From Hyaloraphidium curvatum SAG 235-1 (taxonomy: Eukaryota; Fungi; Monoblepharomycota), in assembly GCA_025558095.1 (NCBI GenBank), contig JAIVFI010000014.1, forward strand, positions 1 to 64,000: a DNA stretch of 64,000 bases, written 5' to 3'. The position numbers were made by a program, and so were the translations under genes. The notes beneath the pieces are model-generated. The model was not told where the DNA came from. It did no database searches and saw nothing but the letters and a program-made list of their open reading frames with translations. Of the stretch, positions 1-64,000 are shown piece after piece (within the stretch, counting starts at the first letter, position 1; the number at the start of each line of letters is the position of its first letter).

Positions 1-755
1 ACGCGAGCTGCGCCAACGTGAATGGACGGGCGGTGTGCCGGTGCCGCGCCGGGTTCGTGGGCAACGGGCGGACTTGCACGCGCAGGGATCCCTGCCTGGC
101 CAACAACGGCGGGTGCGCGGCGGACGCGACGTGTACCAACAACGCGGGCACCGCCTCGTGCGCGTGCAAGCCCGGCTTCGCGGGGGACGGGCGGACATGC
201 GAGCGCTCGGGCGGCCTGCTGGCGTTCGCCTCGTGCGGCCCGGACCGCACGTGCTGCGACCCCCCCGCGCGCACCTTCCTCCGCTCGCAGTCCTCCTGCG
301 AGACGGGCTGCGCGGGCGACGACCTGTGCGAGTTCGTCACCTGGGACCCCGCGACTAGCATATGCAGGTGGTACGCCTCGTGCTCCTCGTGGCGCGCGGC
401 ACCCGGCATCCTGTTCGGGCACTTTGAGGACGCCGGCAGGTGCCCGCAGCAGTCTTGCACGCTGTCGCAGCTCAAGCCCTGCGGCTCGTCGCGGACGTGC
501 TGCGCCGACCCCGTCTCGACGCAGCCCTCGACGCGGGAGGAGTGCGAGCGCGGCTGCCTGGCCGACTCGTCGTGCCGGTTCGCCAGCTACGATTTCCGGG
601 CGGGGGAGTGCAGCAGGTTCTCGGCTTGCGGGGGTTACAAGACGGCGCCGACGGGGACGGTGCTGGGGCACTGGAGGAGCGCGGGGGAGTGCCCGAGGTC
701 GACGTGCTCGTCGGCGCGGGGCATCGCGGGGGGTGTAGAGGCGAGGATGGGTTGA
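1..755 (+). CDS. 3' part of a Cys-rich extracellular protein with EGF-like repeats and two PAN/apple-like domains (5' end outside window)
   Basis: EGF patterns CRCRAGFVGNGRTC and DPCLANNGGCAADATC..CACKPGFAGDGRTC; two repeats of C-x3-C-x4-C-x11-C (CETGCAGDDLCEFVTWD / CERGCLADSSCRFASYD); TGA at 753-755. Confidence 0.8.
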   Translation, partial: ASCANVNGRAVCRCRAGFVGNGRTCTRRDPCLANNGGCAADATCTNNAGTASCACKPGFAGDGRTCERSGGLLAFASCGPDRTCCDPPARTFLRSQSSCETGCAGDDLCEFVTWDPATSICRWYASCSSWRAAPGILFGHFEDAGRCPQQSCTLSQLKPCGSSRTCCADPVSTQPSTREECERGCLADSSCRFASYDFRAGECSRFSACGGYKTAPTGTVLGHWRSAGECPRSTCSSARGIAGGVEARMG

Positions 756-987
756 GGGGGGCGGTAACTATGTCACTATGGCCCACTAGAACACGAGATC
801 GTCACCGGGAGGAGACAATCCGCCGAGAAAGATGGTGGTGCAGCGATGGCTGCTCGCATTTGTTGCCCCGGGGAGAATGCCGGGCGCCGCGGGCGGGACG
901 GAGGGCGGGCGGCCGCGCCTCGGAACCTGGCGGGCCTGCCACCGTCTCCCACGCTTCCGCGCCATCCCGCCGCACCCGGATCCGGAG

Positions 988-1884
988 ATGCCTCCGAGCG
1001 ATGCGGCCCCCGCCTCCTCCGCCGCGCACGCCCGCGCCGCGCCCGCCCCGGAGGAATACCCGCGCGGCGCGCGGCTCGCGGGCAAGGTCGCGCTCATCTC
1101 CGGCGCCTCCCGCGGCCTCGGCGCCTCGCACGCCCGCGCCATCGTCGCGCAGGGCGGGAAAGTCGTGATCGCGGACGTGGCGGCGTGCGACGACGCGGGA
1201 AAGGCGCTGGCGGCGGAGCTCGGGAGGGACAGCGCCGAGTACGTGACGCTGGACGTGAGGGACAGGGAGGCGTGGAAGGCGGCGGTGAAGAGGGCGGTGG
1301 AGAGGTTCGGCAAGCTCAACGTGCTGGTATTGAACGCCGGGATCGTCAATTACGGCACCGTGGACGTGTATCCCTACAGGCAGTGGGACGAGGTGGTGCG
1401 TTCCCATCGCCCCGCCCGGCGGCATGTGCGCGCCTCACCCGCCTCCCCCGCCGCGCCGCAGATCGACGTGAACCTGACGGGGGTCTTCAACGGCCTCCGC
1501 GCCGCCGCGGGCGCGCTCAAGGCCGGCGCGCCGTCGTCGGTCGTCGTCGTCTCCTCGGTGTGCGGGCTGCAGGGGTACGCCGCCAACCCGGGGTACGTCG
1601 CGGCAAAGTGGGGCGTGCGCGGGCTGGCAAAGAGCGCCGCGCTGGCGCTGGCACAGTTCGGCGTAAGAGTGAACAGCTTGCACCCGGGAATGATCGAGTC
1701 GCCGATGACCGAGGGCCTGCCGAGGGTGCAGAAGCACGTGGCGATGAAGCGGGCGGGCAAGGCGCACGAGCTGTCCAAGATGGTGGTGTTTTTGGCGTCG
1801 GACGAGTCTTCGTACTCGACCGGGGCCGAGTTCGTCGCGGACGGGGGCGAGACGGCGGGGCTGGCGATGGACTGGAATCTGTGA
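988..1884 (+). CDS. Short-chain dehydrogenase/reductase (3alpha/20beta-HSD-like), copy 1; one intron ~1396-1461
   Basis: SGASRGLG Rossmann motif, LNAG, YVAAK catalytic motif, C-terminal ESSYSTGAEFVADGG; 66-nt in-frame gtgcgt..gcag intron at the same position as in the paralogue. Confidence 0.92.
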   Translation: MPPSDAAPASSAAHARAAPAPEEYPRGARLAGKVALISGASRGLGASHARAIVAQGGKVVIADVAACDDAGKALAAELGRDSAEYVTLDVRDREAWKAAVKRAVERFGKLNVLVLNAGIVNYGTVDVYPYRQWDEVVRSHRPARRHVRASPASPAAPQIDVNLTGVFNGLRAAAGALKAGAPSSVVVVSSVCGLQGYAANPGYVAAKWGVRGLAKSAALALAQFGVRVNSLHPGMIESPMTEGLPRVQKHVAMKRAGKAHELSKMVVFLASDESSYSTGAEFVADGGETAGLAMDWNL

Positions 1885-2043
1885 AGCTGGGGATGCGGAC
1901 GCGGACGCGATCGCGGACGAGGAGAACGGGGAGAAGAGCGCGGACGGAAAGAAAGGTAGTGGTATCGTCGCGAATCAGAGTACAGGCAAAACGTCCAAGA
2001 ATACGGCCCCCTCTTCCCCCATGCGTCCCCATCCCCGAGCATA

Positions 2044-2790
2044 TCACCCGAACCGGCCCGCAGGCACGTCCTGCGGCGACTCCTTCAGCCCCATCATGGC
2101 CTCGGCGGCGCGCACCACGTCGCCTCCCTGTTCCCCGGGCTGCGCAGGCTCGGCGGCCGCGCCCCCCTCCGTGCCCTTTTCCGGCGCCCGCCTGTCCTTC
2201 TTCGGGCGATCCTTGCGGTACGGCGCGTGCCTGCGCAGGGTGGCGGGCGCCGAGGCGGGGCCCGGGTCCGGGGCGGTGTTCCTTGTGGCCACGGTCGGCC
2301 ACGTGCGGGAGCGGCCGATCGCGCCCAGGGGGGGCAGGTAGGGCGGCCGCTGCGGCGGCGGGAAGTGGTCGGTGAGTGCGTGCGCCAGCGGGGGTGGGAA
2401 TAGCGGCGGCGGCCGCGGCAGCCACAGCGGGGGCGGGGCCAGGTGCGCGGGCGGGGCGGGCGGGGGTTGGCGCGGCGGGGGCGCGTGCCACGCGGGGGGC
2501 GGCGGGCGCGGCTGGCCGGGCTCCCTGCCAAAGACCGCCACGTGCGCCGCGCGCAGGGCGGCGGCGTCGCACGCGGCGGTTTTCGAGTCGAGCACCAGCG
2601 CGCGCAGCGGCTCGGGCAGCGCGGCCCACCCCGGCGGCGCGCGCAGCACCGGCGGCGGGCGCAGTGCCGGCCCGCTGCGCCACGGCGGCGCATCCGCGGC
2701 GCCGGGTGGCCGCGCCATGTGGCACCGCGGGCGCGTCGGGGGCGGGCGCGGGCGCGCGAAGGGATCGGGCGGCGGCTGCAGGCGGTCCAT
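2044..2790 (-). CDS. Proline-rich hypothetical protein
   Basis: ORF from ATG 2790 with a basic patch (RKDRPKKDRR) and a C-terminal AAEAMMGL motif; no recognisable domain. Confidence 0.4.
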   Translation of the reverse strand: MDRLQPPPDPFARPRPPPTRPRCHMARPPGAADAPPWRSGPALRPPPVLRAPPGWAALPEPLRALVLDSKTAACDAAALRAAHVAVFGREPGQPRPPPPAWHAPPPRQPPPAPPAHLAPPPLWLPRPPPLFPPPLAHALTDHFPPPQRPPYLPPLGAIGRSRTWPTVATRNTAPDPGPASAPATLRRHAPYRKDRPKKDRRAPEKGTEGGAAAEPAQPGEQGGDVVRAAEAMMGLKESPQDVPAGRFG

Positions 2791-3601
2791 TCTGGCGCCC
2801 TGGCGGGGCAACTCGCGGGGTCCACCGTGCAAGACGGCGCGGCTGCACGGCCGTCTGTGGGCAGGGGATTCCGTCGGCGGCGGTCGTTAGGCGGCGGCAC
2901 CGGACGGGCGGCCCGCCGCGGGGCCCCGGATGATCGGTTCTTGGCGGGCGGCTAGAGGATGCGAAACGCGCCGCCGAAATCACACCGCCGGGGCCATTCC
3001 CGTTTGCAATCAACCCCCAATGTCCGCCGCGATCGTGCATCCCGTTTCTTTGGTCCGGCGGTGGTGTCCTCCGGAGCGCACGGGCTGGAGGCGACGGCCG
3101 CCGGCCGCGGGGGCTTTGCTGACGCTAGATTCGGACACCGTGCGGGCGCGGTTGCGCAACCCAGAACCATCCAATCCCGCGACGGCGGTACCGCACGGTC
3201 GCGCCACTAAGTATGTGATGCCGCTGTCGCCGGGTGGCGGTCATCGGCCGCCACCGGCGGCCGAGCGGCCCGCCGGGCGGGAAAGACCCTATCGGCCACC
3301 CCTACGGAGCCTAAACCCGCCGTCGGACCGCCACCCGCGAACGGCATCAATGCGGACCATCCGGGGTCGTAATGTTGGTTTGTACGATGACGGGGTTGGA
3401 AGGGGCGCCCACGACCCTCCTGCGGCCCGCTTTGCCGCTTTGAGTCATCTCCTCGGCACGGTGGCGTGGGACCGCCCCGATTTTCCGATCGCCGCGCGGA
3501 ACGTAACAGCGGCGATTACTGCGCCTTTTTCCTGGCCCTCCTCATCCCCGCCCTGCCTCCCCCCGGCACCCCGACCGCGCCCGCATCCACACCCTCCCCG
3601 C

Positions 3602-4704
3602 TCATGCGTTCCAATCCATCGCCAGCCCCGCGGTCTCCCCCCCATCGGCCACGAACTCGGCCCCCGTCGAATACGAAGACTCGTCTGACGCCAAAAACAC
3701 AACCATCTTGGAAAGCTCGTGCGCCTTGCCCGCCCGCTTGAGGGCCACGTGCTTCTGCAGCTTGGGCAGGTCCGCCGTCATCGGGCTCTCGATCATCCCC
3801 GGGTGCAGGCTGTTTACTCGTATGCCGTACGGGGCGAGGGAGAGCGCGGCGCTCTTCGCCAGCCCGCGGACGCCGTGCTTGGCCGCGACGTAGCCGGGGA
3901 TCACGCCGTAGCCCTGCAGCCCGGCGGTGGACGAGACCATGATCACCGAGGCGGGGGCAGAGGCTTTGAGCGCGTCGACCGAGGCGCGGAGGCCGTTGAA
4001 GACGCCGGTGAGGTTGATGGCGATCTGCGGAACGGGGCGCGGAGCCGGTGAGCCGAACCCGCGGCAGCGCACCCCGTTCGACGAACCATGTCGTCCCACT
4101 GCTCGTACGTGTAGACGTCCGCCGTCCCCCAGTTGACGATCCCCGCGTTGAGGATCAGCACGTTGAGCTTGCCGAACCTCTGCACCGTCCTCTCCACCGC
4201 CTTCTTCCACCCCTCGCGGTCCCTGACATCCAGCGTGACGTACTCGGCGTTCTCGGCCCCCAGCCCTTTCGCCAGCGCCTTCCCGCCCTCGTCGCACGCC
4301 GCCACGTCCGCAATCACGACTTTCCCGCCCTGGGCGACGATGGCGCGGGCGTGCGAGGCGCCGAGGCCGCGGGAGGCGCCCGAGATGAGCGCGACCTTGC
4401 CGGCCAGGCGGGTGCCGCGGGGGTATTCCTCCGATGCCGGTGCCGAAGGGGCGGAGGGGGAGACGCCCGCGGCGGGGGCACCGGCGGCGGACGACGGCGC
4501 CGGCCCCGTGTACGCCGGCATCGCAACCGCCAGCATCGGCATCAGCTCTGCCAGGCTCTTCTGCTTCGCTGGTTGCGGGCCGGCCGGTGCGGGTGCGGGT
4601 GCGGCCGGCTGCGCGGAGGACGAGGGCGCCGGCCCCGTGTACGCGGGCAGCGCGACGGCGAGCATCGGCATGAGCTCCGCGAGCGATTTGCGGTCGCCGG
4701 ACAT
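3602..4704 (-). CDS. Short-chain dehydrogenase/reductase, copy 2, with duplicated N-terminal peptide; intron 4025-4086
   Basis: Same SDR motifs, highly similar to 988-1884; the 62-nt gttcgt..gcag intron joins ORFs 3943..4704 and 3602..4918. Confidence 0.92.
4489..4689 (-). repeat. Two 72-nt coding repeats (4618-4689, 4489-4560) encoding KSLAELMPMLAVA[L/M]PAYTGPAPSS
   Basis: Direct codon-by-codon comparison. Confidence 0.9.
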
Positions 4705-5279
4705 CGGTTCGGAGGAGGGGCGGGCGCGATGCGGAGGGCGTCGGGTGGGCGGAGCGACGCGGGGGCGATCTCCCTCCGATCGGAGGCGCCGCGATCACGC
4801 CATGCTGGCGGCGGTGGTGATCGGGCAAAGAGAACGGGATGGCAGCCGATGCTTCTCCTGCTTTACCAGCCAACCGGCGCGGACGCCAGGCAGCCCCAGG
4901 ATGGGAAATGGGAGACATAGCCGACAGCTAGCCGATGAAGGATGGGACTGATGTACTCTGCGGCCCCATCGCAGAAGCGCGAGGCTACCGATGTCATTCG
5001 ATGATGCAGAAAAGATCATGTTTGCCGACGGACCCGCGGTTTCGGAGCGGCGGTGCTGCATAGTCCGAATAGCAATATGCCGTTCCACAGCGGCCGAGGG
5101 CAGCGACAAAGGAGCGCAGCCCATCGACAGCGCAGCATCCCTGCAGCTCAAGCTTCATCACGCGGAAGTGTGGCAGATGTCGATGCCCGATGGGGGATCG
5201 GTGAGCCGTCCCCCATATCCGGCGATGACCCAAGCCCCGGACCCGCGAACCAACCACCGGATCGCCCTCGCCCTCCACG

Positions 5280-6446
5280 ATGCGCCGCCCCGCCCTCCTC
5301 GCGGCCATAGCCGCCCTCCTCCTCGCCGCGATTTTCCCGCGGGGTGCGGCGGCCACCACTTCCCCCGCGCAGCGCGAGTTCGAGGCCGCGCTGTCGGCGC
5401 TCGTCGCCGGCCCCGGGCTCCCCCGCGGCGCCATCGCGGCCGTCAAGGCGTCTGGCAACGAGATTGTCACCGCCGTCGGCTTCTCGGACGTCGCCGCGGG
5501 CCGCAAGGCGGGCGGGTGGGACACCGTGCGGATCGCCAGCGTGTCCAAGGCCTTCTCGGGCGCCGCGTCGCTGGCAAAGGTTAAGGCCAACCGGCTGTCG
5601 CTCTCGTCGACCGTCGGCAGCGTGCTGCGGCCGCTCAACCTGACCTCCAAGTGGCGCGCCGTCACGCTCGGCCAGCTGCTGCAGCACACCTCGGGCATCT
5701 ACGACTTCTCGCGGACCCCGGCCTTCGTGCAGGCACTCATCCCGACGCTCAACTCCCCCCGCCACCCGCCCCCGCGGACGCTCGTCTCGTACGCCGAGCC
5801 CTACCCGCTGAACTTTCCCCCGGGCTCCAGGTTCCAGTACAGCAACACGGACAACATCCTCGCGGCCCTCATGGTCGCGCAGGTCTACGGGCACCCCTAC
5901 GAGGTCGCCCTCGCCGAGCTGATCACCCGGCCCCTCGGCCTGTCAAAGACCTTGATCCCCCCCGGCAACCTGCTCCCCTCCCCCCACATGCGCGGCTACG
6001 ACCTCGAAAGCAACGGCACCCTCGACGACGTCACCACGCTGTTCGCGGCCGGGTGGTCCTGGTCCTCGGGCGGCGTCGCGTCGACGGTCCCCGAGGTCGC
6101 CGCCTTTTTCCGCGCCTACGTCTCGGGCAAGTTCGCCACCCCCGCCGCGCGGAGGGCGCAGTTCCGGTTCGTCCCCGGGAACTCGGAGCCCCCGGGGCCC
6201 GGGACCAACGCCGCGGGCATGGCGCTGTTCCGGTACGTCGTGCCCTGCCGCGGCAGGGGCAACGTGACGGTCTACGGGCACACGGGCAACACGCCGGGGT
6301 ACACAGCCTTTGCGGCCGCGTCGGCGGACGGGAGGCGGTCCGCGGCCGTGTCGATCGGCGCCCAGATCACGGCCACCACGAACGCGGCAAGGTTCCCGGC
6401 GCTGAGGGAGGTGTTCAGACTGGCCGTGTGCGCGGCCATGGCGTGA
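5280..6446 (+). CDS. Secreted serine hydrolase, beta-lactamase/D-Ala-D-Ala carboxypeptidase (S12) family
   Basis: Signal peptide; SxxK (SVSK), LLQHTSGI, YxN (YSN), HTG motifs; intronless. Confidence 0.92.
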   Translation: MRRPALLAAIAALLLAAIFPRGAAATTSPAQREFEAALSALVAGPGLPRGAIAAVKASGNEIVTAVGFSDVAAGRKAGGWDTVRIASVSKAFSGAASLAKVKANRLSLSSTVGSVLRPLNLTSKWRAVTLGQLLQHTSGIYDFSRTPAFVQALIPTLNSPRHPPPRTLVSYAEPYPLNFPPGSRFQYSNTDNILAALMVAQVYGHPYEVALAELITRPLGLSKTLIPPGNLLPSPHMRGYDLESNGTLDDVTTLFAAGWSWSSGGVASTVPEVAAFFRAYVSGKFATPAARRAQFRFVPGNSEPPGPGTNAAGMALFRYVVPCRGRGNVTVYGHTGNTPGYTAFAAASADGRRSAAVSIGAQITATTNAARFPALREVFRLAVCAAMA

Positions 6447-6622
6447 GGGAACTATTTGGAGGGGATCACGATAAGCAATGTGTGGAGAGAGGGCAATGGC
6501 AATCTTCATTGCGTGGATCGACGCGCTCGATCTGCCCCGCAACCTGCTCGTCGTCATTGGTCGGACACCAGGGTCCTGCTTGCGATGACCGATCCCGCGA
6601 GCGCCTCCCCGAGAGCGCCCAG

Positions 6623-8617
6623 TTAACCCCGCACCAGGTCCCTCGACAGCCGCATCTCTCTCATGTCCCCGCCCCCAACGGGCGGCAGCCCCCTGAACTC
6701 GCCCACCGTCACCCTCGACTCCCTCAGCGCGTCTCCAAACACCTCCTCGAGCTGCGCAAGGCACCGCGCCCGCGCGGCAAAGTGGCCCGGCTTGGACGAC
6801 AGCCCGCCGGCGCCGCGGTTGCCGAAATCATGCACGACGGCCTCGGGGTTGCACCCCAGCCGCACGTCCTCCTCCCCGCCGTCCGCGGCTCTGCGGCGGA
6901 GGAGGTACTCCCCGTCCAGGAACCCGGCGTCGAAGTACGCCTTCCTCCCTTCCCCCGTCGCCGGATCCATCCCCGCGGGGAGCTCCCCGCACCTCACCTT
7001 CCTCTCCCCCGGCCACGCCAGCAGCGGCGCCTTGCCCGCCGTTCCCGCCGCCACGAACCCCGCCGCGAGGTCCTCGCAGTTTGCCTCGCGGTCCACCAGC
7101 GCGTGCACGGCGTCGGGCAGCGCGCACGAGTACAGGAAGAGCAGGTCCGCCGGCGCCGCCATGAGCTTGGTCAGGGCGAGGGAGTACCCTTTCATCTCGT
7201 GCGCGCCGGCGAGGTAGCGCGGGTACCCGTCCCGGCCCCTGGCGTGCCCGCGCGCGTGGAAGCCCGCGGGGCGGTCGGGGTCCAGGAGGTGCGCGCGGCG
7301 GAGCAGGTCGAGCGCCGCGTGGGAGGGGAGTACATCGTCGTCGGCGACGAGGACCGAGGACGAGGGGAGGGAAGGGATGGGGAGGAAGCGCGCGTTGAGG
7401 GAGTCGCGGGGGGCGGGGAGGATGCGCACGGGTGCGGTGCCCGGGGGCGGGGGTGCTTTGTGCGGCCAATTGGGTGGCAAGGCTTCGGCGAGGGAGGATG
7501 TGGCGGGGTTGAGCCAGAGGAGGTAGACGGCAGATACGGCGGGGCTGGCGGCGTAGTGGCGCAGGAGCAGGGCGACCGTGTCCAGATCGCGGTCGAAGGT
7601 GGAGAGCAGCACGGCGAGCTTAGGGTCGTCCGACGATTGCGGTGGCGGCGGAAGCAGGTCCCGCGAGATGGGCCACGGGGCGAGCGAGGGCTCTGCGTCC
7701 CGCGACGAAGCGAGACGAAAGAGAACGTCGCACCTCGGCGCCCGGCCCGCCCAGCGCTCCGCCTCCCCATTCGCAAGCACCCCCGCCCTCGCTCGCGCCG
7801 CATTGTAAGCCCTCTGCCACGCCCACCACGCCGCCGGGTCGAACGAGTCGCGCCAGCGCGGCGAGGCGGCGCGGAAAAAGTCCCACGGCCGCGCCGGGCC
7901 GTCGAAGACGAGGACGGCGGCGCGGTCGGCGAGCGCGGGGTAGCCCGCCAGGCGGGCGAGTGAGGTGGGCACGTTGAAAGTGCGAGGGAGGCGTGCCCAG
8001 GAGGTGCCGGGGAAGGAGGCGGCGAGCAGGTCCGCCGGGGTCGCCATCGCGTTGGTTTCTACCCATGCCAGCAGCGACTCCATCGTTCCCAGATTGGGCC
8101 GCAGCACGACCACGGCGGGATCGGATGCGTCTCCGTCCAGGGCCTCGCCCGCCGCCAGCACCGCCATCCCCGTTGAGGGCAGCCGTTTGAGCGAAGCGTC
8201 GTCCAGCAAGCCGCAGACCCCGCCCGGGCCCGTTGCCCGCACCGCCAGCGCGTTGGAGGCCAGAAACGCGACTGCCGAGAACGGCAGGCCCCACAGAAGC
8301 GCGAAATCCGCGGTGCAGCTCGATGGTCCCACCCGCCCCTCGTCCCCGCCGGCGACCACTCGGCAGGCGGGGCACGCCCTCCGCAGCGCATCACTCTCCG
8401 CACGGTGCGCGATGACGACGAAGGGCAGTCCGCACGGCCGCAGCGACTCGGCCAGCGCGGCGACGGCGTCGGGCGGCGCGCCCCCGCAGAGCGCGGTGGC
8501 AAAGGCGCGTCCCTCCGCGGCCGGGGAGCCCGCCCGCCGCCGCCGCAGCCCGGAGGCAAAAAGCGCGGTCGCCGCGAGCAGCAGCGCACGGAAGAGCAGC
8601 CGCCGCAGGCCGCGCAT
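6623..8617 (-). CDS. Type II membrane glycosyltransferase: degenerate GT8-like domain fused to GT64 (exostosin C-terminal-like) domain
   Basis: N-terminal basic residues plus TM helix; GT8-like VVVLRPN, WARLPRTFN, GPARPW; GT64-like SLNARFLP, VADDDV, YSLALTK, NCEDL, ARARCL. Confidence 0.78.
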   Translation of the reverse strand: MRGLRRLLFRALLLAATALFASGLRRRRAGSPAAEGRAFATALCGGAPPDAVAALAESLRPCGLPFVVIAHRAESDALRRACPACRVVAGGDEGRVGPSSCTADFALLWGLPFSAVAFLASNALAVRATGPGGVCGLLDDASLKRLPSTGMAVLAAGEALDGDASDPAVVVLRPNLGTMESLLAWVETNAMATPADLLAASFPGTSWARLPRTFNVPTSLARLAGYPALADRAAVLVFDGPARPWDFFRAASPRWRDSFDPAAWWAWQRAYNAARARAGVLANGEAERWAGRAPRCDVLFRLASSRDAEPSLAPWPISRDLLPPPPQSSDDPKLAVLLSTFDRDLDTVALLLRHYAASPAVSAVYLLWLNPATSSLAEALPPNWPHKAPPPPGTAPVRILPAPRDSLNARFLPIPSLPSSSVLVADDDVLPSHAALDLLRRAHLLDPDRPAGFHARGHARGRDGYPRYLAGAHEMKGYSLALTKLMAAPADLLFLYSCALPDAVHALVDREANCEDLAAGFVAAGTAGKAPLLAWPGERKVRCGELPAGMDPATGEGRKAYFDAGFLDGEYLLRRRAADGGEEDVRLGCNPEAVVHDFGNRGAGGLSSKPGHFAARARCLAQLEEVFGDALRESRVTVGEFRGLPPVGGGDMREMRLSRDLVRG

Positions 8618-8800
8618 CGGGGAGGGGGCCCAGGGGATCGATGGGAGGATTTGGGGGTTGACTCCAAAGTAAGGCCGCATCCGTCATCCTTCATCCTCGG
8701 GCCATCCAAGCGAGCGATACAATATAAGCGATTTCCTCCCCACATCCGAGGATCCCCTCCCTCGCACCGGCCTCACCTCGCACAGGCCCCCGATCACTGA

Positions 8801-9730
8801 TCACCTCAGCCCCCACTCGGTCAGCTTGGTGTTGGCGAACCGCATCGCCATCATCGCCACTCCGTTGGACAGCATGCTGCGCACCGTGCCCGGCCATATG
8901 CCGCGGTACAGCCCGCGGAAGCCGTGCTCGCGGATCAGGTACGCCACCCGCTCCCGCACCGTCGGGTCGTTCGCCACCAGCTTCGCCCCGCCGCGGACGA
9001 CCTCCACGGGGGTCCGGCCCTGCACCTGGTTCTTGATCACCTCGGCCGGCCAGCACAGCCAGAACCCCAGCGTCGCCGAGCACGCGCTGGCCAGCCCCGC
9101 GCCGAGGTACGTGTCGAACACCTTGGCGTGCTTGCGCCGCAGGTTGTCCATCACGACAAAATACGTGACCATGACCCCCGAGGAGCGCACCCACTGGAAC
9201 GGGTACCCCCTGAAGACGTCCCGCAGCGCGTAGCCCTGCAGGATCTGGCGGTTCACCTTGGCGTACTCGACGGGGCACTCGACCACCGAGCGCGCCGTGC
9301 TCGCGGCCACCGCCGCCGCCAGCACGCGGCGCTGCATGCCCCCCGTGCCCGGCACCTCGGTCGTCCACCACGTCTCGTTGGGCGCCGCCTGCCGCGTGCC
9401 CTTGGGCGCCGCCGGGTCGTCGACGGCGCCCCAGTGCGTGAACAGCCCCTCGAACACGGCGAACTGCACGGACCGGAACACCGCCGAGCCCCACAGCGGC
9501 GGCCACCACCCGCGGTACAGGCCGCGCAGCCCCTCGGTCCGGTACACGCGCGCCAGCTGGGCCGACATGCCCTCGTGCGACTCAAGGAAGCCGTGTTGCG
9601 AGGTCATCTTCGTCTTGATGGTGTCGAAGGGGTGGCCGACGAGCACCGAGACGGAGCCGTACAGGACGCCGGTGGAGAGGGAGAGGAGGGATTCGCGGAG
9701 CGCGTGCGAGCGCGGCTCGTTGTGCGTCAT
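8801..9730 (-). CDS. Mitochondrial carrier family (SLC25) protein
   Basis: Three Px[DE]xxK motifs (HPFDTIK, CPVEYAK, WPAEVIK); EGLRGLYRG and HGFRGLYRG. Confidence 0.92.
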   Translation of the reverse strand: MTHNEPRSHALRESLLSLSTGVLYGSVSVLVGHPFDTIKTKMTSQHGFLESHEGMSAQLARVYRTEGLRGLYRGWWPPLWGSAVFRSVQFAVFEGLFTHWGAVDDPAAPKGTRQAAPNETWWTTEVPGTGGMQRRVLAAAVAASTARSVVECPVEYAKVNRQILQGYALRDVFRGYPFQWVRSSGVMVTYFVVMDNLRRKHAKVFDTYLGAGLASACSATLGFWLCWPAEVIKNQVQGRTPVEVVRGGAKLVANDPTVRERVAYLIREHGFRGLYRGIWPGTVRSMLSNGVAMMAMRFANTKLTEWGLR

Positions 9731-10329
9731 TGTCCGGCAGGGGAGGAAAGGGCGGGCGGGCGAAAAATTCACGCCCAGGAGCGGTCGAGGACGGCGTTCC
9801 TTTGGCCCGGACGGGCGGAAGCTCGCCGGGGCGTTGGGGGGGTGTTTGCAATGCGGCGCGGGAGGCACTTGACTTCCCTTGCCCCCACCCGCCGTGCCGC
9901 CCGGTCGGTGGCAAGTGACATTCCGCCGATCGCCGGTCGCAGGGCGATGTCGGAACCACAAGAACAAATGGATTGGCAAGCTGGCATGCTTTGCTGCTCG
10001 CTCGACCTCGGATGGGCGACAGCCGGCACAGTGCCGAGCCCCGCCGGTCACCAATCAGTTTCCTCGTCCGGAAATAAGCGGAAGCGCGTCCCCTTCGCGG
10101 GGTTCTGCTGGGCTGCAGGGCAGCTCGATAATGGCGACGCTGGCTGTGGGCTTGTGGAGCTTGCTGAGGGGGCCGGGGCTGGCGGTGGTGGCGGACAACG
10201 TGTGCCCATCGGGGTGACGGCGTGGGGGGCGCCGGTGCGGTGCGAGTGACATGCGCTGGACTACGGGCGTTTGCCTTGGGCAATGGGAGCTGAACATGAT
10301 ACTGCCGCTTTCCATGCTTCCATCCATTC

Positions 10330-11043
10330 CTACTGGAACCGTACGTCCGCCTCCACGTCGCATCCGCGCCCCACCAGGGTCGACTCGAGCCCCTCCACCG
10401 AGACGCGCAGCACCTTGCCGCCATCGTCCCGGTCCGGCAGCCTCACCACTTCCACGTCAATCCCCCCATTCTCCCCAGCAAAGCGCTCGGTCATCCACCG
10501 GGAGCGGAAAGCCCGCTTACCCGGCGACGCGGCGCACGCCGGGGCGGCGAGGAGATCGGACGCCGAGGCCTCGGGGTGCGCGCCCGGGCGATCGACGGCA
10601 CCTGCGACCGCAGCTGCGGCCCACCATCCGGGCCCGCGGTGCGGGTGCTCTCGGTAAAGCGCGATGAGCACGTCGTCCGCGGGGTGTGCGCGGCGGCCGC
10701 GGAGGGATGCGCACGCGCCCGGGGCGAGGATGCGGGCGTCGCGGAGGCGGGAGCCCGGCGGCCAAACGAGGAGGCGCATGCCCGTGCGGACGTTGTTGCA
10801 GATGTCCAACTGCGTAAGGGGGGCCGAAGACCCGACAAGCCCGTCGCCCGCGGCTTCCGCGGGGAGGGTGGCGGGCCCGTCCGCCGCGCCGTCGAAGCCC
10901 TGGCTTTTGTCCGGGTAGTCGGCATCGGTGGTGTTGAAGTTGATCTCGATGAGTGTGGCGTTGATGCGCACGGGGGCCGCCGCGGCCGAGTAAGCGAGGG
11001 CGATCGTGGCGAGGGCCAGAGTGAGCAGTGCGAAGATTCTCAT
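10330..11043 (-). CDS. Secreted hypothetical protein
   Basis: Signal peptide MRIFALLTLALATIALAYSAAAAP, N-glycosylation sequons, host-like GC3 bias. Confidence 0.65.
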   Translation of the reverse strand: MRIFALLTLALATIALAYSAAAAPVRINATLIEINFNTTDADYPDKSQGFDGAADGPATLPAEAAGDGLVGSSAPLTQLDICNNVRTGMRLLVWPPGSRLRDARILAPGACASLRGRRAHPADDVLIALYREHPHRGPGWWAAAAVAGAVDRPGAHPEASASDLLAAPACAASPGKRAFRSRWMTERFAGENGGIDVEVVRLPDRDDGGKVLRVSVEGLESTLVGRGCDVEADVRFQ

Positions 11044-12020
11044 TGCTGTTTGAGTGTGCTTCTGAAGATGTGCTGCTTCCGCCGGGCCTGCGGTATTAGT
11101 AGCCAGGGGCGCGCGGAACGGATGTCGGACCCGGACTTCTCGAACCGTGGCGGTGCGGGGCGCAACTCCGCAACTTCCCGCACTGCACGGCGGAACCCTG
11201 TCTTCGAAGTTTTGAGCGGAACTAAGCGGCAGCTTTACCTTCGACGTCACCCTAGTCCGCTGCGGTATCCTACGAAGCCGCATGCGACGCGTTGCGCGAT
11301 GTGGGCCGGCGCCCTGCTGCGCGGCGCACCGCCACACTTTGGAAGGCCGCGTCCCACATCCGTTCCGGGGCCACCGGGTACACAAGCCCGCCATTTCTGG
11401 CACCGGCGGCTCCAAACCTGAACCAAACCCCACCCGGAAATGAAGACCGGCAGCACTCCTCCTGCTTGCCCTCGCCGTCCGCCTAATTTGCTCAGCCCGG
11501 CGCGGCGGCCCTCAGCATTCGCGATGCGAAACCCCTACCGTTGGTTGCCTTGGCGGACAACGACCCTACCAGTGACGATGTATGCGGACTCTTCCGCAGT
11601 GTCAACGACCGTCGCACCGACGGCGGCAACGCTGTCCCCGATGCCAACGGCACAAGCAACCCCACGGACCCTCCCGGGATTCTCCCGAGACCGTCCTCGA
11701 GATCTGCATTAACCTCGCCGACCGCAAGCGCCCTCTGCTCTGGCCTTCCCTCGTCCCCGGACGCGGGCAGGTTGGAGAATGCGCTGTCGGCCCGGGTTGC
11801 CGCAGCGGCATGTCCGGCCGCCCTGCGTCGCTCGAGAATCCCGCTCGCAGCCACCTCATTCGGGCACGCCTCTTGCGTATCTACCATTCTCCGCTCTTCC
11901 ACCACCTTCCCGAGCCTTCCGGGACGCTGCGTAAGCTCCCGTTTGCGATGTTTTGTCATCCGACGCCCCAGCCACCCGCGAAATCCTTTTGCCACACCGA
12001 TTTTCCCCCCACAGCTTGGA

Positions 12021-12028
12021 CTTATAAA
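12021..12028 (+). promoter_or_regulatory. Candidate TATA box
   Basis: CTTATAAA in very GC-rich context ~40 nt upstream of ATG 12069. Confidence 0.35.
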
Positions 12029-12068
12029 CCGCCTGCCCCGCGGCCCCCGGGGCCACCGACCCCGCAAA

Positions 12069-12302
12069 ATGACCTTCGCCAACACCGTCTCGGACCACCC
12101 CGCCTCCTCGGCCCCCGCCGCCGCCGCCGCCCCGCCGTGCGGCGGCCGGCTCCGCATCTCGCGGTGCCCGGCAACTCTGGACCTCTGCGCCTCCCGCTCC
12201 GCCCCCGCTGCGAAGGACTGCGACGGGCAGGGAAAGACCGTCTGGGGCCACCTCAAGGCCGCGTGCTCGGGGCAGGGCAATGCCAAGGGGGAGAAGCGCT
12301 GA
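12069..12302 (+). CDS. Small hypothetical protein (77 aa)
   Basis: AAAATG start context, TATA-like element upstream, GC3-biased codons. Confidence 0.4.
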   Translation: MTFANTVSDHPASSAPAAAAAPPCGGRLRISRCPATLDLCASRSAPAAKDCDGQGKTVWGHLKAACSGQGNAKGEKR

Positions 12303-12485
12303 GCCGGCCCGCATGCGGAGAATCCCGGAGCCATGCCGCACGACGCCCCCGCGGACGGACTCGATACCACCCCCGCACCGAGACTATACCACGGACATTC
12401 CGACGATCTCTGTTGATCTCTTTTGATAGCTGCCCGATGTAGCCCCGATGGGGCCCGCAATGCCATCCCTCTGTGTCTTGCAACA

Positions 12486-14440
12486 TCAGTGCCCGGCCGA
12501 GTCCAACAGGCCCGCGGCCATCCGCGCCACGCCCTCGGCGATGCCCTGGAACTCGGGGCGGTCGGAGGGGAGGTGGGCCCAGCACCGCGTGATGAGCCGC
12601 CAGAGGGCTTCCGGTGTGTCGGGGGGCCGGGGCGGGCGGTACCCAAGGGGCACGTTCTGCACGAGCTGCGTCAAAAGGGTCAGCATGTGGCCAATGCGGT
12701 GCCGCCGCGCCGTCCACCCACAGCCTGGGTATCCTCCCCCGCAAACGGCTCCGCCCCCCGCGCCGCCACCTCCCATGCGATCATCCCGTACGCGTACACG
12801 TCCGCAGGCTTCCGCTTGCGCGGCGGGCTCGGCGCCAGGCACTCGGGCGCCATGAACGGCACCGTGCCCGCCATCCCCGCGTCCCCGCTGGCGGGGGCGG
12901 AAACGTCCATGCGCACCCGGCTCATCCCGAAATCGGCGATCTTGGCACGTCCGCGGTCCAGCAAAACGTTGGCTGGCTTCAAGTCCCCGTGCACGACGTG
13001 CTGCGAGTGCACCCAGGCCATCCCCCCCGCGACGTCGTGTAGCGCGCGCAGGCCGATCTCCGGGTAGCGCGCGTCGGCGCGCCAACGCGCGAGCCAGGCG
13101 TGCAGGTCGCCGCCGTCGGCGAACGGCGAGACCATCATGGGCGGGTCGGGGGCGTAGCACGTGAGCTGCAAGATGTTGGGGTGCGCGGCGAGGTGCGACC
13201 AGATGCCGACCTCGCGTTCCAAAAGGCGACGGGCGTCGGGTGAGTCCCCTTCCGGGCGGCGCAAGAGCTTGACGGCCACGGGGAGCCCGCGGAAGGCGCC
13301 GGGGTACACCTCGCCGTACCCGCCCCGGCCCAGCGGGCCGCGGTCCCGGAGCACGGTGATCTCCGAGGCGCACACCCGCAGGCGGCGGTGATTCGCCGCG
13401 TGAAGCAGGACCTCGCGGTCGATCAGCGCGCGGAGCTCCGGCGAACAAACGTCCCGCGGGGCGACACCGGCGCGGTCCGGCCGCGAGACGTCAGCGCGGT
13501 CCTGGTGCGCGAGGAACACGCGCACGATTGCGGGGTCGTTGCGAGCGCACGCGTGCCAGAAGGCCGTCGCGCCGCAGTCGTCCCGCGCGTCGAGCAGCAG
13601 CACGTCGTCGTAGGCCATCAATCTTTCGACGAGGGAGGGGTCGCCGCGGGCGCAGGCGAGGGCAAAACCGGTGGCCCCGGCGAGGTTGCGGTGGTTCGGG
13701 TTGACCTTGGCCGGGTGGGAGAGGAGGAGCTCGGCGACCTCGGCGCGGCCGGCGGCGCACGCGGCGTGGAAGGCGTTGTTGCCCTCGGCGTCGGCCTCGT
13801 CAAACGTTAGATGTTCTCGCGGCACGTTGTCGAGCAGGAACCCGACCGTCCGCGCGGCGCCCTCTCGGCAGGCGAGCAGGAACGCCGTCTCGCCTTTGAG
13901 TGCCCTGGCATTCAAATCGGCACGGGCCCCCTCCCCGACGAGCACTCGCACCGCGTCCACCTGGTCCCTCAGGCACGCCCGCATAAAAGCCGTCCACCCG
14001 TCGGCCCGATCCCGCTTGGCTGCGTCGACACGCGGGTCCCCCGAAAGCAACCGCACCACGTCCGCATGGCCCTCGGCGGCGGCCAGCATCAGCGGCGTCT
14101 CGCCGTCCTCCGTCGCAATATTCGGGTCCCTTGTGTGCTTCAATAGGAGGCGAACCGCCGCGGAGTGGCCCTCCATGGCGGCCAGCGCCAGCGGCGCGAA
14201 CCCGTCCAGCGTCCTTGTATCGACGTCCGCTCCCGCATTCAGCAGCGCGTCCAGACACCCCTCGGCGCCGCACAGCGCGGCAAAGTGCGCCGCCGTCAGC
14301 CCGTCGTCGTCGGCCGCGTCGGGGTGCGCGCCGCGGGAGAGGCACTCGGCGGCGAGGGCGGCGTCGCCGGTGCGGCACGCGTCGAGGAGCGATTCGCCGA
14401 GCCCGGTCAGCGGTGGGCGCGTCGCAGAGGGCGTCGCCAT
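12486..14440 (-). CDS. Ankyrin-repeat tyrosine-kinase-like (TKL) protein kinase; intron 12666-12721
   Basis: About 9 ankyrin repeats (GETPLMLAAAEGH); GRGGYG, VAVK, HGDLKPANVL, DFG, APE; 56-nt phase-0 intron with GCTGAC restores subdomain XI (CWAHLPSDRP). Confidence 0.92.
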
Positions 14441-15140
14441 GTGTCGAGGAGGCGGATCCGGCTGTCGAGATCGACGAACCCAGGCCCGGACCGCGCCGGA
14501 GTCGCGTTGAGAGGGTCCTCCGGTGGACCCGAGGAGCGCACGACCCCCGACACGGCCAAGCCGGCCAAACTCGGCGAAAGCCAAGAAACATAATGGAAGA
14601 GCTAGAAATGCAAGCGACGAGTATGTCGATGGACCGAAGCCGACGCTTTCGGGGCCGCCTCCCGCACCCGACTGTGCCTCCCGAAAAGTGGCGTCCCCTT
14701 CCGATCTCTGCTGGGTTGCCGTCGAAGCACCGGATGGGCAAATGTCTCTGGATTCTCTATTTGGTTCCGTTCTCGGTGCGACCGCTCCCGACTCCTTGTT
14801 CTTGGGGCTGTGCCGACAATCGAGGCGCGGTGTGACTCGATTCAAGTCACCGCAAAACAACCATCAACCGACGCCAGGTCCAAAGACAAGCCCATAATGG
14901 CGACCGTCGCAACGCTCCTGAGGATTTCCGGTACGTCCTGGGCGGTGGCGGCTGCCGTCCGCGGTGCCACGGTATCCCGAACGTGACTCACGTTCGGCAT
15001 GTTTCGCTTCCTCCCACTCTTCCGCCCCGGGCTCGCCTGCTGGATGCCGTTTTGATGCGCATCGCTCGCAAACTGAACTGCCCTTACCGTTCCGCCGCAC
15101 GACCGGCGACCAGGAACCTGTGGGTGCGCGGAACTCCGAG

Positions 15141-15674
15141 ATGCAACTCGCCTCCTCACGCGGCAAGCGCCGACCGCGCCGACCCGTGCCAGACGCCGGC
15201 CTCCTCGCCATCACCACCGGCCTCTTCGGCGACTCGCAAGTGCAGCTCTTCGAAAAGTTCGGCACCGCCGTGGGCCTCGTGGGTCGCCGAATGCCCGCGA
15301 CCTCTCGGTCGGCCGTGACGCGTCCTTGCAGCCCGTGGCCGAGTACCGGATCCCCATGCCGCCGGAAGCCAGGGCGTTTTCGGCGATGCTTGCCGCTGCA
15401 AAGGCCAGTATCGCCTACTACTGTGGGCTTCCCAACCTCGCCGGCCGGGGACACCCGCTGATGCCGCTTCCTGCCAGGCTGGCGCGCCGCAGAGGAAAAC
15501 AACCTCGCCTTCGCCAAAACGACCGTGGTCGGGCACGTAATCAGCGGCACGGTACTGGCCCTGTTCGCAGCCAAGGGCGACATCGCCGTGCACGTCGCGG
15601 TGCCGGTGGTGCCGCTCGAGTTCATGCTGGCGTACGTGACTTACAGGGCGCTCGAGAACGAGGGGGCCTGGTAG
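15141..15674 (+). CDS. Small multi-exon membrane protein (5' end uncertain)
   Basis: Three coding-like segments joined by gt..ag introns near 15280-15331 and 15423-15477; hydrophobic helices (VVGHVISGTVLALFAA, VPLEFMLAYVTY); TAG 15672-15674. Confidence 0.5.
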
Positions 15675-15878
15675 GGCGGCGGGGTATCCTTGCCGTCATC
15701 GTTTCTTGGATCACGATGCATGCCATTGAACCCAGCGAACGGGTTTTCGGACGCCACAGGCAAATCGGAATCTTCATATGTGAGATTGTCCGTGAGACTT
15801 GCCTCGTCCGCGGCCATCTTCCAGCGCCTGCCCTGCAGCTTCGTTCTCCCGTTGATTAATGGACGTAGATGGTGCAGG

Positions 15879-15962
15879 GTGATCAGAGGAGGAGGGTTGT
15901 GTAGCCCCCGGAGAGTAGAAGTGATCAGCGGTGGAGGGATGTGTAGGCCCGGGAGAGTAGAA
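15879..15962. repeat. Imperfect 42-bp tandem repeat, 2 copies
   Basis: gtgatcag.gg.ggaggg.tgtgtag.ccc.ggagagtagaa at 15879-15920 and 15921-15962. Confidence 0.8.
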
Positions 15963-16227
15963 GACGAACATGGGAGGTGCGGCCGCGACGAGGCGTGCAC
16001 ACCGCCAGCGAACTGGACGGCCATTGGCAGAATTTGATGCTGGAAGCCCGAACGTCCTTCCCGCTGGAGGACCTCGATTGCTCAGGATCGCGCGACCAGA
16101 AGCGCGGCCGGACGGGATCCGACTGCTGGGCACCCGGAGCGATCGCAGCCTGCGATGCGATTGACCGGCAACTGGCACGATTCTTGCCGAAGCTGGCACA
16201 GGATCATCCCTGGTTTCCGTCTGAACT

Positions 16228-18570
16228 GTGACCAAGGCGGAGGCAAAGGCGCGCGTGACACGCGTCTCGACATTTGGAGGACACCACTCAGCACCGGCCC
16301 CGCGTGACATCCGGGCAGGACAGGCACCAGCTATCTCCGCCGCCATTGTGCCTGTTACTCCGGCGGCCCCAGCGGGGGAGACGGGCGATGCGGGCCCCGC
16401 CGCGTCCACCGCCCGCGAACGCTCGGCGGAGGAGCGCTTCCGCGCCGCGTGCCGCCGCGGCCACCTCCCCCGCGTCGAGGCGCTGCTCGCCCTGCCGGAC
16501 ATCGACGCCAATGCCGCCGATCCCCGCGGCGGGTTCTCCGGGCTGCTGTACGCGGCGTTCGAGGGGCACTCGAGCGTGGTGGCGAGGCTGCTCGCCGACC
16601 CCCGAGTGGAACCGGACGCGCGCTCACAGGACGGAAAGACGGCGCTGATCTGGGCGGCGTACACGGGGCATGCTGCGGTGGTCCAGGTCCTGCTGGCCGA
16701 CGGGCGGGCGGATCCGAATGCGCGTGCCGCGTCCGAGATGACCGCGCTGGGCTACGCGTGCCAGAAGGGCCATGCCGGGGTTGTCGAGCTGCTGCTCAAA
16801 GATGGCCGGACAGACTGCGAGGCACGTGGAATCGACAGGAGCGGGGACAGGCTCACGCCGTTCCACTTCGCGTGCCTGTCTGGCGGCCCCGAAACATGTA
16901 AGACCATGCTCGAGGCCGGCCGGGGGGTGGACTTCGATGCCCTGTCGACGGTCGAGCGTCGGACCGGGTTCTTCTTCGCGTGCACGGCAGGGCAGGCCGA
17001 GACGGCACGGCTTCTACTCAAGTACCTGGACAGGCTCGATGCCGGGATCCCGGACCGCTCGGGGCGCACGGCATTCGAAGTGGCCACCGAGGCCGTGCAA
17101 CGTGTGATCCGCAGCGAGATGGGCATCGCGGAGGAGGCACCCGATGAGGCACCGCCGGATGCTGTCGGGGAGGCTGTCGGGGAGGGGGAACCTGCATCTG
17201 AGCTCGACGCCACCCCTACCACGCAGGACGCACCCACCCTGCCCGATCGCCCCGCTTTTGCCCCCGACATCCTCTCCCACCGCAGCGCCGTCGATGCCAC
17301 CGAGATCGAGGTCGGTCCGCGCGTGCTGGGCGAGGGCGGCTTCGGCACCGTGCGCGAGGGCACCCTGCGGGGACGTGGCCGCGTGGCCGTCAAGCTCGTC
17401 CGCGGCGATTTCACCTCCCCCCGCGTCGCCCGCGACTTTGAGCGCGAGGTCCGCGCCTGGGACGGCGTCACGCATCCCAACGTCCTCCCCCTCCTGTGCT
17501 TCTGCGCCTCCCCCCCGATGCTCGTCACCGAACTCGCCGACAATGGCCACATGCTCGCCTACCTTTCCGCCCGCGCCTTCCGCCCCTCGGCATGCCTGCG
17601 CCTCCTCGCCGGCGCCGCGGCAGGCATGCGCCACCTGCACTCCCTCGGCATCGTCCACGGCGACCTCAAGCCGCGCAACGTGCTCGTGCTACGGGGGCGC
17701 GCCGCCATCTGCGATTTCGGCCTGTCGAGGGTGCGCACGGCGGCGAGCGGGCCGCTCTCTGCCACGCGCACGGTGAGGGGCACGGAGGGGTACCTCGCGC
17801 CCGAGGTGCTCGCCGGGACGAGGCCCAGGAAGCCCGCGGACGCCTTTGCGTTCGCCATGACCGCGTACGAGGTGCTGTCGCATGGGAGGCGGCCGTTTGC
17901 GGAGGTGGCATACAACAGGTGGATCGCGGTGCCGCGGAAGGTGGCGGCGGGGGAGAGGCCGGGAAGGCCGGCGGGGGTCGCGGATGCGGTGTGGGCGCTG
18001 GTCGAGCGGTGCTGGGCGCAGGAGCCGCGGGACAGGCCGGCGTTCGGGGAGGTGGTGGAGGTGCTCGAGAGGGAGCGTGCGGGAGGGGTGCCGAGGAGGC
18101 AGGCGTCGCTGGCTGCGGGGTCGCTCGGCCGTACGGGCGAGTCTCTCGGAGCCCGGTCGCTGGCCGAGCACCCCCGATCCGGGATCTCCGACTCGGATTT
18201 GGGGCTTTCGGAACTTGCGGATTCCCTTGCGCGGACCGACGTCGGCGATCCCGCCAGCGATCGCTCGGAAGAGCATTCGCGAACCTGGCCGCCGCCCCCT
18301 GTCTCCAAGGACCTTCGCACCCCCTTCTCGCCGCGGACACCCCCCGCCCCCCACAACCCTCCCCCGCCGACCCTCCTCCCCGGCACTGCATGCCGCGTGC
18401 GAGCCCCCTTCTCCGCCGGCCTCGCGGGGCAGGTCAGCATCGTCAACACGGACTCGGTCGTGGTGATCGCCCCGGCCGAGGGCGCGTGGGTGCTGGTGCG
18501 GAGGACGACGAGGACGGGGAAGGTGGAGGAGGGGCTGGTGCCGGCGGGCAGGCTCGTGCCGAGGATGTAG
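16228..18570 (+). CDS. Ankyrin-repeat TKL protein kinase with C-terminal SH3-like domain (start uncertain)
   Basis: Ankyrin repeats; GEGGFG, VAVK, HGDLKPRNVL, DFG, APE; SH3-like tail (CRVRAPF..EGAWVLV..EEGLVPAGRL). Confidence 0.9.
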   Translation: MTKAEAKARVTRVSTFGGHHSAPAPRDIRAGQAPAISAAIVPVTPAAPAGETGDAGPAASTARERSAEERFRAACRRGHLPRVEALLALPDIDANAADPRGGFSGLLYAAFEGHSSVVARLLADPRVEPDARSQDGKTALIWAAYTGHAAVVQVLLADGRADPNARAASEMTALGYACQKGHAGVVELLLKDGRTDCEARGIDRSGDRLTPFHFACLSGGPETCKTMLEAGRGVDFDALSTVERRTGFFFACTAGQAETARLLLKYLDRLDAGIPDRSGRTAFEVATEAVQRVIRSEMGIAEEAPDEAPPDAVGEAVGEGEPASELDATPTTQDAPTLPDRPAFAPDILSHRSAVDATEIEVGPRVLGEGGFGTVREGTLRGRGRVAVKLVRGDFTSPRVARDFEREVRAWDGVTHPNVLPLLCFCASPPMLVTELADNGHMLAYLSARAFRPSACLRLLAGAAAGMRHLHSLGIVHGDLKPRNVLVLRGRAAICDFGLSRVRTAASGPLSATRTVRGTEGYLAPEVLAGTRPRKPADAFAFAMTAYEVLSHGRRPFAEVAYNRWIAVPRKVAAGERPGRPAGVADAVWALVERCWAQEPRDRPAFGEVVEVLERERAGGVPRRQASLAAGSLGRTGESLGARSLAEHPRSGISDSDLGLSELADSLARTDVGDPASDRSEEHSRTWPPPPVSKDLRTPFSPRTPPAPHNPPPPTLLPGTACRVRAPFSAGLAGQVSIVNTDSVVVIAPAEGAWVLVRRTTRTGKVEEGLVPAGRLVPRM

Positions 18571-18718
18571 CGAGTGTGCGCCTGTCTTGGCTCTCGATGA
18601 ATTGCACAATCCCTTGCGCACTCCGAGTTGCCTCCGAGGATTCCCGCCAACGCCCGAATGCCGCCCCTCTAGCCCCTTTCTCCCCCTCCGTTCCCTCTCT
18701 TTCCCCTCCCTCCTCGCC

Positions 18719-20277
18719 ATGACGTTCGACGTGGACGCGCTCATCGCGCGGTGCTACCGGCGGGAGCTCCCGTCCGAGCGCGAGGTCCGCCTCGCGTGCG
18801 AGCGCTGCAAGGACATCCTGGCGTCCGAGGGCAACGCGCGCGAGATGCGGGCGCCGGTCACGGTGGTCGGCGACGTGCACGGGTGGGCGCGGGCGCCGGG
18901 AGGGCGCGGGACCGGGTCTCAACTGCGCGCCGCCTTCCGCCCGCCGGGGTCTCTCGGCCGCGGGGTCGGGAAAACAGGCAGTTCTACGACGTGCTGGAGA
19001 TTTTCAAGATAGGAGGGTTTTGCCCGGATACCAACTACGTCTTCCTCGGTGGGCGGGCGGCGGACCCGGGCGGTGGCGCGATCCGGGCTGACGCCGTGTT
19101 TGCCGGCCGGCCAGGGGACTACGTCGACCGGGGCTACTACTCGGTGGAGACCATCTCGCTCCTGACGTGCCTGAAAGTGCGATACCCGGAGAGGATATGC
19201 CTGGTGAGGGGGAACCACGAGAGCCGGGCCGTCACGCAGGTTGGTCCGTTGCTGGCCCCTCGACGAGTACAGACTGACCGCGGTGGCCCGAATTTCCCTC
19301 GCCCACTGCATGCGACCCACCTGCTCCCGCCTCCGGCAGACCTACGGTTTCTACGCCGAGGTGATCCGCAAGTACGGCAACGCGAACGTGTGGCATTACT
19401 TTACCAACCTCTTTGACTACCTGAACCTCGCCTGCATCGTCGAGGGTTCCGTCTTGGGCGTCCACGGCGGGCTCAGTCCCAGCATTCAGTACCTGGACCA
19501 GATCAAAGTGCTGGACCGGTTCAGGGGTGGGGCTGCGCCGCCCAGACCCGCCCGCGCGCTCACTCCCTACCGTCTCGCGCCCCAGAGATTCCGCACGAGG
19601 GCCCGATCGCCGACCTCGTGTGGTCCGACCCGCAGCAGGCCGCCGAGGTCGGCAAGCAGGAGTTTGCCCTCTCCCCCCGCGGCGCGGGCTACATCTTCGG
19701 CTCGGCGGTGACGGCGCGCTTCCTGCACGTCAACGGGCTGGACTCGATCGTCCGCGCCCACCAGCTGTGCCAGGAAGGCTACCAGATCCTCCACGACGAC
19801 CGGCTGGTCACAGTGTGGTCGGCGCCGAACTACTGCTACCGCTGCGGCAACGACGCCGCGGTGCTTGAGCTTTCGGCCTCGCTGGAGCGGCACTTCAACG
19901 TGTTCGGGCCGTGCCCCGAGGACGAGCGCGAGACGCCGATGGCGGAGAACTCGCGCGCGCTGAGGGAGGCGCGGGCGCGGAGCGGCGGGGCGAGGGTGCG
20001 GTACCTGCCCTCCAACGCGCAGGTGGCGGCGCTGTGGTCTGCCGCCGACGACGAGGAGGAGTTCGGCACGGGGCCGGGGGCAAAGTACCCGCTCACGCAG
20101 CCCGGGTTCCGCCGGACGCAGTTCGGGGAAGGGGGATCGGACGTGGATTCGGGGTGGTCCGAGGGATCGCCGCTCGAGGACGTGGAGGACGTAGGGCCGG
20201 CGAGCGGGGAGCGGTTCGATCACTATGCGGCCCAGGCACCGCCAGGCAGCAACGCCATGGAAGAGTACTTTTTGTAG
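18719..20277 (+). CDS. PPG1: PP2A-like Ser/Thr phosphatase catalytic subunit, Ppg1 type; 4 introns
   Basis: [55 protein letters not shown]-terminal YFL; GGFCPDTNY and the long tail fit Ppg1; introns ~18883-18977, 19048-19113, 19240-19339, 19527-19585. Confidence 0.88.
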
Positions 20278-20520
20278 CTCGGGTGTCGGCAGAGACAATC
20301 AGAGGGCGTTGCTGGGCCAGCGACTGACCTCGATCCGTGTTTCTGATGCTCTTTTCCAGGTCGAACGGGACGAGCTAGATCGGCCCCATTACCCCATTAC
20401 GCTCTTGCGCGGGGGTTGTGCCACGGCCGTTCCGCGGAGCAGGTGGCTGACAATCGACCGCCGAACCTTCTGCGCAGAAGGAGACAGGCTCGCAACTCCA
20501 TCGTCTCGGTAATCGCCGCG

Positions 20521-21510
20521 ATGGACGGAGCGAGAGCAGAGTTCGACCGCTTCCTGAACGCGAAGTACCTCCCCGCCGGCGAGGCCTTCTTCCGGACGCG
20601 CTCCTCCGACCCCGCGCTCTTCGGCGCGTCGGTGCACCGCTTCCCGCTGTACCACTCCAACCCAGAGGGCGTCGTCTTGCGCACGGCGAAGAGCTGGAAC
20701 TCTTACTCGAAAGCTGTGCGGCACTTCACCGTCGAGCGCGGTTTCGACCGGTACAAGGTCCTCTCCAACCGCCTCGACCTGTACAACCGCAACTTTGGCA
20801 TCTTCCACCTCCACTGTGCCTCGCTCGACGGGCTGGGTAAGGAGCTTTTCAGAGAGCACGTGGCATATGTCGTGCAGAGGTTTCCCGAGGGGCTGAGGGT
20901 CAGCGTCATTGCGCGATCCTTCCGGGATGTCGCAGGTGAGATGGACGAGGGCAAGCGCAGGTTCGAGGGTTTCTACGGGGGGTCGACCGGGCGAGCACCC
21001 GGTGCCACGGATCCGGACAACCCGCCGAACGCGAATACGGTCGAGGCGTACGCCGAATACGAGAAGTTCATGGCCGGATCGTACGTCGAGGGCATGGCGC
21101 TCTATTTCCGCGACCCGAGCCAGCCTTCTTCCCTCATCGCCGCCTGCCACGCATTTCCCACGGCGCTGTCGGCTCCGGATGGGACCCAGACCTACGCCTT
21201 GGTCGAGGACTGGGCACAGACCTTGGCTGCACCGCGCCGTTGGCTCCAGCGGAAGGGTTTCGTCGGTTACCGGCGGCACGACTGGCGGCTGGACATCTAC
21301 AACCGCAATTTCGCCGTCTACAGCACTGCGGCGGACGCTGTCGACGGTGCGGGCGCCACGATCATGAGGGAGGCAGCCACATACACCCTGCAGAGGCTGC
21401 CGCAGGGGATACGGGTTACCGCTGTTGGGAGGGTGTACCCCAAGGAGGGCGTGGTCACGTTGGAGGACGCTTGGGCGGGACAGGACCCGTTCATGCGGCC
21501 CGCACTCTGA
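20521..21510 (+). CDS. Hypothetical protein made of two tandem homologous ~130-aa domains
   Basis: RLDLYNRNFGIF / RLDIYNRNFAVY and YVVQRFPEGLRV / YTLQRLPQGIRV; intronless ORF. Confidence 0.75.
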   Translation: MDGARAEFDRFLNAKYLPAGEAFFRTRSSDPALFGASVHRFPLYHSNPEGVVLRTAKSWNSYSKAVRHFTVERGFDRYKVLSNRLDLYNRNFGIFHLHCASLDGLGKELFREHVAYVVQRFPEGLRVSVIARSFRDVAGEMDEGKRRFEGFYGGSTGRAPGATDPDNPPNANTVEAYAEYEKFMAGSYVEGMALYFRDPSQPSSLIAACHAFPTALSAPDGTQTYALVEDWAQTLAAPRRWLQRKGFVGYRRHDWRLDIYNRNFAVYSTAADAVDGAGATIMREAATYTLQRLPQGIRVTAVGRVYPKEGVVTLEDAWAGQDPFMRPAL

Positions 21511-21756
21511 TCCGAGGCTAGCTCTTTGGAGACCGTGGCGGGGCGTTACGGTTGCGGCGGTTCTTTCTTCATGTAACCTAGGATGTCGGGTGCGGAGCCG
21601 ACAATCAGATGGCGTTGCTGCGACCGGTGTTTTCATGAATCGCCCGGGCGGGATCAAAAGCCGCGCGCGGGGGCAAGTTGGCCCGACCCGACGCGCTCCG
21701 CTCGACCGCGCATCGCCGCCCTCCTCGACGTCCCTCGGCCTTCGAGCACGCGCAGC

Positions 21757-23009
21757 ATGGCCGCCGTCAGCGAGGCCCCGCTCCACGCGCCCACGCCGGC
21801 GCTCCCGTCGATCCACCACGGCCCGCTCTCCGCCGCGCCGAAGGACCCAAAGGTCGTCGAGCTCTCCAAGCAGATCAAGTTCGAGCTCTCCCCGCGGGCG
21901 GAGCGCGCTCTGCGGCTGGGGAATGGCGAGCCGGCGGGCCCGGTGGTGGTCGTGTGGGGCTGGGTCGGGTCGAAGCACCGCTTCCGTGAGCGGGTCGGGG
22001 ACAGGTCGCGCTGGTGGCCCTTCTGACCATTCTGCGCCAGTGGAAAAGTACGCAAACTTGTTCAGGCCTCACGGGTACTCCATTGCCTACGTCGCTTGCC
22101 CATGTGGGTCGGCTTGCCGCGCGGCTCGCGTCCCGGATCAGGGCTGACCCCGGGGCGGCCGAGCAGTCGAGTACCTCGCCTTCATGAGCCTCTACAACTA
22201 CCCGGCTTTCCTCAAGCGCTTCAAGCCGCTCGCCGACTACCTGGTGGACAACTTCCCGCGGCTGTTTGAGGGCGGAGCGGGCGGCAGGGAGGACCATGTC
22301 GTCCACCTGGCCTTTTCCAACGGCGGATGGTGGGCTTCGCCGGCGACATCGATTCCGTTCCGAACTCTGACGGCCGGTGCCGTTTCCCAGCGTCAACATG
22401 TACCTCTTCTTCCAGTCCCTGGCCAAGTTCCACTCCCAGAGCAAGCTCACCAACGCCGCCGTCCTCCTCGACTCGTGCCCTTCGGAGGCCAGCCCGTGGC
22501 CCTTTGCCAACTTCCTGGCCACCATGTTCTTCCCCAAGCACGCCACCAACCCCCTCGTCCTGGCCCTGACCTTCACCTCGGCCGTCACCTTCCTCGTCGG
22601 CATCGCCATCGTCCGCTTCGTCGGCCGCACCTTCCTCCGCCGCCCCATCGGCTCGCAACACGCTGCCTTCCCCCTCGAAGCCGCCGCCGGCGTGCTCCAC
22701 CCCGCCCTGGGCTCGGCACCGCGGCTGTTCGTCTACTCGGACAAGGGCGACACGATGATCGACTCAGGGTTCGTGCGGTCGTTTGCGGCCAGGGTGAAGA
22801 GGGAGCGTCCGGCGGCGGGCGTGAAGCTGCTGGAGTTCCCGCGGTCGGACCACGTGAGGCACCTGCCGGAGCACCCGAAGGAGTACGAGGCGGGGGTGGA
22901 GGAGTTCATGCGGGGGGTGGCATTTGGGGGGGAGGATGTGTGCGGGTGGGGCGACGACGTGGAGGGGGAGACGGGGTTGCTGAGGGAGCCTAAAACCAAG
23001 GACAACTGA
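21757..23009 (+). CDS. DUF829/TMEM53-like alpha/beta-hydrolase-fold protein; 3 introns
   Basis: VVVWGWVGS, HLAFSNGG, LLDSCP, PRLFVYS, SDHVRH motifs across exons. Confidence 0.85.
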
Positions 23010-23467
23010 AGATCGGGGTGGCGGTCCGTTGGGGTGCTGGGACAAGGCGTGTTTGTAGAGTAGACGGATGATGGACGATTTCTTGTTCGGAATCAAGCTA
23101 GACCACATTCTTGACCGCCGATCGAGGATCGGAAGATGAGTTTGCGTGCTGGGGGCGGACCGATCTCTCCGCGCCGCGCCGCTGTGCTCCGCAACGCCCT
23201 CCGGCGGCCGGACGGCGAGTCCCCGACCGGCGCACGGTACACTCAGCAAGTTACCGCTTGCCGCACCCCGCTAGACAGGGATGCCGCAGCGGCACCCCGC
23301 TGTGTCGCAGCGGCGCTTCGGGCCGGTTCACCCGGTGGCCGTGCGCCGTCGTGCGGCACAAGCCCATAAACTGTGCGCCATGCCGATCCCGAATCCCCCG
23401 CCGAATCAAACACGCGCATTCGCTTCCGCCGGCGTTTTCCCGACAAACCGACACCCGGAAACCGAAG

Positions 23468-24726
23468 ATGAAGGCCTTCGCCGCCGCCTGCGCCCTTCTT
23501 GCCCTCTCGGCTGCTGCCAGCGCCGCGTAGGACGCCGAGCGCGTCCACCGACGCTTCGCGACTCACCCGCCCGTCTTTCCCTCCCCGACCTCCCCATTCC
23601 CCACGCCCTCCCTCCTTCAACCTGCAGCCCCGCCCTCGCCCCGCGCACCAACCAGCCCGCCGAACCCAACTGCGTCGAGGCCGTGCTGCAGGTCGCCTCG
23701 GGCCAGGTCCACAAGCCGTACGGGCTGAGCACGCTCGTCTCCCTGGCCTCGCCGCTCCCCGGTATCGTCAAGGTCCTCAGCGGTGGGGAGCCCAGCCTGC
23801 CCCAGATCACGCTGTTTGCGCCCACAGGTAGGCCCCCTCGGTGCCGCGCGCTTTGACCGCTGTCGCTGATCCCGCTTCCGCCCGACAAGACGCCGCCTTC
23901 GCCACCCTCGTGCAGTCCATCGGAGGCTCCATTCCCCCCTCCTTCGTCCCCCTCATCCCCGAGGTCCTCGCCTACCACGTCGCCCCCCTCAAGGTCGACC
24001 CCGCCGCGCTCCCCCCCGCCTCGGCGGTGCCCACGCTGCTCGGCAGGGGCAACTTCTCGAGCGTGCAGCCGCAGCTCCTGATCGCCGAGAGGCTGCAGAG
24101 CCCGCCGGTGCTGCTCAGCTACGGGCTGGGCAAGTCGGGCGTCATCGACACGATCAAGTGCCGGAACGGCGTCGTGCACGTCGGTGGGTGATCGTCTGCC
24201 GGCCTTTCCTCCTGCCGGCGCTGTCTAATGCCGGCAACGCCTAGTCAACTCGGTTCTGTTCCCCCCGAACCCGACGTCGGCGACCGCCGTCAAGGCTGGC
24301 CTTAGCGCCCTCGTGCAGGCCCTCACCGCCACCAACCTCGCCGGCGCCGTCGACGCCATCCCCGCCGTCACCGTCTTCGCCCCCACCGACGCCGCCTTTG
24401 CCGAGATCGCCAACGTCGCCGCCACCCTGACTCCCCAGCAGTTCGCCAAGGTGCTCACGTACCACGTGGTGCCGGCCCGCGCGACGTCGTTCGATCTGCA
24501 GGCGGAGCAGAAGTTCCCCACCGTCAACGGCGCCCAGCTCCACGTTAGGGTCAGCAACGGGCAGGTCTTCGTCGGCGACGGCGGAGCCAAGGTCGTTGCG
24601 GCCAACGTCCTGACCGCCAACGGCGTCGTGCACGTCATCGACAAGGTGGGTCTCTGGCTGCGTGGAGTGCGGATCTGCCAGCTACCTGATCCGCACCTCC
24701 AGGTTCTCATTCCTCCGAACCTCTAA
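23468..24726 (+). CDS. Secreted fasciclin (two FAS1 domains) protein; 4 introns
   Basis: Signal peptide; TLFAPTDAAF / TVFAPTDAAF, LAYHV / LTYHVV, NGVVHV motifs. Confidence 0.92.
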
Positions 24727-24905
24727 AGAATTGAGCAGTAGAGAGCGTCGGAAAAACAGTGCTGTTTGTCATCCTTTTGTCGTTCTAGTAGATAGCTAGT
24801 GTGTCGTCCGTACACTCCTTGTCCTTTTTCTTCCTTTCCACCACCGAGGCCATACCTCCTCAATTGGCCCTTTGCTTTCCCTCCCCGCACAACTCAAGTT
24901 GCTGC

Positions 24906-25790
24906 CTAGAGGATCGCGGCGACCAGGCCGGCGACCGCTGCAGCAGCGCCGAACCCGCCGGCCAGCCTTCCCGCGCTGCCGGGCTTGGTGGTAGTTGGGG
25001 CAGCTGTGGTTGGCCCAGTAGAGGTGGGGGCCGGCGTGGTGGGTGCGGCCGAGGTGACCGGGATGGTGGAGGTGGGCCCTCGAATCCAAAGTCAGCGGCG
25101 CGCGGCAAGGGACACCTCGACCACCTACCATCCGTGGGAAAGTCCGTGGGCACGGGGATGGGCGTCTCGGGAACATCCGTGGGCTGGGCGCCGGATCGGA
25201 CAAACTCGACGTCGCTCATTTCGAGGATGAGCCATCCGCCGCCGGTGCCGCAGACCGAGGCGCACGTCTGGGCGGTGTAGACGCCAATCAGCTGCCTGCC
25301 GTCGCAGCACAGGCACCCCGTCTCGAAGGCCGGCTGCACGCCGTTGATGACCACGCGGCCGTTGCCGGCTTCGACGCGGCGCGAGTTTTCGGGGCAGAGG
25401 CCGGCCGAGGTGCCGTTTGCCGAGGGCGGCCTGGGGGAGTCGCAGAGGTCGATGTCTGCGATGGAGCAAGAAGTAGAGCCGTAGATCCGGCCATCCATTC
25501 AGTCAGCGGAGCCCGAAGGGAGGCGTGAGTTTGGGAATGGGAGTGAGTCGCGCGTCACAGTCGGCCGGACGCAACCCACAGCCGGTCGACGAGTTGGAGC
25601 GGCGGCTCGGGTACCCGCATCCTGCCTGCGACTCGCACCACGTGCGGTTGGTCGGCAGCGCGGGGCCGACGGCGCACGGCGTCAGGCAAGGGCAACCGTT
25701 GTTCCCGTAAATCGTCTGCGCGCGTGCGCCGGCCGCGGCGAGGAGCACGGCGGCGGCGACGACGAGGGCGAGGCCGGTAACGCGGGCCAT
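24906..25790 (-). CDS. Cys-rich secreted protein with Thr/Pro stalk and probable GPI signal; 2 introns
   Basis: Signal peptide, Cys-rich domain, last exon PTSTIPVTSAAPTT..KPGSAGRLAGGFGAAAAVAGLVAAIL-stop; introns ~25456-25580 and ~25079-25128. Confidence 0.72.
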
Positions 25791-26411
25791 CTTGATTCTG
25801 CGGCGCGGGAGGGCGTGGAATGGGCGATGCGCGTGGCTTGAGTGTCGGGAGGGATGCCGTCCCTGCTCGCGCCTTCGCCACCAAGAGTCAGCGGCTGAGT
25901 TCGTGGGATCAGAACGACGCCCATCGGCGGCGGATCGCCTCGTTTCTCTCCAAGAAGATCCCTCGGAATCGAATGAGATCGCATCGCCGGACTTGTCATT
26001 CCCGTGGGGAACCGGGCGGCTGTCAGGGGATACCCCTCCCCAAGGCCCGGGGAAAGCCGACCGCACTCTACCCGATGTCCTCATTCGCAACTAACAACAC
26101 CGAGAAGCTGAAGATCTGTCCAAGGGGCTCTTCGTACTAGAGCAGCCCATAATGATGGAACCCGGTCTTGATCGTGTCGGGAGAAAGCGTCGTAAAGTGC
26201 TTGCCGCTCACCGGACGTGCGAAATGCTCAACAGGACTGGGCGAGCGCAGGATCAGGCATGCACCGCGGTTGTCTTCAGCGGCCACGCACCGGTGTTAGC
26301 CGGCGGTTCCTCGACGGTCGCCGGGCTAGGCTCCCCAGTCAGCCTACCCCGAGCGAAGAGCACCATTCTCTTCAGACCGCGCACGAGCTACATCTCCGCG
26401 TCACAGTCCCG

Positions 26412-27740
26412 TCATTCCTCCATCGTTTCCCCTTCCTCCGCCTCGCCATCCCCGTCCCCGTCCTCAACATCCTCCCACCCCATCTCCTCGTCCTCTTCCC
26501 CCTCTTCCTCCGGTGCCCGCGGCGGCAGCACGGCGTCCAGCTCCGCGAGCAGCTCGCCCGCGTGCGCGCGGACCGCGGCTTCGTCGTCCGTGGGGATGTC
26601 GGTGCGGTCGTGGAGCTGCGGGATGGGGGTCAGACCATATGGCGGGTGAGGGAGGGCGGACGAACGCACCTTGACGACCATCAGCAGCGCCTCCCTTGCT
26701 TCCTCCCAGCACCTGTCCCTCTCTTTCCGCTTCTCCTCCGCCAGCTCCTTCTCCTCCCCCTTCCCTTCCTCGCCATCCTCCGGCTTCACCCCGCCCCGGC
26801 CCTTGAGGTACCAAGCCCACCCCAGGGCGTACCACGCCTCGGCCACCTCCGAGTCCTCATCCCGCAGCGCCTCCAGCACCCCCACCGCCCTCTCCGTCTC
26901 CCCCAGCTCGATCAGGAGCTTCGCCGCGTCGAGGCGGAACCCGTACTCGGCGTCCGGCGGCCAAAGGGCGATGCCGCGTTCGAGGGCGGCGAGGGCGTCG
27001 GCGGGGCGGGATTGTGTGAGGAGGAGGGAGGCGTGGAGCTGGTGCGGTTCGGGGGAGGAGGGGTGCGCGGAGAGGGCGAGGTGGATGAGGTCGGAGCAGC
27101 GGGATTCGGCGTCGGGTTCGTCGCTGGGAGGAGAGACGGGAGGGTGAGTCTCGACTTGGGAGCTGATCAAGCACAGGGCCCGGCATGGCGTCCACCACGT
27201 CGCCAATTGCCCCCCCCTCCAAGACACCAACCACAAATCCGTCATGTAGATCTCGGCGATGCCGCAGTAGACGCCCGCCAACGCTTTCCTGGCCTCCTCC
27301 TCCTCTGCCGGCTCCAGCCCGGCCTCGAGGTCCTTCTTGACCAGCTCCGCCCCCTTCTCGTAGCACCGCACCGCCTCCTTTCCCGTCGACAGCTGCGCAA
27401 GGAACAGCCACGCCCCTGCACCCCCTTCGGGATCCAGTTCCGCGGCTTTGGCAAAGGCTTCCCGCGCCTTGGCCACCTCCCCCGTCTCCGCGAGCAGGCT
27501 GCCCAGCACCTCCCACGCCTGCGGCAGTTCCGGCTCCGTCTCGGTCGCCCGCTTCGCGAAGCGCACGGCGAGGGGAAAGTCCATCGCGGCGGCGAGCTCG
27601 CCGGCCTTTGCGAGCAGGTCCTCGGCGGACGGCGCCGCCTTCTTGCCCTTTGCGGGCTTCGGGGCCGTCGGCCGGGCCGCGGGGACGGAAGATGCGGCCT
27701 TTTTGGCCCGCGATGTGGGGACGTCCTTGGACGACACCAT
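26412..27740 (-). CDS. ACL4: TPR protein, assembly chaperone of Rpl4 (Acl4-like); 2 in-frame introns
   Basis: TPR helices, LFLAQL, AEIYMTDL(C)DEPDAESRC signature, acidic C-terminus. Confidence 0.82.
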   Translation of the reverse strand: MVSSKDVPTSRAKKAASSVPAARPTAPKPAKGKKAAPSAEDLLAKAGELAAAMDFPLAVRFAKRATETEPELPQAWEVLGSLLAETGEVAKAREAFAKAAELDPEGGAGAWLFLAQLSTGKEAVRCYEKGAELVKKDLEAGLEPAEEEEARKALAGVYCGIAEIYMTDLWLVSWRGGQLATWWTPCRALCLISSQVETHPPVSPPSDEPDAESRCSDLIHLALSAHPSSPEPHQLHASLLLTQSRPADALAALERGIALWPPDAEYGFRLDAAKLLIELGETERAVGVLEALRDEDSEVAEAWYALGWAWYLKGRGGVKPEDGEEGKGEEKELAEEKRKERDRCWEEAREALLMVVKVRSSALPHPPYGLTPIPQLHDRTDIPTDDEAAVRAHAGELLAELDAVLPPRAPEEEGEEDEEMGWEDVEDGDGDGEAEEGETMEE

Positions 27741-28243
27741 GGCTGCGGGCGTGGGGAGGGGTCGCCGAAATCGGCCGCTCGGTGTGTTGTGTTGTTTTCC
27801 GCACGGTTCGCTGGACCTCAGTTTGGCCCACGCGCACCCGCCCGACCCCACTGCTCCTAACAAACACATCTCCCGGCCCGCGCATCTCTCTCAGGTGGGC
27901 AGCCCACGCCCGCAGACGGCGCCATCGCGGCGGCGCGCGCGCGCGGACGGCGCGCCGTGCGGAACGGCCGTGTTTGGCAACGCGCACCGCGCACCCGCGC
28001 GGGCACCGCTCCCGCGCCGCGCGCCGCCGCCCCGCTCGCCGCCCGCCGCCGTGTTAATGGAATGTTTGGCGATGCTGACCGCCGCCCTGTTGCCTTCCCT
28101 TGCCGTGTCTGGACGCGGAACTCGCACCCTCCCGACCCGACCCCGCTCCCTCCGCCGCACGCCCGATCGGAACCGGGACGCCGCATTCGCCCCTTCTGTG
28201 CCCCGTTCCGCCCTCTTCTACGGTCGTACAAGCAGCTGGAACG

Positions 28244-29677
28244 ATGGCGGACGTCGAGCAGACCCAGGAGATCTCGTCGCCGATGCCCACCACCCCGCCC
28301 TCGGCGCCGGCTCCCTCGACCGCCCCGGTCGCCGCCGTCACCCAGCAGATGAAGAAGGTCGGCCGACACTATTTGGATGCGCTGTTTTGCGGCGGCGAGG
28401 CTGACGGGGATGGCGCCAGATGTCCGTCGCCAACCAGTCGTACGTCGGCTTCGAGACCCTGCCCAACCAGATCGTCAGGAAGCGGCTCAAGGAGGGCTTC
28501 CGCTTCAACATCATGATCGTCGGTGCGTTGCTCGTCGCCGCTCCCGCCCGGACTTGCTCTGACCCCCGGGGTTTAGGTGCCTCGGGCTTGGGCAAGACCA
28601 CGCTGGTCAACACCATGTTTGCCGCCCACCTCGTCGACTCCAAGGCGACCAAGCACCCGACCGACCCGTGGCCCAAGACCACCGAGATTGCCAGCGTGAC
28701 CCATCGTGGGTTTTGCTCGCGGCCGGTCCCGTTGTCGTTCGCTGACCACCCCCCCCCAAGTCCTCGAGGAGAACGGCGTCCGCCTGCGGCTCACCATCGT
28801 CGACACCCCCGGCTACGGCGACCAGGTCAACAACGAGAACTGCTGGGACCCCGTGCTGCGCTACATCAAGGAGCAGTACGCGGCCTTCCTCCGCAAGGAG
28901 CTCACCCCCGCGCGCGACCGGCGCATCCCCGACACGCGCATCCACTGCGTGCTCTTCTTCATCGCGCCCTCGGGCCACGCGCTCAGGCCGATCGACATCA
29001 CCGTCATGAGGAAGCTGACCGAAGTGGCCAACGTGATCCCGGTCATCGCCAAGTCGGACTCGCTCACGCCCGAGGAGAAGGACGCCTTCAAGAGGTGCGC
29101 CGCGGGCGGTCCGCCATCTTCTTCCCCGACCTAACCCGGCATCCCCCCCCCCCGCCCCTCAGGCGCATCAAGGCCGAGCTCGACTTCCACGGCATCCGCG
29201 CGTACCCCTTCCCCCAGACGCTCGAGGACATCGAGGGCTGGGACACGGCCGACGAGCGCGAGTACCTCTCTAAGATGCGCGACATGCTGCCGTTCGCCGT
29301 CATCGGCTCCGAGACGGTGGTGCAGGGCGCCGAGGGGCCCGTGCGCGGGCGCAAGACGCGGTGGGGGGTGGTGAACGGTGGGTTGTCTCGCCTGGCCCGA
29401 ACGCGAGTCCGCTGCTGACATTCCGCGGCCCCCCTTTGCAGTCGAGGAGGAGAAGCACTCGGACTTTGTCCACCTCCGCCAGTTCCTCACGCGCACGCAC
29501 CTGCAGGACCTCATCGAGACGACGCACTACCTGCACTACGAGCAGTTCCGCACGCGGCAGCTGCTCGCGCTCAAGGAGGGCGGCGGCGCCGCGCTGGCAC
29601 AGCAGCAGCAGGCCAGCCAGGCGAGCCTGGTGCCGAGCGGGGTGCCGGCACCCGCGGGGCCCAGCCCGGGGCAGTAG
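28244..29677 (+). CDS. CDC10: Septin, Cdc10 group; 5 introns
   Basis: YVGFETL, GLGKTTLVNT (G1), DTPGYGD (G3), AKSD (G4), FLRKELTPARDRRIPDTRIHC, septin unique element; no long C-terminal coiled coil. Confidence 0.9.
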
Positions 29678-29888
29678 ACGGCTCCGGGAGGAGGTTGGAG
29701 AGGGGGAAAAGATGGGCGAGCAGACGAGATACCCGGCCGCTGCGCGGCGCAGTTTATTGAGGGCGCTCTTATTCGGTATTAGTAATACACTTGTTCTGGC
29801 TTGATTTCGCTGTCTTTACGGCCCATCGAGGGTTGGTCCGTGGCCTCTGCTTCGACACTGTTTGGCCGGCCCGCGACACCTCCAACTC

Positions 29889-31184
29889 ATGGCGGATCCC
29901 GGCCCGTCCGAACCCTCTTCCGGCACATTGGCGGCGGCCACCGTGGTCCACTTCGACTCCGCCGCGTGCCGCTGGGCTCCTGTGCTCGCCCGCCTCCCCG
30001 GCGACGTGCGCGTGCCCGGCGCGCCCCCGCGCTTAAGAGGGCGCCCCGCGGACTACGCGGCGCTTGAAATGCCCCCGCGTTTCGGTTACCGCCGGCCATT
30101 TGCAGCACTGCGGAAGGAGGTGACGCCGCCGGAGAGGACGGAGAGGGTGCGGGTCGGTGGAGGGGAACAGAACCTGCCTGCTGCGGGACAGGGGGTGCTG
30201 CCCGGCTTCCGCGTCGTCAAATGGAGGCGGGCTCCTGCCAGCGCGGGCACGGACAACGAAAGGACGGTGGTCCTGCACCCGGGACGGTTCTCCCACGCCG
30301 GGGACTGCACCGTGCGGTTCGGCGCCGGGTGGTCGATGGCCGTGGGTCCCATCGGGGAGTGGTGGGTGCACGTCGGCGAGGGCGGGTGGAAAACGGTGCC
30401 GGATAACAGGTTCGGGGCGGGGAACGCGGAGGATGGGGCGCCGACCGCGCTGCAGGAAGCCGGGTTCCTGCTCGAGGCTCTTGACGAGGCCGTTGGGAGG
30501 AGAGGGGACCTGGACGCCTTCGCGGCGCTCGCGGAGCATGCCTGCCGGGCGGCCGAGGCGCACCATTCCCTCCTCCAGCGGTTTCTTCCGGCCTCGGAGG
30601 CCGTGGGAGAGCGGCTAAGGGCAGCAGGCCTGCACCATGACGCACTGGAGCTCCTCCTCTTCCGCGCGGGCCTGCTCTCCACCGTCGGCGAAGCCCACCT
30701 CGCGACCCCGTCGTACCTCGCCGCCTACCATTTTGCCCGCACTTTCGGCGGCGCCGCGGGGTTCGGCGGCGCGGGCAGGGCGTTGGCGGGCCTCGCGGGC
30801 TCGCTCGCGCGGTGCGGGCAGCATGCGGCGGCCGAGGCCGCGTGCAGGTTGGGGCTGGTGGAGATGGACTGCGAGAAGGGTACGAGGGCGATTTTCCTGG
30901 ACGTGCTGATGGGGATGGCGGGGAGTGGGAGGGGCAGTGGAAGGCCGGGGCCGGTGGTGGTGACCCAGGCTGCGGTCCCGCCGAAAGCGGGGGTGGAACA
31001 ACGGAGTTCGTCGGCCCCGGCAACGGGCAAGAGGGAGACGGCCGAGAATCGGGACCCTGAGGCGGTTAGGCAGGGAGGGGGCCGGCCGCCGGGCGGACAG
31101 CTGCTTCTCGGCTCAGTCGGGGCCTCCAACCCCGACGGGCCGAGCACCGTGCTAGTTGCAAACCGCCCTTTGCACGTGGCGTAA
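29889..31184 (+). CDS. Hypothetical protein with helical, TPR-like C-terminal half
   Basis: Long ORF with protein-like composition; no family recognised. Confidence 0.5.
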   Translation: MADPGPSEPSSGTLAAATVVHFDSAACRWAPVLARLPGDVRVPGAPPRLRGRPADYAALEMPPRFGYRRPFAALRKEVTPPERTERVRVGGGEQNLPAAGQGVLPGFRVVKWRRAPASAGTDNERTVVLHPGRFSHAGDCTVRFGAGWSMAVGPIGEWWVHVGEGGWKTVPDNRFGAGNAEDGAPTALQEAGFLLEALDEAVGRRGDLDAFAALAEHACRAAEAHHSLLQRFLPASEAVGERLRAAGLHHDALELLLFRAGLLSTVGEAHLATPSYLAAYHFARTFGGAAGFGGAGRALAGLAGSLARCGQHAAAEAACRLGLVEMDCEKGTRAIFLDVLMGMAGSGRGSGRPGPVVVTQAAVPPKAGVEQRSSSAPATGKRETAENRDPEAVRQGGGRPPGGQLLLGSVGASNPDGPSTVLVANRPLHVA

Positions 31185-31489
31185 GCTTCTCTCTCTTAAC
31201 GTTCTCAGAAATGACAAGAAATGTGCGTGCTTGGCGCTTGGGACGCGCTCGGGGCCTGGGCCCGCTTCGCCGCACGGCACAGCGGCCGACGGAAGCGCCC
31301 GAAGAAACCCGCTCAGCCCCCGGAAACGGCGGAACTGCCGCTTGCCAGCCCCTCAGCAGCACCTCAAAAGGAGGGCGCGTCGGCCGCCGGTCGAAGACAT
31401 CTCTCCAACTCCCGTCCGCGCGCCTGGCTGCTCCGGCCGTGCCCGCTCGTCCCAAGTCCGCACCCAGAACAACACAACTGACACCACCC

Positions 31490-31912
31490 ATGCTCGTCCG
31501 CACCCTCGCCGTTCTTTTCGTCCTCTGGCTCCTCTGCACCTCCCCGGCCACCGCCTTCTGCTTCTACAACGTCGGCCCGAGCAGCATAGTAGTCTTCGAC
31601 GGCGGTCGCTTAAACTACGACGGCGACTCTGCCTGCGTCAGCGACGGCGACGTGCGGAACTTCTTCGCCGAGATAACCCCCGGCGGCAAGGCCTGCTGGA
31701 ACTGGTCCGGCTTCTCCCCGAACCCCTGCACGCCCGAGACCTTCTATGGCATGATCACGTGGCAGCAGCATGTCGAGAACCTCGACTCGGGCACGATCAA
31801 GTGCGTGTCGAAGGATCAGCTGTACACCATCAACGTGCGGAGCGGTAGCGGTGTGACGCTCAATTTGGACTACAACCAGACCACGGAGTACCCGAACCAG
31901 GCGTGCGCGTGA
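31490..31912 (+). CDS. Small secreted Cys-containing protein (140 aa)
   Basis: Signal peptide MLVRTLAVLFVLWLLCTSPATA, 6 Cys in mature part, strong GC3 bias. Confidence 0.75.
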   Translation: MLVRTLAVLFVLWLLCTSPATAFCFYNVGPSSIVVFDGGRLNYDGDSACVSDGDVRNFFAEITPGGKACWNWSGFSPNPCTPETFYGMITWQQHVENLDSGTIKCVSKDQLYTINVRSGSGVTLNLDYNQTTEYPNQACA

Positions 31913-32679
31913 ACGGTCGTGGTGCCTGCGTGATGAATCGTCAGCGACTACGAGGGCCTCCACTATTGCACGGTATGCACGGTAGAGGAAGAAGCATGTA
32001 CATAGGAGCGATTGATATGAAACTTGGCGAGAAACCAAACCTTCGAAGCTCGCAACGCGGTGTGTGCGCCTCCAGCGGAAGACCATTGCATTGTCCGTTT
32101 CGGCGCTTCCGACCCATTGAAGCCTTCCGGCGTAAACCTGTTAGCATCGTCCTACCTCCATCTACTGAGAGACACTGGCGGATGCCAATGCGGATCGATG
32201 CCATGTGGTTGCAAGTCCCTGCCAAGCTCCCAGCCGCGGCGTTCCCGTCCGTGGCGTGTTCATAAGGGTGCCGATGAGAAGAGACTTGACCACGCCTGCA
32301 CATAGTCTTGCATTACGGGGTATCGGAATGGCAACGATGCCGGGGTGCCCCTTTCGCTATTGCTAGGTGTCGCGTTGTACGTGACCTGAAGACATCGAGA
32401 ATGGCGACGTCAGGGAATCGTTCCGTCGACTTGCATAACCTTCGTTTCTCAATCCGCTCGTGTTCCATGCCGTCGCAGGCTCGATCTTGATTGTGCGTTG
32501 GCCCGAGTCGCAGAGTGAGCCGATCGTTTTCGGGGTCTCGCGTCTCGAGAGTTGGGCGAAGCGGTTCCACCATTCCCTGCCCCTTTTGCCGCTCTTCGAC
32601 ACCTCGAACCGGCCCAATCTCGTTCATGTAGCAAACTCCCTCGCGGGATTCCTCGGCCTCGGACCGCCCCACCCCACCC

Positions 32680-33366
32680 ATGGCCCCCCGGACTCGCGTC
32701 ATCGGCATCGCCGGCGGCAGCGGTAGCGGCAAATCGACCCTCGCTGCGGCCGTTGCCGCCCGCCTCGGCCCGTCGAAATGCACGATGCTCGCGCAGGACC
32801 GGTACTACCGCGACCAGAGCGCCAGGTTCGACAGGGACGGGGGCAGCGTCAACTTCGACCACCCCGACGCGATCGATTTCCCGCTGCTCGCGGAGCATCT
32901 GCACAAGCTGAGGCAGGGGAAGGCCGTCGACGCGCCGCGGTACGATTTCGCGACGCATTCCCGGGAACGGACCGCGGACCGGCTCGACCCGCGGCCCTTC
33001 GTGGTGCTGGACGGGATCCTCGTCCTCTCCCGCCCCGAAATCTTGCCGCTGCTGGACGCCAAGGTGTTTGTCGACGCGCCCGAGGAGGTGCGGTTCGCGA
33101 GGAGGCTGACGAGGGACGTGCGGGAGCGTGGGCGGACCGAGGAGGGGGTGATGGCGCAGTGGGAGGCGCAGGTCAAGCCGATGCACGATGAATTCGTGCA
33201 GCCGGGCGCGAGGAATGCGGATTTGGTCCTCTCGGGGACGGGGGAGCTGGAGGAGGAGGTGGAGGCGGTGATGGCGCTGCTGGAGGGCCTCGAGGGGCGG
33301 GATCCCTGCACGGAGGCGATCGAGCCGACGGATATTTATGTTCTGCATCCGCCAGCTGCCGTGTAA
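32680..33366 (+). CDS. udk: Uridine kinase, single-domain bacterial-like
   Basis: GIAGGSGSGKS Walker A, QDRYY, NFDHPDAIDF, YDFATHSR, RRLTRDVRERGR, VKPMHDEFV. Confidence 0.92.
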   Translation: MAPRTRVIGIAGGSGSGKSTLAAAVAARLGPSKCTMLAQDRYYRDQSARFDRDGGSVNFDHPDAIDFPLLAEHLHKLRQGKAVDAPRYDFATHSRERTADRLDPRPFVVLDGILVLSRPEILPLLDAKVFVDAPEEVRFARRLTRDVRERGRTEEGVMAQWEAQVKPMHDEFVQPGARNADLVLSGTGELEEEVEAVMALLEGLEGRDPCTEAIEPTDIYVLHPPAAV

Positions 33367-33644
33367 TGTAAGCGACTAATGTAATGTAGCTGCTTGACTG
33401 TCCTTGGTTGTCCTTGGCCGAGTGAGACCAGGACGTCAAGGGTTGGCAAGTCGAAGCATCGCGGATCCAACTCACTCTTTACGCATACGGAGTTCTTCAT
33501 CGGATGTGGTTTCCCGCGACACATGCTTCGGGACCGGCGTTTTCACTTTCGGCGGCTCACGGCCCCAGGCGGCGCGGTTTGCCGCCTTTCGCAAGCCCGC
33601 GCCCACTCGACATCTGATCGACCCCTCCGAGCCCCCGCCTAGAC

Positions 33645-35559
33645 ATGGCGGACGGGGTACCGAACGATGCCGCTAGGGACGGCCGGCGCCCGGTGCGCGT
33701 GGCCGTGGTCGGATCCGGGCTGTCGGGGCTCGCGGCGGCGCACCTGCTGTCGTCGCAGGGCGGCGCGTTTGCCGTCACGCTGTACGAGAAGGCGGCCGAG
33801 GTCGGCATGGACGCGGCGTCGGTCGACCTGAAGTGCTTCTGCGCGGGCTGCTCGGGCGATCCCGGGTCCGCGGAGGAACACGCGGTGCGGCGCATCGACG
33901 TGCCGATGCGCGGGATATACCCGCAGTGGTACACCTACGTCTGCGCGCTGTACGACCACATCGGCGTGCCGTACGCGCCCGTCGGCTCGGGCTCTTCTTT
34001 CTCCGTGCGGTACGCTTCGGCGGAGGAGGCGGCGGGCTCCAACCGAGGGGCGGGTCAGGCACCGGTTCCGCCGAAGAGCGGTCAGGAGGCGGCAGCAATT
34101 GCCAAACCGCCTTTAAGACCCTCGAAAGGCGATGACTCGGATGCCGAGTCGACGGTCGCTGCCAGCGATCCCTCCTCGGACGCCGAGACGGAACCGGCAG
34201 ATGCCCACGATGTTGCCGACCCCGCGGCCTCCCCCATCGTGCCTGTCTGGGCCTCGGACACCTTCCGCCTCCTCGGCGTCGAGGTTTTTCTCCCGAGCCC
34301 CTCCTCGTTGCCCTCCATTTACACCCTGCTCGACCCGCGGAACTACCTCTGGGCCGCCCGCGCCGGTTACTCTGCGCTCCGGACACTGTGGCAATGGTAC
34401 CGCGTGATGCGGAGCGCCAGGGACCTGCGTGCCGCGGGCCAGTTAGGCAAGGTGGAAGGGACCATCGGGGAGTGGCTCGCGCGGGAAGGATTCGACGACG
34501 CCTTTGTGGGGACGGTGTTCCTGCAGGGCATGGGGAGCATTTGCACCTGTACCATCGACGACGTGGCCGCGTATCCGGCGAGGGACATTTTGGGTGAGAA
34601 TCTCTTGCTTGCGGGGCGCAACGTCGACTTATGCTGTGTTTGCAGACTTCTTTGCCCCACGGACGCGGGCGACGGGCTGGTTGCGGTATCCGCTCTTCCG
34701 GCCTACGGACCACAACTTCCACTTTGTGCAATGCGGCATTCGCGAGGTCTGCTCGCGCCTGACGGCCCCCGTCGAGCGGGTCCTCGTCGGCACCGGAATC
34801 GCGAGGCTCGAGTTTATCGGCACTCCCTCTGACCCGCGCTGGCTCGTCGAGGACGACCGAGGCGGCCGCGAAGAGTACGACGCCGTGATCATCGCCACGC
34901 AAGCCCACCAGGCCGCCCGCATCCTCCGCGCCTCCCCCCAACGGGACCCCGCCGCCGCCGCGCAGCTCGCCCGTCTCGCCTCCCTCCTCGGCACGGTGCG
35001 CTACGTCCGCTCGCTCGTCGCCGTGCACTCGGACCCCTCCCTCCTCCCCCCGCGCCCGGCATGGCGCTCCATGAACTTCGTCGTGCACAACCGCCACTCC
35101 CCCGCCGAAACGCCCACCCGCACCTCCCCGGGGCAGGTCGCCGTCGCCGATCCCATCGTCCCCACGGATGCCATCACCGGCTCGCACTGGCTCAACCATA
35201 CCTTCCCCCACCTCGGCGCCCGCCCGCACTTCCAGACCTGGAACCCGCACCCCTTGCCCCGCCCCGAGCTGACGAGCTCGCTGACCTGGTTCGACCGCGC
35301 GCTGGTGACCACTTCCTCCTCGGCGGCCATTGACGCCCTTGACGAGCTGCAAGGGCAGCTGGGGATCGGGATCGCGGGGAGCTACGCGTGGCCGGGAATA
35401 CCGTTGCTGGAGGGGTGCGTGCGGAGCGCGGCGAGGTGCTGCGCCGAGATAGCCAGGTCGAGGGGGATGGAAGTCAGGGCGGGGTGGCTGCCGGGGGGTT
35501 GGGAGGCGTGGGCGGACGGGAGGGGGTTGGGGGAAAGGTACTTTGCCGGGCAGGCTTAG
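33645..35559 (+). CDS. FAD-dependent oxidoreductase (flavin amine oxidase-like); intron 34594-34645
   Basis: VAVVGSGLSGLAAA, TLYEK, IDVPMR, YDAVIIATQA, AGSYAWPGIPLLEGCVRSA. Confidence 0.85.
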
Positions 35560-35787
35560 TTGGGGGTCGTGGAGGGAAACGAGGACGGCGGATGTAGGAT
35601 GGGGCAGAAGGAGGAGGAAGGACATAATGTAGTAGACGTCGGAAGAACGTGGTGGAGCGCAATGCGAGCCCAGTGTGGTACAATTCGTCCTTCTCGGAAT
35701 GCCGTGCTTGGCCTCCTCTGAAGAATGCCAACGAAGTCAAGGAAAGTCGGCTTTTCGGACCGGATTTACTCACCACTGCCCGTTGCT

Positions 35788-36069
35788 TCACTGCTTGGTG
35801 GCGGCGTACGTGGTCCCCGCAATGAGCAGCAGCGCCGTGCCGAGCGCGACCTTGTCCTCCCTCTTGGCCACCATCCCCGACAGCAGCCCCACCATCAGGT
35901 TCACCGAGAGCGACCTGGGGACGTACTGCGGCGCGGCGAGCGAGGCGACCGCGGCCACGTCCACCGCCGCGAGCCACGGCTTTTCTCCGGCGGTCTGGGT
36001 GGCGTGGTACGCGATGTAAGCGGCGGCGGGGATGATGGGACCCCAGGTGGCGAGGTCGATGTTGGACAT
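35788..36069 (-). CDS. Small membrane protein (93 aa)
   Basis: ATG-started ORF, 3-4 short hydrophobic segments, GC3 bias. Confidence 0.6.
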   Translation of the reverse strand: MSNIDLATWGPIIPAAAYIAYHATQTAGEKPWLAAVDVAAVASLAAPQYVPRSLSVNLMVGLLSGMVAKREDKVALGTALLLIAGTTYAATKQ

Positions 36070-36270
36070 GGCGCTGGTGCCGCGGAGGAGCGGGGCGAAT
36101 GGAGGGCGCGTCGGGGTGAGTCAAGGGGTCTCGGGCCGGAAGGAAACGCGGCCGTGGCACGCACTCAGATATTATGGAGTAGTATCAAATTAATTCGGGC
36201 TGGAATGAGGTGCGGAGCGTCGTTGGCGCGGCGCCGGAGAAACGGTTGAAGACCAGAGTGGCGTTTCTGA

Positions 36271-37325
36271 GAGGGGCCAACGACATGCGCCCGCCGTACG
36301 CTCCCTGCGGACGCCAGTTTCTTCGCCCAGCCGGTCTGGCACGGCCTGCAGAGCGACCTTACGCGTCTCGAGGACCAGCGCCGCCTCGCGGCTCTGATTG
36401 CCTTGCAACCCGCCACTTCCGCTGGTCTGGAGCGCCGCAAGCGGCTCGTCCAGGCGCAGGACGGCCTGTCGGCTTTCCTGACTGCCTCTCCCGCGCTGCT
36501 TGCCAACCACATTCGCAACAACTTTTTCCGCTTACTTGTACGCTTCCGGCTTTGCCTCCCGCTCCTGCACGAGGCCGACTACCCTGGTCTTTCCTTGCCC
36601 TGCCGCGGGGCTGCAAGCGATCGGCCATGTCGCTGACGGGGGAGCACGCGTTCTCGGGCTGCTATGGCCGGGATCTCTTCAGTCCTGGTCACGACGACAT
36701 TTGCGCGGCCATCCGCGCGGCGCTTCGCTCCATCCCGCTCCTCCGCGTGCACCCCATGCCGCCAAACCTCCTTGCGCATGGCTACGAGACTGTCACCCCG
36801 CCCACGCCTGCGGATGCTGGCCGCCTTGGCGACGTTCTCATCACGCACCGCGAAACCCGGAAACGGTGGTTGCTCGAGATCAAGACCCTCACCTCTATGG
36901 CCCATTTGCACACGGGCCTGGTCTTCTCGGTCCCGGGCCACGCAGTCGGACGGCGGGTCGAGGCCGCCAGGAAGGACTACTCCCGTTTCGTCTTCAACGC
37001 CAACTTCTACCCTCTGATCGTGCTTGCTTTTGATTCGTACAGCGCTGTCTCTGCCACTTTCTCGCGCTTCTCCTCGGAGATGGGGCGCATCCAGTATCCC
37101 GGGATCGTCGGCCGCGATGGGCAGCCCGTGGACCTCGATGGCCTTTACTCTCGTTTTGTGCGGCGCTTCCGCGAACGGATCGCGGTGGCCTGGGCTCTTG
37201 GCGTCGCGGCCCAACTCCAACACTGGCTTCAGCTGTGCACCGAAGCCGCCGCTGTCAACGCTCCGGCCCCCGCGCCGGTCGCATTTGGTTTGAATGTAGA
37301 TGAGGAGCTGATTCTTGGGGCGTAG
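36271..37325 (+). mobile_element. 5'-truncated, frameshifted remnant of an REL-endonuclease non-LTR retrotransposon (CRE/Cnl1-like)
   Basis: AFLTASP..NNFFRLLVRFRLCLP, CCHC knuckle C..C-x9-H-x4-C split by a frameshift at the G run 36607-36610, GHDDI, RLGDVLI..LLEIK, RKDY, FYPLIVLAFDS, RERIAVA; more T-ending codons than host genes; no RT domain. Confidence 0.72.
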
Positions 37326-37434
37326 GGGGATTTCTAAGTGTACGGTGGGATTGCTAGCTCCTCATTACACACGACATGCGCTGCTATGCAGTGCCACGAG
37401 AAGCAGAGCCAATCTTTGGTTAATTTGCTCCTCC

Positions 37435-38127
37435 ATGAGTTCTTCAATGGCATTACCCGGGCTGCGCACTGGTCCCGGCCCCGTGGAGCACTTCGGCATC
37501 CGGTGCTTCTTCCCGTCGGACTACGAGATGTACGGGAACCTCTACGACATGGAGTCATGTGACAGGAAGACCGCGTGGGTCTGGACTTCCGTCTTTGTCA
37601 AACGGCTCGGTGACTTTGAGGGCATGTTTGCTATGGCGGTCGTTCCGACCGAAGTGCTGCACCCCGCCGCCAGAAACGCCGAGCTGGACGAGATGCGCAC
37701 GAGGAGCCTCCTCGTCTACACACGGACGGCCTACGAATCCTATACCTCGGAGACCAATCTCGTGTGCCGCTGCGGGAGGGAGTGCACGACGGCCTCCAAC
37801 ATGCCCGTCAGCGCCTGGCTCTCGGGTATACGGGTCGGACTGATCTCTTTTCCGAGCTGCTCGCCGCCCGGAACCGCGTGCTTCCGCCGTGCGTACGAAA
37901 GGCTCCGGCTGCACGAGCGCAAGACCCATCAGACCGCGCTGATTTCCGAGGCCTCCTTCGCCCGGGGCTGCCTGGTCAGCACCTTCGACCGCAAGGCAGA
38001 CTTCCGGCAGTGCTCTCGGTGCAAGGCCGCAATCTACTGCTCGCTCGAGTGCCACAGGAGGAACTGGAAGGCGCGCAAGCAGCTGTGCGAGCCGTTTGTG
38101 CCGAGGAGGAGGGGTACTTCCCCATAG
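37435..38127 (+). CDS. Protein with C-terminal MYND-type zinc finger (partly degenerate)
   Basis: CSRCKAAIYCSLECHRRNWKARKQLC. Confidence 0.72.
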   Translation: MSSSMALPGLRTGPGPVEHFGIRCFFPSDYEMYGNLYDMESCDRKTAWVWTSVFVKRLGDFEGMFAMAVVPTEVLHPAARNAELDEMRTRSLLVYTRTAYESYTSETNLVCRCGRECTTASNMPVSAWLSGIRVGLISFPSCSPPGTACFRRAYERLRLHERKTHQTALISEASFARGCLVSTFDRKADFRQCSRCKAAIYCSLECHRRNWKARKQLCEPFVPRRRGTSP

Positions 38128-38272
38128 GGCGGCGCAACGAAGATGGGGCCAGAGAGTGAAAGATCCTTCGTCTCTGTTTCAATATCGTCATACCCATGAT
38201 TCGTGAGCATGCATAGGAACACTCCATCCCTCGGATGCACGGCCAACAATTCTGCGCGGCCCTCCACCCCCT

Positions 38273-39793
38273 TCAATCCGCACTATGGCACACGTTCCCC
38301 ACCGAGAAGCCCACCCCCAGCCCCCTCAGCAGCCCAAACAGCGCCACCACGACCGTCAGCACCGTCGCCGCCGCCGTCCGGATCACCCCCATGGTCACTG
38401 GCACCCCCGCCACCTTTGCGCGGAGGTGCCCCGCCTCGGCGATCGCCTGGTCCAGCACGGCTTCGGTGTCCTGTATCTTCAGGCGGAGCTCCGGCGCACG
38501 GGGACCGAGGTCGAGGAGCAGGGAGCGCAGGCGGGATCGCGCGGCGAGGTGCAGCGAGACGAGCGCGTCGACCTTGCCGTTGGCGCTGGCGACGGTGGCC
38601 AGGTCGACGACGGAGATGGAGAACCACAGCGCGAGGCCGAGGATGCACCAGAGGGGGAGGCAGGAGGAGCCGGCCACGTAGGTGATGGCGGAGAGGAGCT
38701 CGACGAGGAGGACGCCGCCGGTGAAGGAGCGCATGCGGCGGTAGGTGGCGAAGCGTTCCCGGAGGGTGGGCGCCAAGGCGCGGTCCAGGGTCGTGTGGAG
38801 GTCGCCGACGGGCGGCATGGTGGTGTTCGCCTGGTCCGAGTCCGACGCCGCGACAGCGGCCTCGAAGCGCTCGACGAGGGAGCCCAGCGCAACAGAGAAG
38901 GCCCTCATTTCGAGGCGGTTCTCGACGGCGAGAATCGGCAGCGTCTTGACCGTGCTATCAAAGATAATGCCTACCAAAGGGAGATACGTGCCCCAAAGGG
39001 CCAACGTTATGCCGGCCACAGCCGCGCTCCACGCCGTCGTCCAGGTGCTGGCTGCGAGGGTCACCAGCTGCGTGTAGCATTGGAAAATGATGATGGACGT
39101 CCACCAGCCAATAAAGACGGCGCTCTTCGCCAGGATGGTGGATGCCAAGATGCGCGGGGGCTCGGTCCCGAGGCAGCCGGGCCTCGTGCACGGACACCAC
39201 CTGTCGCGTTCGCGATGCTCCAGGAGCACACCACCGCCGTCCTCCGATGCGAGCTGGAACCACCGGGCTATCTGTGCCAGATCGTCGTAGTCCATCGTGT
39301 CCGAAGGCCCCGCCTCATCCTCGCGGTCTCCCTTCGTGTCCCCGTCCGCAAAGTTTCCGCGCTGCATGTCGGCCTGGTACCGCGTGTCGACGATCCCGGT
39401 CACGGTGCCCCACGCGATCGTCAGGATCTGCCACAGCGCGACGGCAACGGTGCTCGCGACGAGCTGCCGCGTTCCGAAGGTGCCCCGCCCAAAGGCCCAC
39501 GGAACGGATAGGAGGGCGAGCTTCGACGCGCCCCCGAGCACCATGTGCGCGTACGTGTACTTTGCGTATGGAGCGAGTGCGGCGCGCATTTTCGCGTATC
39601 GCCTGAGCGGCGGGTAGGGCGACAGCAGCGCCGCCAGTCTCGAGGCCGTCAGCGGATCCTCGCGGCGCAGGGCGGCGGCGGGGTCCGGCGCCGGCGGGGC
39701 CGCCCACGCCGGGAGTCTGTTCGGCGGAGGACGCGCGGGGAGGAGCGCCAGCCATTCCAGCGGCGTGAAGCGGGGCGGGTCGGGGTGGGCCAT
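38273..39793 (-). CDS. Multi-pass (~7 TM) membrane protein, family copy 1
   Basis: 506-aa intronless ORF with about 7 hydrophobic segments; collinear paralogue at 40323-41831. Confidence 0.85.
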   Translation of the reverse strand: MAHPDPPRFTPLEWLALLPARPPPNRLPAWAAPPAPDPAAALRREDPLTASRLAALLSPYPPLRRYAKMRAALAPYAKYTYAHMVLGGASKLALLSVPWAFGRGTFGTRQLVASTVAVALWQILTIAWGTVTGIVDTRYQADMQRGNFADGDTKGDREDEAGPSDTMDYDDLAQIARWFQLASEDGGGVLLEHRERDRWCPCTRPGCLGTEPPRILASTILAKSAVFIGWWTSIIIFQCYTQLVTLAASTWTTAWSAAVAGITLALWGTYLPLVGIIFDSTVKTLPILAVENRLEMRAFSVALGSLVERFEAAVAASDSDQANTTMPPVGDLHTTLDRALAPTLRERFATYRRMRSFTGGVLLVELLSAITYVAGSSCLPLWCILGLALWFSISVVDLATVASANGKVDALVSLHLAARSRLRSLLLDLGPRAPELRLKIQDTEAVLDQAIAEAGHLRAKVAGVPVTMGVIRTAAATVLTVVVALFGLLRGLGVGFSVGNVCHSAD

Positions 39794-40322
39794 GTTCGCG
39801 AGGGAAACGGGGAACGGGGCATCCTCTCCTCGAACGCCTTTCCGCCGCCCTCAACTCCGAAGCAAGGGACCAGCCCATCCATCCGCAAGTCCAAGGCAGG
39901 GACTCCCTCTGCTTCTCATCCGCAGCACCGATCCGGCAGCGGTTCCCCACGACCGAGTCAGACCTTCGCAGCAGGGCAGTCTAGGCAACATTGCAATGCG
40001 AGGAGGGGACGGTCGAAATCGCGGCGAGGTTGATGGAGCCGATGGATCACCCCTTTAGTCCTTTACTTCGAATGGAAGGCGGTACAGCGTGATGAGGCCT
40101 GACGATAAGGTCTTTTCGAGGGCAGTGGGGTTTGGACGCAGAGCGTTACAGGATCGGTCTTGCGGATGATGAACGAGGGGAATACGTTGCGTCGGAAATA
40201 TCGGATTGTATCCGTGCTTACCGATGTTCGCGATTGCCTAACCGAACACGGGCGGAAGCGTGTATAATGGCCCGGGAGAAGCGGACTGACGTGCGGATGG
40301 AGGGAGGGACGCCCGTTCAAAC

Positions 40323-41831
40323 ATGGAGGCCCACCCGCCCCGCTTCACGCCACTGGAATGGCTCGCCCTGCTCCCTGCGCGACCCCCACCGACCAGACTT
40401 CCCGTGTGGGCGGCCCCGCCGGCGCCGGACCCCGCCGCCGCCCTCCGCCGCGAGGACCCGCTGACCGCGTCCCGGCTGGCGGCCCTGCTGTCTCCCTATC
40501 CCCCGCTCCGCCGATACGCCCAAATCCGCGCCCTTGCGGCGCCCTACGCAAGGTACACGTACGCGCACATGCTCCTGACGGGCGCGTCCAAGCTCGCGCT
40601 GCTCTCCGTGCCGTGGGCGTTCGGGCCGGGGACGTTCGGCACGCGGCAGCTGGTCACCGGCACCGTCGCCGTCGCGCTGTGGCAAATCCTGATGCTCGCG
40701 TGGGGAACGGTGACCGGGATCATCGACACGCGGTACCAGGCGGACGTCCAGCGCGGGACGTTCGCCGGCGGGGATGGGAAACTCGACCGGGAGGACGGGC
40801 CCGCGCCCGACGCGATGGACCACGACGACCTGGCGCAGATCGCCCGGTGGTTCCAGCTCGCCTCCCTGGACGCCGCCTGCTTGCTTTTGGAGCACCGCGA
40901 GGGCGACAGGTGGTGCCCCTGCACGAGGCCGGGCTGCCTCGGCAAGCAGCCCCCGCGCATCGTGGCCTGCGCCGTGCTGGCGAAGACCGCCTTCCTCCTG
41001 TGTTTCACGGCGGCGTTCGTGGTGTTCCAGTGCTACACGCAGCTGGTGACCCTCGGCGCGAGCACCTGGACGACCGCATGGAGCGCCGCACTGGCCGGCA
41101 TCTTCTTGGTCATTTTGGGCACGTACGTCCCCATGATATCCCTCATCGTCGAAGTCACCGTCAAGACGCTACCGATACTCGCCGTCGAGGGCCGCCTGGA
41201 GATGCGCGCCTTTTCCATGGCCCTGGGATCCCTCGTCGAGCGCTTCGAGGCCGCCGTCCGGGCGGCCTCGGACCAGAACAGCACCCTACCCCCCGTCGAC
41301 GACCTCCACACCACCCTGTACCGCGCCCTCGCCCCCACCCTCCGCGAACGCTTCGCCACCTACCGCCGCCTGCGCTCCTTCTCGGGCGGCGCCCTCCTCG
41401 TCGAGCTCCTCGCCGCAATCACCTACGTCGCCGGCGCCTCCTGCCTCCCCCTGTGGTGCATCCTCGGCTTCGCCCTCTGGTTCGCCATCTCGGTCGTCGA
41501 CCTGGCCACCGTCGCCCGGGCCAACGGCAAGGTCGACGCCGTCGTGTCGCTGCACCTCGCCGCGCGATCCCGCCTCCGCTCCCTGCTCCTCGACCTCGGT
41601 CCCCGTGCACCCGAACTCCGCCAGCGCATGCAGGATACCGAAGCCGTGCTGGACCAGGCGATTGCCGAGGCCGGGAACCTCCGCGCAAAGGTGGCGGGGG
41701 TGCCCGTGACCATGGGGGTCATCAGAACGGCGGCGGCGACGGTGCTGACGGTCGTGGTGGCGCTGTTCGGGCTGCTGAGGGGGTTGGGGGTCGCGTTTAC
41801 GGTGGAGAGCGTGTGTCCGGGGGCGGATTGA
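40323..41831 (+). CDS. Multi-pass (~7 TM) membrane protein, family copy 2
   Basis: 502-aa ORF alignable end to end with 38273-39793. Confidence 0.85.
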   Translation: MEAHPPRFTPLEWLALLPARPPPTRLPVWAAPPAPDPAAALRREDPLTASRLAALLSPYPPLRRYAQIRALAAPYARYTYAHMLLTGASKLALLSVPWAFGPGTFGTRQLVTGTVAVALWQILMLAWGTVTGIIDTRYQADVQRGTFAGGDGKLDREDGPAPDAMDHDDLAQIARWFQLASLDAACLLLEHREGDRWCPCTRPGCLGKQPPRIVACAVLAKTAFLLCFTAAFVVFQCYTQLVTLGASTWTTAWSAALAGIFLVILGTYVPMISLIVEVTVKTLPILAVEGRLEMRAFSMALGSLVERFEAAVRAASDQNSTLPPVDDLHTTLYRALAPTLRERFATYRRLRSFSGGALLVELLAAITYVAGASCLPLWCILGFALWFAISVVDLATVARANGKVDAVVSLHLAARSRLRSLLLDLGPRAPELRQRMQDTEAVLDQAIAEAGNLRAKVAGVPVTMGVIRTAAATVLTVVVALFGLLRGLGVAFTVESVCPGAD

Positions 41832-41968
41832 GGGGCTGGGCTGGTTTCGGGCGTGGCATAATCTGTACCACCAACGGTGACGGACCCTGGCCGACAATAC
41901 CCTCCTTTTGCACTACGGCTGCAAATTCAGCATCAAACCACTTCATCCGATCCAATCCATTCCCTTCG

Positions 41969-43216
41969 TCAACCGCAGTACCGATCCGGCAACGGCCCCC
42001 CCTTCCGCCCCTGCACAGCCCGCAGGAGCACCTCCCTGTTCCTCCGCATCACGCACCCCCTGGCTTTCTCCAGCGCCCCCAGCACCGCCGGGTAATCTGC
42101 GCGTTCCAGCGCCCGCGCGGCGCCCTCCACCGTGCCGTCCTCGCTCCGCAGCGTCGCTTCCGCCGGGAGGTAAGCGTACGTCCGGAGGAGCTCGGCGGAG
42201 GCGACCAGCGGCGTCAGGGCGATCAGCGACGCCGGCACCGTCGACGAGGATTTCATCCTCGCGTAGCTCCGCCCGTCCGGGCCCAGCGGGGTGAAGGCCG
42301 GGAGCAGCGCGACGCCCGCCGCGATCTCGCCGTAGAACTCGGGGTAGTCCGCCGGGTCCGCCGCGAACGGCGCCACGATGCGGCCCGAGGAGAGGAGATC
42401 CGGCGGGAGCGGGACGTGGCCCATCGAGTTGGGCGGCTCGGCGGTTCCCAGGAGGCGGATGGGGAGCAGCGGGCTGCCGGCGGGGATTTCCCGCGCGCCG
42501 GAAAAGACGGGGGGGTAATCCCGCCGCCTGGCATCCAGTTTGCCCTGCACGACGAGGCCACTGCGTTGTTCCAGCCCGCGGCCGGGGTCGATGGCGGGGG
42601 AGGCGGTGACGAAGTAGTCCACGGAATCGGCGCCGGGCAGGCCGAGGCGGAGCATGTCGGCGCGGACCGCGGCGGCGGTGTGCGGGCCGACGGTGAGCAC
42701 CGTCGCGGGCTGGAACCTCCGCAGGAGCTCCCCCGCCCTGGGCGAGGAGGAGAAGGTGTCCGCGTTGTGGATGAGGAACACGGAGCGGAGCTTGCCCGTC
42801 GCCGTGCACTTTGCCAGCGCCTCGACCTGGTCGCCGAAGAACGTCGGATGCCGCGCGTCGAAGGGGGCGGTGCCGAATATCGCCACGTCGAAGTCGCACG
42901 AGCGGTTGTAGAAGTCGCGGTATTGGAGCGTGCGGCCCGAGAACCAGGGCGCGGTGACCGAGCCGATGCCGAACGACGGCGGGCGGCGGAACAGGAGGGT
43001 CTCCGGGGGCTCGTCGAAGGTGGACAGCGAGTACAGCAACGCGGCGTAGCCGTTCTGATGCCATCTGTTGCCGTTGACCACGGCGACGTGCGGCCGGGGC
43101 GGAGCGGCCGGGGTGGCGGGCGGCGGCGCCGGGCCGCGGACCGAAAACACACCGGCCGCGATGGCCAAAACGGCGGCGACCGCGCGGAGGACGCGGCGGC
43201 GCGGGATCGGCGGCAT
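41969..43216 (-). CDS. Type II membrane putative glycosyltransferase-like protein A, copy 1
   Basis: Basic N-terminus plus TM; alternating beta/alpha pattern, VVQGKLD.RRRDY, LLPAF, KSSSTVPASLIALTPLV; conserved paralogue at 51046-52260; family assignment tentative. Confidence 0.65.
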   Translation of the reverse strand: MPPIPRRRVLRAVAAVLAIAAGVFSVRGPAPPPATPAAPPRPHVAVVNGNRWHQNGYAALLYSLSTFDEPPETLLFRRPPSFGIGSVTAPWFSGRTLQYRDFYNRSCDFDVAIFGTAPFDARHPTFFGDQVEALAKCTATGKLRSVFLIHNADTFSSSPRAGELLRRFQPATVLTVGPHTAAAVRADMLRLGLPGADSVDYFVTASPAIDPGRGLEQRSGLVVQGKLDARRRDYPPVFSGAREIPAGSPLLPIRLLGTAEPPNSMGHVPLPPDLLSSGRIVAPFAADPADYPEFYGEIAAGVALLPAFTPLGPDGRSYARMKSSSTVPASLIALTPLVASAELLRTYAYLPAEATLRSEDGTVEGAARALERADYPAVLGALEKARGCVMRRNREVLLRAVQGRKGGPLPDRYCG

Positions 43217-43378
43217 CGGTGGGCCTTTGCTCGCCGGGCGAAAGCGGTGCAACAATGGGCGGCGGCCGGCGGCCGCCCGGACCCGTTGCCCGCACGAATC
43301 GGCCCTTACAAACAAACCGCCTACTGCCGGCAGATTAGTGGACAGGGAAATGGTTTCCGAGCACGCAAAATCCCGGCG

Positions 43379-44998
43379 ATGAGATTCGGGCGGCGGTCGC
43401 TGGGGAGGGCCGCCGCCGCGGCGCTCGCCGCCCTTTCGCTGCTCCGCCTCGGCGGGCGGCTCCCCTCGACGCCGGACCCGCCGCCCACGCTCGCGCCCTT
43501 TTGCGCGGCGCCCAACTTTGCGCTGCCCGCGGCGGAGGCCGACACGTTGGCGCGGGCGCACCCCAAGACGCACCGGCCGCTGCTGCTGTTCCGCCGGCGG
43601 ACGTCGTGGTTGCCGGCAGCCCCGGCGCCTGCGCGGAACTGCATCCTGGTGGCCGACCTGTGTGCAGCAGCGCAGTCGGCGCACTCGAACCAGATCGTCG
43701 GCCTGGTCCGGTTCGCCGTGCTGTCGAGGGACGTGCTCGGCTGCCGCGCCGTCGAACCTCTCATGTGCCTCCCTCCGCCGTGGGGCACGCCGCGCTTCCC
43801 CGCGTCGTGGTGGTTCGACCTGGACGGCTGGAAAACGGCCGACGGGCGGAAACTGTTCCTTTCGCCCGAGGAAGCCGTCGCGGCGGGGGTGCCGGAGCGG
43901 CTCGCGGCCCCCGATAGCGCGAAGGACGGAGGAGACGTGCCGGTGCTGCCGTGCCTTGTGGACGCGGTGCAGGCCGCCGTCAGGCCCCTCGGCAAGTACG
44001 CCCGCTCCTTCAACTGCTCCGTCGTCGCCCTAGCCTTCGACCGCCCGGGCTTCGCCGCCGACGCCCTCTCCCTGGGCCACACGAACCGCTCCTCGGACTC
44101 CCCCGCCATCCTCGGCGTCCCGGTACCCTACCACCTCCCCATCCTCGCCCCCGCGCGCCCGTGGGACCCCGACCCCCCGTCCACCTCGGACGCCGCCGCG
44201 CTGGCCAACGACGGGAACCGCATCGATCCCCTGCTCTCCTCGCTCGTCGCCCCGCGCGCCTTCTTCTCCGCCGCGGCATCCGCGCTCCTCGCCCTCTCCG
44301 CCCCGCCGGACTTTCCCCTCCCCCCCGAACTGCACGCCCTCCGCAACGCCTCGGACGCGCAGCTCCTCGCGCACCTCTCCTCCCCGGGTCCCCGCTGCCC
44401 CGAAATGCGGTACCTCTCCGCGCACCTCCGCTCCTCCCCCGAATACCTCGCGCACTGCACCGCGCGCGCCGCGGCCGCCCGCGCCGGCTTCGTGTGCGGC
44501 GCGGACCCGACCTCCTCGCCCGCCGCGATCGCACGCGCGGCGGGCTGCTCCCCGCCTCTCCCCGTGCTCCTCTCCGCGGACCTCAAGGGCGAATCGGGGC
44601 TCGCATCCGCCGTCTCCCTCGCCCTGCGCGCGGAATGCGGCGCCGCCTCCCCCGCGCACGCCGTCGAGATCACCTCCCACCCCGCCGTCCAGGCCCTGTG
44701 GCGGATCGCCATCCTCTCGCACTCGGACGCGCATCCCGACCCGCTCCTCCGGATGCCGGTGGGGGACATCCACCTCCTCGCGTCGTGGATCGCGGGGCAG
44801 GTGCTGCTGGCGTGCGGGGAGCGGTTCCTGGGGAGCAGGAGGACCAGCTTCACGGAGCGCGCGGGGGGGTTGAGGGGGTGGGCGGGGAAGGAGGGGGGTT
44901 GGGGGTATCTGCCGGCGCTGGTGGAGGTGAAGGTGGCGGAGGGCGGGCACGGAGGGAAGGGGAAGGAGAAGGGTGACGGTTCGAGGGGGCGGAAGTGA
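43379..44998 (+). CDS. Type II membrane O-fucosyltransferase-like protein B, copy 1
   Basis: TM anchor; HSNQ motif, YLSAHLR (H-x-R, GDP-fucose binding type), FLGSRRTSFT (cf. F-x-G-T-x-x-S-T-F). Confidence 0.65.
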   Translation: MRFGRRSLGRAAAAALAALSLLRLGGRLPSTPDPPPTLAPFCAAPNFALPAAEADTLARAHPKTHRPLLLFRRRTSWLPAAPAPARNCILVADLCAAAQSAHSNQIVGLVRFAVLSRDVLGCRAVEPLMCLPPPWGTPRFPASWWFDLDGWKTADGRKLFLSPEEAVAAGVPERLAAPDSAKDGGDVPVLPCLVDAVQAAVRPLGKYARSFNCSVVALAFDRPGFAADALSLGHTNRSSDSPAILGVPVPYHLPILAPARPWDPDPPSTSDAAALANDGNRIDPLLSSLVAPRAFFSAAASALLALSAPPDFPLPPELHALRNASDAQLLAHLSSPGPRCPEMRYLSAHLRSSPEYLAHCTARAAAARAGFVCGADPTSSPAAIARAAGCSPPLPVLLSADLKGESGLASAVSLALRAECGAASPAHAVEITSHPAVQALWRIAILSHSDAHPDPLLRMPVGDIHLLASWIAGQVLLACGERFLGSRRTSFTERAGGLRGWAGKEGGWGYLPALVEVKVAEGGHGGKGKEKGDGSRGRK

Positions 44999-45693
44999 CC
45001 GAGATCTCCTGTGCCGTGGAAGAGAAGACGGCCTTGAAGAGGGTCTGAGCAAAACCCACTGTGCCGTGAAGCTCAAGAGTCCGTCAAGGAGCTCCCCCTC
45101 CCGTGCCCTGTGACTCTGCCCGACAACACTAGCTATGCCATCCAGTCCTCCGTTTGCGAATCCACCGTAGTCAACGGCCAATTTGTCGCACTCATAGCCC
45201 TGTGCCCCTCATCCGTAGCACACGACCCCTCATCCGCTATCCAATCCTCACCTGTGGCCCCCCGCCCAAACACCTCCGCGGTTCCCCTTCATCACGCAAC
45301 CGCTCGCTCTTTCCAGCGCCCTCTACAGTGCCCTCTGCAGTGCCCTCTGCAGCGCCGGACGGTCCGCACGTTGGTGCTGCTCGCGTGCGGCGACGGGTTT
45401 TCAGGAAGGTGCGGGCGGATCCCGGTGGCCGTTTCCGCGCCGCCGAAGCCGAGATCCAGTCTTGTAACAAGTCCGGTCCGGGGACAGGCATGCGGGATCG
45501 AAGCCGCCTGTTTCCAAACATTCAAGTTGCAGCCGAGCACCTCACTTGCGGCACCTCCGGTCCACAGCGGATGCCGCAAGCTGACGATGCCGCAGCTGTG
45601 CCGGGGTCCAGACTGCTGTGGTGGCCAAGTCCGGAGGGCGCCGAAATAAAATGAAGGTTCTGGCGGCAACAATCCCGCCGAGAGCGCACGACC

Positions 45694-47105
45694 ATGGCGA
45701 AGCTCGCCCCCGCCCTGCTCTGCTGCGCCTTGCTCGCGTTGGAGCTCGCCCGGCCGGCGCTGGGCGCGACGCAGTTTGTCGCGGCGCCGCCGTGGTGCGT
45801 CCGGACGTCGGCGAAGCGGGTCGGCGATGCTGACGGTTGCCGTCCATTCGATCCAGCTGCGCCGGCTGTGCGGACACAAAGTACCTCCCCGCTCCGTGCT
45901 GTACGTGCCGTCCGCAGACCCTCGCATTGCTGGTGCTGACCGGCGGCGACGCGCCACAGGCTGCCTCTCCGTGCCGCCGACGACCGCCACGCGCTTCTGG
46001 ACGATATCGGTCTCCACCACTTCGGTGGTTCTGACCACGACCACGGTGACGAATGCGCCGCTGCGGAGGAGGAGGGCCGCGGCGGCGGATGGCGGCCCGG
46101 AGGCGGTGGAGGTGGCTGCGGCACCCGCTCGCGGGCTGCCGAGGTCACTTGCCCCCGAGCCCGAGCCCGGGATGCCGCAAGCCATCTCGGTGCCGCCGCG
46201 CGCGGGTTCGGGCAGCTGGTTCGGCCGGCGCGCCACGGACATCTGCTCGCTCTGCCCCGGCGGCGCTTCGGTCAGCACGAGCCTCGCCGGGCTGCAGTCC
46301 GGCTCGGACCCGGTCGAGTTCTGCTGCACGCGGCGCACGGTGACCTCGTTCCGCGCCACCGTGTTGACGAGGACCTTCACGACCACGCGGGTGGTGACCA
46401 AGGTCGTGTCGGCGACGGCGACGGGGACGACGGTGCGCATCCATGCTCGGGTCCGGGTGCGAGCTGATCTCCGTTCACGCTTTAGACCGCTACCCGGACG
46501 TCCACCACGCGGACGACGAGCAACACGCGCACCTCGACGAGCCGGACGGCCACCAACACCCGGTCGCGCACGCAGACGGCGTCGACATCGGCGACGGTCA
46601 CGCCCCAGACGTCGACCACGCGGCCACCGGCGCCGCCAAAGGTCGATCCGGGCGCTCCCGGTGCTTCGACCACAGCCGGAACGGAGACGACGGGGGTTGC
46701 GGCAACGGAACAGCGAGCCACCAAGGAGACGCCCCCCGCGACTGACGCCCAGACCACCACGGAAGCCGTCACGACCACTGTGAGCGGCGCTTGCACATCC
46801 TCCGAATCATCAGCCTGACGATTCGGCAGGAAACCGCGACGGCGACGCTCCCCGGCGGCGACCTCCTCACCCCGTTCCCCACCCTCACCGGCGAGCCCCC
46901 CGTCGAAGCCTGCGCCTTCGGCCCCGACGGCGGCAGCCTCTGCGAGGGCTGCTGCGGATTCGGCGTCACCGACATCCTCGACATCCAGCTGCGGTGCTTC
47001 GGCTTCGCGCAGCAGAACGAGCGCGCGTGCGGGGCGCGCGGCGGACGGTGCAGGAGCTGCGGGGCGGGGGAGGCGTGCGTGCAGGGGTTGTGCCGGGCCG
47101 TGTGA
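45694..47105 (+). CDS. Secreted Thr-rich mucin-like protein with Cys-rich modules; ~4 introns
   Basis: Signal peptide MAKLAPALLCCALLALELARPALG; long Thr/Ser tracts; C-terminal Cys-rich domain ending CVQGLCRAV. Confidence 0.65.
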
Positions 47106-47266
47106 TGCGGCGCGGCGGATGGATGGAGGCGGCCTGGATGGAGGCAGCGCGCACTAGAGTTCAGATCTCGCACGCTGATGATGGGTCACGTGACGTCGAG
47201 GGATCTCCCGCAGAGCCCTATACTGTCTTTTGGGAAGAGCCCCGCCGGCGGGGTTCTTTTCCGCGG

Positions 47267-48172
47267 ATGGCGGCGCCGCCTGTCCTCCGCGCCGCGCTCG
47301 CCGTGCTTTGTGCCGCCGCGTGTGCCGCACTGCTCATCCTTTGCGGCATGCGGGCCGGGGGCTCCGCGCCGGCCCCGCCGGGGGTGGTGCCGCCGCGCGA
47401 CGCCGCGCGGTGGCTCGTCGAGCTGCCGGTCGACCCGAACGGCGACGGCCGCGCGGACCGCTGGCCGCTGCCTGCGCTGCTCGCCGCGGGCCTCCCGCCG
47501 CGGTTCACCGCGGCCGATGGCGGCATCCGCCTGCGCGCGCCCGTCGACGGCGCGCGCTCGCGCACGTCGCGCTTCGTGCGCTGCGAGCTGCGCGAGTCGG
47601 CGCCGCTGCCCGGCCGCGCCGCGGGCGCCGCGCGGGAGAGCCAGCCGCGGAGCACCAGGGCGCCGGACTGGCCGTGCGTGACCTCGTCGCGGGCGATGCG
47701 GGTGGAGCTGGCGGTGCTCGCGGTGCCGACCAACTCGCCCCGCGTCATCGTCATCGTCGCGCAGCTGCACGACCTCGAGTCCGACCTCGTGCACGCCCAG
47801 TACCGCGGGAGGGGCGGCGGCGTCGGCCGGGGCCGCGTCGAGCTGGCAGTCAACAACGGCCGGCAGCGCACGTCCCTGGACGACGACTACGCGCTCGGCG
47901 ACACCCTGCGGCTGGAGCTCGAGCTCGATCGAGGCGATCTCCGCGTGGGGTACCTCAACACGCGCACCGGCCGCGGCGCGAACAGGACGCGGCGGTTCCG
48001 CATCGACCCCGGGCTCGTCGTCGGCGGCTGCTTCTTCAAGACCGGCTGCTACGTGCAGGCGTACAGCTACAACCGGACATACGGCGGGATCCGCGTGCCG
48101 GCTCTCGTGGACGACCCCGAGGCGTTTGCCGAGGTGCTGCTGAAGAGGGTCAGGCTGGGGGGCTTGCGTTGA
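47267..48172 (+). CDS. Polysaccharide lyase family 7 (alginate/glucuronan lyase-like) with N-terminal signal/anchor
   Basis: RCELRE (cf. RSELRE), AQLH (cf. QIH), FFKTGCYVQ (cf. YFKAGxYxQ); intronless. Confidence 0.82.
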   Translation: MAAPPVLRAALAVLCAAACAALLILCGMRAGGSAPAPPGVVPPRDAARWLVELPVDPNGDGRADRWPLPALLAAGLPPRFTAADGGIRLRAPVDGARSRTSRFVRCELRESAPLPGRAAGAARESQPRSTRAPDWPCVTSSRAMRVELAVLAVPTNSPRVIVIVAQLHDLESDLVHAQYRGRGGGVGRGRVELAVNNGRQRTSLDDDYALGDTLRLELELDRGDLRVGYLNTRTGRGANRTRRFRIDPGLVVGGCFFKTGCYVQAYSYNRTYGGIRVPALVDDPEAFAEVLLKRVRLGGLR

Positions 48173-48548
48173 CCGTACCACCCGGCCCTTCCCAATGGCA
48201 GTTACGGAGGTTGAGGATGCCCGATCCAACTCGTCACAACGTCCTGCCGGACATGCACCGCGATGATCCCCACCGGCTCCGGCGGGAAGCCCGGGATCGA
48301 TCCCCTTTCCGCCCCGTCGTCGCAGCCATCGCCGCCCGCATCCCCGTGGACGACCCACCGACGCATCGCCCGAGCCAGTCTCCGCCATCCCGAAACCCGT
48401 CCCGGATGGTCTCGAGCCGCCTTGTCCTCCGGACGCCGTGGCCGCCGGGGATCGGAGCGGAGCAATCCCGGGAAGCCCAGCGCACCGCCACGCGTCCGTG
48501 CGTTCCGACCCCCCCCGACACGCCTCCTCGTGCCAGACACCGGCCGCG

Positions 48549-49124
48549 ATGCCGGGCACCCCCGGCCCCTCCGCGACGGGGGACACCGCTCTCGCCCCGT
48601 TCCGCGCGTTCGACCCGTCCCGCGCCGCGTGGGTCTCCCCCGACGGGCTCCCCGCGGCCGCGCGCGCGCTGCTCGTGCATTCGGGGACGATGACCGCGCG
48701 GCTGCGGGCGCACCACGGGGAGGACATCGCGATCGCCGTCGTGCGCGCGGCCCCGGTCGAGGCGGGGGAGGGGAGGCTGCTCCGCGCGTCGTTGCTAAGG
48801 GGAACGGAGACGGGCAGGCCGCTGGAGCTCGGGTTCCTGGACGTCCGGACCGATCTTTTGCCCCCGAGGGCGCAGGAAATGGCAGTGCAGGCAGAGGTGC
48901 CGTTCGGCGCGGTCCTCGTTGGGCAGGGGGTGCCGCACTCGTGCCATCCGGGGGGGTACTTCGCGTTGGAGGCGGGCGCGTGGGTGGCGGGGTTGCTGGG
49001 GGCGAAGGAGGGGGAACTGCTTTACGGGAGGTGCAACGTGATCAGGACGGGGGAGGGGGAGGTGCTGGCCGAGGTGGTGGAGGTGCTGCCGCCCGAGCGG
49101 CCGGACGCGGGCTCGGAGGATTGA
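48549..49124 (+). CDS. Chorismate lyase (UbiC/DUF98)-like fold protein
   Basis: LLVHSGTMTARL, LLRASLL, VPFGAVL, LYGRCNVI, VVEVLPP follow the chorismate-lyase-like pattern. Confidence 0.6.
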   Translation: MPGTPGPSATGDTALAPFRAFDPSRAAWVSPDGLPAAARALLVHSGTMTARLRAHHGEDIAIAVVRAAPVEAGEGRLLRASLLRGTETGRPLELGFLDVRTDLLPPRAQEMAVQAEVPFGAVLVGQGVPHSCHPGGYFALEAGAWVAGLLGAKEGELLYGRCNVIRTGEGEVLAEVVEVLPPERPDAGSED

Positions 49125-49213
49125 GGCGGGAGGGTGGGCTACGGAGCATGGGAAGGGGAACTTCTTCGCGGAGATTTTGGGAACCTTGAGCTTCACGGTG
49201 GAGTAGATCTTGC

Positions 49214-50884
49214 TCAGACCTTCTTCACGACTGTCGGCACGGTGGATCTCGGTAATTTCCTCCCCTTCGACCCCTCCCCCTTCTTCTTCCCCTTCCCTCC
49301 GTGCCCGCCCTCCCCCAACTTCACCTCCACCAGCGCCGGCAGATACCCCCAACCCCCCTCCTTCCCCGCCCACCCCCTCAACCCCCCCGCCCGCTCCGTG
49401 AAGCTGGTCCTCCTGCTCCCCAGGAACCGCTCCCCGCACGCCAGCAGCACCTGCCCCGCGATCCACGACGCGAGGAGGTGGATGTCCCCCACCGGCATCC
49501 GGAGGAGCGGGTCGGGATGCGCGTCCGAGTGCGAGAGGATGGCGATCCGCCACAGGGCCTGGACGGCGGGGGGGGAGGTGATCTCGACGGCGTGCGCGGG
49601 GGAGGCGGCGCCGCATTCCGCGCGCAGGGCGAGGGAGACGGCGGATGCGAGCCCCGATTCGCCCTTGAGGTCCGCGGAGAGGAGCACGGGGAGAGGCGGG
49701 GAGCAGCCCGCCGCGCGTGCGATCACGGCGGGCGAGGAGGCCGGGTCCGCGCCGCACACGAAGCCGGCGCGGGCGGCCGCGGCGCGCGCGGTGCAGTGCG
49801 CGAGGTATTCGGGGGAGGAGCGGAGGTGCGCGGAGAGGTACCGCATTTCGGGGCACCGGGGCGGCGCGGGCGAGGAGAGGAGCGCGAGGAGCTGCGCGTC
49901 CGAGGCGTTGCGGAGGGTGTGCAGTTCGGGGGGGAGGGGAAAGTCCGGCGGGGCGGAGAGGGCGAGGAGCGCGGATGCCGCGGCGGAGAAGAAGGCGCGC
50001 GGGGCGACGAGCGAGGAGAGCAGGGGATCGATGCGGTTCCCGTCGTTGGCCAGCGCGGCGGCGTACGAGGTGGACGGGGGGTCGGGGTCCCACGGGCGCG
50101 CGGGGGCGAGGATGGGGAGGTGGTAGGGTACCGGGACGCCGAGGATGGCGGGGGAGTCCGAGGAGCGGTTCGTGTGGCCCAGGGAGAGGGCGTCGGCGGC
50201 GAAGCCCGGGCGGTCGAAGGCTAGGGCGACGACGGAGCAGTTGAAGGATCGGGCGCACTTGTCCACCGGCCTGACGGCGGCCTGCACCGCGTCCACCAGG
50301 CACGGCAGCACCGGCACGTCTCCTCCGTCCTTTGCGCGATCGGGTGCCACGAGCCTTTCGGGCACCCCCGCCGCTATGGCCTCCTCCGCCGACAGGAACA
50401 AGTCCCGCCCTTTGGAAGCCTTCCAGCCGCCCAGGTCAAAGAACCACGACGCCGGGAAGCGGGGTGTCCCCCATTGCGGCGGGAGGCACATCATTGGTTC
50501 CGCGGCGCGGCAGCCCAGCACGTCCCTCGCCAGCACGGCGAACCGGACCAGGCCGACTATCTGGTTCGAGTGCGCCGACTGCGCTGCTGCACACAGGTCG
50601 GCCACCAGGATGCAGGGCCGTGGAGCGGCGGGGGCGGCCGGCAGCCACGACGTCCGCCGGCGGAACAGCAGCAGCGGCCGGTGCCTCTTTGCGTGCGCCC
50701 GCGCCAACGCGTCGGCCTCCGCCGCGGACAGCGCAAAATTGGGCGCCGCGAGGAACGGCGCGAGCGAGGCCGGCGCGGCCGGCGGAAGCCCGGGGGCGCG
50801 GATCCGCGCGGCCGCCGCGAGCACGGAGAGGGCCGCAAGCACAAAAGCGCCCGCCCTCCGGATCTTCCGGAACGGCATCCGCAT
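49214..50884 (-). CDS. Type II membrane O-fucosyltransferase-like protein B, copy 2
   Basis: Paralogue of 43379-44998 with the same motifs; C-terminus about 13 aa longer. Confidence 0.65.
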   Translation of the reverse strand: MRMPFRKIRRAGAFVLAALSVLAAAARIRAPGLPPAAPASLAPFLAAPNFALSAAEADALARAHAKRHRPLLLFRRRTSWLPAAPAAPRPCILVADLCAAAQSAHSNQIVGLVRFAVLARDVLGCRAAEPMMCLPPQWGTPRFPASWFFDLGGWKASKGRDLFLSAEEAIAAGVPERLVAPDRAKDGGDVPVLPCLVDAVQAAVRPVDKCARSFNCSVVALAFDRPGFAADALSLGHTNRSSDSPAILGVPVPYHLPILAPARPWDPDPPSTSYAAALANDGNRIDPLLSSLVAPRAFFSAAASALLALSAPPDFPLPPELHTLRNASDAQLLALLSSPAPPRCPEMRYLSAHLRSSPEYLAHCTARAAAARAGFVCGADPASSPAVIARAAGCSPPLPVLLSADLKGESGLASAVSLALRAECGAASPAHAVEITSPPAVQALWRIAILSHSDAHPDPLLRMPVGDIHLLASWIAGQVLLACGERFLGSRRTSFTERAGGLRGWAGKEGGWGYLPALVEVKLGEGGHGGKGKKKGEGSKGRKLPRSTVPTVVKKV

Positions 50885-51045
50885 CGCGGCGGCCGCGCTC
50901 CATGCGCGGGAAGGTGCGGAGTTGCCCGGGGTGGCGCATGGACGCACGGATCAGCAGGGGATCGCCAGCCGCCCGCCGGCCGCACAAGGACGCAACGGGG
51001 GATCAACAACAGGGGATCGTTCGCGCACCCGCACGGTTCCCGAAG

Positions 51046-52260
51046 ATGTCGCCCGTCCCCAGACGCCGCGCGCTCCGGGCGGTAGCAGCGGTCTTTGCCC
51101 TCGCCGCCGGCCTCCTGTCCGTCCTCGGCCCGGCGAGGCCGCCGTGGCGGGTCGCCGTCGTCAACGGCAACAAGTCCCACCAAAACGGCTACGCCGCGCT
51201 CCTGTATGCGCTCTCGACATTCGACCGGCCCCCGGAAACGGTCCTGTTCCGCCGCCCGCCCTCGTTCGGCATCGCCTCGGTCACCGCCCCCTGGTTTTCC
51301 GGCCGCACGCACCACTACAAGGCCTTCTTCAACCGCTCGTGCGAGTTCGACGTCGCGATATTCGGCACCGCCCCCTTCGACGCGCGGCATCCCTTTTTGC
51401 ACGAGGAGCAGGCCGCGGCGCTGGCCAGCTGCACGCGGACGGGCCGGCTGCGCTCCGTCTTCATCGTGCACAACGCGGACACCTTCTCCTCCTCGCCCAG
51501 GGCGGGGGAGCTTCTGAGGAGTTTCCAGCCCGCGACGGTGCTCACCGTCGGCCCGCACACCGCCGCTGCGGTCCGCGCCGACATGCGCCGCCTCGGCCTG
51601 CCCGGCGCCGATTCCGTGGACTACTTCGTCACGGCATCCCCGGCCATCGATCCCGGCCGCGGGCTGGAACAGCGCAGCGGCCTGGTGGTCCAGGGCAAGC
51701 TGGACACGGGGAGGAGGGACTACTACCCCACCATCTTTGACGGCGCCCGGAACCTCCCCAACGGCAGCATCCTGCTCCCCATCCGCCTCCTGGGCCGCGC
51801 CGAGCCCACCAACTCGACGGGCTACCTCCCCCTCCCGCCCGATCTCCTCGAATCGGGCCGCATCCGCGCCCGCTTCGCCTCGGAGCCGGCCGACTTCCCC
51901 GAGTTCTACTGGTCCCTCGGCCGCGGGGTGGCCATCCTCCCCGCCTTTGCCCGCGGAGCCGGCTACTCGAGCCTCAAATCATCCTCCACGGGGCCGGCGT
52001 CCCTGATCGCCCTCACGCCGCTGGTCGCCTCCGCCGAGCTCCTCCGGACGTACGCTTACCTCCCGGGGGAGGCGACGCTGCGGAGCGAGGACGGCACGGT
52101 GGAGGGCGCCGCGAGGGCGCTGGAACGCGCGGACTACCCGGCGGTGCTGGGGGCGCTGGAGAAAGCCAGGGGGTGCGTGATGCGGAGGAACAGGGAGGTG
52201 CTCAGGCGGGCTGTGCAGGGGCGGAAGGGGGAGCCGCTGCCGGATCGGTACTGCGGGTGA
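51046..52260 (+). CDS. Type II membrane putative glycosyltransferase-like protein A, copy 2
   Basis: Paralogue of 41969-43216. Confidence 0.65.
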   Translation: MSPVPRRRALRAVAAVFALAAGLLSVLGPARPPWRVAVVNGNKSHQNGYAALLYALSTFDRPPETVLFRRPPSFGIASVTAPWFSGRTHHYKAFFNRSCEFDVAIFGTAPFDARHPFLHEEQAAALASCTRTGRLRSVFIVHNADTFSSSPRAGELLRSFQPATVLTVGPHTAAAVRADMRRLGLPGADSVDYFVTASPAIDPGRGLEQRSGLVVQGKLDTGRRDYYPTIFDGARNLPNGSILLPIRLLGRAEPTNSTGYLPLPPDLLESGRIRARFASEPADFPEFYWSLGRGVAILPAFARGAGYSSLKSSSTGPASLIALTPLVASAELLRTYAYLPGEATLRSEDGTVEGAARALERADYPAVLGALEKARGCVMRRNREVLRRAVQGRKGEPLPDRYCG

Positions 52261-52814
52261 GGCACGGGATGTTGTTCACGAGCCGGCTCTCGCGGCACGC
52301 CGAGTAACTCAGCGCTTACCAAGGCCGCAAGGCTGCCTCGGGATGTGAAACGACTGTCGATCTGGATCTGTCGGCCTGCTCGACCGGTGGGTTCCAGCGG
52401 GGCGACAGAAGGGGCACAATGTCAGGACGCACGCGGGGTCCGATCGCCCTTCCGCGCATCTGCCGCTGGTCCCGTCGCTGCTGGGCCCTAGGCAACCGAT
52501 CCTGACTACGACGGGCGAATGAACACCGGCACCGTGCGGCGTGCAAACCTGCCGGGAACGGGGAAATCAAATTCGCTGACGAGACCCACAAGAACCGCCT
52601 ACCGACACAAGCCAAATTAGCCGAAGAAGCACTCCGATGGAAGCCATCAAAAGATCATCCGTGTTTGGCACGGCACGGCAGATCCCCGGCGCGGAAGATT
52701 AGAAGATGGAGAGTGGCCGCTAAGGCCCGCTCCCCAAATCCTGCACAGCCCGGGAGACAACACATTTTAGCACGTCGCAAGCGGGCCCCTGAAGCGTACA
52801 AGCAGACAGCAACG

Positions 52815-54461
52815 ATGACAAACACTCCCGAAACCCTTCCCGTCCTCGTCGTGGGCGCGGGCCCCGTGGGCCTCACCACCGCCGCGCTCCTCGGCGCGTG
52901 GAACATCCCGCTCCGCTTCGTCGACAAGGCCGCCCAGCCGACGGACAAGTCCAAGGCCCTCGTGCTCTGGCCGCGCACGATGGAGCTGCTCGCCTCCCTC
53001 GGCATCGCCGGCCCTTTCCGGGCCGCGGGCACGCCGGTGCGCGCGGTCGGGATCCACTCCAACGGCGCGCCGCTGGCCGCGATCCCCTTTGGCGCCGAGC
53101 ACCTGCCCGACACGCAGTACCGTTCCCCCAACATGATCGCGCAGAGCGAGACGGAGAGGCTGCTGAACGCGCACCTCGTTGAATCGGGTGTCGCGGTCGA
53201 GAGGCCGGCGGAGCTGCTGGGTTTCCGCGACGAGGGGGCGCAAGTCGAGGCCACGCTGCGGCTGGCCGACGGCAGGGAGGAAGTCGTACGGTGTGCCTAC
53301 ATCCTGGGGTGCGACGGGGCCCACAGCGCCGTGCGCAAGCTCGCCGGGATCCCGTTCTCGGGCAGCGCAACGCCCAACTACTGGTGGCTCGCCGACGTCA
53401 AGGTGGAAGGGGACCTACCCGACGACGAGATCTCCATCTTCTTCTCGGTGCACGGCACGCTGGTGTTCTTCCCCTTCGGCGGGCGCGTGCGCGTGATCGC
53501 CGACCGCGGCGAGATGCTCGATGCGGAGAAGCCCGAATCGTTCACCGTGGCGGACATGCAGAGGATCGTTGACGAACGGGCTCCGCGGGGCCTCAAACTG
53601 TACGACGAGGTGTGGTTGTCGGGCTTCCGGATCAACGAGCGGATGGTCGAAGACTACCGAAAGGGCCGAGTCATACTTGCTGGAGACGCCGCGCACATCC
53701 ACAGCCCCGCCGGAGGCCAGGGTGGGTCATGCGATCCAGATACCCAGGATTGGCATCTCGTGAACACGTCGCCACCAGGAATGAACACGGGCATGCAGGA
53801 CGCCTTCAACCTCGTCTGGAAGCTCGCGCTGACCTACAAGGGCCTCGCCCATCCTTCCCTCCTCGATACCTACTCCCGCGAGCGTAAGGCCGTGGGCCGC
53901 GCCGTGCTGTCACGGGCCGAGGAGATGACCTTTGCCGCGACGCTGCGCAACCCGGTGGCAAGGATGGTGCGGGACTGGGCCGTGTCGGCCGCGCTGTCGT
54001 TCGGGTTCGCGAAGAGGGCGATGGTCCGGTTCCTCACGGAGCTGTCGGTGGGGTACCCGGGGAGCCCGATGAACGGAACTGGGGATGGGCGCGGCGGGAT
54101 AGCGGTCGGGGATCGGGTTCCGGACCTGGAGGTCCAGGCGACGGACGGGCCCAGGCTGCACGACTTCCTGGGTGCCACATCGTGTCACCTCATCCTCTTT
54201 ACATCCAAGGATGAGGATCGCCAGGCGATCACGGACCTCGCGGAAAAGTGCCGATCGGCCTTCCCCGGGCTCGTCGAGGTCATCAAGATCGGCGGCGAGG
54301 CAAAGGACGGCGAGCTGGGTGACCCCGATGGAGCAGTTGCTACTACCCTCGGCGCTCCGGTGGCCTTGGTAAGGCCCGACGGGTACCTCGCTTACCGGGG
54401 CTCGGCCGATCCCAACCAGCTGCTCGAGTACCTGTCCCGGTTTCTGGTGCGTGCGTCTTGA
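52815..54461 (+). CDS. FAD-dependent aromatic monooxygenase (PheA/TfdB-like); in-frame intron 53722-53778
   Basis: VVGAGPVGL, GCDGAHSAVRK, LAGDAAHIHSPAGGQG|MNTGMQDA, LVRPDGY. Confidence 0.92.
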   Translation: MTNTPETLPVLVVGAGPVGLTTAALLGAWNIPLRFVDKAAQPTDKSKALVLWPRTMELLASLGIAGPFRAAGTPVRAVGIHSNGAPLAAIPFGAEHLPDTQYRSPNMIAQSETERLLNAHLVESGVAVERPAELLGFRDEGAQVEATLRLADGREEVVRCAYILGCDGAHSAVRKLAGIPFSGSATPNYWWLADVKVEGDLPDDEISIFFSVHGTLVFFPFGGRVRVIADRGEMLDAEKPESFTVADMQRIVDERAPRGLKLYDEVWLSGFRINERMVEDYRKGRVILAGDAAHIHSPAGGQGGSCDPDTQDWHLVNTSPPGMNTGMQDAFNLVWKLALTYKGLAHPSLLDTYSRERKAVGRAVLSRAEEMTFAATLRNPVARMVRDWAVSAALSFGFAKRAMVRFLTELSVGYPGSPMNGTGDGRGGIAVGDRVPDLEVQATDGPRLHDFLGATSCHLILFTSKDEDRQAITDLAEKCRSAFPGLVEVIKIGGEAKDGELGDPDGAVATTLGAPVALVRPDGYLAYRGSADPNQLLEYLSRFLVRAS

Positions 54462-54669
54462 AGGGCATCCGAAAGACAAGCATCTCTTCGGCACTTTTTC
54501 TCTCTGTCTTCAACACCGCTGCGAGCCGAAGCTCGGAAGATCTCACACTCCCTAGCTGCACCACGGTATCGGCGAGCCGACCGAACCGACCGTCGCGTCC
54601 CCGCACCAAAATCGTCCCGGATCCCTTCTCCAGATACCCGCATCTTGCTATTCCGTCGCATTTCTCGCG

Positions 54670-56043
54670 ATGGCGCCGCCGACCGTGCCGCCGGCAAAGC
54701 CCGTGCCCGTCCCGGCCCGCCCGGCCGACCCCCGCGGCCTCTACTCCTTCTCGACCGTCAGCCGCAGCCCGGTCGCGCCGGACTACTTCCGCGCCGCCTA
54801 CGCGGAGCTGTTTGTCTCGCGCAAGGGATCCGCTGCCGTGGAGGGCTCGGGGCCGTTCGCCGGCCGGGGTTCGCAGCTGGTCACCGTCGTGCGGGGGAAC
54901 ATCCCGCTCATCCTGACGGCCGGGCACGGTGGAACGGCTCCGATTCCAATTGATTTTGACGGCACCGATGCGAAGGACCGAGACGCGGACGGAGGAGAGC
55001 CCGATGCTGCCGACGTGCTCACCGAAGAAGACGCGTCGGCCTTCTTCGTGCCTCCCCGGTCGGCGAACCACCTGCCCGGCTTCGCGACCGTGCGGGACCA
55101 CGCCACCGACAGACTCGCCGAAAAGACTTTCCTCCACCTCATGGCTCTGCTGAACCCCGGAGCGGACCTCTCCTCGCCCGACCTCTCCTCGCTCGCCGAT
55201 TCGGACCTCAAGGTGCCCCACCTGGTCGTCGCCCGCTTCTCGCGCCGCTTTTGCGACGCAAACCGCCCGGCGCCGCTGGCGCAGGAGCACCCCGCCGCGC
55301 TGGCCGCCTACCGCGCGTACCACGATCCCATCGCCCGCGCGGTCGCGTCGTTCCAGCCCAACCCCGCCTTGCTTTTGGACATCCACGGCCAGAGCGAGAA
55401 ACCACATCTCGTGCTGAGGGGTACCAACGACGGCATTTCCGTTTCGAGGCTACTGGCGACTCACGGCCGCCCCGGGTTCGACGAGACCCCCGGCTCCCTC
55501 CTCGGCAAGCTGGAGCACCTCGGCCTCGCCATGTTCCCCTCGGGCCTGGAATGGCAGCTAAAGAACGACCCTGCCGCGCGCTCCATCATCGATTCCCGTG
55601 TCGCCGTCCGCGGCTTCCAGCCCGCGCGCCCTGGCCACCCGCACAACGAGCCCCCGCCCTTCACCCCCGAGACCGTCTCACCGCTGACCCCCTCCACCGT
55701 CCGCGAGTCCCCCGGGTACCGCGGCGGATGGACGGTGCAGCGGTACGGCTCGCACGCGGGGCTGCCGACGGGCCACACGTGGGCGTACGACGTTGCGACG
55801 GGGGAGAGGGGGGAAGTGCTGGAGGGGAAGCCGCCGGGGGTGGACGCGGTGCAGCTCGAGATCGGGAGGGATTACAGGCTGGAGGAGAAGCTGGAGGAGA
55901 CGGCGGAGAAGATCGCGCGGGCGGTCGCGGCGTACTTCGAGAGTTGGCTCCTCGGCGCGGATTGGAGCCGGCCGGGGGAACGAGAGGATTCTCGGGAACC
56001 CGGATTGGAAGCGCAGCCGATGGAGCCGGCGACCAGGTTGTAG
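54670..56043 (+). CDS. N-formylglutamate amidohydrolase-like protein
   Basis: PLILTAGHGG, RRFCDANR, YRAYH, LLLDIHGQ, YRGGWTVQRYG, AVQLEIG. Confidence 0.78.
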   Translation: MAPPTVPPAKPVPVPARPADPRGLYSFSTVSRSPVAPDYFRAAYAELFVSRKGSAAVEGSGPFAGRGSQLVTVVRGNIPLILTAGHGGTAPIPIDFDGTDAKDRDADGGEPDAADVLTEEDASAFFVPPRSANHLPGFATVRDHATDRLAEKTFLHLMALLNPGADLSSPDLSSLADSDLKVPHLVVARFSRRFCDANRPAPLAQEHPAALAAYRAYHDPIARAVASFQPNPALLLDIHGQSEKPHLVLRGTNDGISVSRLLATHGRPGFDETPGSLLGKLEHLGLAMFPSGLEWQLKNDPAARSIIDSRVAVRGFQPARPGHPHNEPPPFTPETVSPLTPSTVRESPGYRGGWTVQRYGSHAGLPTGHTWAYDVATGERGEVLEGKPPGVDAVQLEIGRDYRLEEKLEETAEKIARAVAAYFESWLLGADWSRPGEREDSREPGLEAQPMEPATRL

Positions 56044-56159
56044 CTGCCTCATCGGCGCAGTGCCTACGTTCTCTGACGATTACACCAAGATCAAAGCAAT
56101 GGGTATGACACCAGCAGACCAACCATTCCACCATGCCACGAGCCACCCCGTCCAAGCCG

Positions 56160-58193
56160 TCACTCCGGCCTCGGCCTCTTGTTCGGCGTCTTACGCTGCG
56201 GCTGCGCCGCCGGCCGCATCTGCAGTGCCGTGGGCATCTGCTGCTGCCCCTGCATCTGCATCGGGTGGACCGCCACGTATCCCGGCGCGAGCTGCTGGGC
56301 CTGCCCCTGCCCCCCCGCGTAGCCGCCCTGCTGCTGCCTGGCCTGGTAGTTGGCCGCCTGCTGGCTCGCCTGCACCGCGTTCTTGAACTGCAGCTGCACG
56401 TTGACGGCCTGCTGGAGGTGGGTCGAGTGTGGCAGCGAGGTGGAGAGGGAGGAGGGCTGCAGCGCGCCGCGGATCTGGGAGAGCTGCGCCATGAGCGTCT
56501 GGCTGGTGCTGAGCGGCCCCCCCTGCTGCGGGACGAGGCTCGCGCCGGGGCCCTGGATGTTGGCGATGGCGCCGAAGAGGTTGGGGGCAAAGTTCGAGGA
56601 GGAGCTAGGGGCAGCCTGCGGGAGGCGGGAGGATAGCATGTCCGCGAGCTGGTTCTGGCCCATGGCCGCGCTCATGGACTGCTGGTGCTGCGCGGCGGCG
56701 ACGGCTGCCGCGGCATCGGCGCCGATCTTCTCGAACGACATCTTGACCGCGTGCTGCTGCAGGGCGAGCGCGGCGGCCGCGCTCCCGGGGAGCGAGGCGT
56801 TGGACGCGAGGGGGCCAAAGAGATTGCCGACCGAGACCGACTGAGGTACGGAGCCCGTCGACGGCATGTTCTCGAGCTTGAGGTTGAGGAGGCTGGCCGT
56901 CGCGGGGTTCTGGGAAGAGAGCAGAGACTCGGAGTCGTCCAGAGGCGCAATCTTGCGCAAGGGGTAGTCCGCGGCCGACGACGGCGCCGCGGCAAAAGGG
57001 CTGGGTAAGATAACTGTTAGACGACCGGACCATAACAGCCAACAGGAAGGATCGTACTTCATGACGGGAAGCGGCTCTTGGGTAAAGTACGGATGATCCA
57101 GCGCCTTCTCCGCGGTAAGGCGCGTGTTGGGATCGTAGTCCAGGAGACCGAGGAGCAGGTTGAACCCCGCGTCCGTCTTCCAATGGGGCGCGCTCTGGGC
57201 AATGACCTTGCGCAGGTTGTTGACGGTGTAGTTGGAAAACGTGGCCAGGTTGTGGTACTCGGGGAGCTGGTCCAGGCTCGGCCAACGCTCCTTGGTCGGG
57301 GAGCCCAGGACCTCGAAGATCTTGGTGAGCTGGTGCCGCTGAAACGGAATGTTCTTCTTGCTATCCATCTTGCTCTCTTCCCCCTTGAACAGCGGCCGCA
57401 GGGTGAGGAGCTCCGCGAAAATGCAGCCCACGGCCCACATGTCCACGGCCTTGGTGTAGTGCCGCGACCCCAGGAGCAGCTCCGGCGCGCGGTACCAGAT
57501 CGTGACGACGACCTTGTCGCCGCTGAAGAGGGGCAGCAGCGGCTTCTGGAACAGCCGCGCCAGGCCGAGGTCCGCGATCTTGACCACGCCGTCCCGCATG
57601 ACCAGGATGTTGGCCGGTTTCAGGTCGCGATGAAGCACCCAGTTGGCGTGGAGGTAGGCGACCCCGTTGATGAGCTGGTACAGCAGTGACTTGACGAACA
57701 GCTCCGGCACGGGTTTCCGCTCGGTGTGCCCGTGGTAGTGGAGGATTTGCTGCCCACGAGTATGAGAATGAAAGCTCCGTCAATGGAAACCCGAAGAAAA
57801 ATACCAAAAGGTCGTGCTCGGCATAGTCAAAGACCATGTAGATGGACCGGTCCAGCGGGTCGATGAGCACCTCGTTCAGGCCCACAATGTTCTCGTGATG
57901 GAGCTCGCGACACAGCTGCGCCGGACGGCGACGCGTCAGACGGTGCCGCAAGCCCGTGCGGCATGGAAGCCCACCGCAATCTCGCGGCAGGCGCTCTGAC
58001 TGAACGCGCTTGCGGACGGGTCGAAGTCTTTCTCGGGCTTGAACTTCTTGATGGCCACCTCGCGACCCGAGTCGATGTGAATGCCCTTGTAGACCTTGCC
58101 GTACGTGCCCGACGAGATGAAGCCGGCTATCTTGTACTTTGTGTCGATGCGGGCGCGCCGCGAGTCCTTCAGGCGCTTGTAGGCGGGGTCCAT
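56160..58193 (-). CDS. SSN3: Mediator kinase CDK8/Ssn3 with Q-rich C-terminus; 3 introns
   Basis: GFISSGTYGKVYK, SQSACREIA, FDYAEHDL, HRDLKPANIL, DLGLARLF, DKVVVTIWYRAPE. Confidence 0.93.
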
Positions 58194-58422
58194 GGCGGCC
58201 CGCGCCGCGCCCGCCGCGGCCACCGCGGGCCTCCGGCGCTGAGGGCCGGCGCTATCGCTGCCGCCGACGGGGCGGCCTCCGGAGTCGCCGCGCCATGGGG
58301 GTTCGCGGACTTCTGTTTGGTTGAGGGCCAGGCTGCGATGCGCTCAGCCCGGAGCAGGAGGCCGGCCACCTCATCGATCCCATTCCCCTGATTCGCGACC
58401 AAGCACTGCCAGGGAGCCGAAA

Positions 58423-61235
58423 ATGGACGGACCGGAAGCCGGGGATCATGCTCATTGCGGCAACCCGCGGCATGCCAAGCACTGCAGCCACGAGTCGTCT
58501 TCTCCTCGCGGCTACCTCCCCATCGAGGTTGGCACGCCCTCTCCGCAACTGCTGCTGGCTGACGACATGCCAGAGCTACGGTGTCATCGGCAACTGCCAC
58601 ACGGCCGCTCTCATCGGGACCGACGGCTCGCTCGACTACCTGTGCTGGCCAGATTTTGATTCGCCGACCGTCTTCTGTCGCCTCCTCGACTCTCGCAAAG
58701 GCGGCCATTTTAGTATCACTCCTATCGGAGCCCTGACGTCCAAGAGCCGGAGTGGTCCGACCGGGCACAGCGTCGAGGCTGCCGGACACGCCGTCGACCT
58801 CGACGCCGATGGCTACAAGTTTCGGGGCGAACAGCACTACGTGGGTCCACCGAGTCGTCTCGCTTTCTTCCCTTGTCTAACGGCAAGCTATCGGCAGCAC
58901 CCGATGACCAACGTCCTGATCACGCGGTCCATCAACGAGAACGGGGACGTGGTCAGGTTGACCGACTTTGCCGTCCCACTGACCAAGGACCGGCCGGCCA
59001 ACAAGAAGTTCCCATGGATCATCCGGGAGATCGAGTGCATCCGCGGCGCTGCCGACGTGAAAGTGGAGTGGTGGGTCTTGTCCGGGAGGCTTGACTTTGG
59101 AAGCCGCGATCTGACTTGCCCCGAGCTTCCCGGCATTCGACTACGCCCGAGCCTCGCACGCCGTCGACATCGAGCACATCCCCCAGCAGCGCCGCTCCTC
59201 GGTCAGCACTGCCTCTCCTGGCGACGACCTCCTGGAGAACCCGTACTCGCCCACGCACCAGCGCTCCGCGGTCAGGACGGCGACCGAAGTCTGCCCCAAC
59301 CGCGTGCGCTTCACCTCGGCCGGCGGCGGCCCCTCGTTCGACATCAGGTCCGTGCTCTCGTACGACGCCATCTACCGGGAGCAGCTCAAAGGACGGGCTG
59401 GGGCCGACGGTGACGAGGCGCAGCTGGAGGCGCTCTGCGAGATCCAGTGGAAGGTCGCGGACTCGGCCGATCACCTCGGGCCCGGTGCCGTCGCCGTGCT
59501 CTCGATGCGCGAGGGGCAACGGGTCTCGCTGGTCTTCCGCGAGGTTCCGGGCCAGGACGGTCACAGGCGGCCCGAGCCGGTCCTGACGGGCGAGCTCGTC
59601 GAGCTGCTGCAGAAGGATACGGTCGCGTACTGGAAGGACTGGCTGTCGAAGTCCAACTACAAGGGACGGTACCGGGAGCTCGTGCACCGCAGCGCCTTGG
59701 TTTTGAAGATGCTATGCTACGAGCCAGTGCATACTCTCCTCGATCACTTGCCGCCAGTCTTTGCTGACGCTGCTTCAGACAGGAGCAATTGTCGCCAGCC
59801 CAACATTCGGTCTCCCGGAGTGGGTCTCCGCATGGTGTGCCGATGACTGACGGACGATCGCGCTGACCGCCGCGGACAGGCACATCGGAGGCACCCGCAA
59901 CTGGGACTATCGATACTGCTGGATTCGCGACGCCTCTTTCCTCATCTACGCCCTCGTCCGACTCGGTTTGACGACGGAGGCGTGGAACTACAAGGAGTTC
60001 ATCGCCAGCTGTTCCTCGAACTTCCCCAACGATGGTTCGTCTCCCTTGAAGATAATGTACACCATTCGTGGATCCACGGACCTCCCGGAGATCGAACTCG
60101 AACATTTGGAAGGGTACCATGGATCTCGGCCCGTGAGGATCGGCAACGCCGCGGTCACGCACCTGCAGGTGCGTCTGGCGCGGTCCCGTGGCTTGGTTCG
60201 CTCTGAATCTCCTCTTTCCGCAGCTCGACATCTACGGTGCTCTGCTTGATGCCGCCTACCTGTTCGACAAGTACCACGAACCCATCGGCTACGACTTCTG
60301 GCTCGTCCTTCGCGTCCTCACGGATTGGCTTTGCGACAACTGGAACACGGTCGACCAGTCAGTTTGGGAGGTCCGCGCCGGCACCCACGTGAGCTGCTTG
60401 GGTTTCGCAATCCTCGGAGTCACCGATGCCCTTTCTGCGTCTCCAGCACTTCACCTACAGCCGCCTCATGTCCTGGGTCGCCCTCGACCGCGCGATCCGG
60501 TTCGCCAGCAAGCGCTCCAACCTGCCCTGCCCGCAGCGCGGGCGCTGGATCGCCGAGCGGGACCGGATCTACGAGACCGTGATGGATTCCTCGTACAGCG
60601 CGGACAAGGCATGCTTCGTCATGAGCGCCGAGACGGCCGAAGAGGGTGTGCTGGACGCGAGCTGCCTGATGATGCCGCTGGTCTTCTTCATCGGGTGAGC
60701 GCGTTGCCCGAGCGGAGCCGTGGATTCAACGTGACCTCGGTCATGCTGAAGCCCCACGGATCCGCGGATGCTGAACACCATCCGCCGCATCATGCGGCCG
60801 CCCGAGCTCGGCGGGCTCACCGTCAACGGCCTTGTCTACCGCTACGATCCCTCGGTGTTTGACGACGGCGTCGGCGGGGAGGAGGGGACCTTCACCATGT
60901 GTGGGTACGGATCGGGAAACTGCCGTTCTTTCCTTGACAAGCTCCCGCGAAGGCTCGCTATGGCTCGTTGAATGCCTCGCTCGCGCGGGCGGATACCACG
61001 CCGAGTACAAGGACACAGCGAACGTGAGTCCGGCGATGACGTTGAGGCCCAGGAACTCGACGTGCCCCGCATCCAGGTCTTGTTCGAGCAGATCCTCACG
61101 CTTGCTTCCCCGCTGTGGCTCTACTCGGAGGAAGTGTCGCGCTCGGGAGAAGCCTTGGGCAACTTTCCCCAGGCGTTCACCCACACGGCTCTGGTCTCGG
61201 CCGCGTTCAACCTGGACCGCATGATGGGGTCGTAG
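58423..61235 (+). CDS. Glycoside hydrolase family 15 (trehalase/glucoamylase-like); about 9 introns
   Basis: GYLPIE|[59 protein letters not shown]. Confidence 0.9.
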
Positions 61236-61345
61236 CTCCGATCTTCCGAACGGTGCTGTTTGAGTTGACGGTTGTGTAGCCCAGGAAAGTGATCGATGGA
61301 AGCCGGCCTCGCACGTCCCGAAATCTTCCCCCGGATCCCGGCGGA

Positions 61346-62202
61346 ATGGCGCTGACTGCCGCCGAGCTCCTTGCGGTTCTTCCAGCCGTGTCCGCCCCCG
61401 CGCCGCCGTGGCCTGGCCCGACGCCGCCGAGGGCGCGAGCGAGCTGCGCGCCGCGACGCGGCCGACCGACGCGTCCCGCGCGTCGCGCCTGCTGGGCGTC
61501 TGTCGGCGACGGCGGGCGTCGTGGCGACGATGGCCGCGCTGCCCGGGCTGCTCTCCGCCCACGGCGAGGACGACCCGGGCAAGCTCACCTCTTCCCTCAT
61601 GGATTCGGAGCCCTACGCGGCGCTGTACCTCCGCCTCGCGGCCGACTGGTCGCAGCACCGACAACCCCGCGCATTCGCTCCTGTCCCTCTTCGTCTCCCT
61701 CTCCCTCGCCGGCTGCATCGCCGGCGGAATCGCCAACGCCGCCGTCGGTTCCTGCATTCCGGCGTGGCAGGTGACCTTTGTCGCGTGGTGGATCTTCTAC
61801 CACGCCGTGTACATCACTTTGTCGCGTGCGTGGTGGATCTTCTACCACGCCGTGTACATCACGTCGCTCGCCGCCGCCAACGCGAGGATCGCGAGCGTGC
61901 GGGGGCTGCTGCTGCAGGCCCGCATAAGGGCCGAAGCGCTGCTCGCCGGCGCCGCCGAATGCGACGCCCTGCACGCCCCCTCCCCCCCGCGGCTCGCGAT
62001 CCGCGCGGCGCTCGCGTGCCACGCGGACCGGCTGCGTTCGTTTTCCTCGGGGGGGGACCCCGCCAGGTTCCTCGGGTTCGAGGCGAGCTTCGGCACCGTG
62101 AGGGCGTTCCTGGTCACCTCGCTGACCGTCGGGTTTGCCGTGTTCGGGCTGCTGAGGGGTTTGGGAGTCAGCGTTGTGCTGGCCAGCCATTGCGGGGCGT
62201 GA
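61346..62202 (+). pseudogene. Degraded third member of the multi-pass membrane family (38273 / 40323 type)
   Basis: N-terminus LTAAELLAVLP and C-terminus ARFLGFEASFGTVRAFLVTSLTVGFAVFGLLRGLGV match the family; homology is spread over three frames, the middle TM region is missing, and there is an internal duplication. Confidence 0.7.
61778..61863 (+). repeat. Tandem duplication with 45-bp period (gcgtggtggatcttctaccacgccgtgtacatcac x2)
   Basis: Directly visible; duplicates AWWIFYHAVYIT. Confidence 0.9.
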
Positions 62203-62403
62203 AGTTGGGAGGCCGGCTGTGGATTGGCTTCATTATGGCATCTTGCGATGAGAGGTCTTCGAGTGCAGACCTGCAGTGAGTTGCGTTCGACGAACCGACC
62301 CCCGCCCGAATGGATGGTGCGATTTGCCGCCGTGACGCATTCCTACCCGCCTGGCCCGCCCTGGTGGCCCACAAGTCTCCCAAACCCTCCCTGGACCTCC
62401 GCC

Positions 62404-63664
62404 ATGTCCGTCTCCCCCGCCTCGCAGCCTCTCCGCAAGGACGACCGGCTCATTCCGAAGACGGAAGCGTCGACGCCAGCCGGCAAGCGCAACTGGCGCG
62501 CGCCGCGCCACCTCCTCGTCCGCCCGACCGTGCTCCCGCCGTGCCTCGCCGACGCCGGCGCCACCGCGACCGACGTGGACAGAATCATCGGCACCGAAAT
62601 CTCCGGCATCTCGCTCGCCTCCCTGACGGACGAGCAGGTCCGGGAGGTCGAGAGGCTCGCCGCGGAAAGGGGCGTGCTCTTCTTCAGGGACCAGCGGATG
62701 ACGCTCAAGGACCAGGTCGAGCTCGGGAAGCGCTTCGGGACGGGCGAGCTGCACGTGCACCCCAACGCCGTCGGACCGAAGGGGTTCCCGGAGGTCCTGC
62801 CCGTCCGCGGGGACCGTTTCGCCAACCGCGTTCCCGGCGAGGCTTGGCACACCGGTACGTGGGCCGCTTGCGATGTCTGCTTGACTTCCGAGCTAATTGC
62901 CATTCTTTCTTTTTCTGCTCCCCTTGATCCGTGGGTCCGACACGCCTCGTTCTCCTGGTCGCCGTGTCAGACGTCAGCTGCGACCGCCGCCCCCCGGCCC
63001 TCTCGATCCTCCGCATCGAGCAGGCCCCCCCCATCGGCGGCGACACCATGTGGTGTTCCATGACTGCCCTCTACAAGAAGCTCCCGCGGCAGCTGCGCGC
63101 CAAGCTCGAGGGCCTGACCGCCGTGCACGACTCGCGGACGGCGGGGCACCAGTCCAAGGTCGCCGTGGACGTCAACGGCAAGGAGCCCGGTTTCCCGCGC
63201 CACGTGCACCCGGTGATCAGGAACCATCCCATCACGGGGGAGAGGGCGCTGTACGTCAACTCGGGGTTCACGATGCAGATCCTCGGCGTCCCGGAGGAGG
63301 AGAGCAAGGAGCTGCTGAGGAAGCTGTTCGACATGGTGGCGTACTCGGCAGAATGCCAGGTCCGCTTCAAGTGGACCGACCACTCCGTCGCCATCTGGGT
63401 TTGTTGTCGCAACTCGTTGGACCGCGATCTCGTTGCTCATTCCGCTCCTTTCCTTCCCAGGACAACCGGGTCGTCCAGCACATGGCGACGTGGACGTACT
63501 ACCCCTACACGCGCAACGGCTACCGGGTCACCACGCTGGGCGAGGAGCCGTTCTTCGACCCGTCGCGCGGCCAGCTCGGGAGCACGGAGGGTCTGGAATC
63601 CGAACTGGACGCGCTGGCCGAGGCGGAGGATAAGAGGTGGAAGCAGGCAGAGGCAAAGCTGTGA
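62404..63664 (+). CDS. TauD/TfdA-family Fe(II)/2-oxoglutarate dioxygenase; 2 introns
   Basis: ERGVLFFRDQ, WHT|DVS (HxD), GGDTMW, HPVIRNHPITGERALYVN, IW|DNRVVQH. Confidence 0.92.
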
Positions 63665-64000
63665 TTTGGCAACAGAAATCAAGTGTCTTGTTTGTTGTAA
63701 GAGATGATGGTGCTTGACAGTCTCGTGGGCGCGGACAACCTGAAGCGTTTGCTCGGACGGGGTTCGGACTCGAGCGATCGGTGACGTGTCACTAATCCAA
63801 ATCCCCGACTTCGGTCAACGACTCGACTCGTCTCGAGCGCCACTTTCGCGCCCTCTTTGCTACATGCAGTCCCCTCCGGAGAAACCCCGCGTGCGCGGCC
63901 CCATCCCCGCCAACACGCGGGTCGGGGCCGGGCGGAAGGAGGCCAATGTCGCGTTCAAGCTGGAGGTCCTCGCCGGAGCGGAGACGTCCCCCAGGCACCT

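Follow-up and report, generated by a model that had tools for sequence, protein, structure and literature searches.

Several bacterial exopolysaccharide operons carry a built-in degrading enzyme, including alginate with algL (a PL5 lyase), Pel with pelA and Psl with pslG. Among fungi, the galactosaminogalactan (GAG) cluster of Aspergillus fumigatus consists of five co-regulated genes (uge3, gtb3, agd3, ega3 and sph3) and places a UDP-glucose 4-epimerase, a transferase and hydrolases side by side for one extracellular polysaccharide (PMC4817252). The GAG cluster was overlooked in a previous sequence-only reading of the DNA analyzed here, which knew of no description of such a eukaryotic cluster (PMC4817252).

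The DNA under study (hereinafter the window) is a 64,000-nt stretch of the genome of Hyaloraphidium curvatum, an early-diverging freshwater fungus of the Monoblepharomycota, and contains a 3.1-kb inverted duplication around a 4.1-kb core. We give even chances to the proposal that the genes of this locus form a cluster for glycan biosynthesis and remodelling. The gene identities and folds listed below are assigned with high confidence, while a functional link between transferases and lyase falls just short of an even likelihood. As in the bacterial operons, a chain-cutting enzyme lies beside synthesis genes, but the H. curvatum locus is eukaryotic, has separate promoters and shows secretory-pathway topology. 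The likeness to the GAG cluster is seen at a paralogous locus on contig 6, where GalE occurs together with transferases and two cleaving enzymes. Unlike the glycoside hydrolases of the GAG cluster, however, the H. curvatum cleaving enzymes are beta-eliminating lyases (PL7 and PL29-like), which implies a uronate-containing substrate. The H. curvatum transferases are small type II Golgi-type proteins rather than a multi-pass synthase, a deacetylase is lacking, and the version in the window is an inverted duplication. The features of the window are:

41958-45082, no strand: left arm of the inverted duplication, 80-96% complementary to 49180-52271 in five collinear blocks (repeat search, blocks I1-I6)
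41969-43216, minus strand: A-left, type II membrane protein of 415 aa; GT-B (GT4-like) fold, family without a Pfam model
43217-43378, no strand: A/B divergent intergenic region of the left arm, 162 bp between start codons
43379-44998, plus strand: B-left, type II membrane protein of 539 aa; fucosyltransferase-type GT-B fold, POFUT1-like
45694-47105, plus strand: Thr-rich gene, spliced, with a Cys-rich C-terminus (RNA contig, exon composition)
47267-48172, plus strand: 301-aa polysaccharide lyase of family PL7 (PF08787, E 5.9e-17, passing the curated cut-off)
48549-49124, plus strand: UbiC-like gene, 191 aa, from a small family with a distant link to a DUF98/chorismate-lyase-type structure
49180-52271, no strand: right arm of the inverted duplication (repeat search)
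49214-50884, minus strand: B-right, 556-aa copy of B, 89-93% identical to B-left
50885-51045, no strand: A/B divergent intergenic region of the right arm, 161 bp between start codons
51046-52260, plus strand: A-right, 404-aa copy of A, 79-82% identical to A-left

The resulting gene order, A(-), B(+), Thr-rich(+), PL7(+), UbiC-like(+), B(-), A(+), leaves three genes in the core and agrees with the arm order and head-to-head A/B spacing of about 160 bp described earlier. Across the 31.9-Mb genome, a weak paralog is the one DNA match beyond the two arms. The left-arm spacer at 43217-43378 is presumed to be a bidirectional promoter; the two A/B spacers have diverged and align with each other worse than the coding parts do. 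Both A/B copies are under purifying selection with gene-conversion patches: dN/dS is 0.37 for A and 0.45 for B, and synonymous divergence forms a mosaic of 0.07-0.47 along A and ranges over 0.00-0.38 per 50-codon block in B. The length of the inverted repeats and their blocks without any synonymous divergence show ongoing recombination between the arms, which could make the locus an invertible switch that flips the 4.1-kb core and changes the promoters or 3' regions that its genes face. We consider such a switch very improbable: each of the three core genes holds its own upstream region inside the core, so inversion would change little.

A has a glycosyltransferase fold in its predicted structure and belongs to an unclassified eukaryotic family without a Pfam model. 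Searches of A against Pfam and NCBIfam returned no match, and neither A nor any of 49 relatives matches Glycos_transf_1 or another glycosyltransferase Pfam family. The A-left frame has a GC3 of 0.93, and its AF2 model (pLDDT 73.6, pTM 0.76) bears out the GT-B fold that had been expected: the best Foldseek matches are all GT-B (E about 1e-8), and structure alignment (VIA) over about 315 residues scores Z 20.3 against BshA and 19.9 against PimA. A thus shares the two-Rossmann-domain fold with the GT4-type retaining enzymes BshA, PimA and PimB' (Z 19-20, about 315 residues). The residues invariant across the A family (H150, Q224-G225, R232, S324-S325, P336 and Y347) nevertheless differ from the classic E-x7-E pattern of GT4-type transferases.

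The AF2 model of B-left (pLDDT 64) places B in the fucosyltransferase superfamily as a POFUT1-like protein, in line with the POFUT/GT68-like fold and HxR-type motifs anticipated for it. The best 26 Foldseek matches are all POFUT1/2, and Z in the VIA alignment is 18.4 to POFUT1 (GT65; about 297 residues), 14.3 to POFUT2 (GT68) and 13.8 to FUT8 before falling to 6. Language-model neighbours are O-FucT, FUT8 and XG_FTase. The three superfamily motifs shared with POFUT1 and POFUT2 (N-terminal S-N-Q, central H-x-R and C-terminal G-x-x-x-S-F) are kept in 5 paralogs, and hhalign gives motif III a probability of 80%. By contrast with POFUT1 and POFUT2, B has about 150 additional residues and disordered inserts and lacks a match to PF10250 (none at E<=1); the genome holds a separate canonical POFUT1-type gene besides B. 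PF10250-type folds also include non-fucose transferases such as the plant GT106 rhamnosyltransferases, and we judge fucose as the donor of B to be possible, with the balance leaning against it. The short N-terminus and hydrophobic segment noted earlier for A, B and the PL7 protein are visible in the translations and are modelled by AF2 as helix 6-23 in A and helix 4-26 in B.

The PL7 assignment holds at both the Pfam and the motif level: in an alignment with alginate lyases of solved structure, R-x-E-L-R-E, Q-L-H and F-F-K-T-G-x-Y-x-Q fall on the PL7 signature motifs, and the catalytic motifs are thus present. The locus enzyme shares the Pfam family and signature motifs with PL7 lyases including fungal subfamily 4, the glucuronan lyases (PMC7911691), but has F for Y at position one of YFKAG and carries an N-terminal hydrophobic segment that may be a signal peptide or an anchor.

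The gene for the Thr-rich secreted protein had been read as a mucin-like open reading frame. It is real, Thr-rich and transcribed, but that reading was too short; the gene is spliced and extends to a Cys-rich exon. A single 1011-nt RNA contig covers 46103-47216 and skips GT..AG introns at 46433-46485 and 46780-46829 on the plus strand. For the first intron, eleven candidates leave the frame open. A Pfam search of the exons found no domain in any of them:

about 45694-459xx, plus strand: exon 1, signal peptide (3' boundary approximate)
about 4596x-46432, plus strand: exon 2 (5' boundary approximate)
46486-46779, plus strand: exon 3, 37% Thr (exon composition)
46830-47102, plus strand: exon 4, 10 Cys in 91 aa (exon composition)

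The 31.9-Mb genome has two PL7 genes only, and in each case an A-family gene lies no more than about 3 kb away. The second PL7 gene belongs to the contig-6 locus, where six consecutive sugar genes lie within 12 kb:

GalE (TIGR01179, 1e-117)
O-FucT fusion (PF10250, 4.5e-9)
GT32 (Gly_transf_sug, 5e-18)
PL7 (9e-18)
PL29-like lyase (DUF4955, E 1.6e-32; BT3328-family model, E 6e-52)
A paralog, head-to-head with the PL29-like gene, about 123 bp apart

BT3328 of Bacteroides thetaiotaomicron is a PL29 lyase of chondroitin and hyaluronan (PMC6994673); the contig-6 lyase matches its family model and DUF4955, but reaches 177 bits against an equivalog cut-off of 1100, is fungal, has a membrane anchor and lies outside the window. 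As in the window, the order is PL7(+), partner(-), A(+), and the partner and A stand head-to-head. The A-PL7 linkage proposed earlier thus recurs within the same genome, but is absent near distant A homologs elsewhere, among whose neighbours there is no lyase or fucosyltransferase; B paralogs in the genome show no linkage to A or to lyases, and the metagenomes searched yielded no close relative.

The A and PL7 paralog pairs of the two loci are similarly diverged (both about 56-57% identical), as expected of a single duplication. A single ancestral adjacency may have given rise to both A-PL7 neighbourhoods, which are therefore not two independent observations. This equal divergence, together with the unlinked distant homologs, favours coincidental neighbours, wherein two Golgi glycosyltransferase genes underwent inverted segmental duplication around unrelated genes, the contig-6 likeness is inherited synteny, and PL7 is a nutritional, secreted lyase against external algal or bacterial polyuronides. 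The window flanks (7TM family, kinase and uridine kinase genes) are likewise unrelated, and the promoters of the locus genes share no word beyond GC-rich noise. RNA evidence consists of one RNA run, as contigs only; contig depths are very unequal (9 to 76), with B-left covered at 43584-44438 and also 44893-45518 and the PL7 5' half almost uncovered. Synteny alone, however, leaves the six consecutive contig-6 sugar-metabolism genes unexplained. At both loci, moreover, the spacer between A and its divergent glycan-active partner is short, a third A paralog lies immediately after a fusion of DegT aminotransferase and SDR (a sugar aminotransferase-reductase), and both lyases carry N-terminal hydrophobic anchors as the transferases do. 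We assign coincidence a substantial probability, though one clearly below even.

In the glycan-cluster reading that we prefer, the genes of the locus may serve both the synthesis and the trimming of a single acidic surface glycan. Inverted duplication has doubled a divergent pair of genes for secretory-pathway type II membrane glycosyltransferases. Together with further transferases, A and B would assemble, in the Golgi or ER lumen, an acidic and possibly deoxyhexose-bearing glycan. Genes for GDP-mannose dehydratase and NDP-sugar dehydrogenase are present in the genome, and deoxyhexose and uronate donors are therefore available. In Myrmecia bisecta, a distant A homolog adjoins an NDP-sugar epimerase/dehydratase gene. 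The product could be O-glycans attached to the Thr-rich protein, or else a free polymer of the wall or matrix. The lyase would cut uronate-containing chains by beta-elimination and thereby trim, release or remodel the product, a role likened to that of AlgL in the bacterial alginate operon and of Sph3/Ega3 in the Aspergillus cluster. We infer the donor sugars, the product and the co-regulation of the cluster. Of the sequence-only reading, which had proposed a co-regulated module, the glycosyltransferase folds, PL7 motifs, transcribed Thr-rich gene and A-PL7 linkage are supported; its argument from Mucoromycota walls does not apply because the organism belongs to the Monoblepharomycota.

A foreign island, in which glycan genes from bacteria, algae or giant viruses were later amplified and clustering reflects origin rather than present co-function, is unlikely. 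The nearest relatives of A beyond H. curvatum are in trebouxiophyte algae and some ascomycetes, its language-model neighbours include a Nucleocytoviricota cluster, and its fold matches include a chlorovirus transferase (Z 17.7). PL7, PL29 and GalE match bacterial models best, A, B and PL7 are intronless, and a homolog of the DUF98-like (UbiC-like) gene sits on a metagenome contig of prokaryotic style, whose genes are packed compactly as in operons. GC content and GC3 of the locus are nonetheless host-like, the Thr-rich gene has typical short introns, the contig-6 A paralog carries an intron, and at least five diverged A paralogs in the genome point to long residence.

The DUF98-like gene is probably a bystander in the cluster. 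The chorismate-lyase resemblance suggested earlier stands at the profile level (PDB 2nwi, E 7.8e-6, nearly full length), but not as a Pfam chorismate-lyase match (none to PF04345 or PF01947). Of its two homologs, JGI names one a chorismate-pyruvate lyase. On the plus strand the gene shows a GC3 of 0.90-0.94 with GC1 above GC2, and an unspliced RNA contig covers it.

The window lies at the start of a contig of 752,701 bp, of which it is the first 64 kb; the genome has 31.9 Mb in 55 contigs and 69% G+C. A repeat search of the window reveals a single long inverted duplication, whose arms (41958-45082 and 49180-52271) consist of collinear blocks that are 80-96% complementary and enclose a unique core of 4.1 kb. 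When the genome is searched with the repeated DNA, the arms themselves aside, the only matches are two short and weak ones at a contig-35 paralog. The coding frames are clear from codon-position G+C (GC3 at least 0.9). Each arm carries one copy of a gene pair (hereinafter designated A and B), and the core contains a Thr-rich gene, a PL7 lyase gene and a small gene.

Genes of the inverted duplication and its core (window coordinates, strand, gene and length)
41969-43216, minus strand, A-left, 415 aa
43379-44998, plus strand, B-left, 539 aa
about 45694-47105, plus strand, Thr-rich gene, spliced
47267-48172, plus strand, PL7 lyase, 301 aa
48549-49124, plus strand, small (UbiC-like) gene, 191 aa
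49214-50884, minus strand, B-right, 556 aa
51046-52260, plus strand, A-right, 404 aa

A and B are arranged head-to-head with nearly identical spacing in the two arms (162 bp and 161 bp). The N-termini of A, B and the PL7 protein show a few charged residues and then a hydrophobic stretch, modelled by AF2 as a helix at residues 6-23 in A and 4-26 in B. The gene order, the head-to-head pairs and the N-terminal hydrophobic segments described in a sequence-only reading of the locus are thus all confirmed. The dN/dS ratio between copies is 0.37 for A and 0.45 for B, and both copies of each gene are under constraint. Synonymous divergence forms a mosaic, from 0.00 across B codons 251-500 up to 0.47 at the A N-terminus, indicating repeated gene conversion between the copies; divergence is greater in the A/B spacers than in the coding DNA. 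The duplication is not an assembly artefact, as the arms differ by 4-20% and the RNA contigs match the left copy without differences. An Rfam search of 41000-53500 identifies no RNA family. The genes flanking the locus within the window are unrelated to it, and those next to the left arm (38276-41828) are two divergent genes for multi-pass membrane proteins without Pfam domains.

A has no match in Pfam or NCBIfam at E ≤ 1. A word-index protein search with A and B recovers only their own copies in the H. curvatum genome, and searching PDB sequences with the A-family and B-family profiles yields no meaningful match. The A model, built from six paralogs (pLDDT 73.6, pTM 0.76), matches only GT-B enzymes, with Foldseek E about 1e-8 (3.6e-8). 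VIA-align of the model against 48,161 chains places BshA at the top (Z 20.3, rmsd 3.8, 318 residues), followed by PimA (Z 19.9) and PimB' (Z 19.2), each over approximately 315 residues; the best 28 rows are all glycosyltransferases and the best 50 nearly all GT-B-fold proteins. As modelled, A superposes on solved GT-B enzymes as two Rossmann-like domains, and the GT-B fold anticipated from the sequence is thus what both structural searches return. An exhaustive profile search collects 573 A relatives at E ≤ 1e-3, those with names coming from trebouxiophyte algae (Auxenochlorella, Myrmecia, Symbiochloris and Micractinium) and ascomycetes (Saitoella, Orbilia/Arthrobotrys and Aureobasidium). None of 50 A-family members matches a glycosyltransferase Pfam model, GT1/GT4 and Glycos_transf_1 included. 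Since neither A itself nor these members match such profiles, we do not file A under CAZy family GT4. A is accordingly a GT-B protein with type II membrane topology, and the eukaryotic family to which it belongs is unclassified.

B likewise lacks any Pfam match at E ≤ 1, and a six-frame genome scan with PF10250 (O-FucT) finds other genes and not B; filing B under PF10250 is accordingly rejected. All five B paralogs share S-N-Q early in the catalytic part, H-(L/V/S)-R in the middle, and a C-terminal motif III with the core R-(S/T)-(S/T)-(F/Y)-(S/T)-(E/Q)-R, so that the motifs characteristic of the fucosyltransferase superfamily, including H-x-R and a C-terminal G-x-x-x-S-(S/T)-F, are present. 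When B is compared by hhalign with the genome's own Pfam-verified O-FucT proteins, the alignment is confined to motif III (43 columns, probability 80%, E 1.3e-5). The B model (pLDDT 64) superposes best on POFUT1 (Z 18.4, 297 residues), followed by POFUT2 (Z 14.3), FUT8 (13.8), NodZ (12.8) and AtFUT1 (11.3), while the next unrelated match scores 6.0; the modelled fold is thus that of the GT65/GT68/GT23/GT37 superfamily. Language-model neighbours of B fall in the O-FucT, FUT8 and XG_FTase clusters. Together, the motifs, the fold and the language-model and hhalign comparisons place B in the fucosyltransferase superfamily as a divergent member, in keeping with the POFUT/GT68-like fold and the H-x-R and FxGTxxSTF-like motifs first proposed for it. 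The fold of this superfamily also occurs in plant rhamnosyltransferases.

The genome encodes GDP-mannose 4,6-dehydratase and NDP-sugar dehydrogenase. A canonical POFUT1-type gene lies on contig 44 (1380-2570 of the extracted locus; PF10250, E 2.6e-36), indicating that the fungus has a standard protein O-fucosyltransferase besides the divergent B family. One B paralog appears with identical scores and coordinate offsets on contigs 17 and 47, as do two GMD-like matches on contigs 33 and 53; these duplicate matches are haplotigs or else stem from very recent segmental duplication in the assembly. In the window, an RNA contig (44893-45518) extends 520 nt beyond the B-left stop, is deeper than the contig over the B coding region and covers no clear coding frame there; it represents a long 3' UTR or else a transcript of its own.

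The expression data consist of one contig-only public run, which is RNA because its contigs are spliced. A 1011-nt contig covers 46103-47216 and skips 46433-46485 and 46780-46829, both bounded by GT..AG on the plus strand, establishing that the Thr-rich gene is real and longer than any one ORF. Its first exon, read directly, has a signal-peptide-like hydrophobic start at 45694, with eleven frame-keeping candidates for the first intron. The following exons comprise 157 codons, 98 codons (46486-46779; 37% Thr, 9% Ser and 9% Pro) and a final exon of 91 residues, 10 of them Cys. An exon-by-exon Pfam search detects no domain. The predicted combination of a signal peptide with a Ser/Thr/Pro-rich stretch is that of a mucin-like secreted protein, which makes the product a candidate O-glycoprotein; the mucin-like gene of the initial reading is now backed by a spliced transcript and a Thr-rich exon.

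The PL7 protein scores 62.7 bits against PF08787 (Alginate_lyase2; cut-off 29.7, E 5.9e-17) and its paralog 65.3 bits. Its R-C-E-L-R-E, A-Q-L-H and F-F-K-T-G-C-Y-V-Q segments align with RTELRE, GQIH and YFKAGVYNQ of solved PL7 enzymes, and the signature residues, including the second Tyr of the YFKAG-type motif, are kept. The R, Q/H and second Y of these motifs are presumably the catalytic residues. Profile and motifs thus agree with the PL7 identity given to the gene at the outset. RNA contigs barely cover the 5' half of the gene, and a contig of depth 258 that touches only 47804-47821 and 45932-45955 is taken as a spurious GC-rich match. As for the co-regulation proposed in the sequence-only reading, a promoter-word search of the seven upstream regions finds nothing shared beyond chance-like GC-rich 8-mers, the one shared word being such an 8-mer in four of the seven.

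The only other PL7 gene of the genome is found on contig 6, where 2.5 kb separate it from the closest A paralog; between window and contig 6, identity is about 56% for PL7 and for A alike. The contig-6 locus (about 819.5-831.6 kb, ~12 kb) consists of six consecutive sugar-metabolism genes.

Genes of the contig-6 locus, in order
Gene 1, GalE (TIGR01179, E 1e-117)
Gene 2, O-FucT protein (PF10250, 4.5e-9), extended by a further C-terminal domain
Gene 3, GT32-type Gly_transf_sug protein (5e-18)
Gene 4, PL7 paralog
Gene 5, membrane-anchored beta-helix protein, PL29-like (DUF4955 1.6e-32; BT3328 family 6e-52)
Gene 6, A paralog, A-family GT-B

The extra domain of the O-FucT protein contains D-x-D and H-x-x-G-x-K patterns, looks GT8-like by eye and has no Pfam match. 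The BT3328 enzyme is a lyase of family PL29 that acts on chondroitin and hyaluronan (PMC6994673). The PL29-like gene stands head-to-head with the A paralog at a distance of about 123 bp, mirroring the B/A pair, such that the arrangement PL7(+), partner(-), A(+) is common to both loci. On contig 5 (about 901.4-905.7 kb), a gene for an 872-aa fusion of a DegT/DnrJ/EryC1 sugar aminotransferase with an SDR domain whose best match is GDP-fucose synthase is followed immediately, in the same orientation, by a third A paralog; this fusion and the A paralog represent a bacterial-style amino-deoxy-sugar pathway in a fungus. No obvious sugar genes neighbour the B paralogs or the remaining A paralogs, and no relative turns up in two metagenome scans, one using the A trio and the other the PL7 pair. 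The linkage of A to PL7 recurs in one paralogous locus of the same genome and is absent around three distant A homologs, which have neither a lyase nor a FucT neighbour.

That the window locus combines a duplicated divergent pair of secretory-pathway transferases, a lyase for uronate chains and a candidate O-glycoprotein is well supported. In the proposed model, the transferases would assemble an acidic glycan that perhaps bears deoxyhexose and is either free or attached to the Thr-rich protein; trimming or release would fall to the lyase. Such functional coupling of the transferases with the lyase is nearly an even call. The main rival would read the arrangement as synteny inherited around a nutritional lyase, and is possible, if clearly short of even. 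On the most far-reaching reading, H. curvatum would itself produce an acidic glycan of the wall or matrix, containing uronate and possibly fucosylated, or else a mucin with heavy O-glycosylation. It would do this through operon-like clusters in which membrane-anchored lyases of PL7 and PL29 accompany transferases of Golgi type from an uncharacterised GT-B family. Polyuronides would then be handled by 'synthesise-and-cut' in a eukaryote, and the A family would found a new glycosyltransferase family in CAZy; we consider this reading as a whole less likely than not. The argument from Mucoromycota walls that accompanied the sequence-only reading falls away: H. curvatum is placed in Monoblepharomycota, and a Mucoromycota origin is rejected. 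A literature search for wall glycans or lyases of Hyaloraphidium found no papers.

Gene clusters for glycan synthesis, commonplace in bacteria, are rare in eukaryotes, where the Aspergillus galactosaminogalactan (GAG) cluster is the standard example. Bacterial glycan operons of the algL type carry their own lyase, a logic like the build-and-trim scheme proposed here. The closest described system to the window locus is the GAG cluster, a co-regulated set of genes for an epimerase, a transferase and hydrolases (PMC4817252). If neighbouring enzymes do work together, eukaryotic clusters would gain a new variation in which built-in lyases do the trimming. The view of the window locus as a eukaryotic glycan gene cluster with two uncharacterised transferase families is partly supported. 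If gene position predicts joint function, the locus offers a working hypothesis for a widespread eukaryotic GT-B family without a Pfam model (573 relatives in algae and fungi) and for a divergent fucosyltransferase-like family, and would indicate endogenous polyuronide metabolism in an early-diverging fungal lineage. It would also provide a direct biochemical handle, as the cluster product should be the lyase substrate, making an endogenous polyuronide a testable prediction.

The small gene (48549-49124) is coding by GC3 and lies under an unspliced RNA contig. It has two homologs, one of them named chorismate-pyruvate lyase by JGI, and PDB 2nwi, named 'hypothetical protein', is matched by a three-sequence profile with E 7.8e-6, the match covering 148 of 200 positions. 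We take 2nwi to be a DUF98 protein. Neither PF04345 nor PF01947 matches the small-gene protein, its two homologs or the six-frame genome scans. The original label 'UbiC-like' is therefore valid only for a remote, putative relationship, suggested by the 2nwi match and not by the chorismate-lyase Pfam models. Our analysis of the locus found no evidence tying the small gene to glycans. One homolog lies at 8001-8588 of a prokaryote-style JGI metagenome contig, next to genes for sulfotransferases, APS kinase, an AMP-binding enzyme with a carrier protein and a radical SAM enzyme, a neighbourhood that may point to a part in making a sulfated small molecule or glycolipid rather than ubiquinone.
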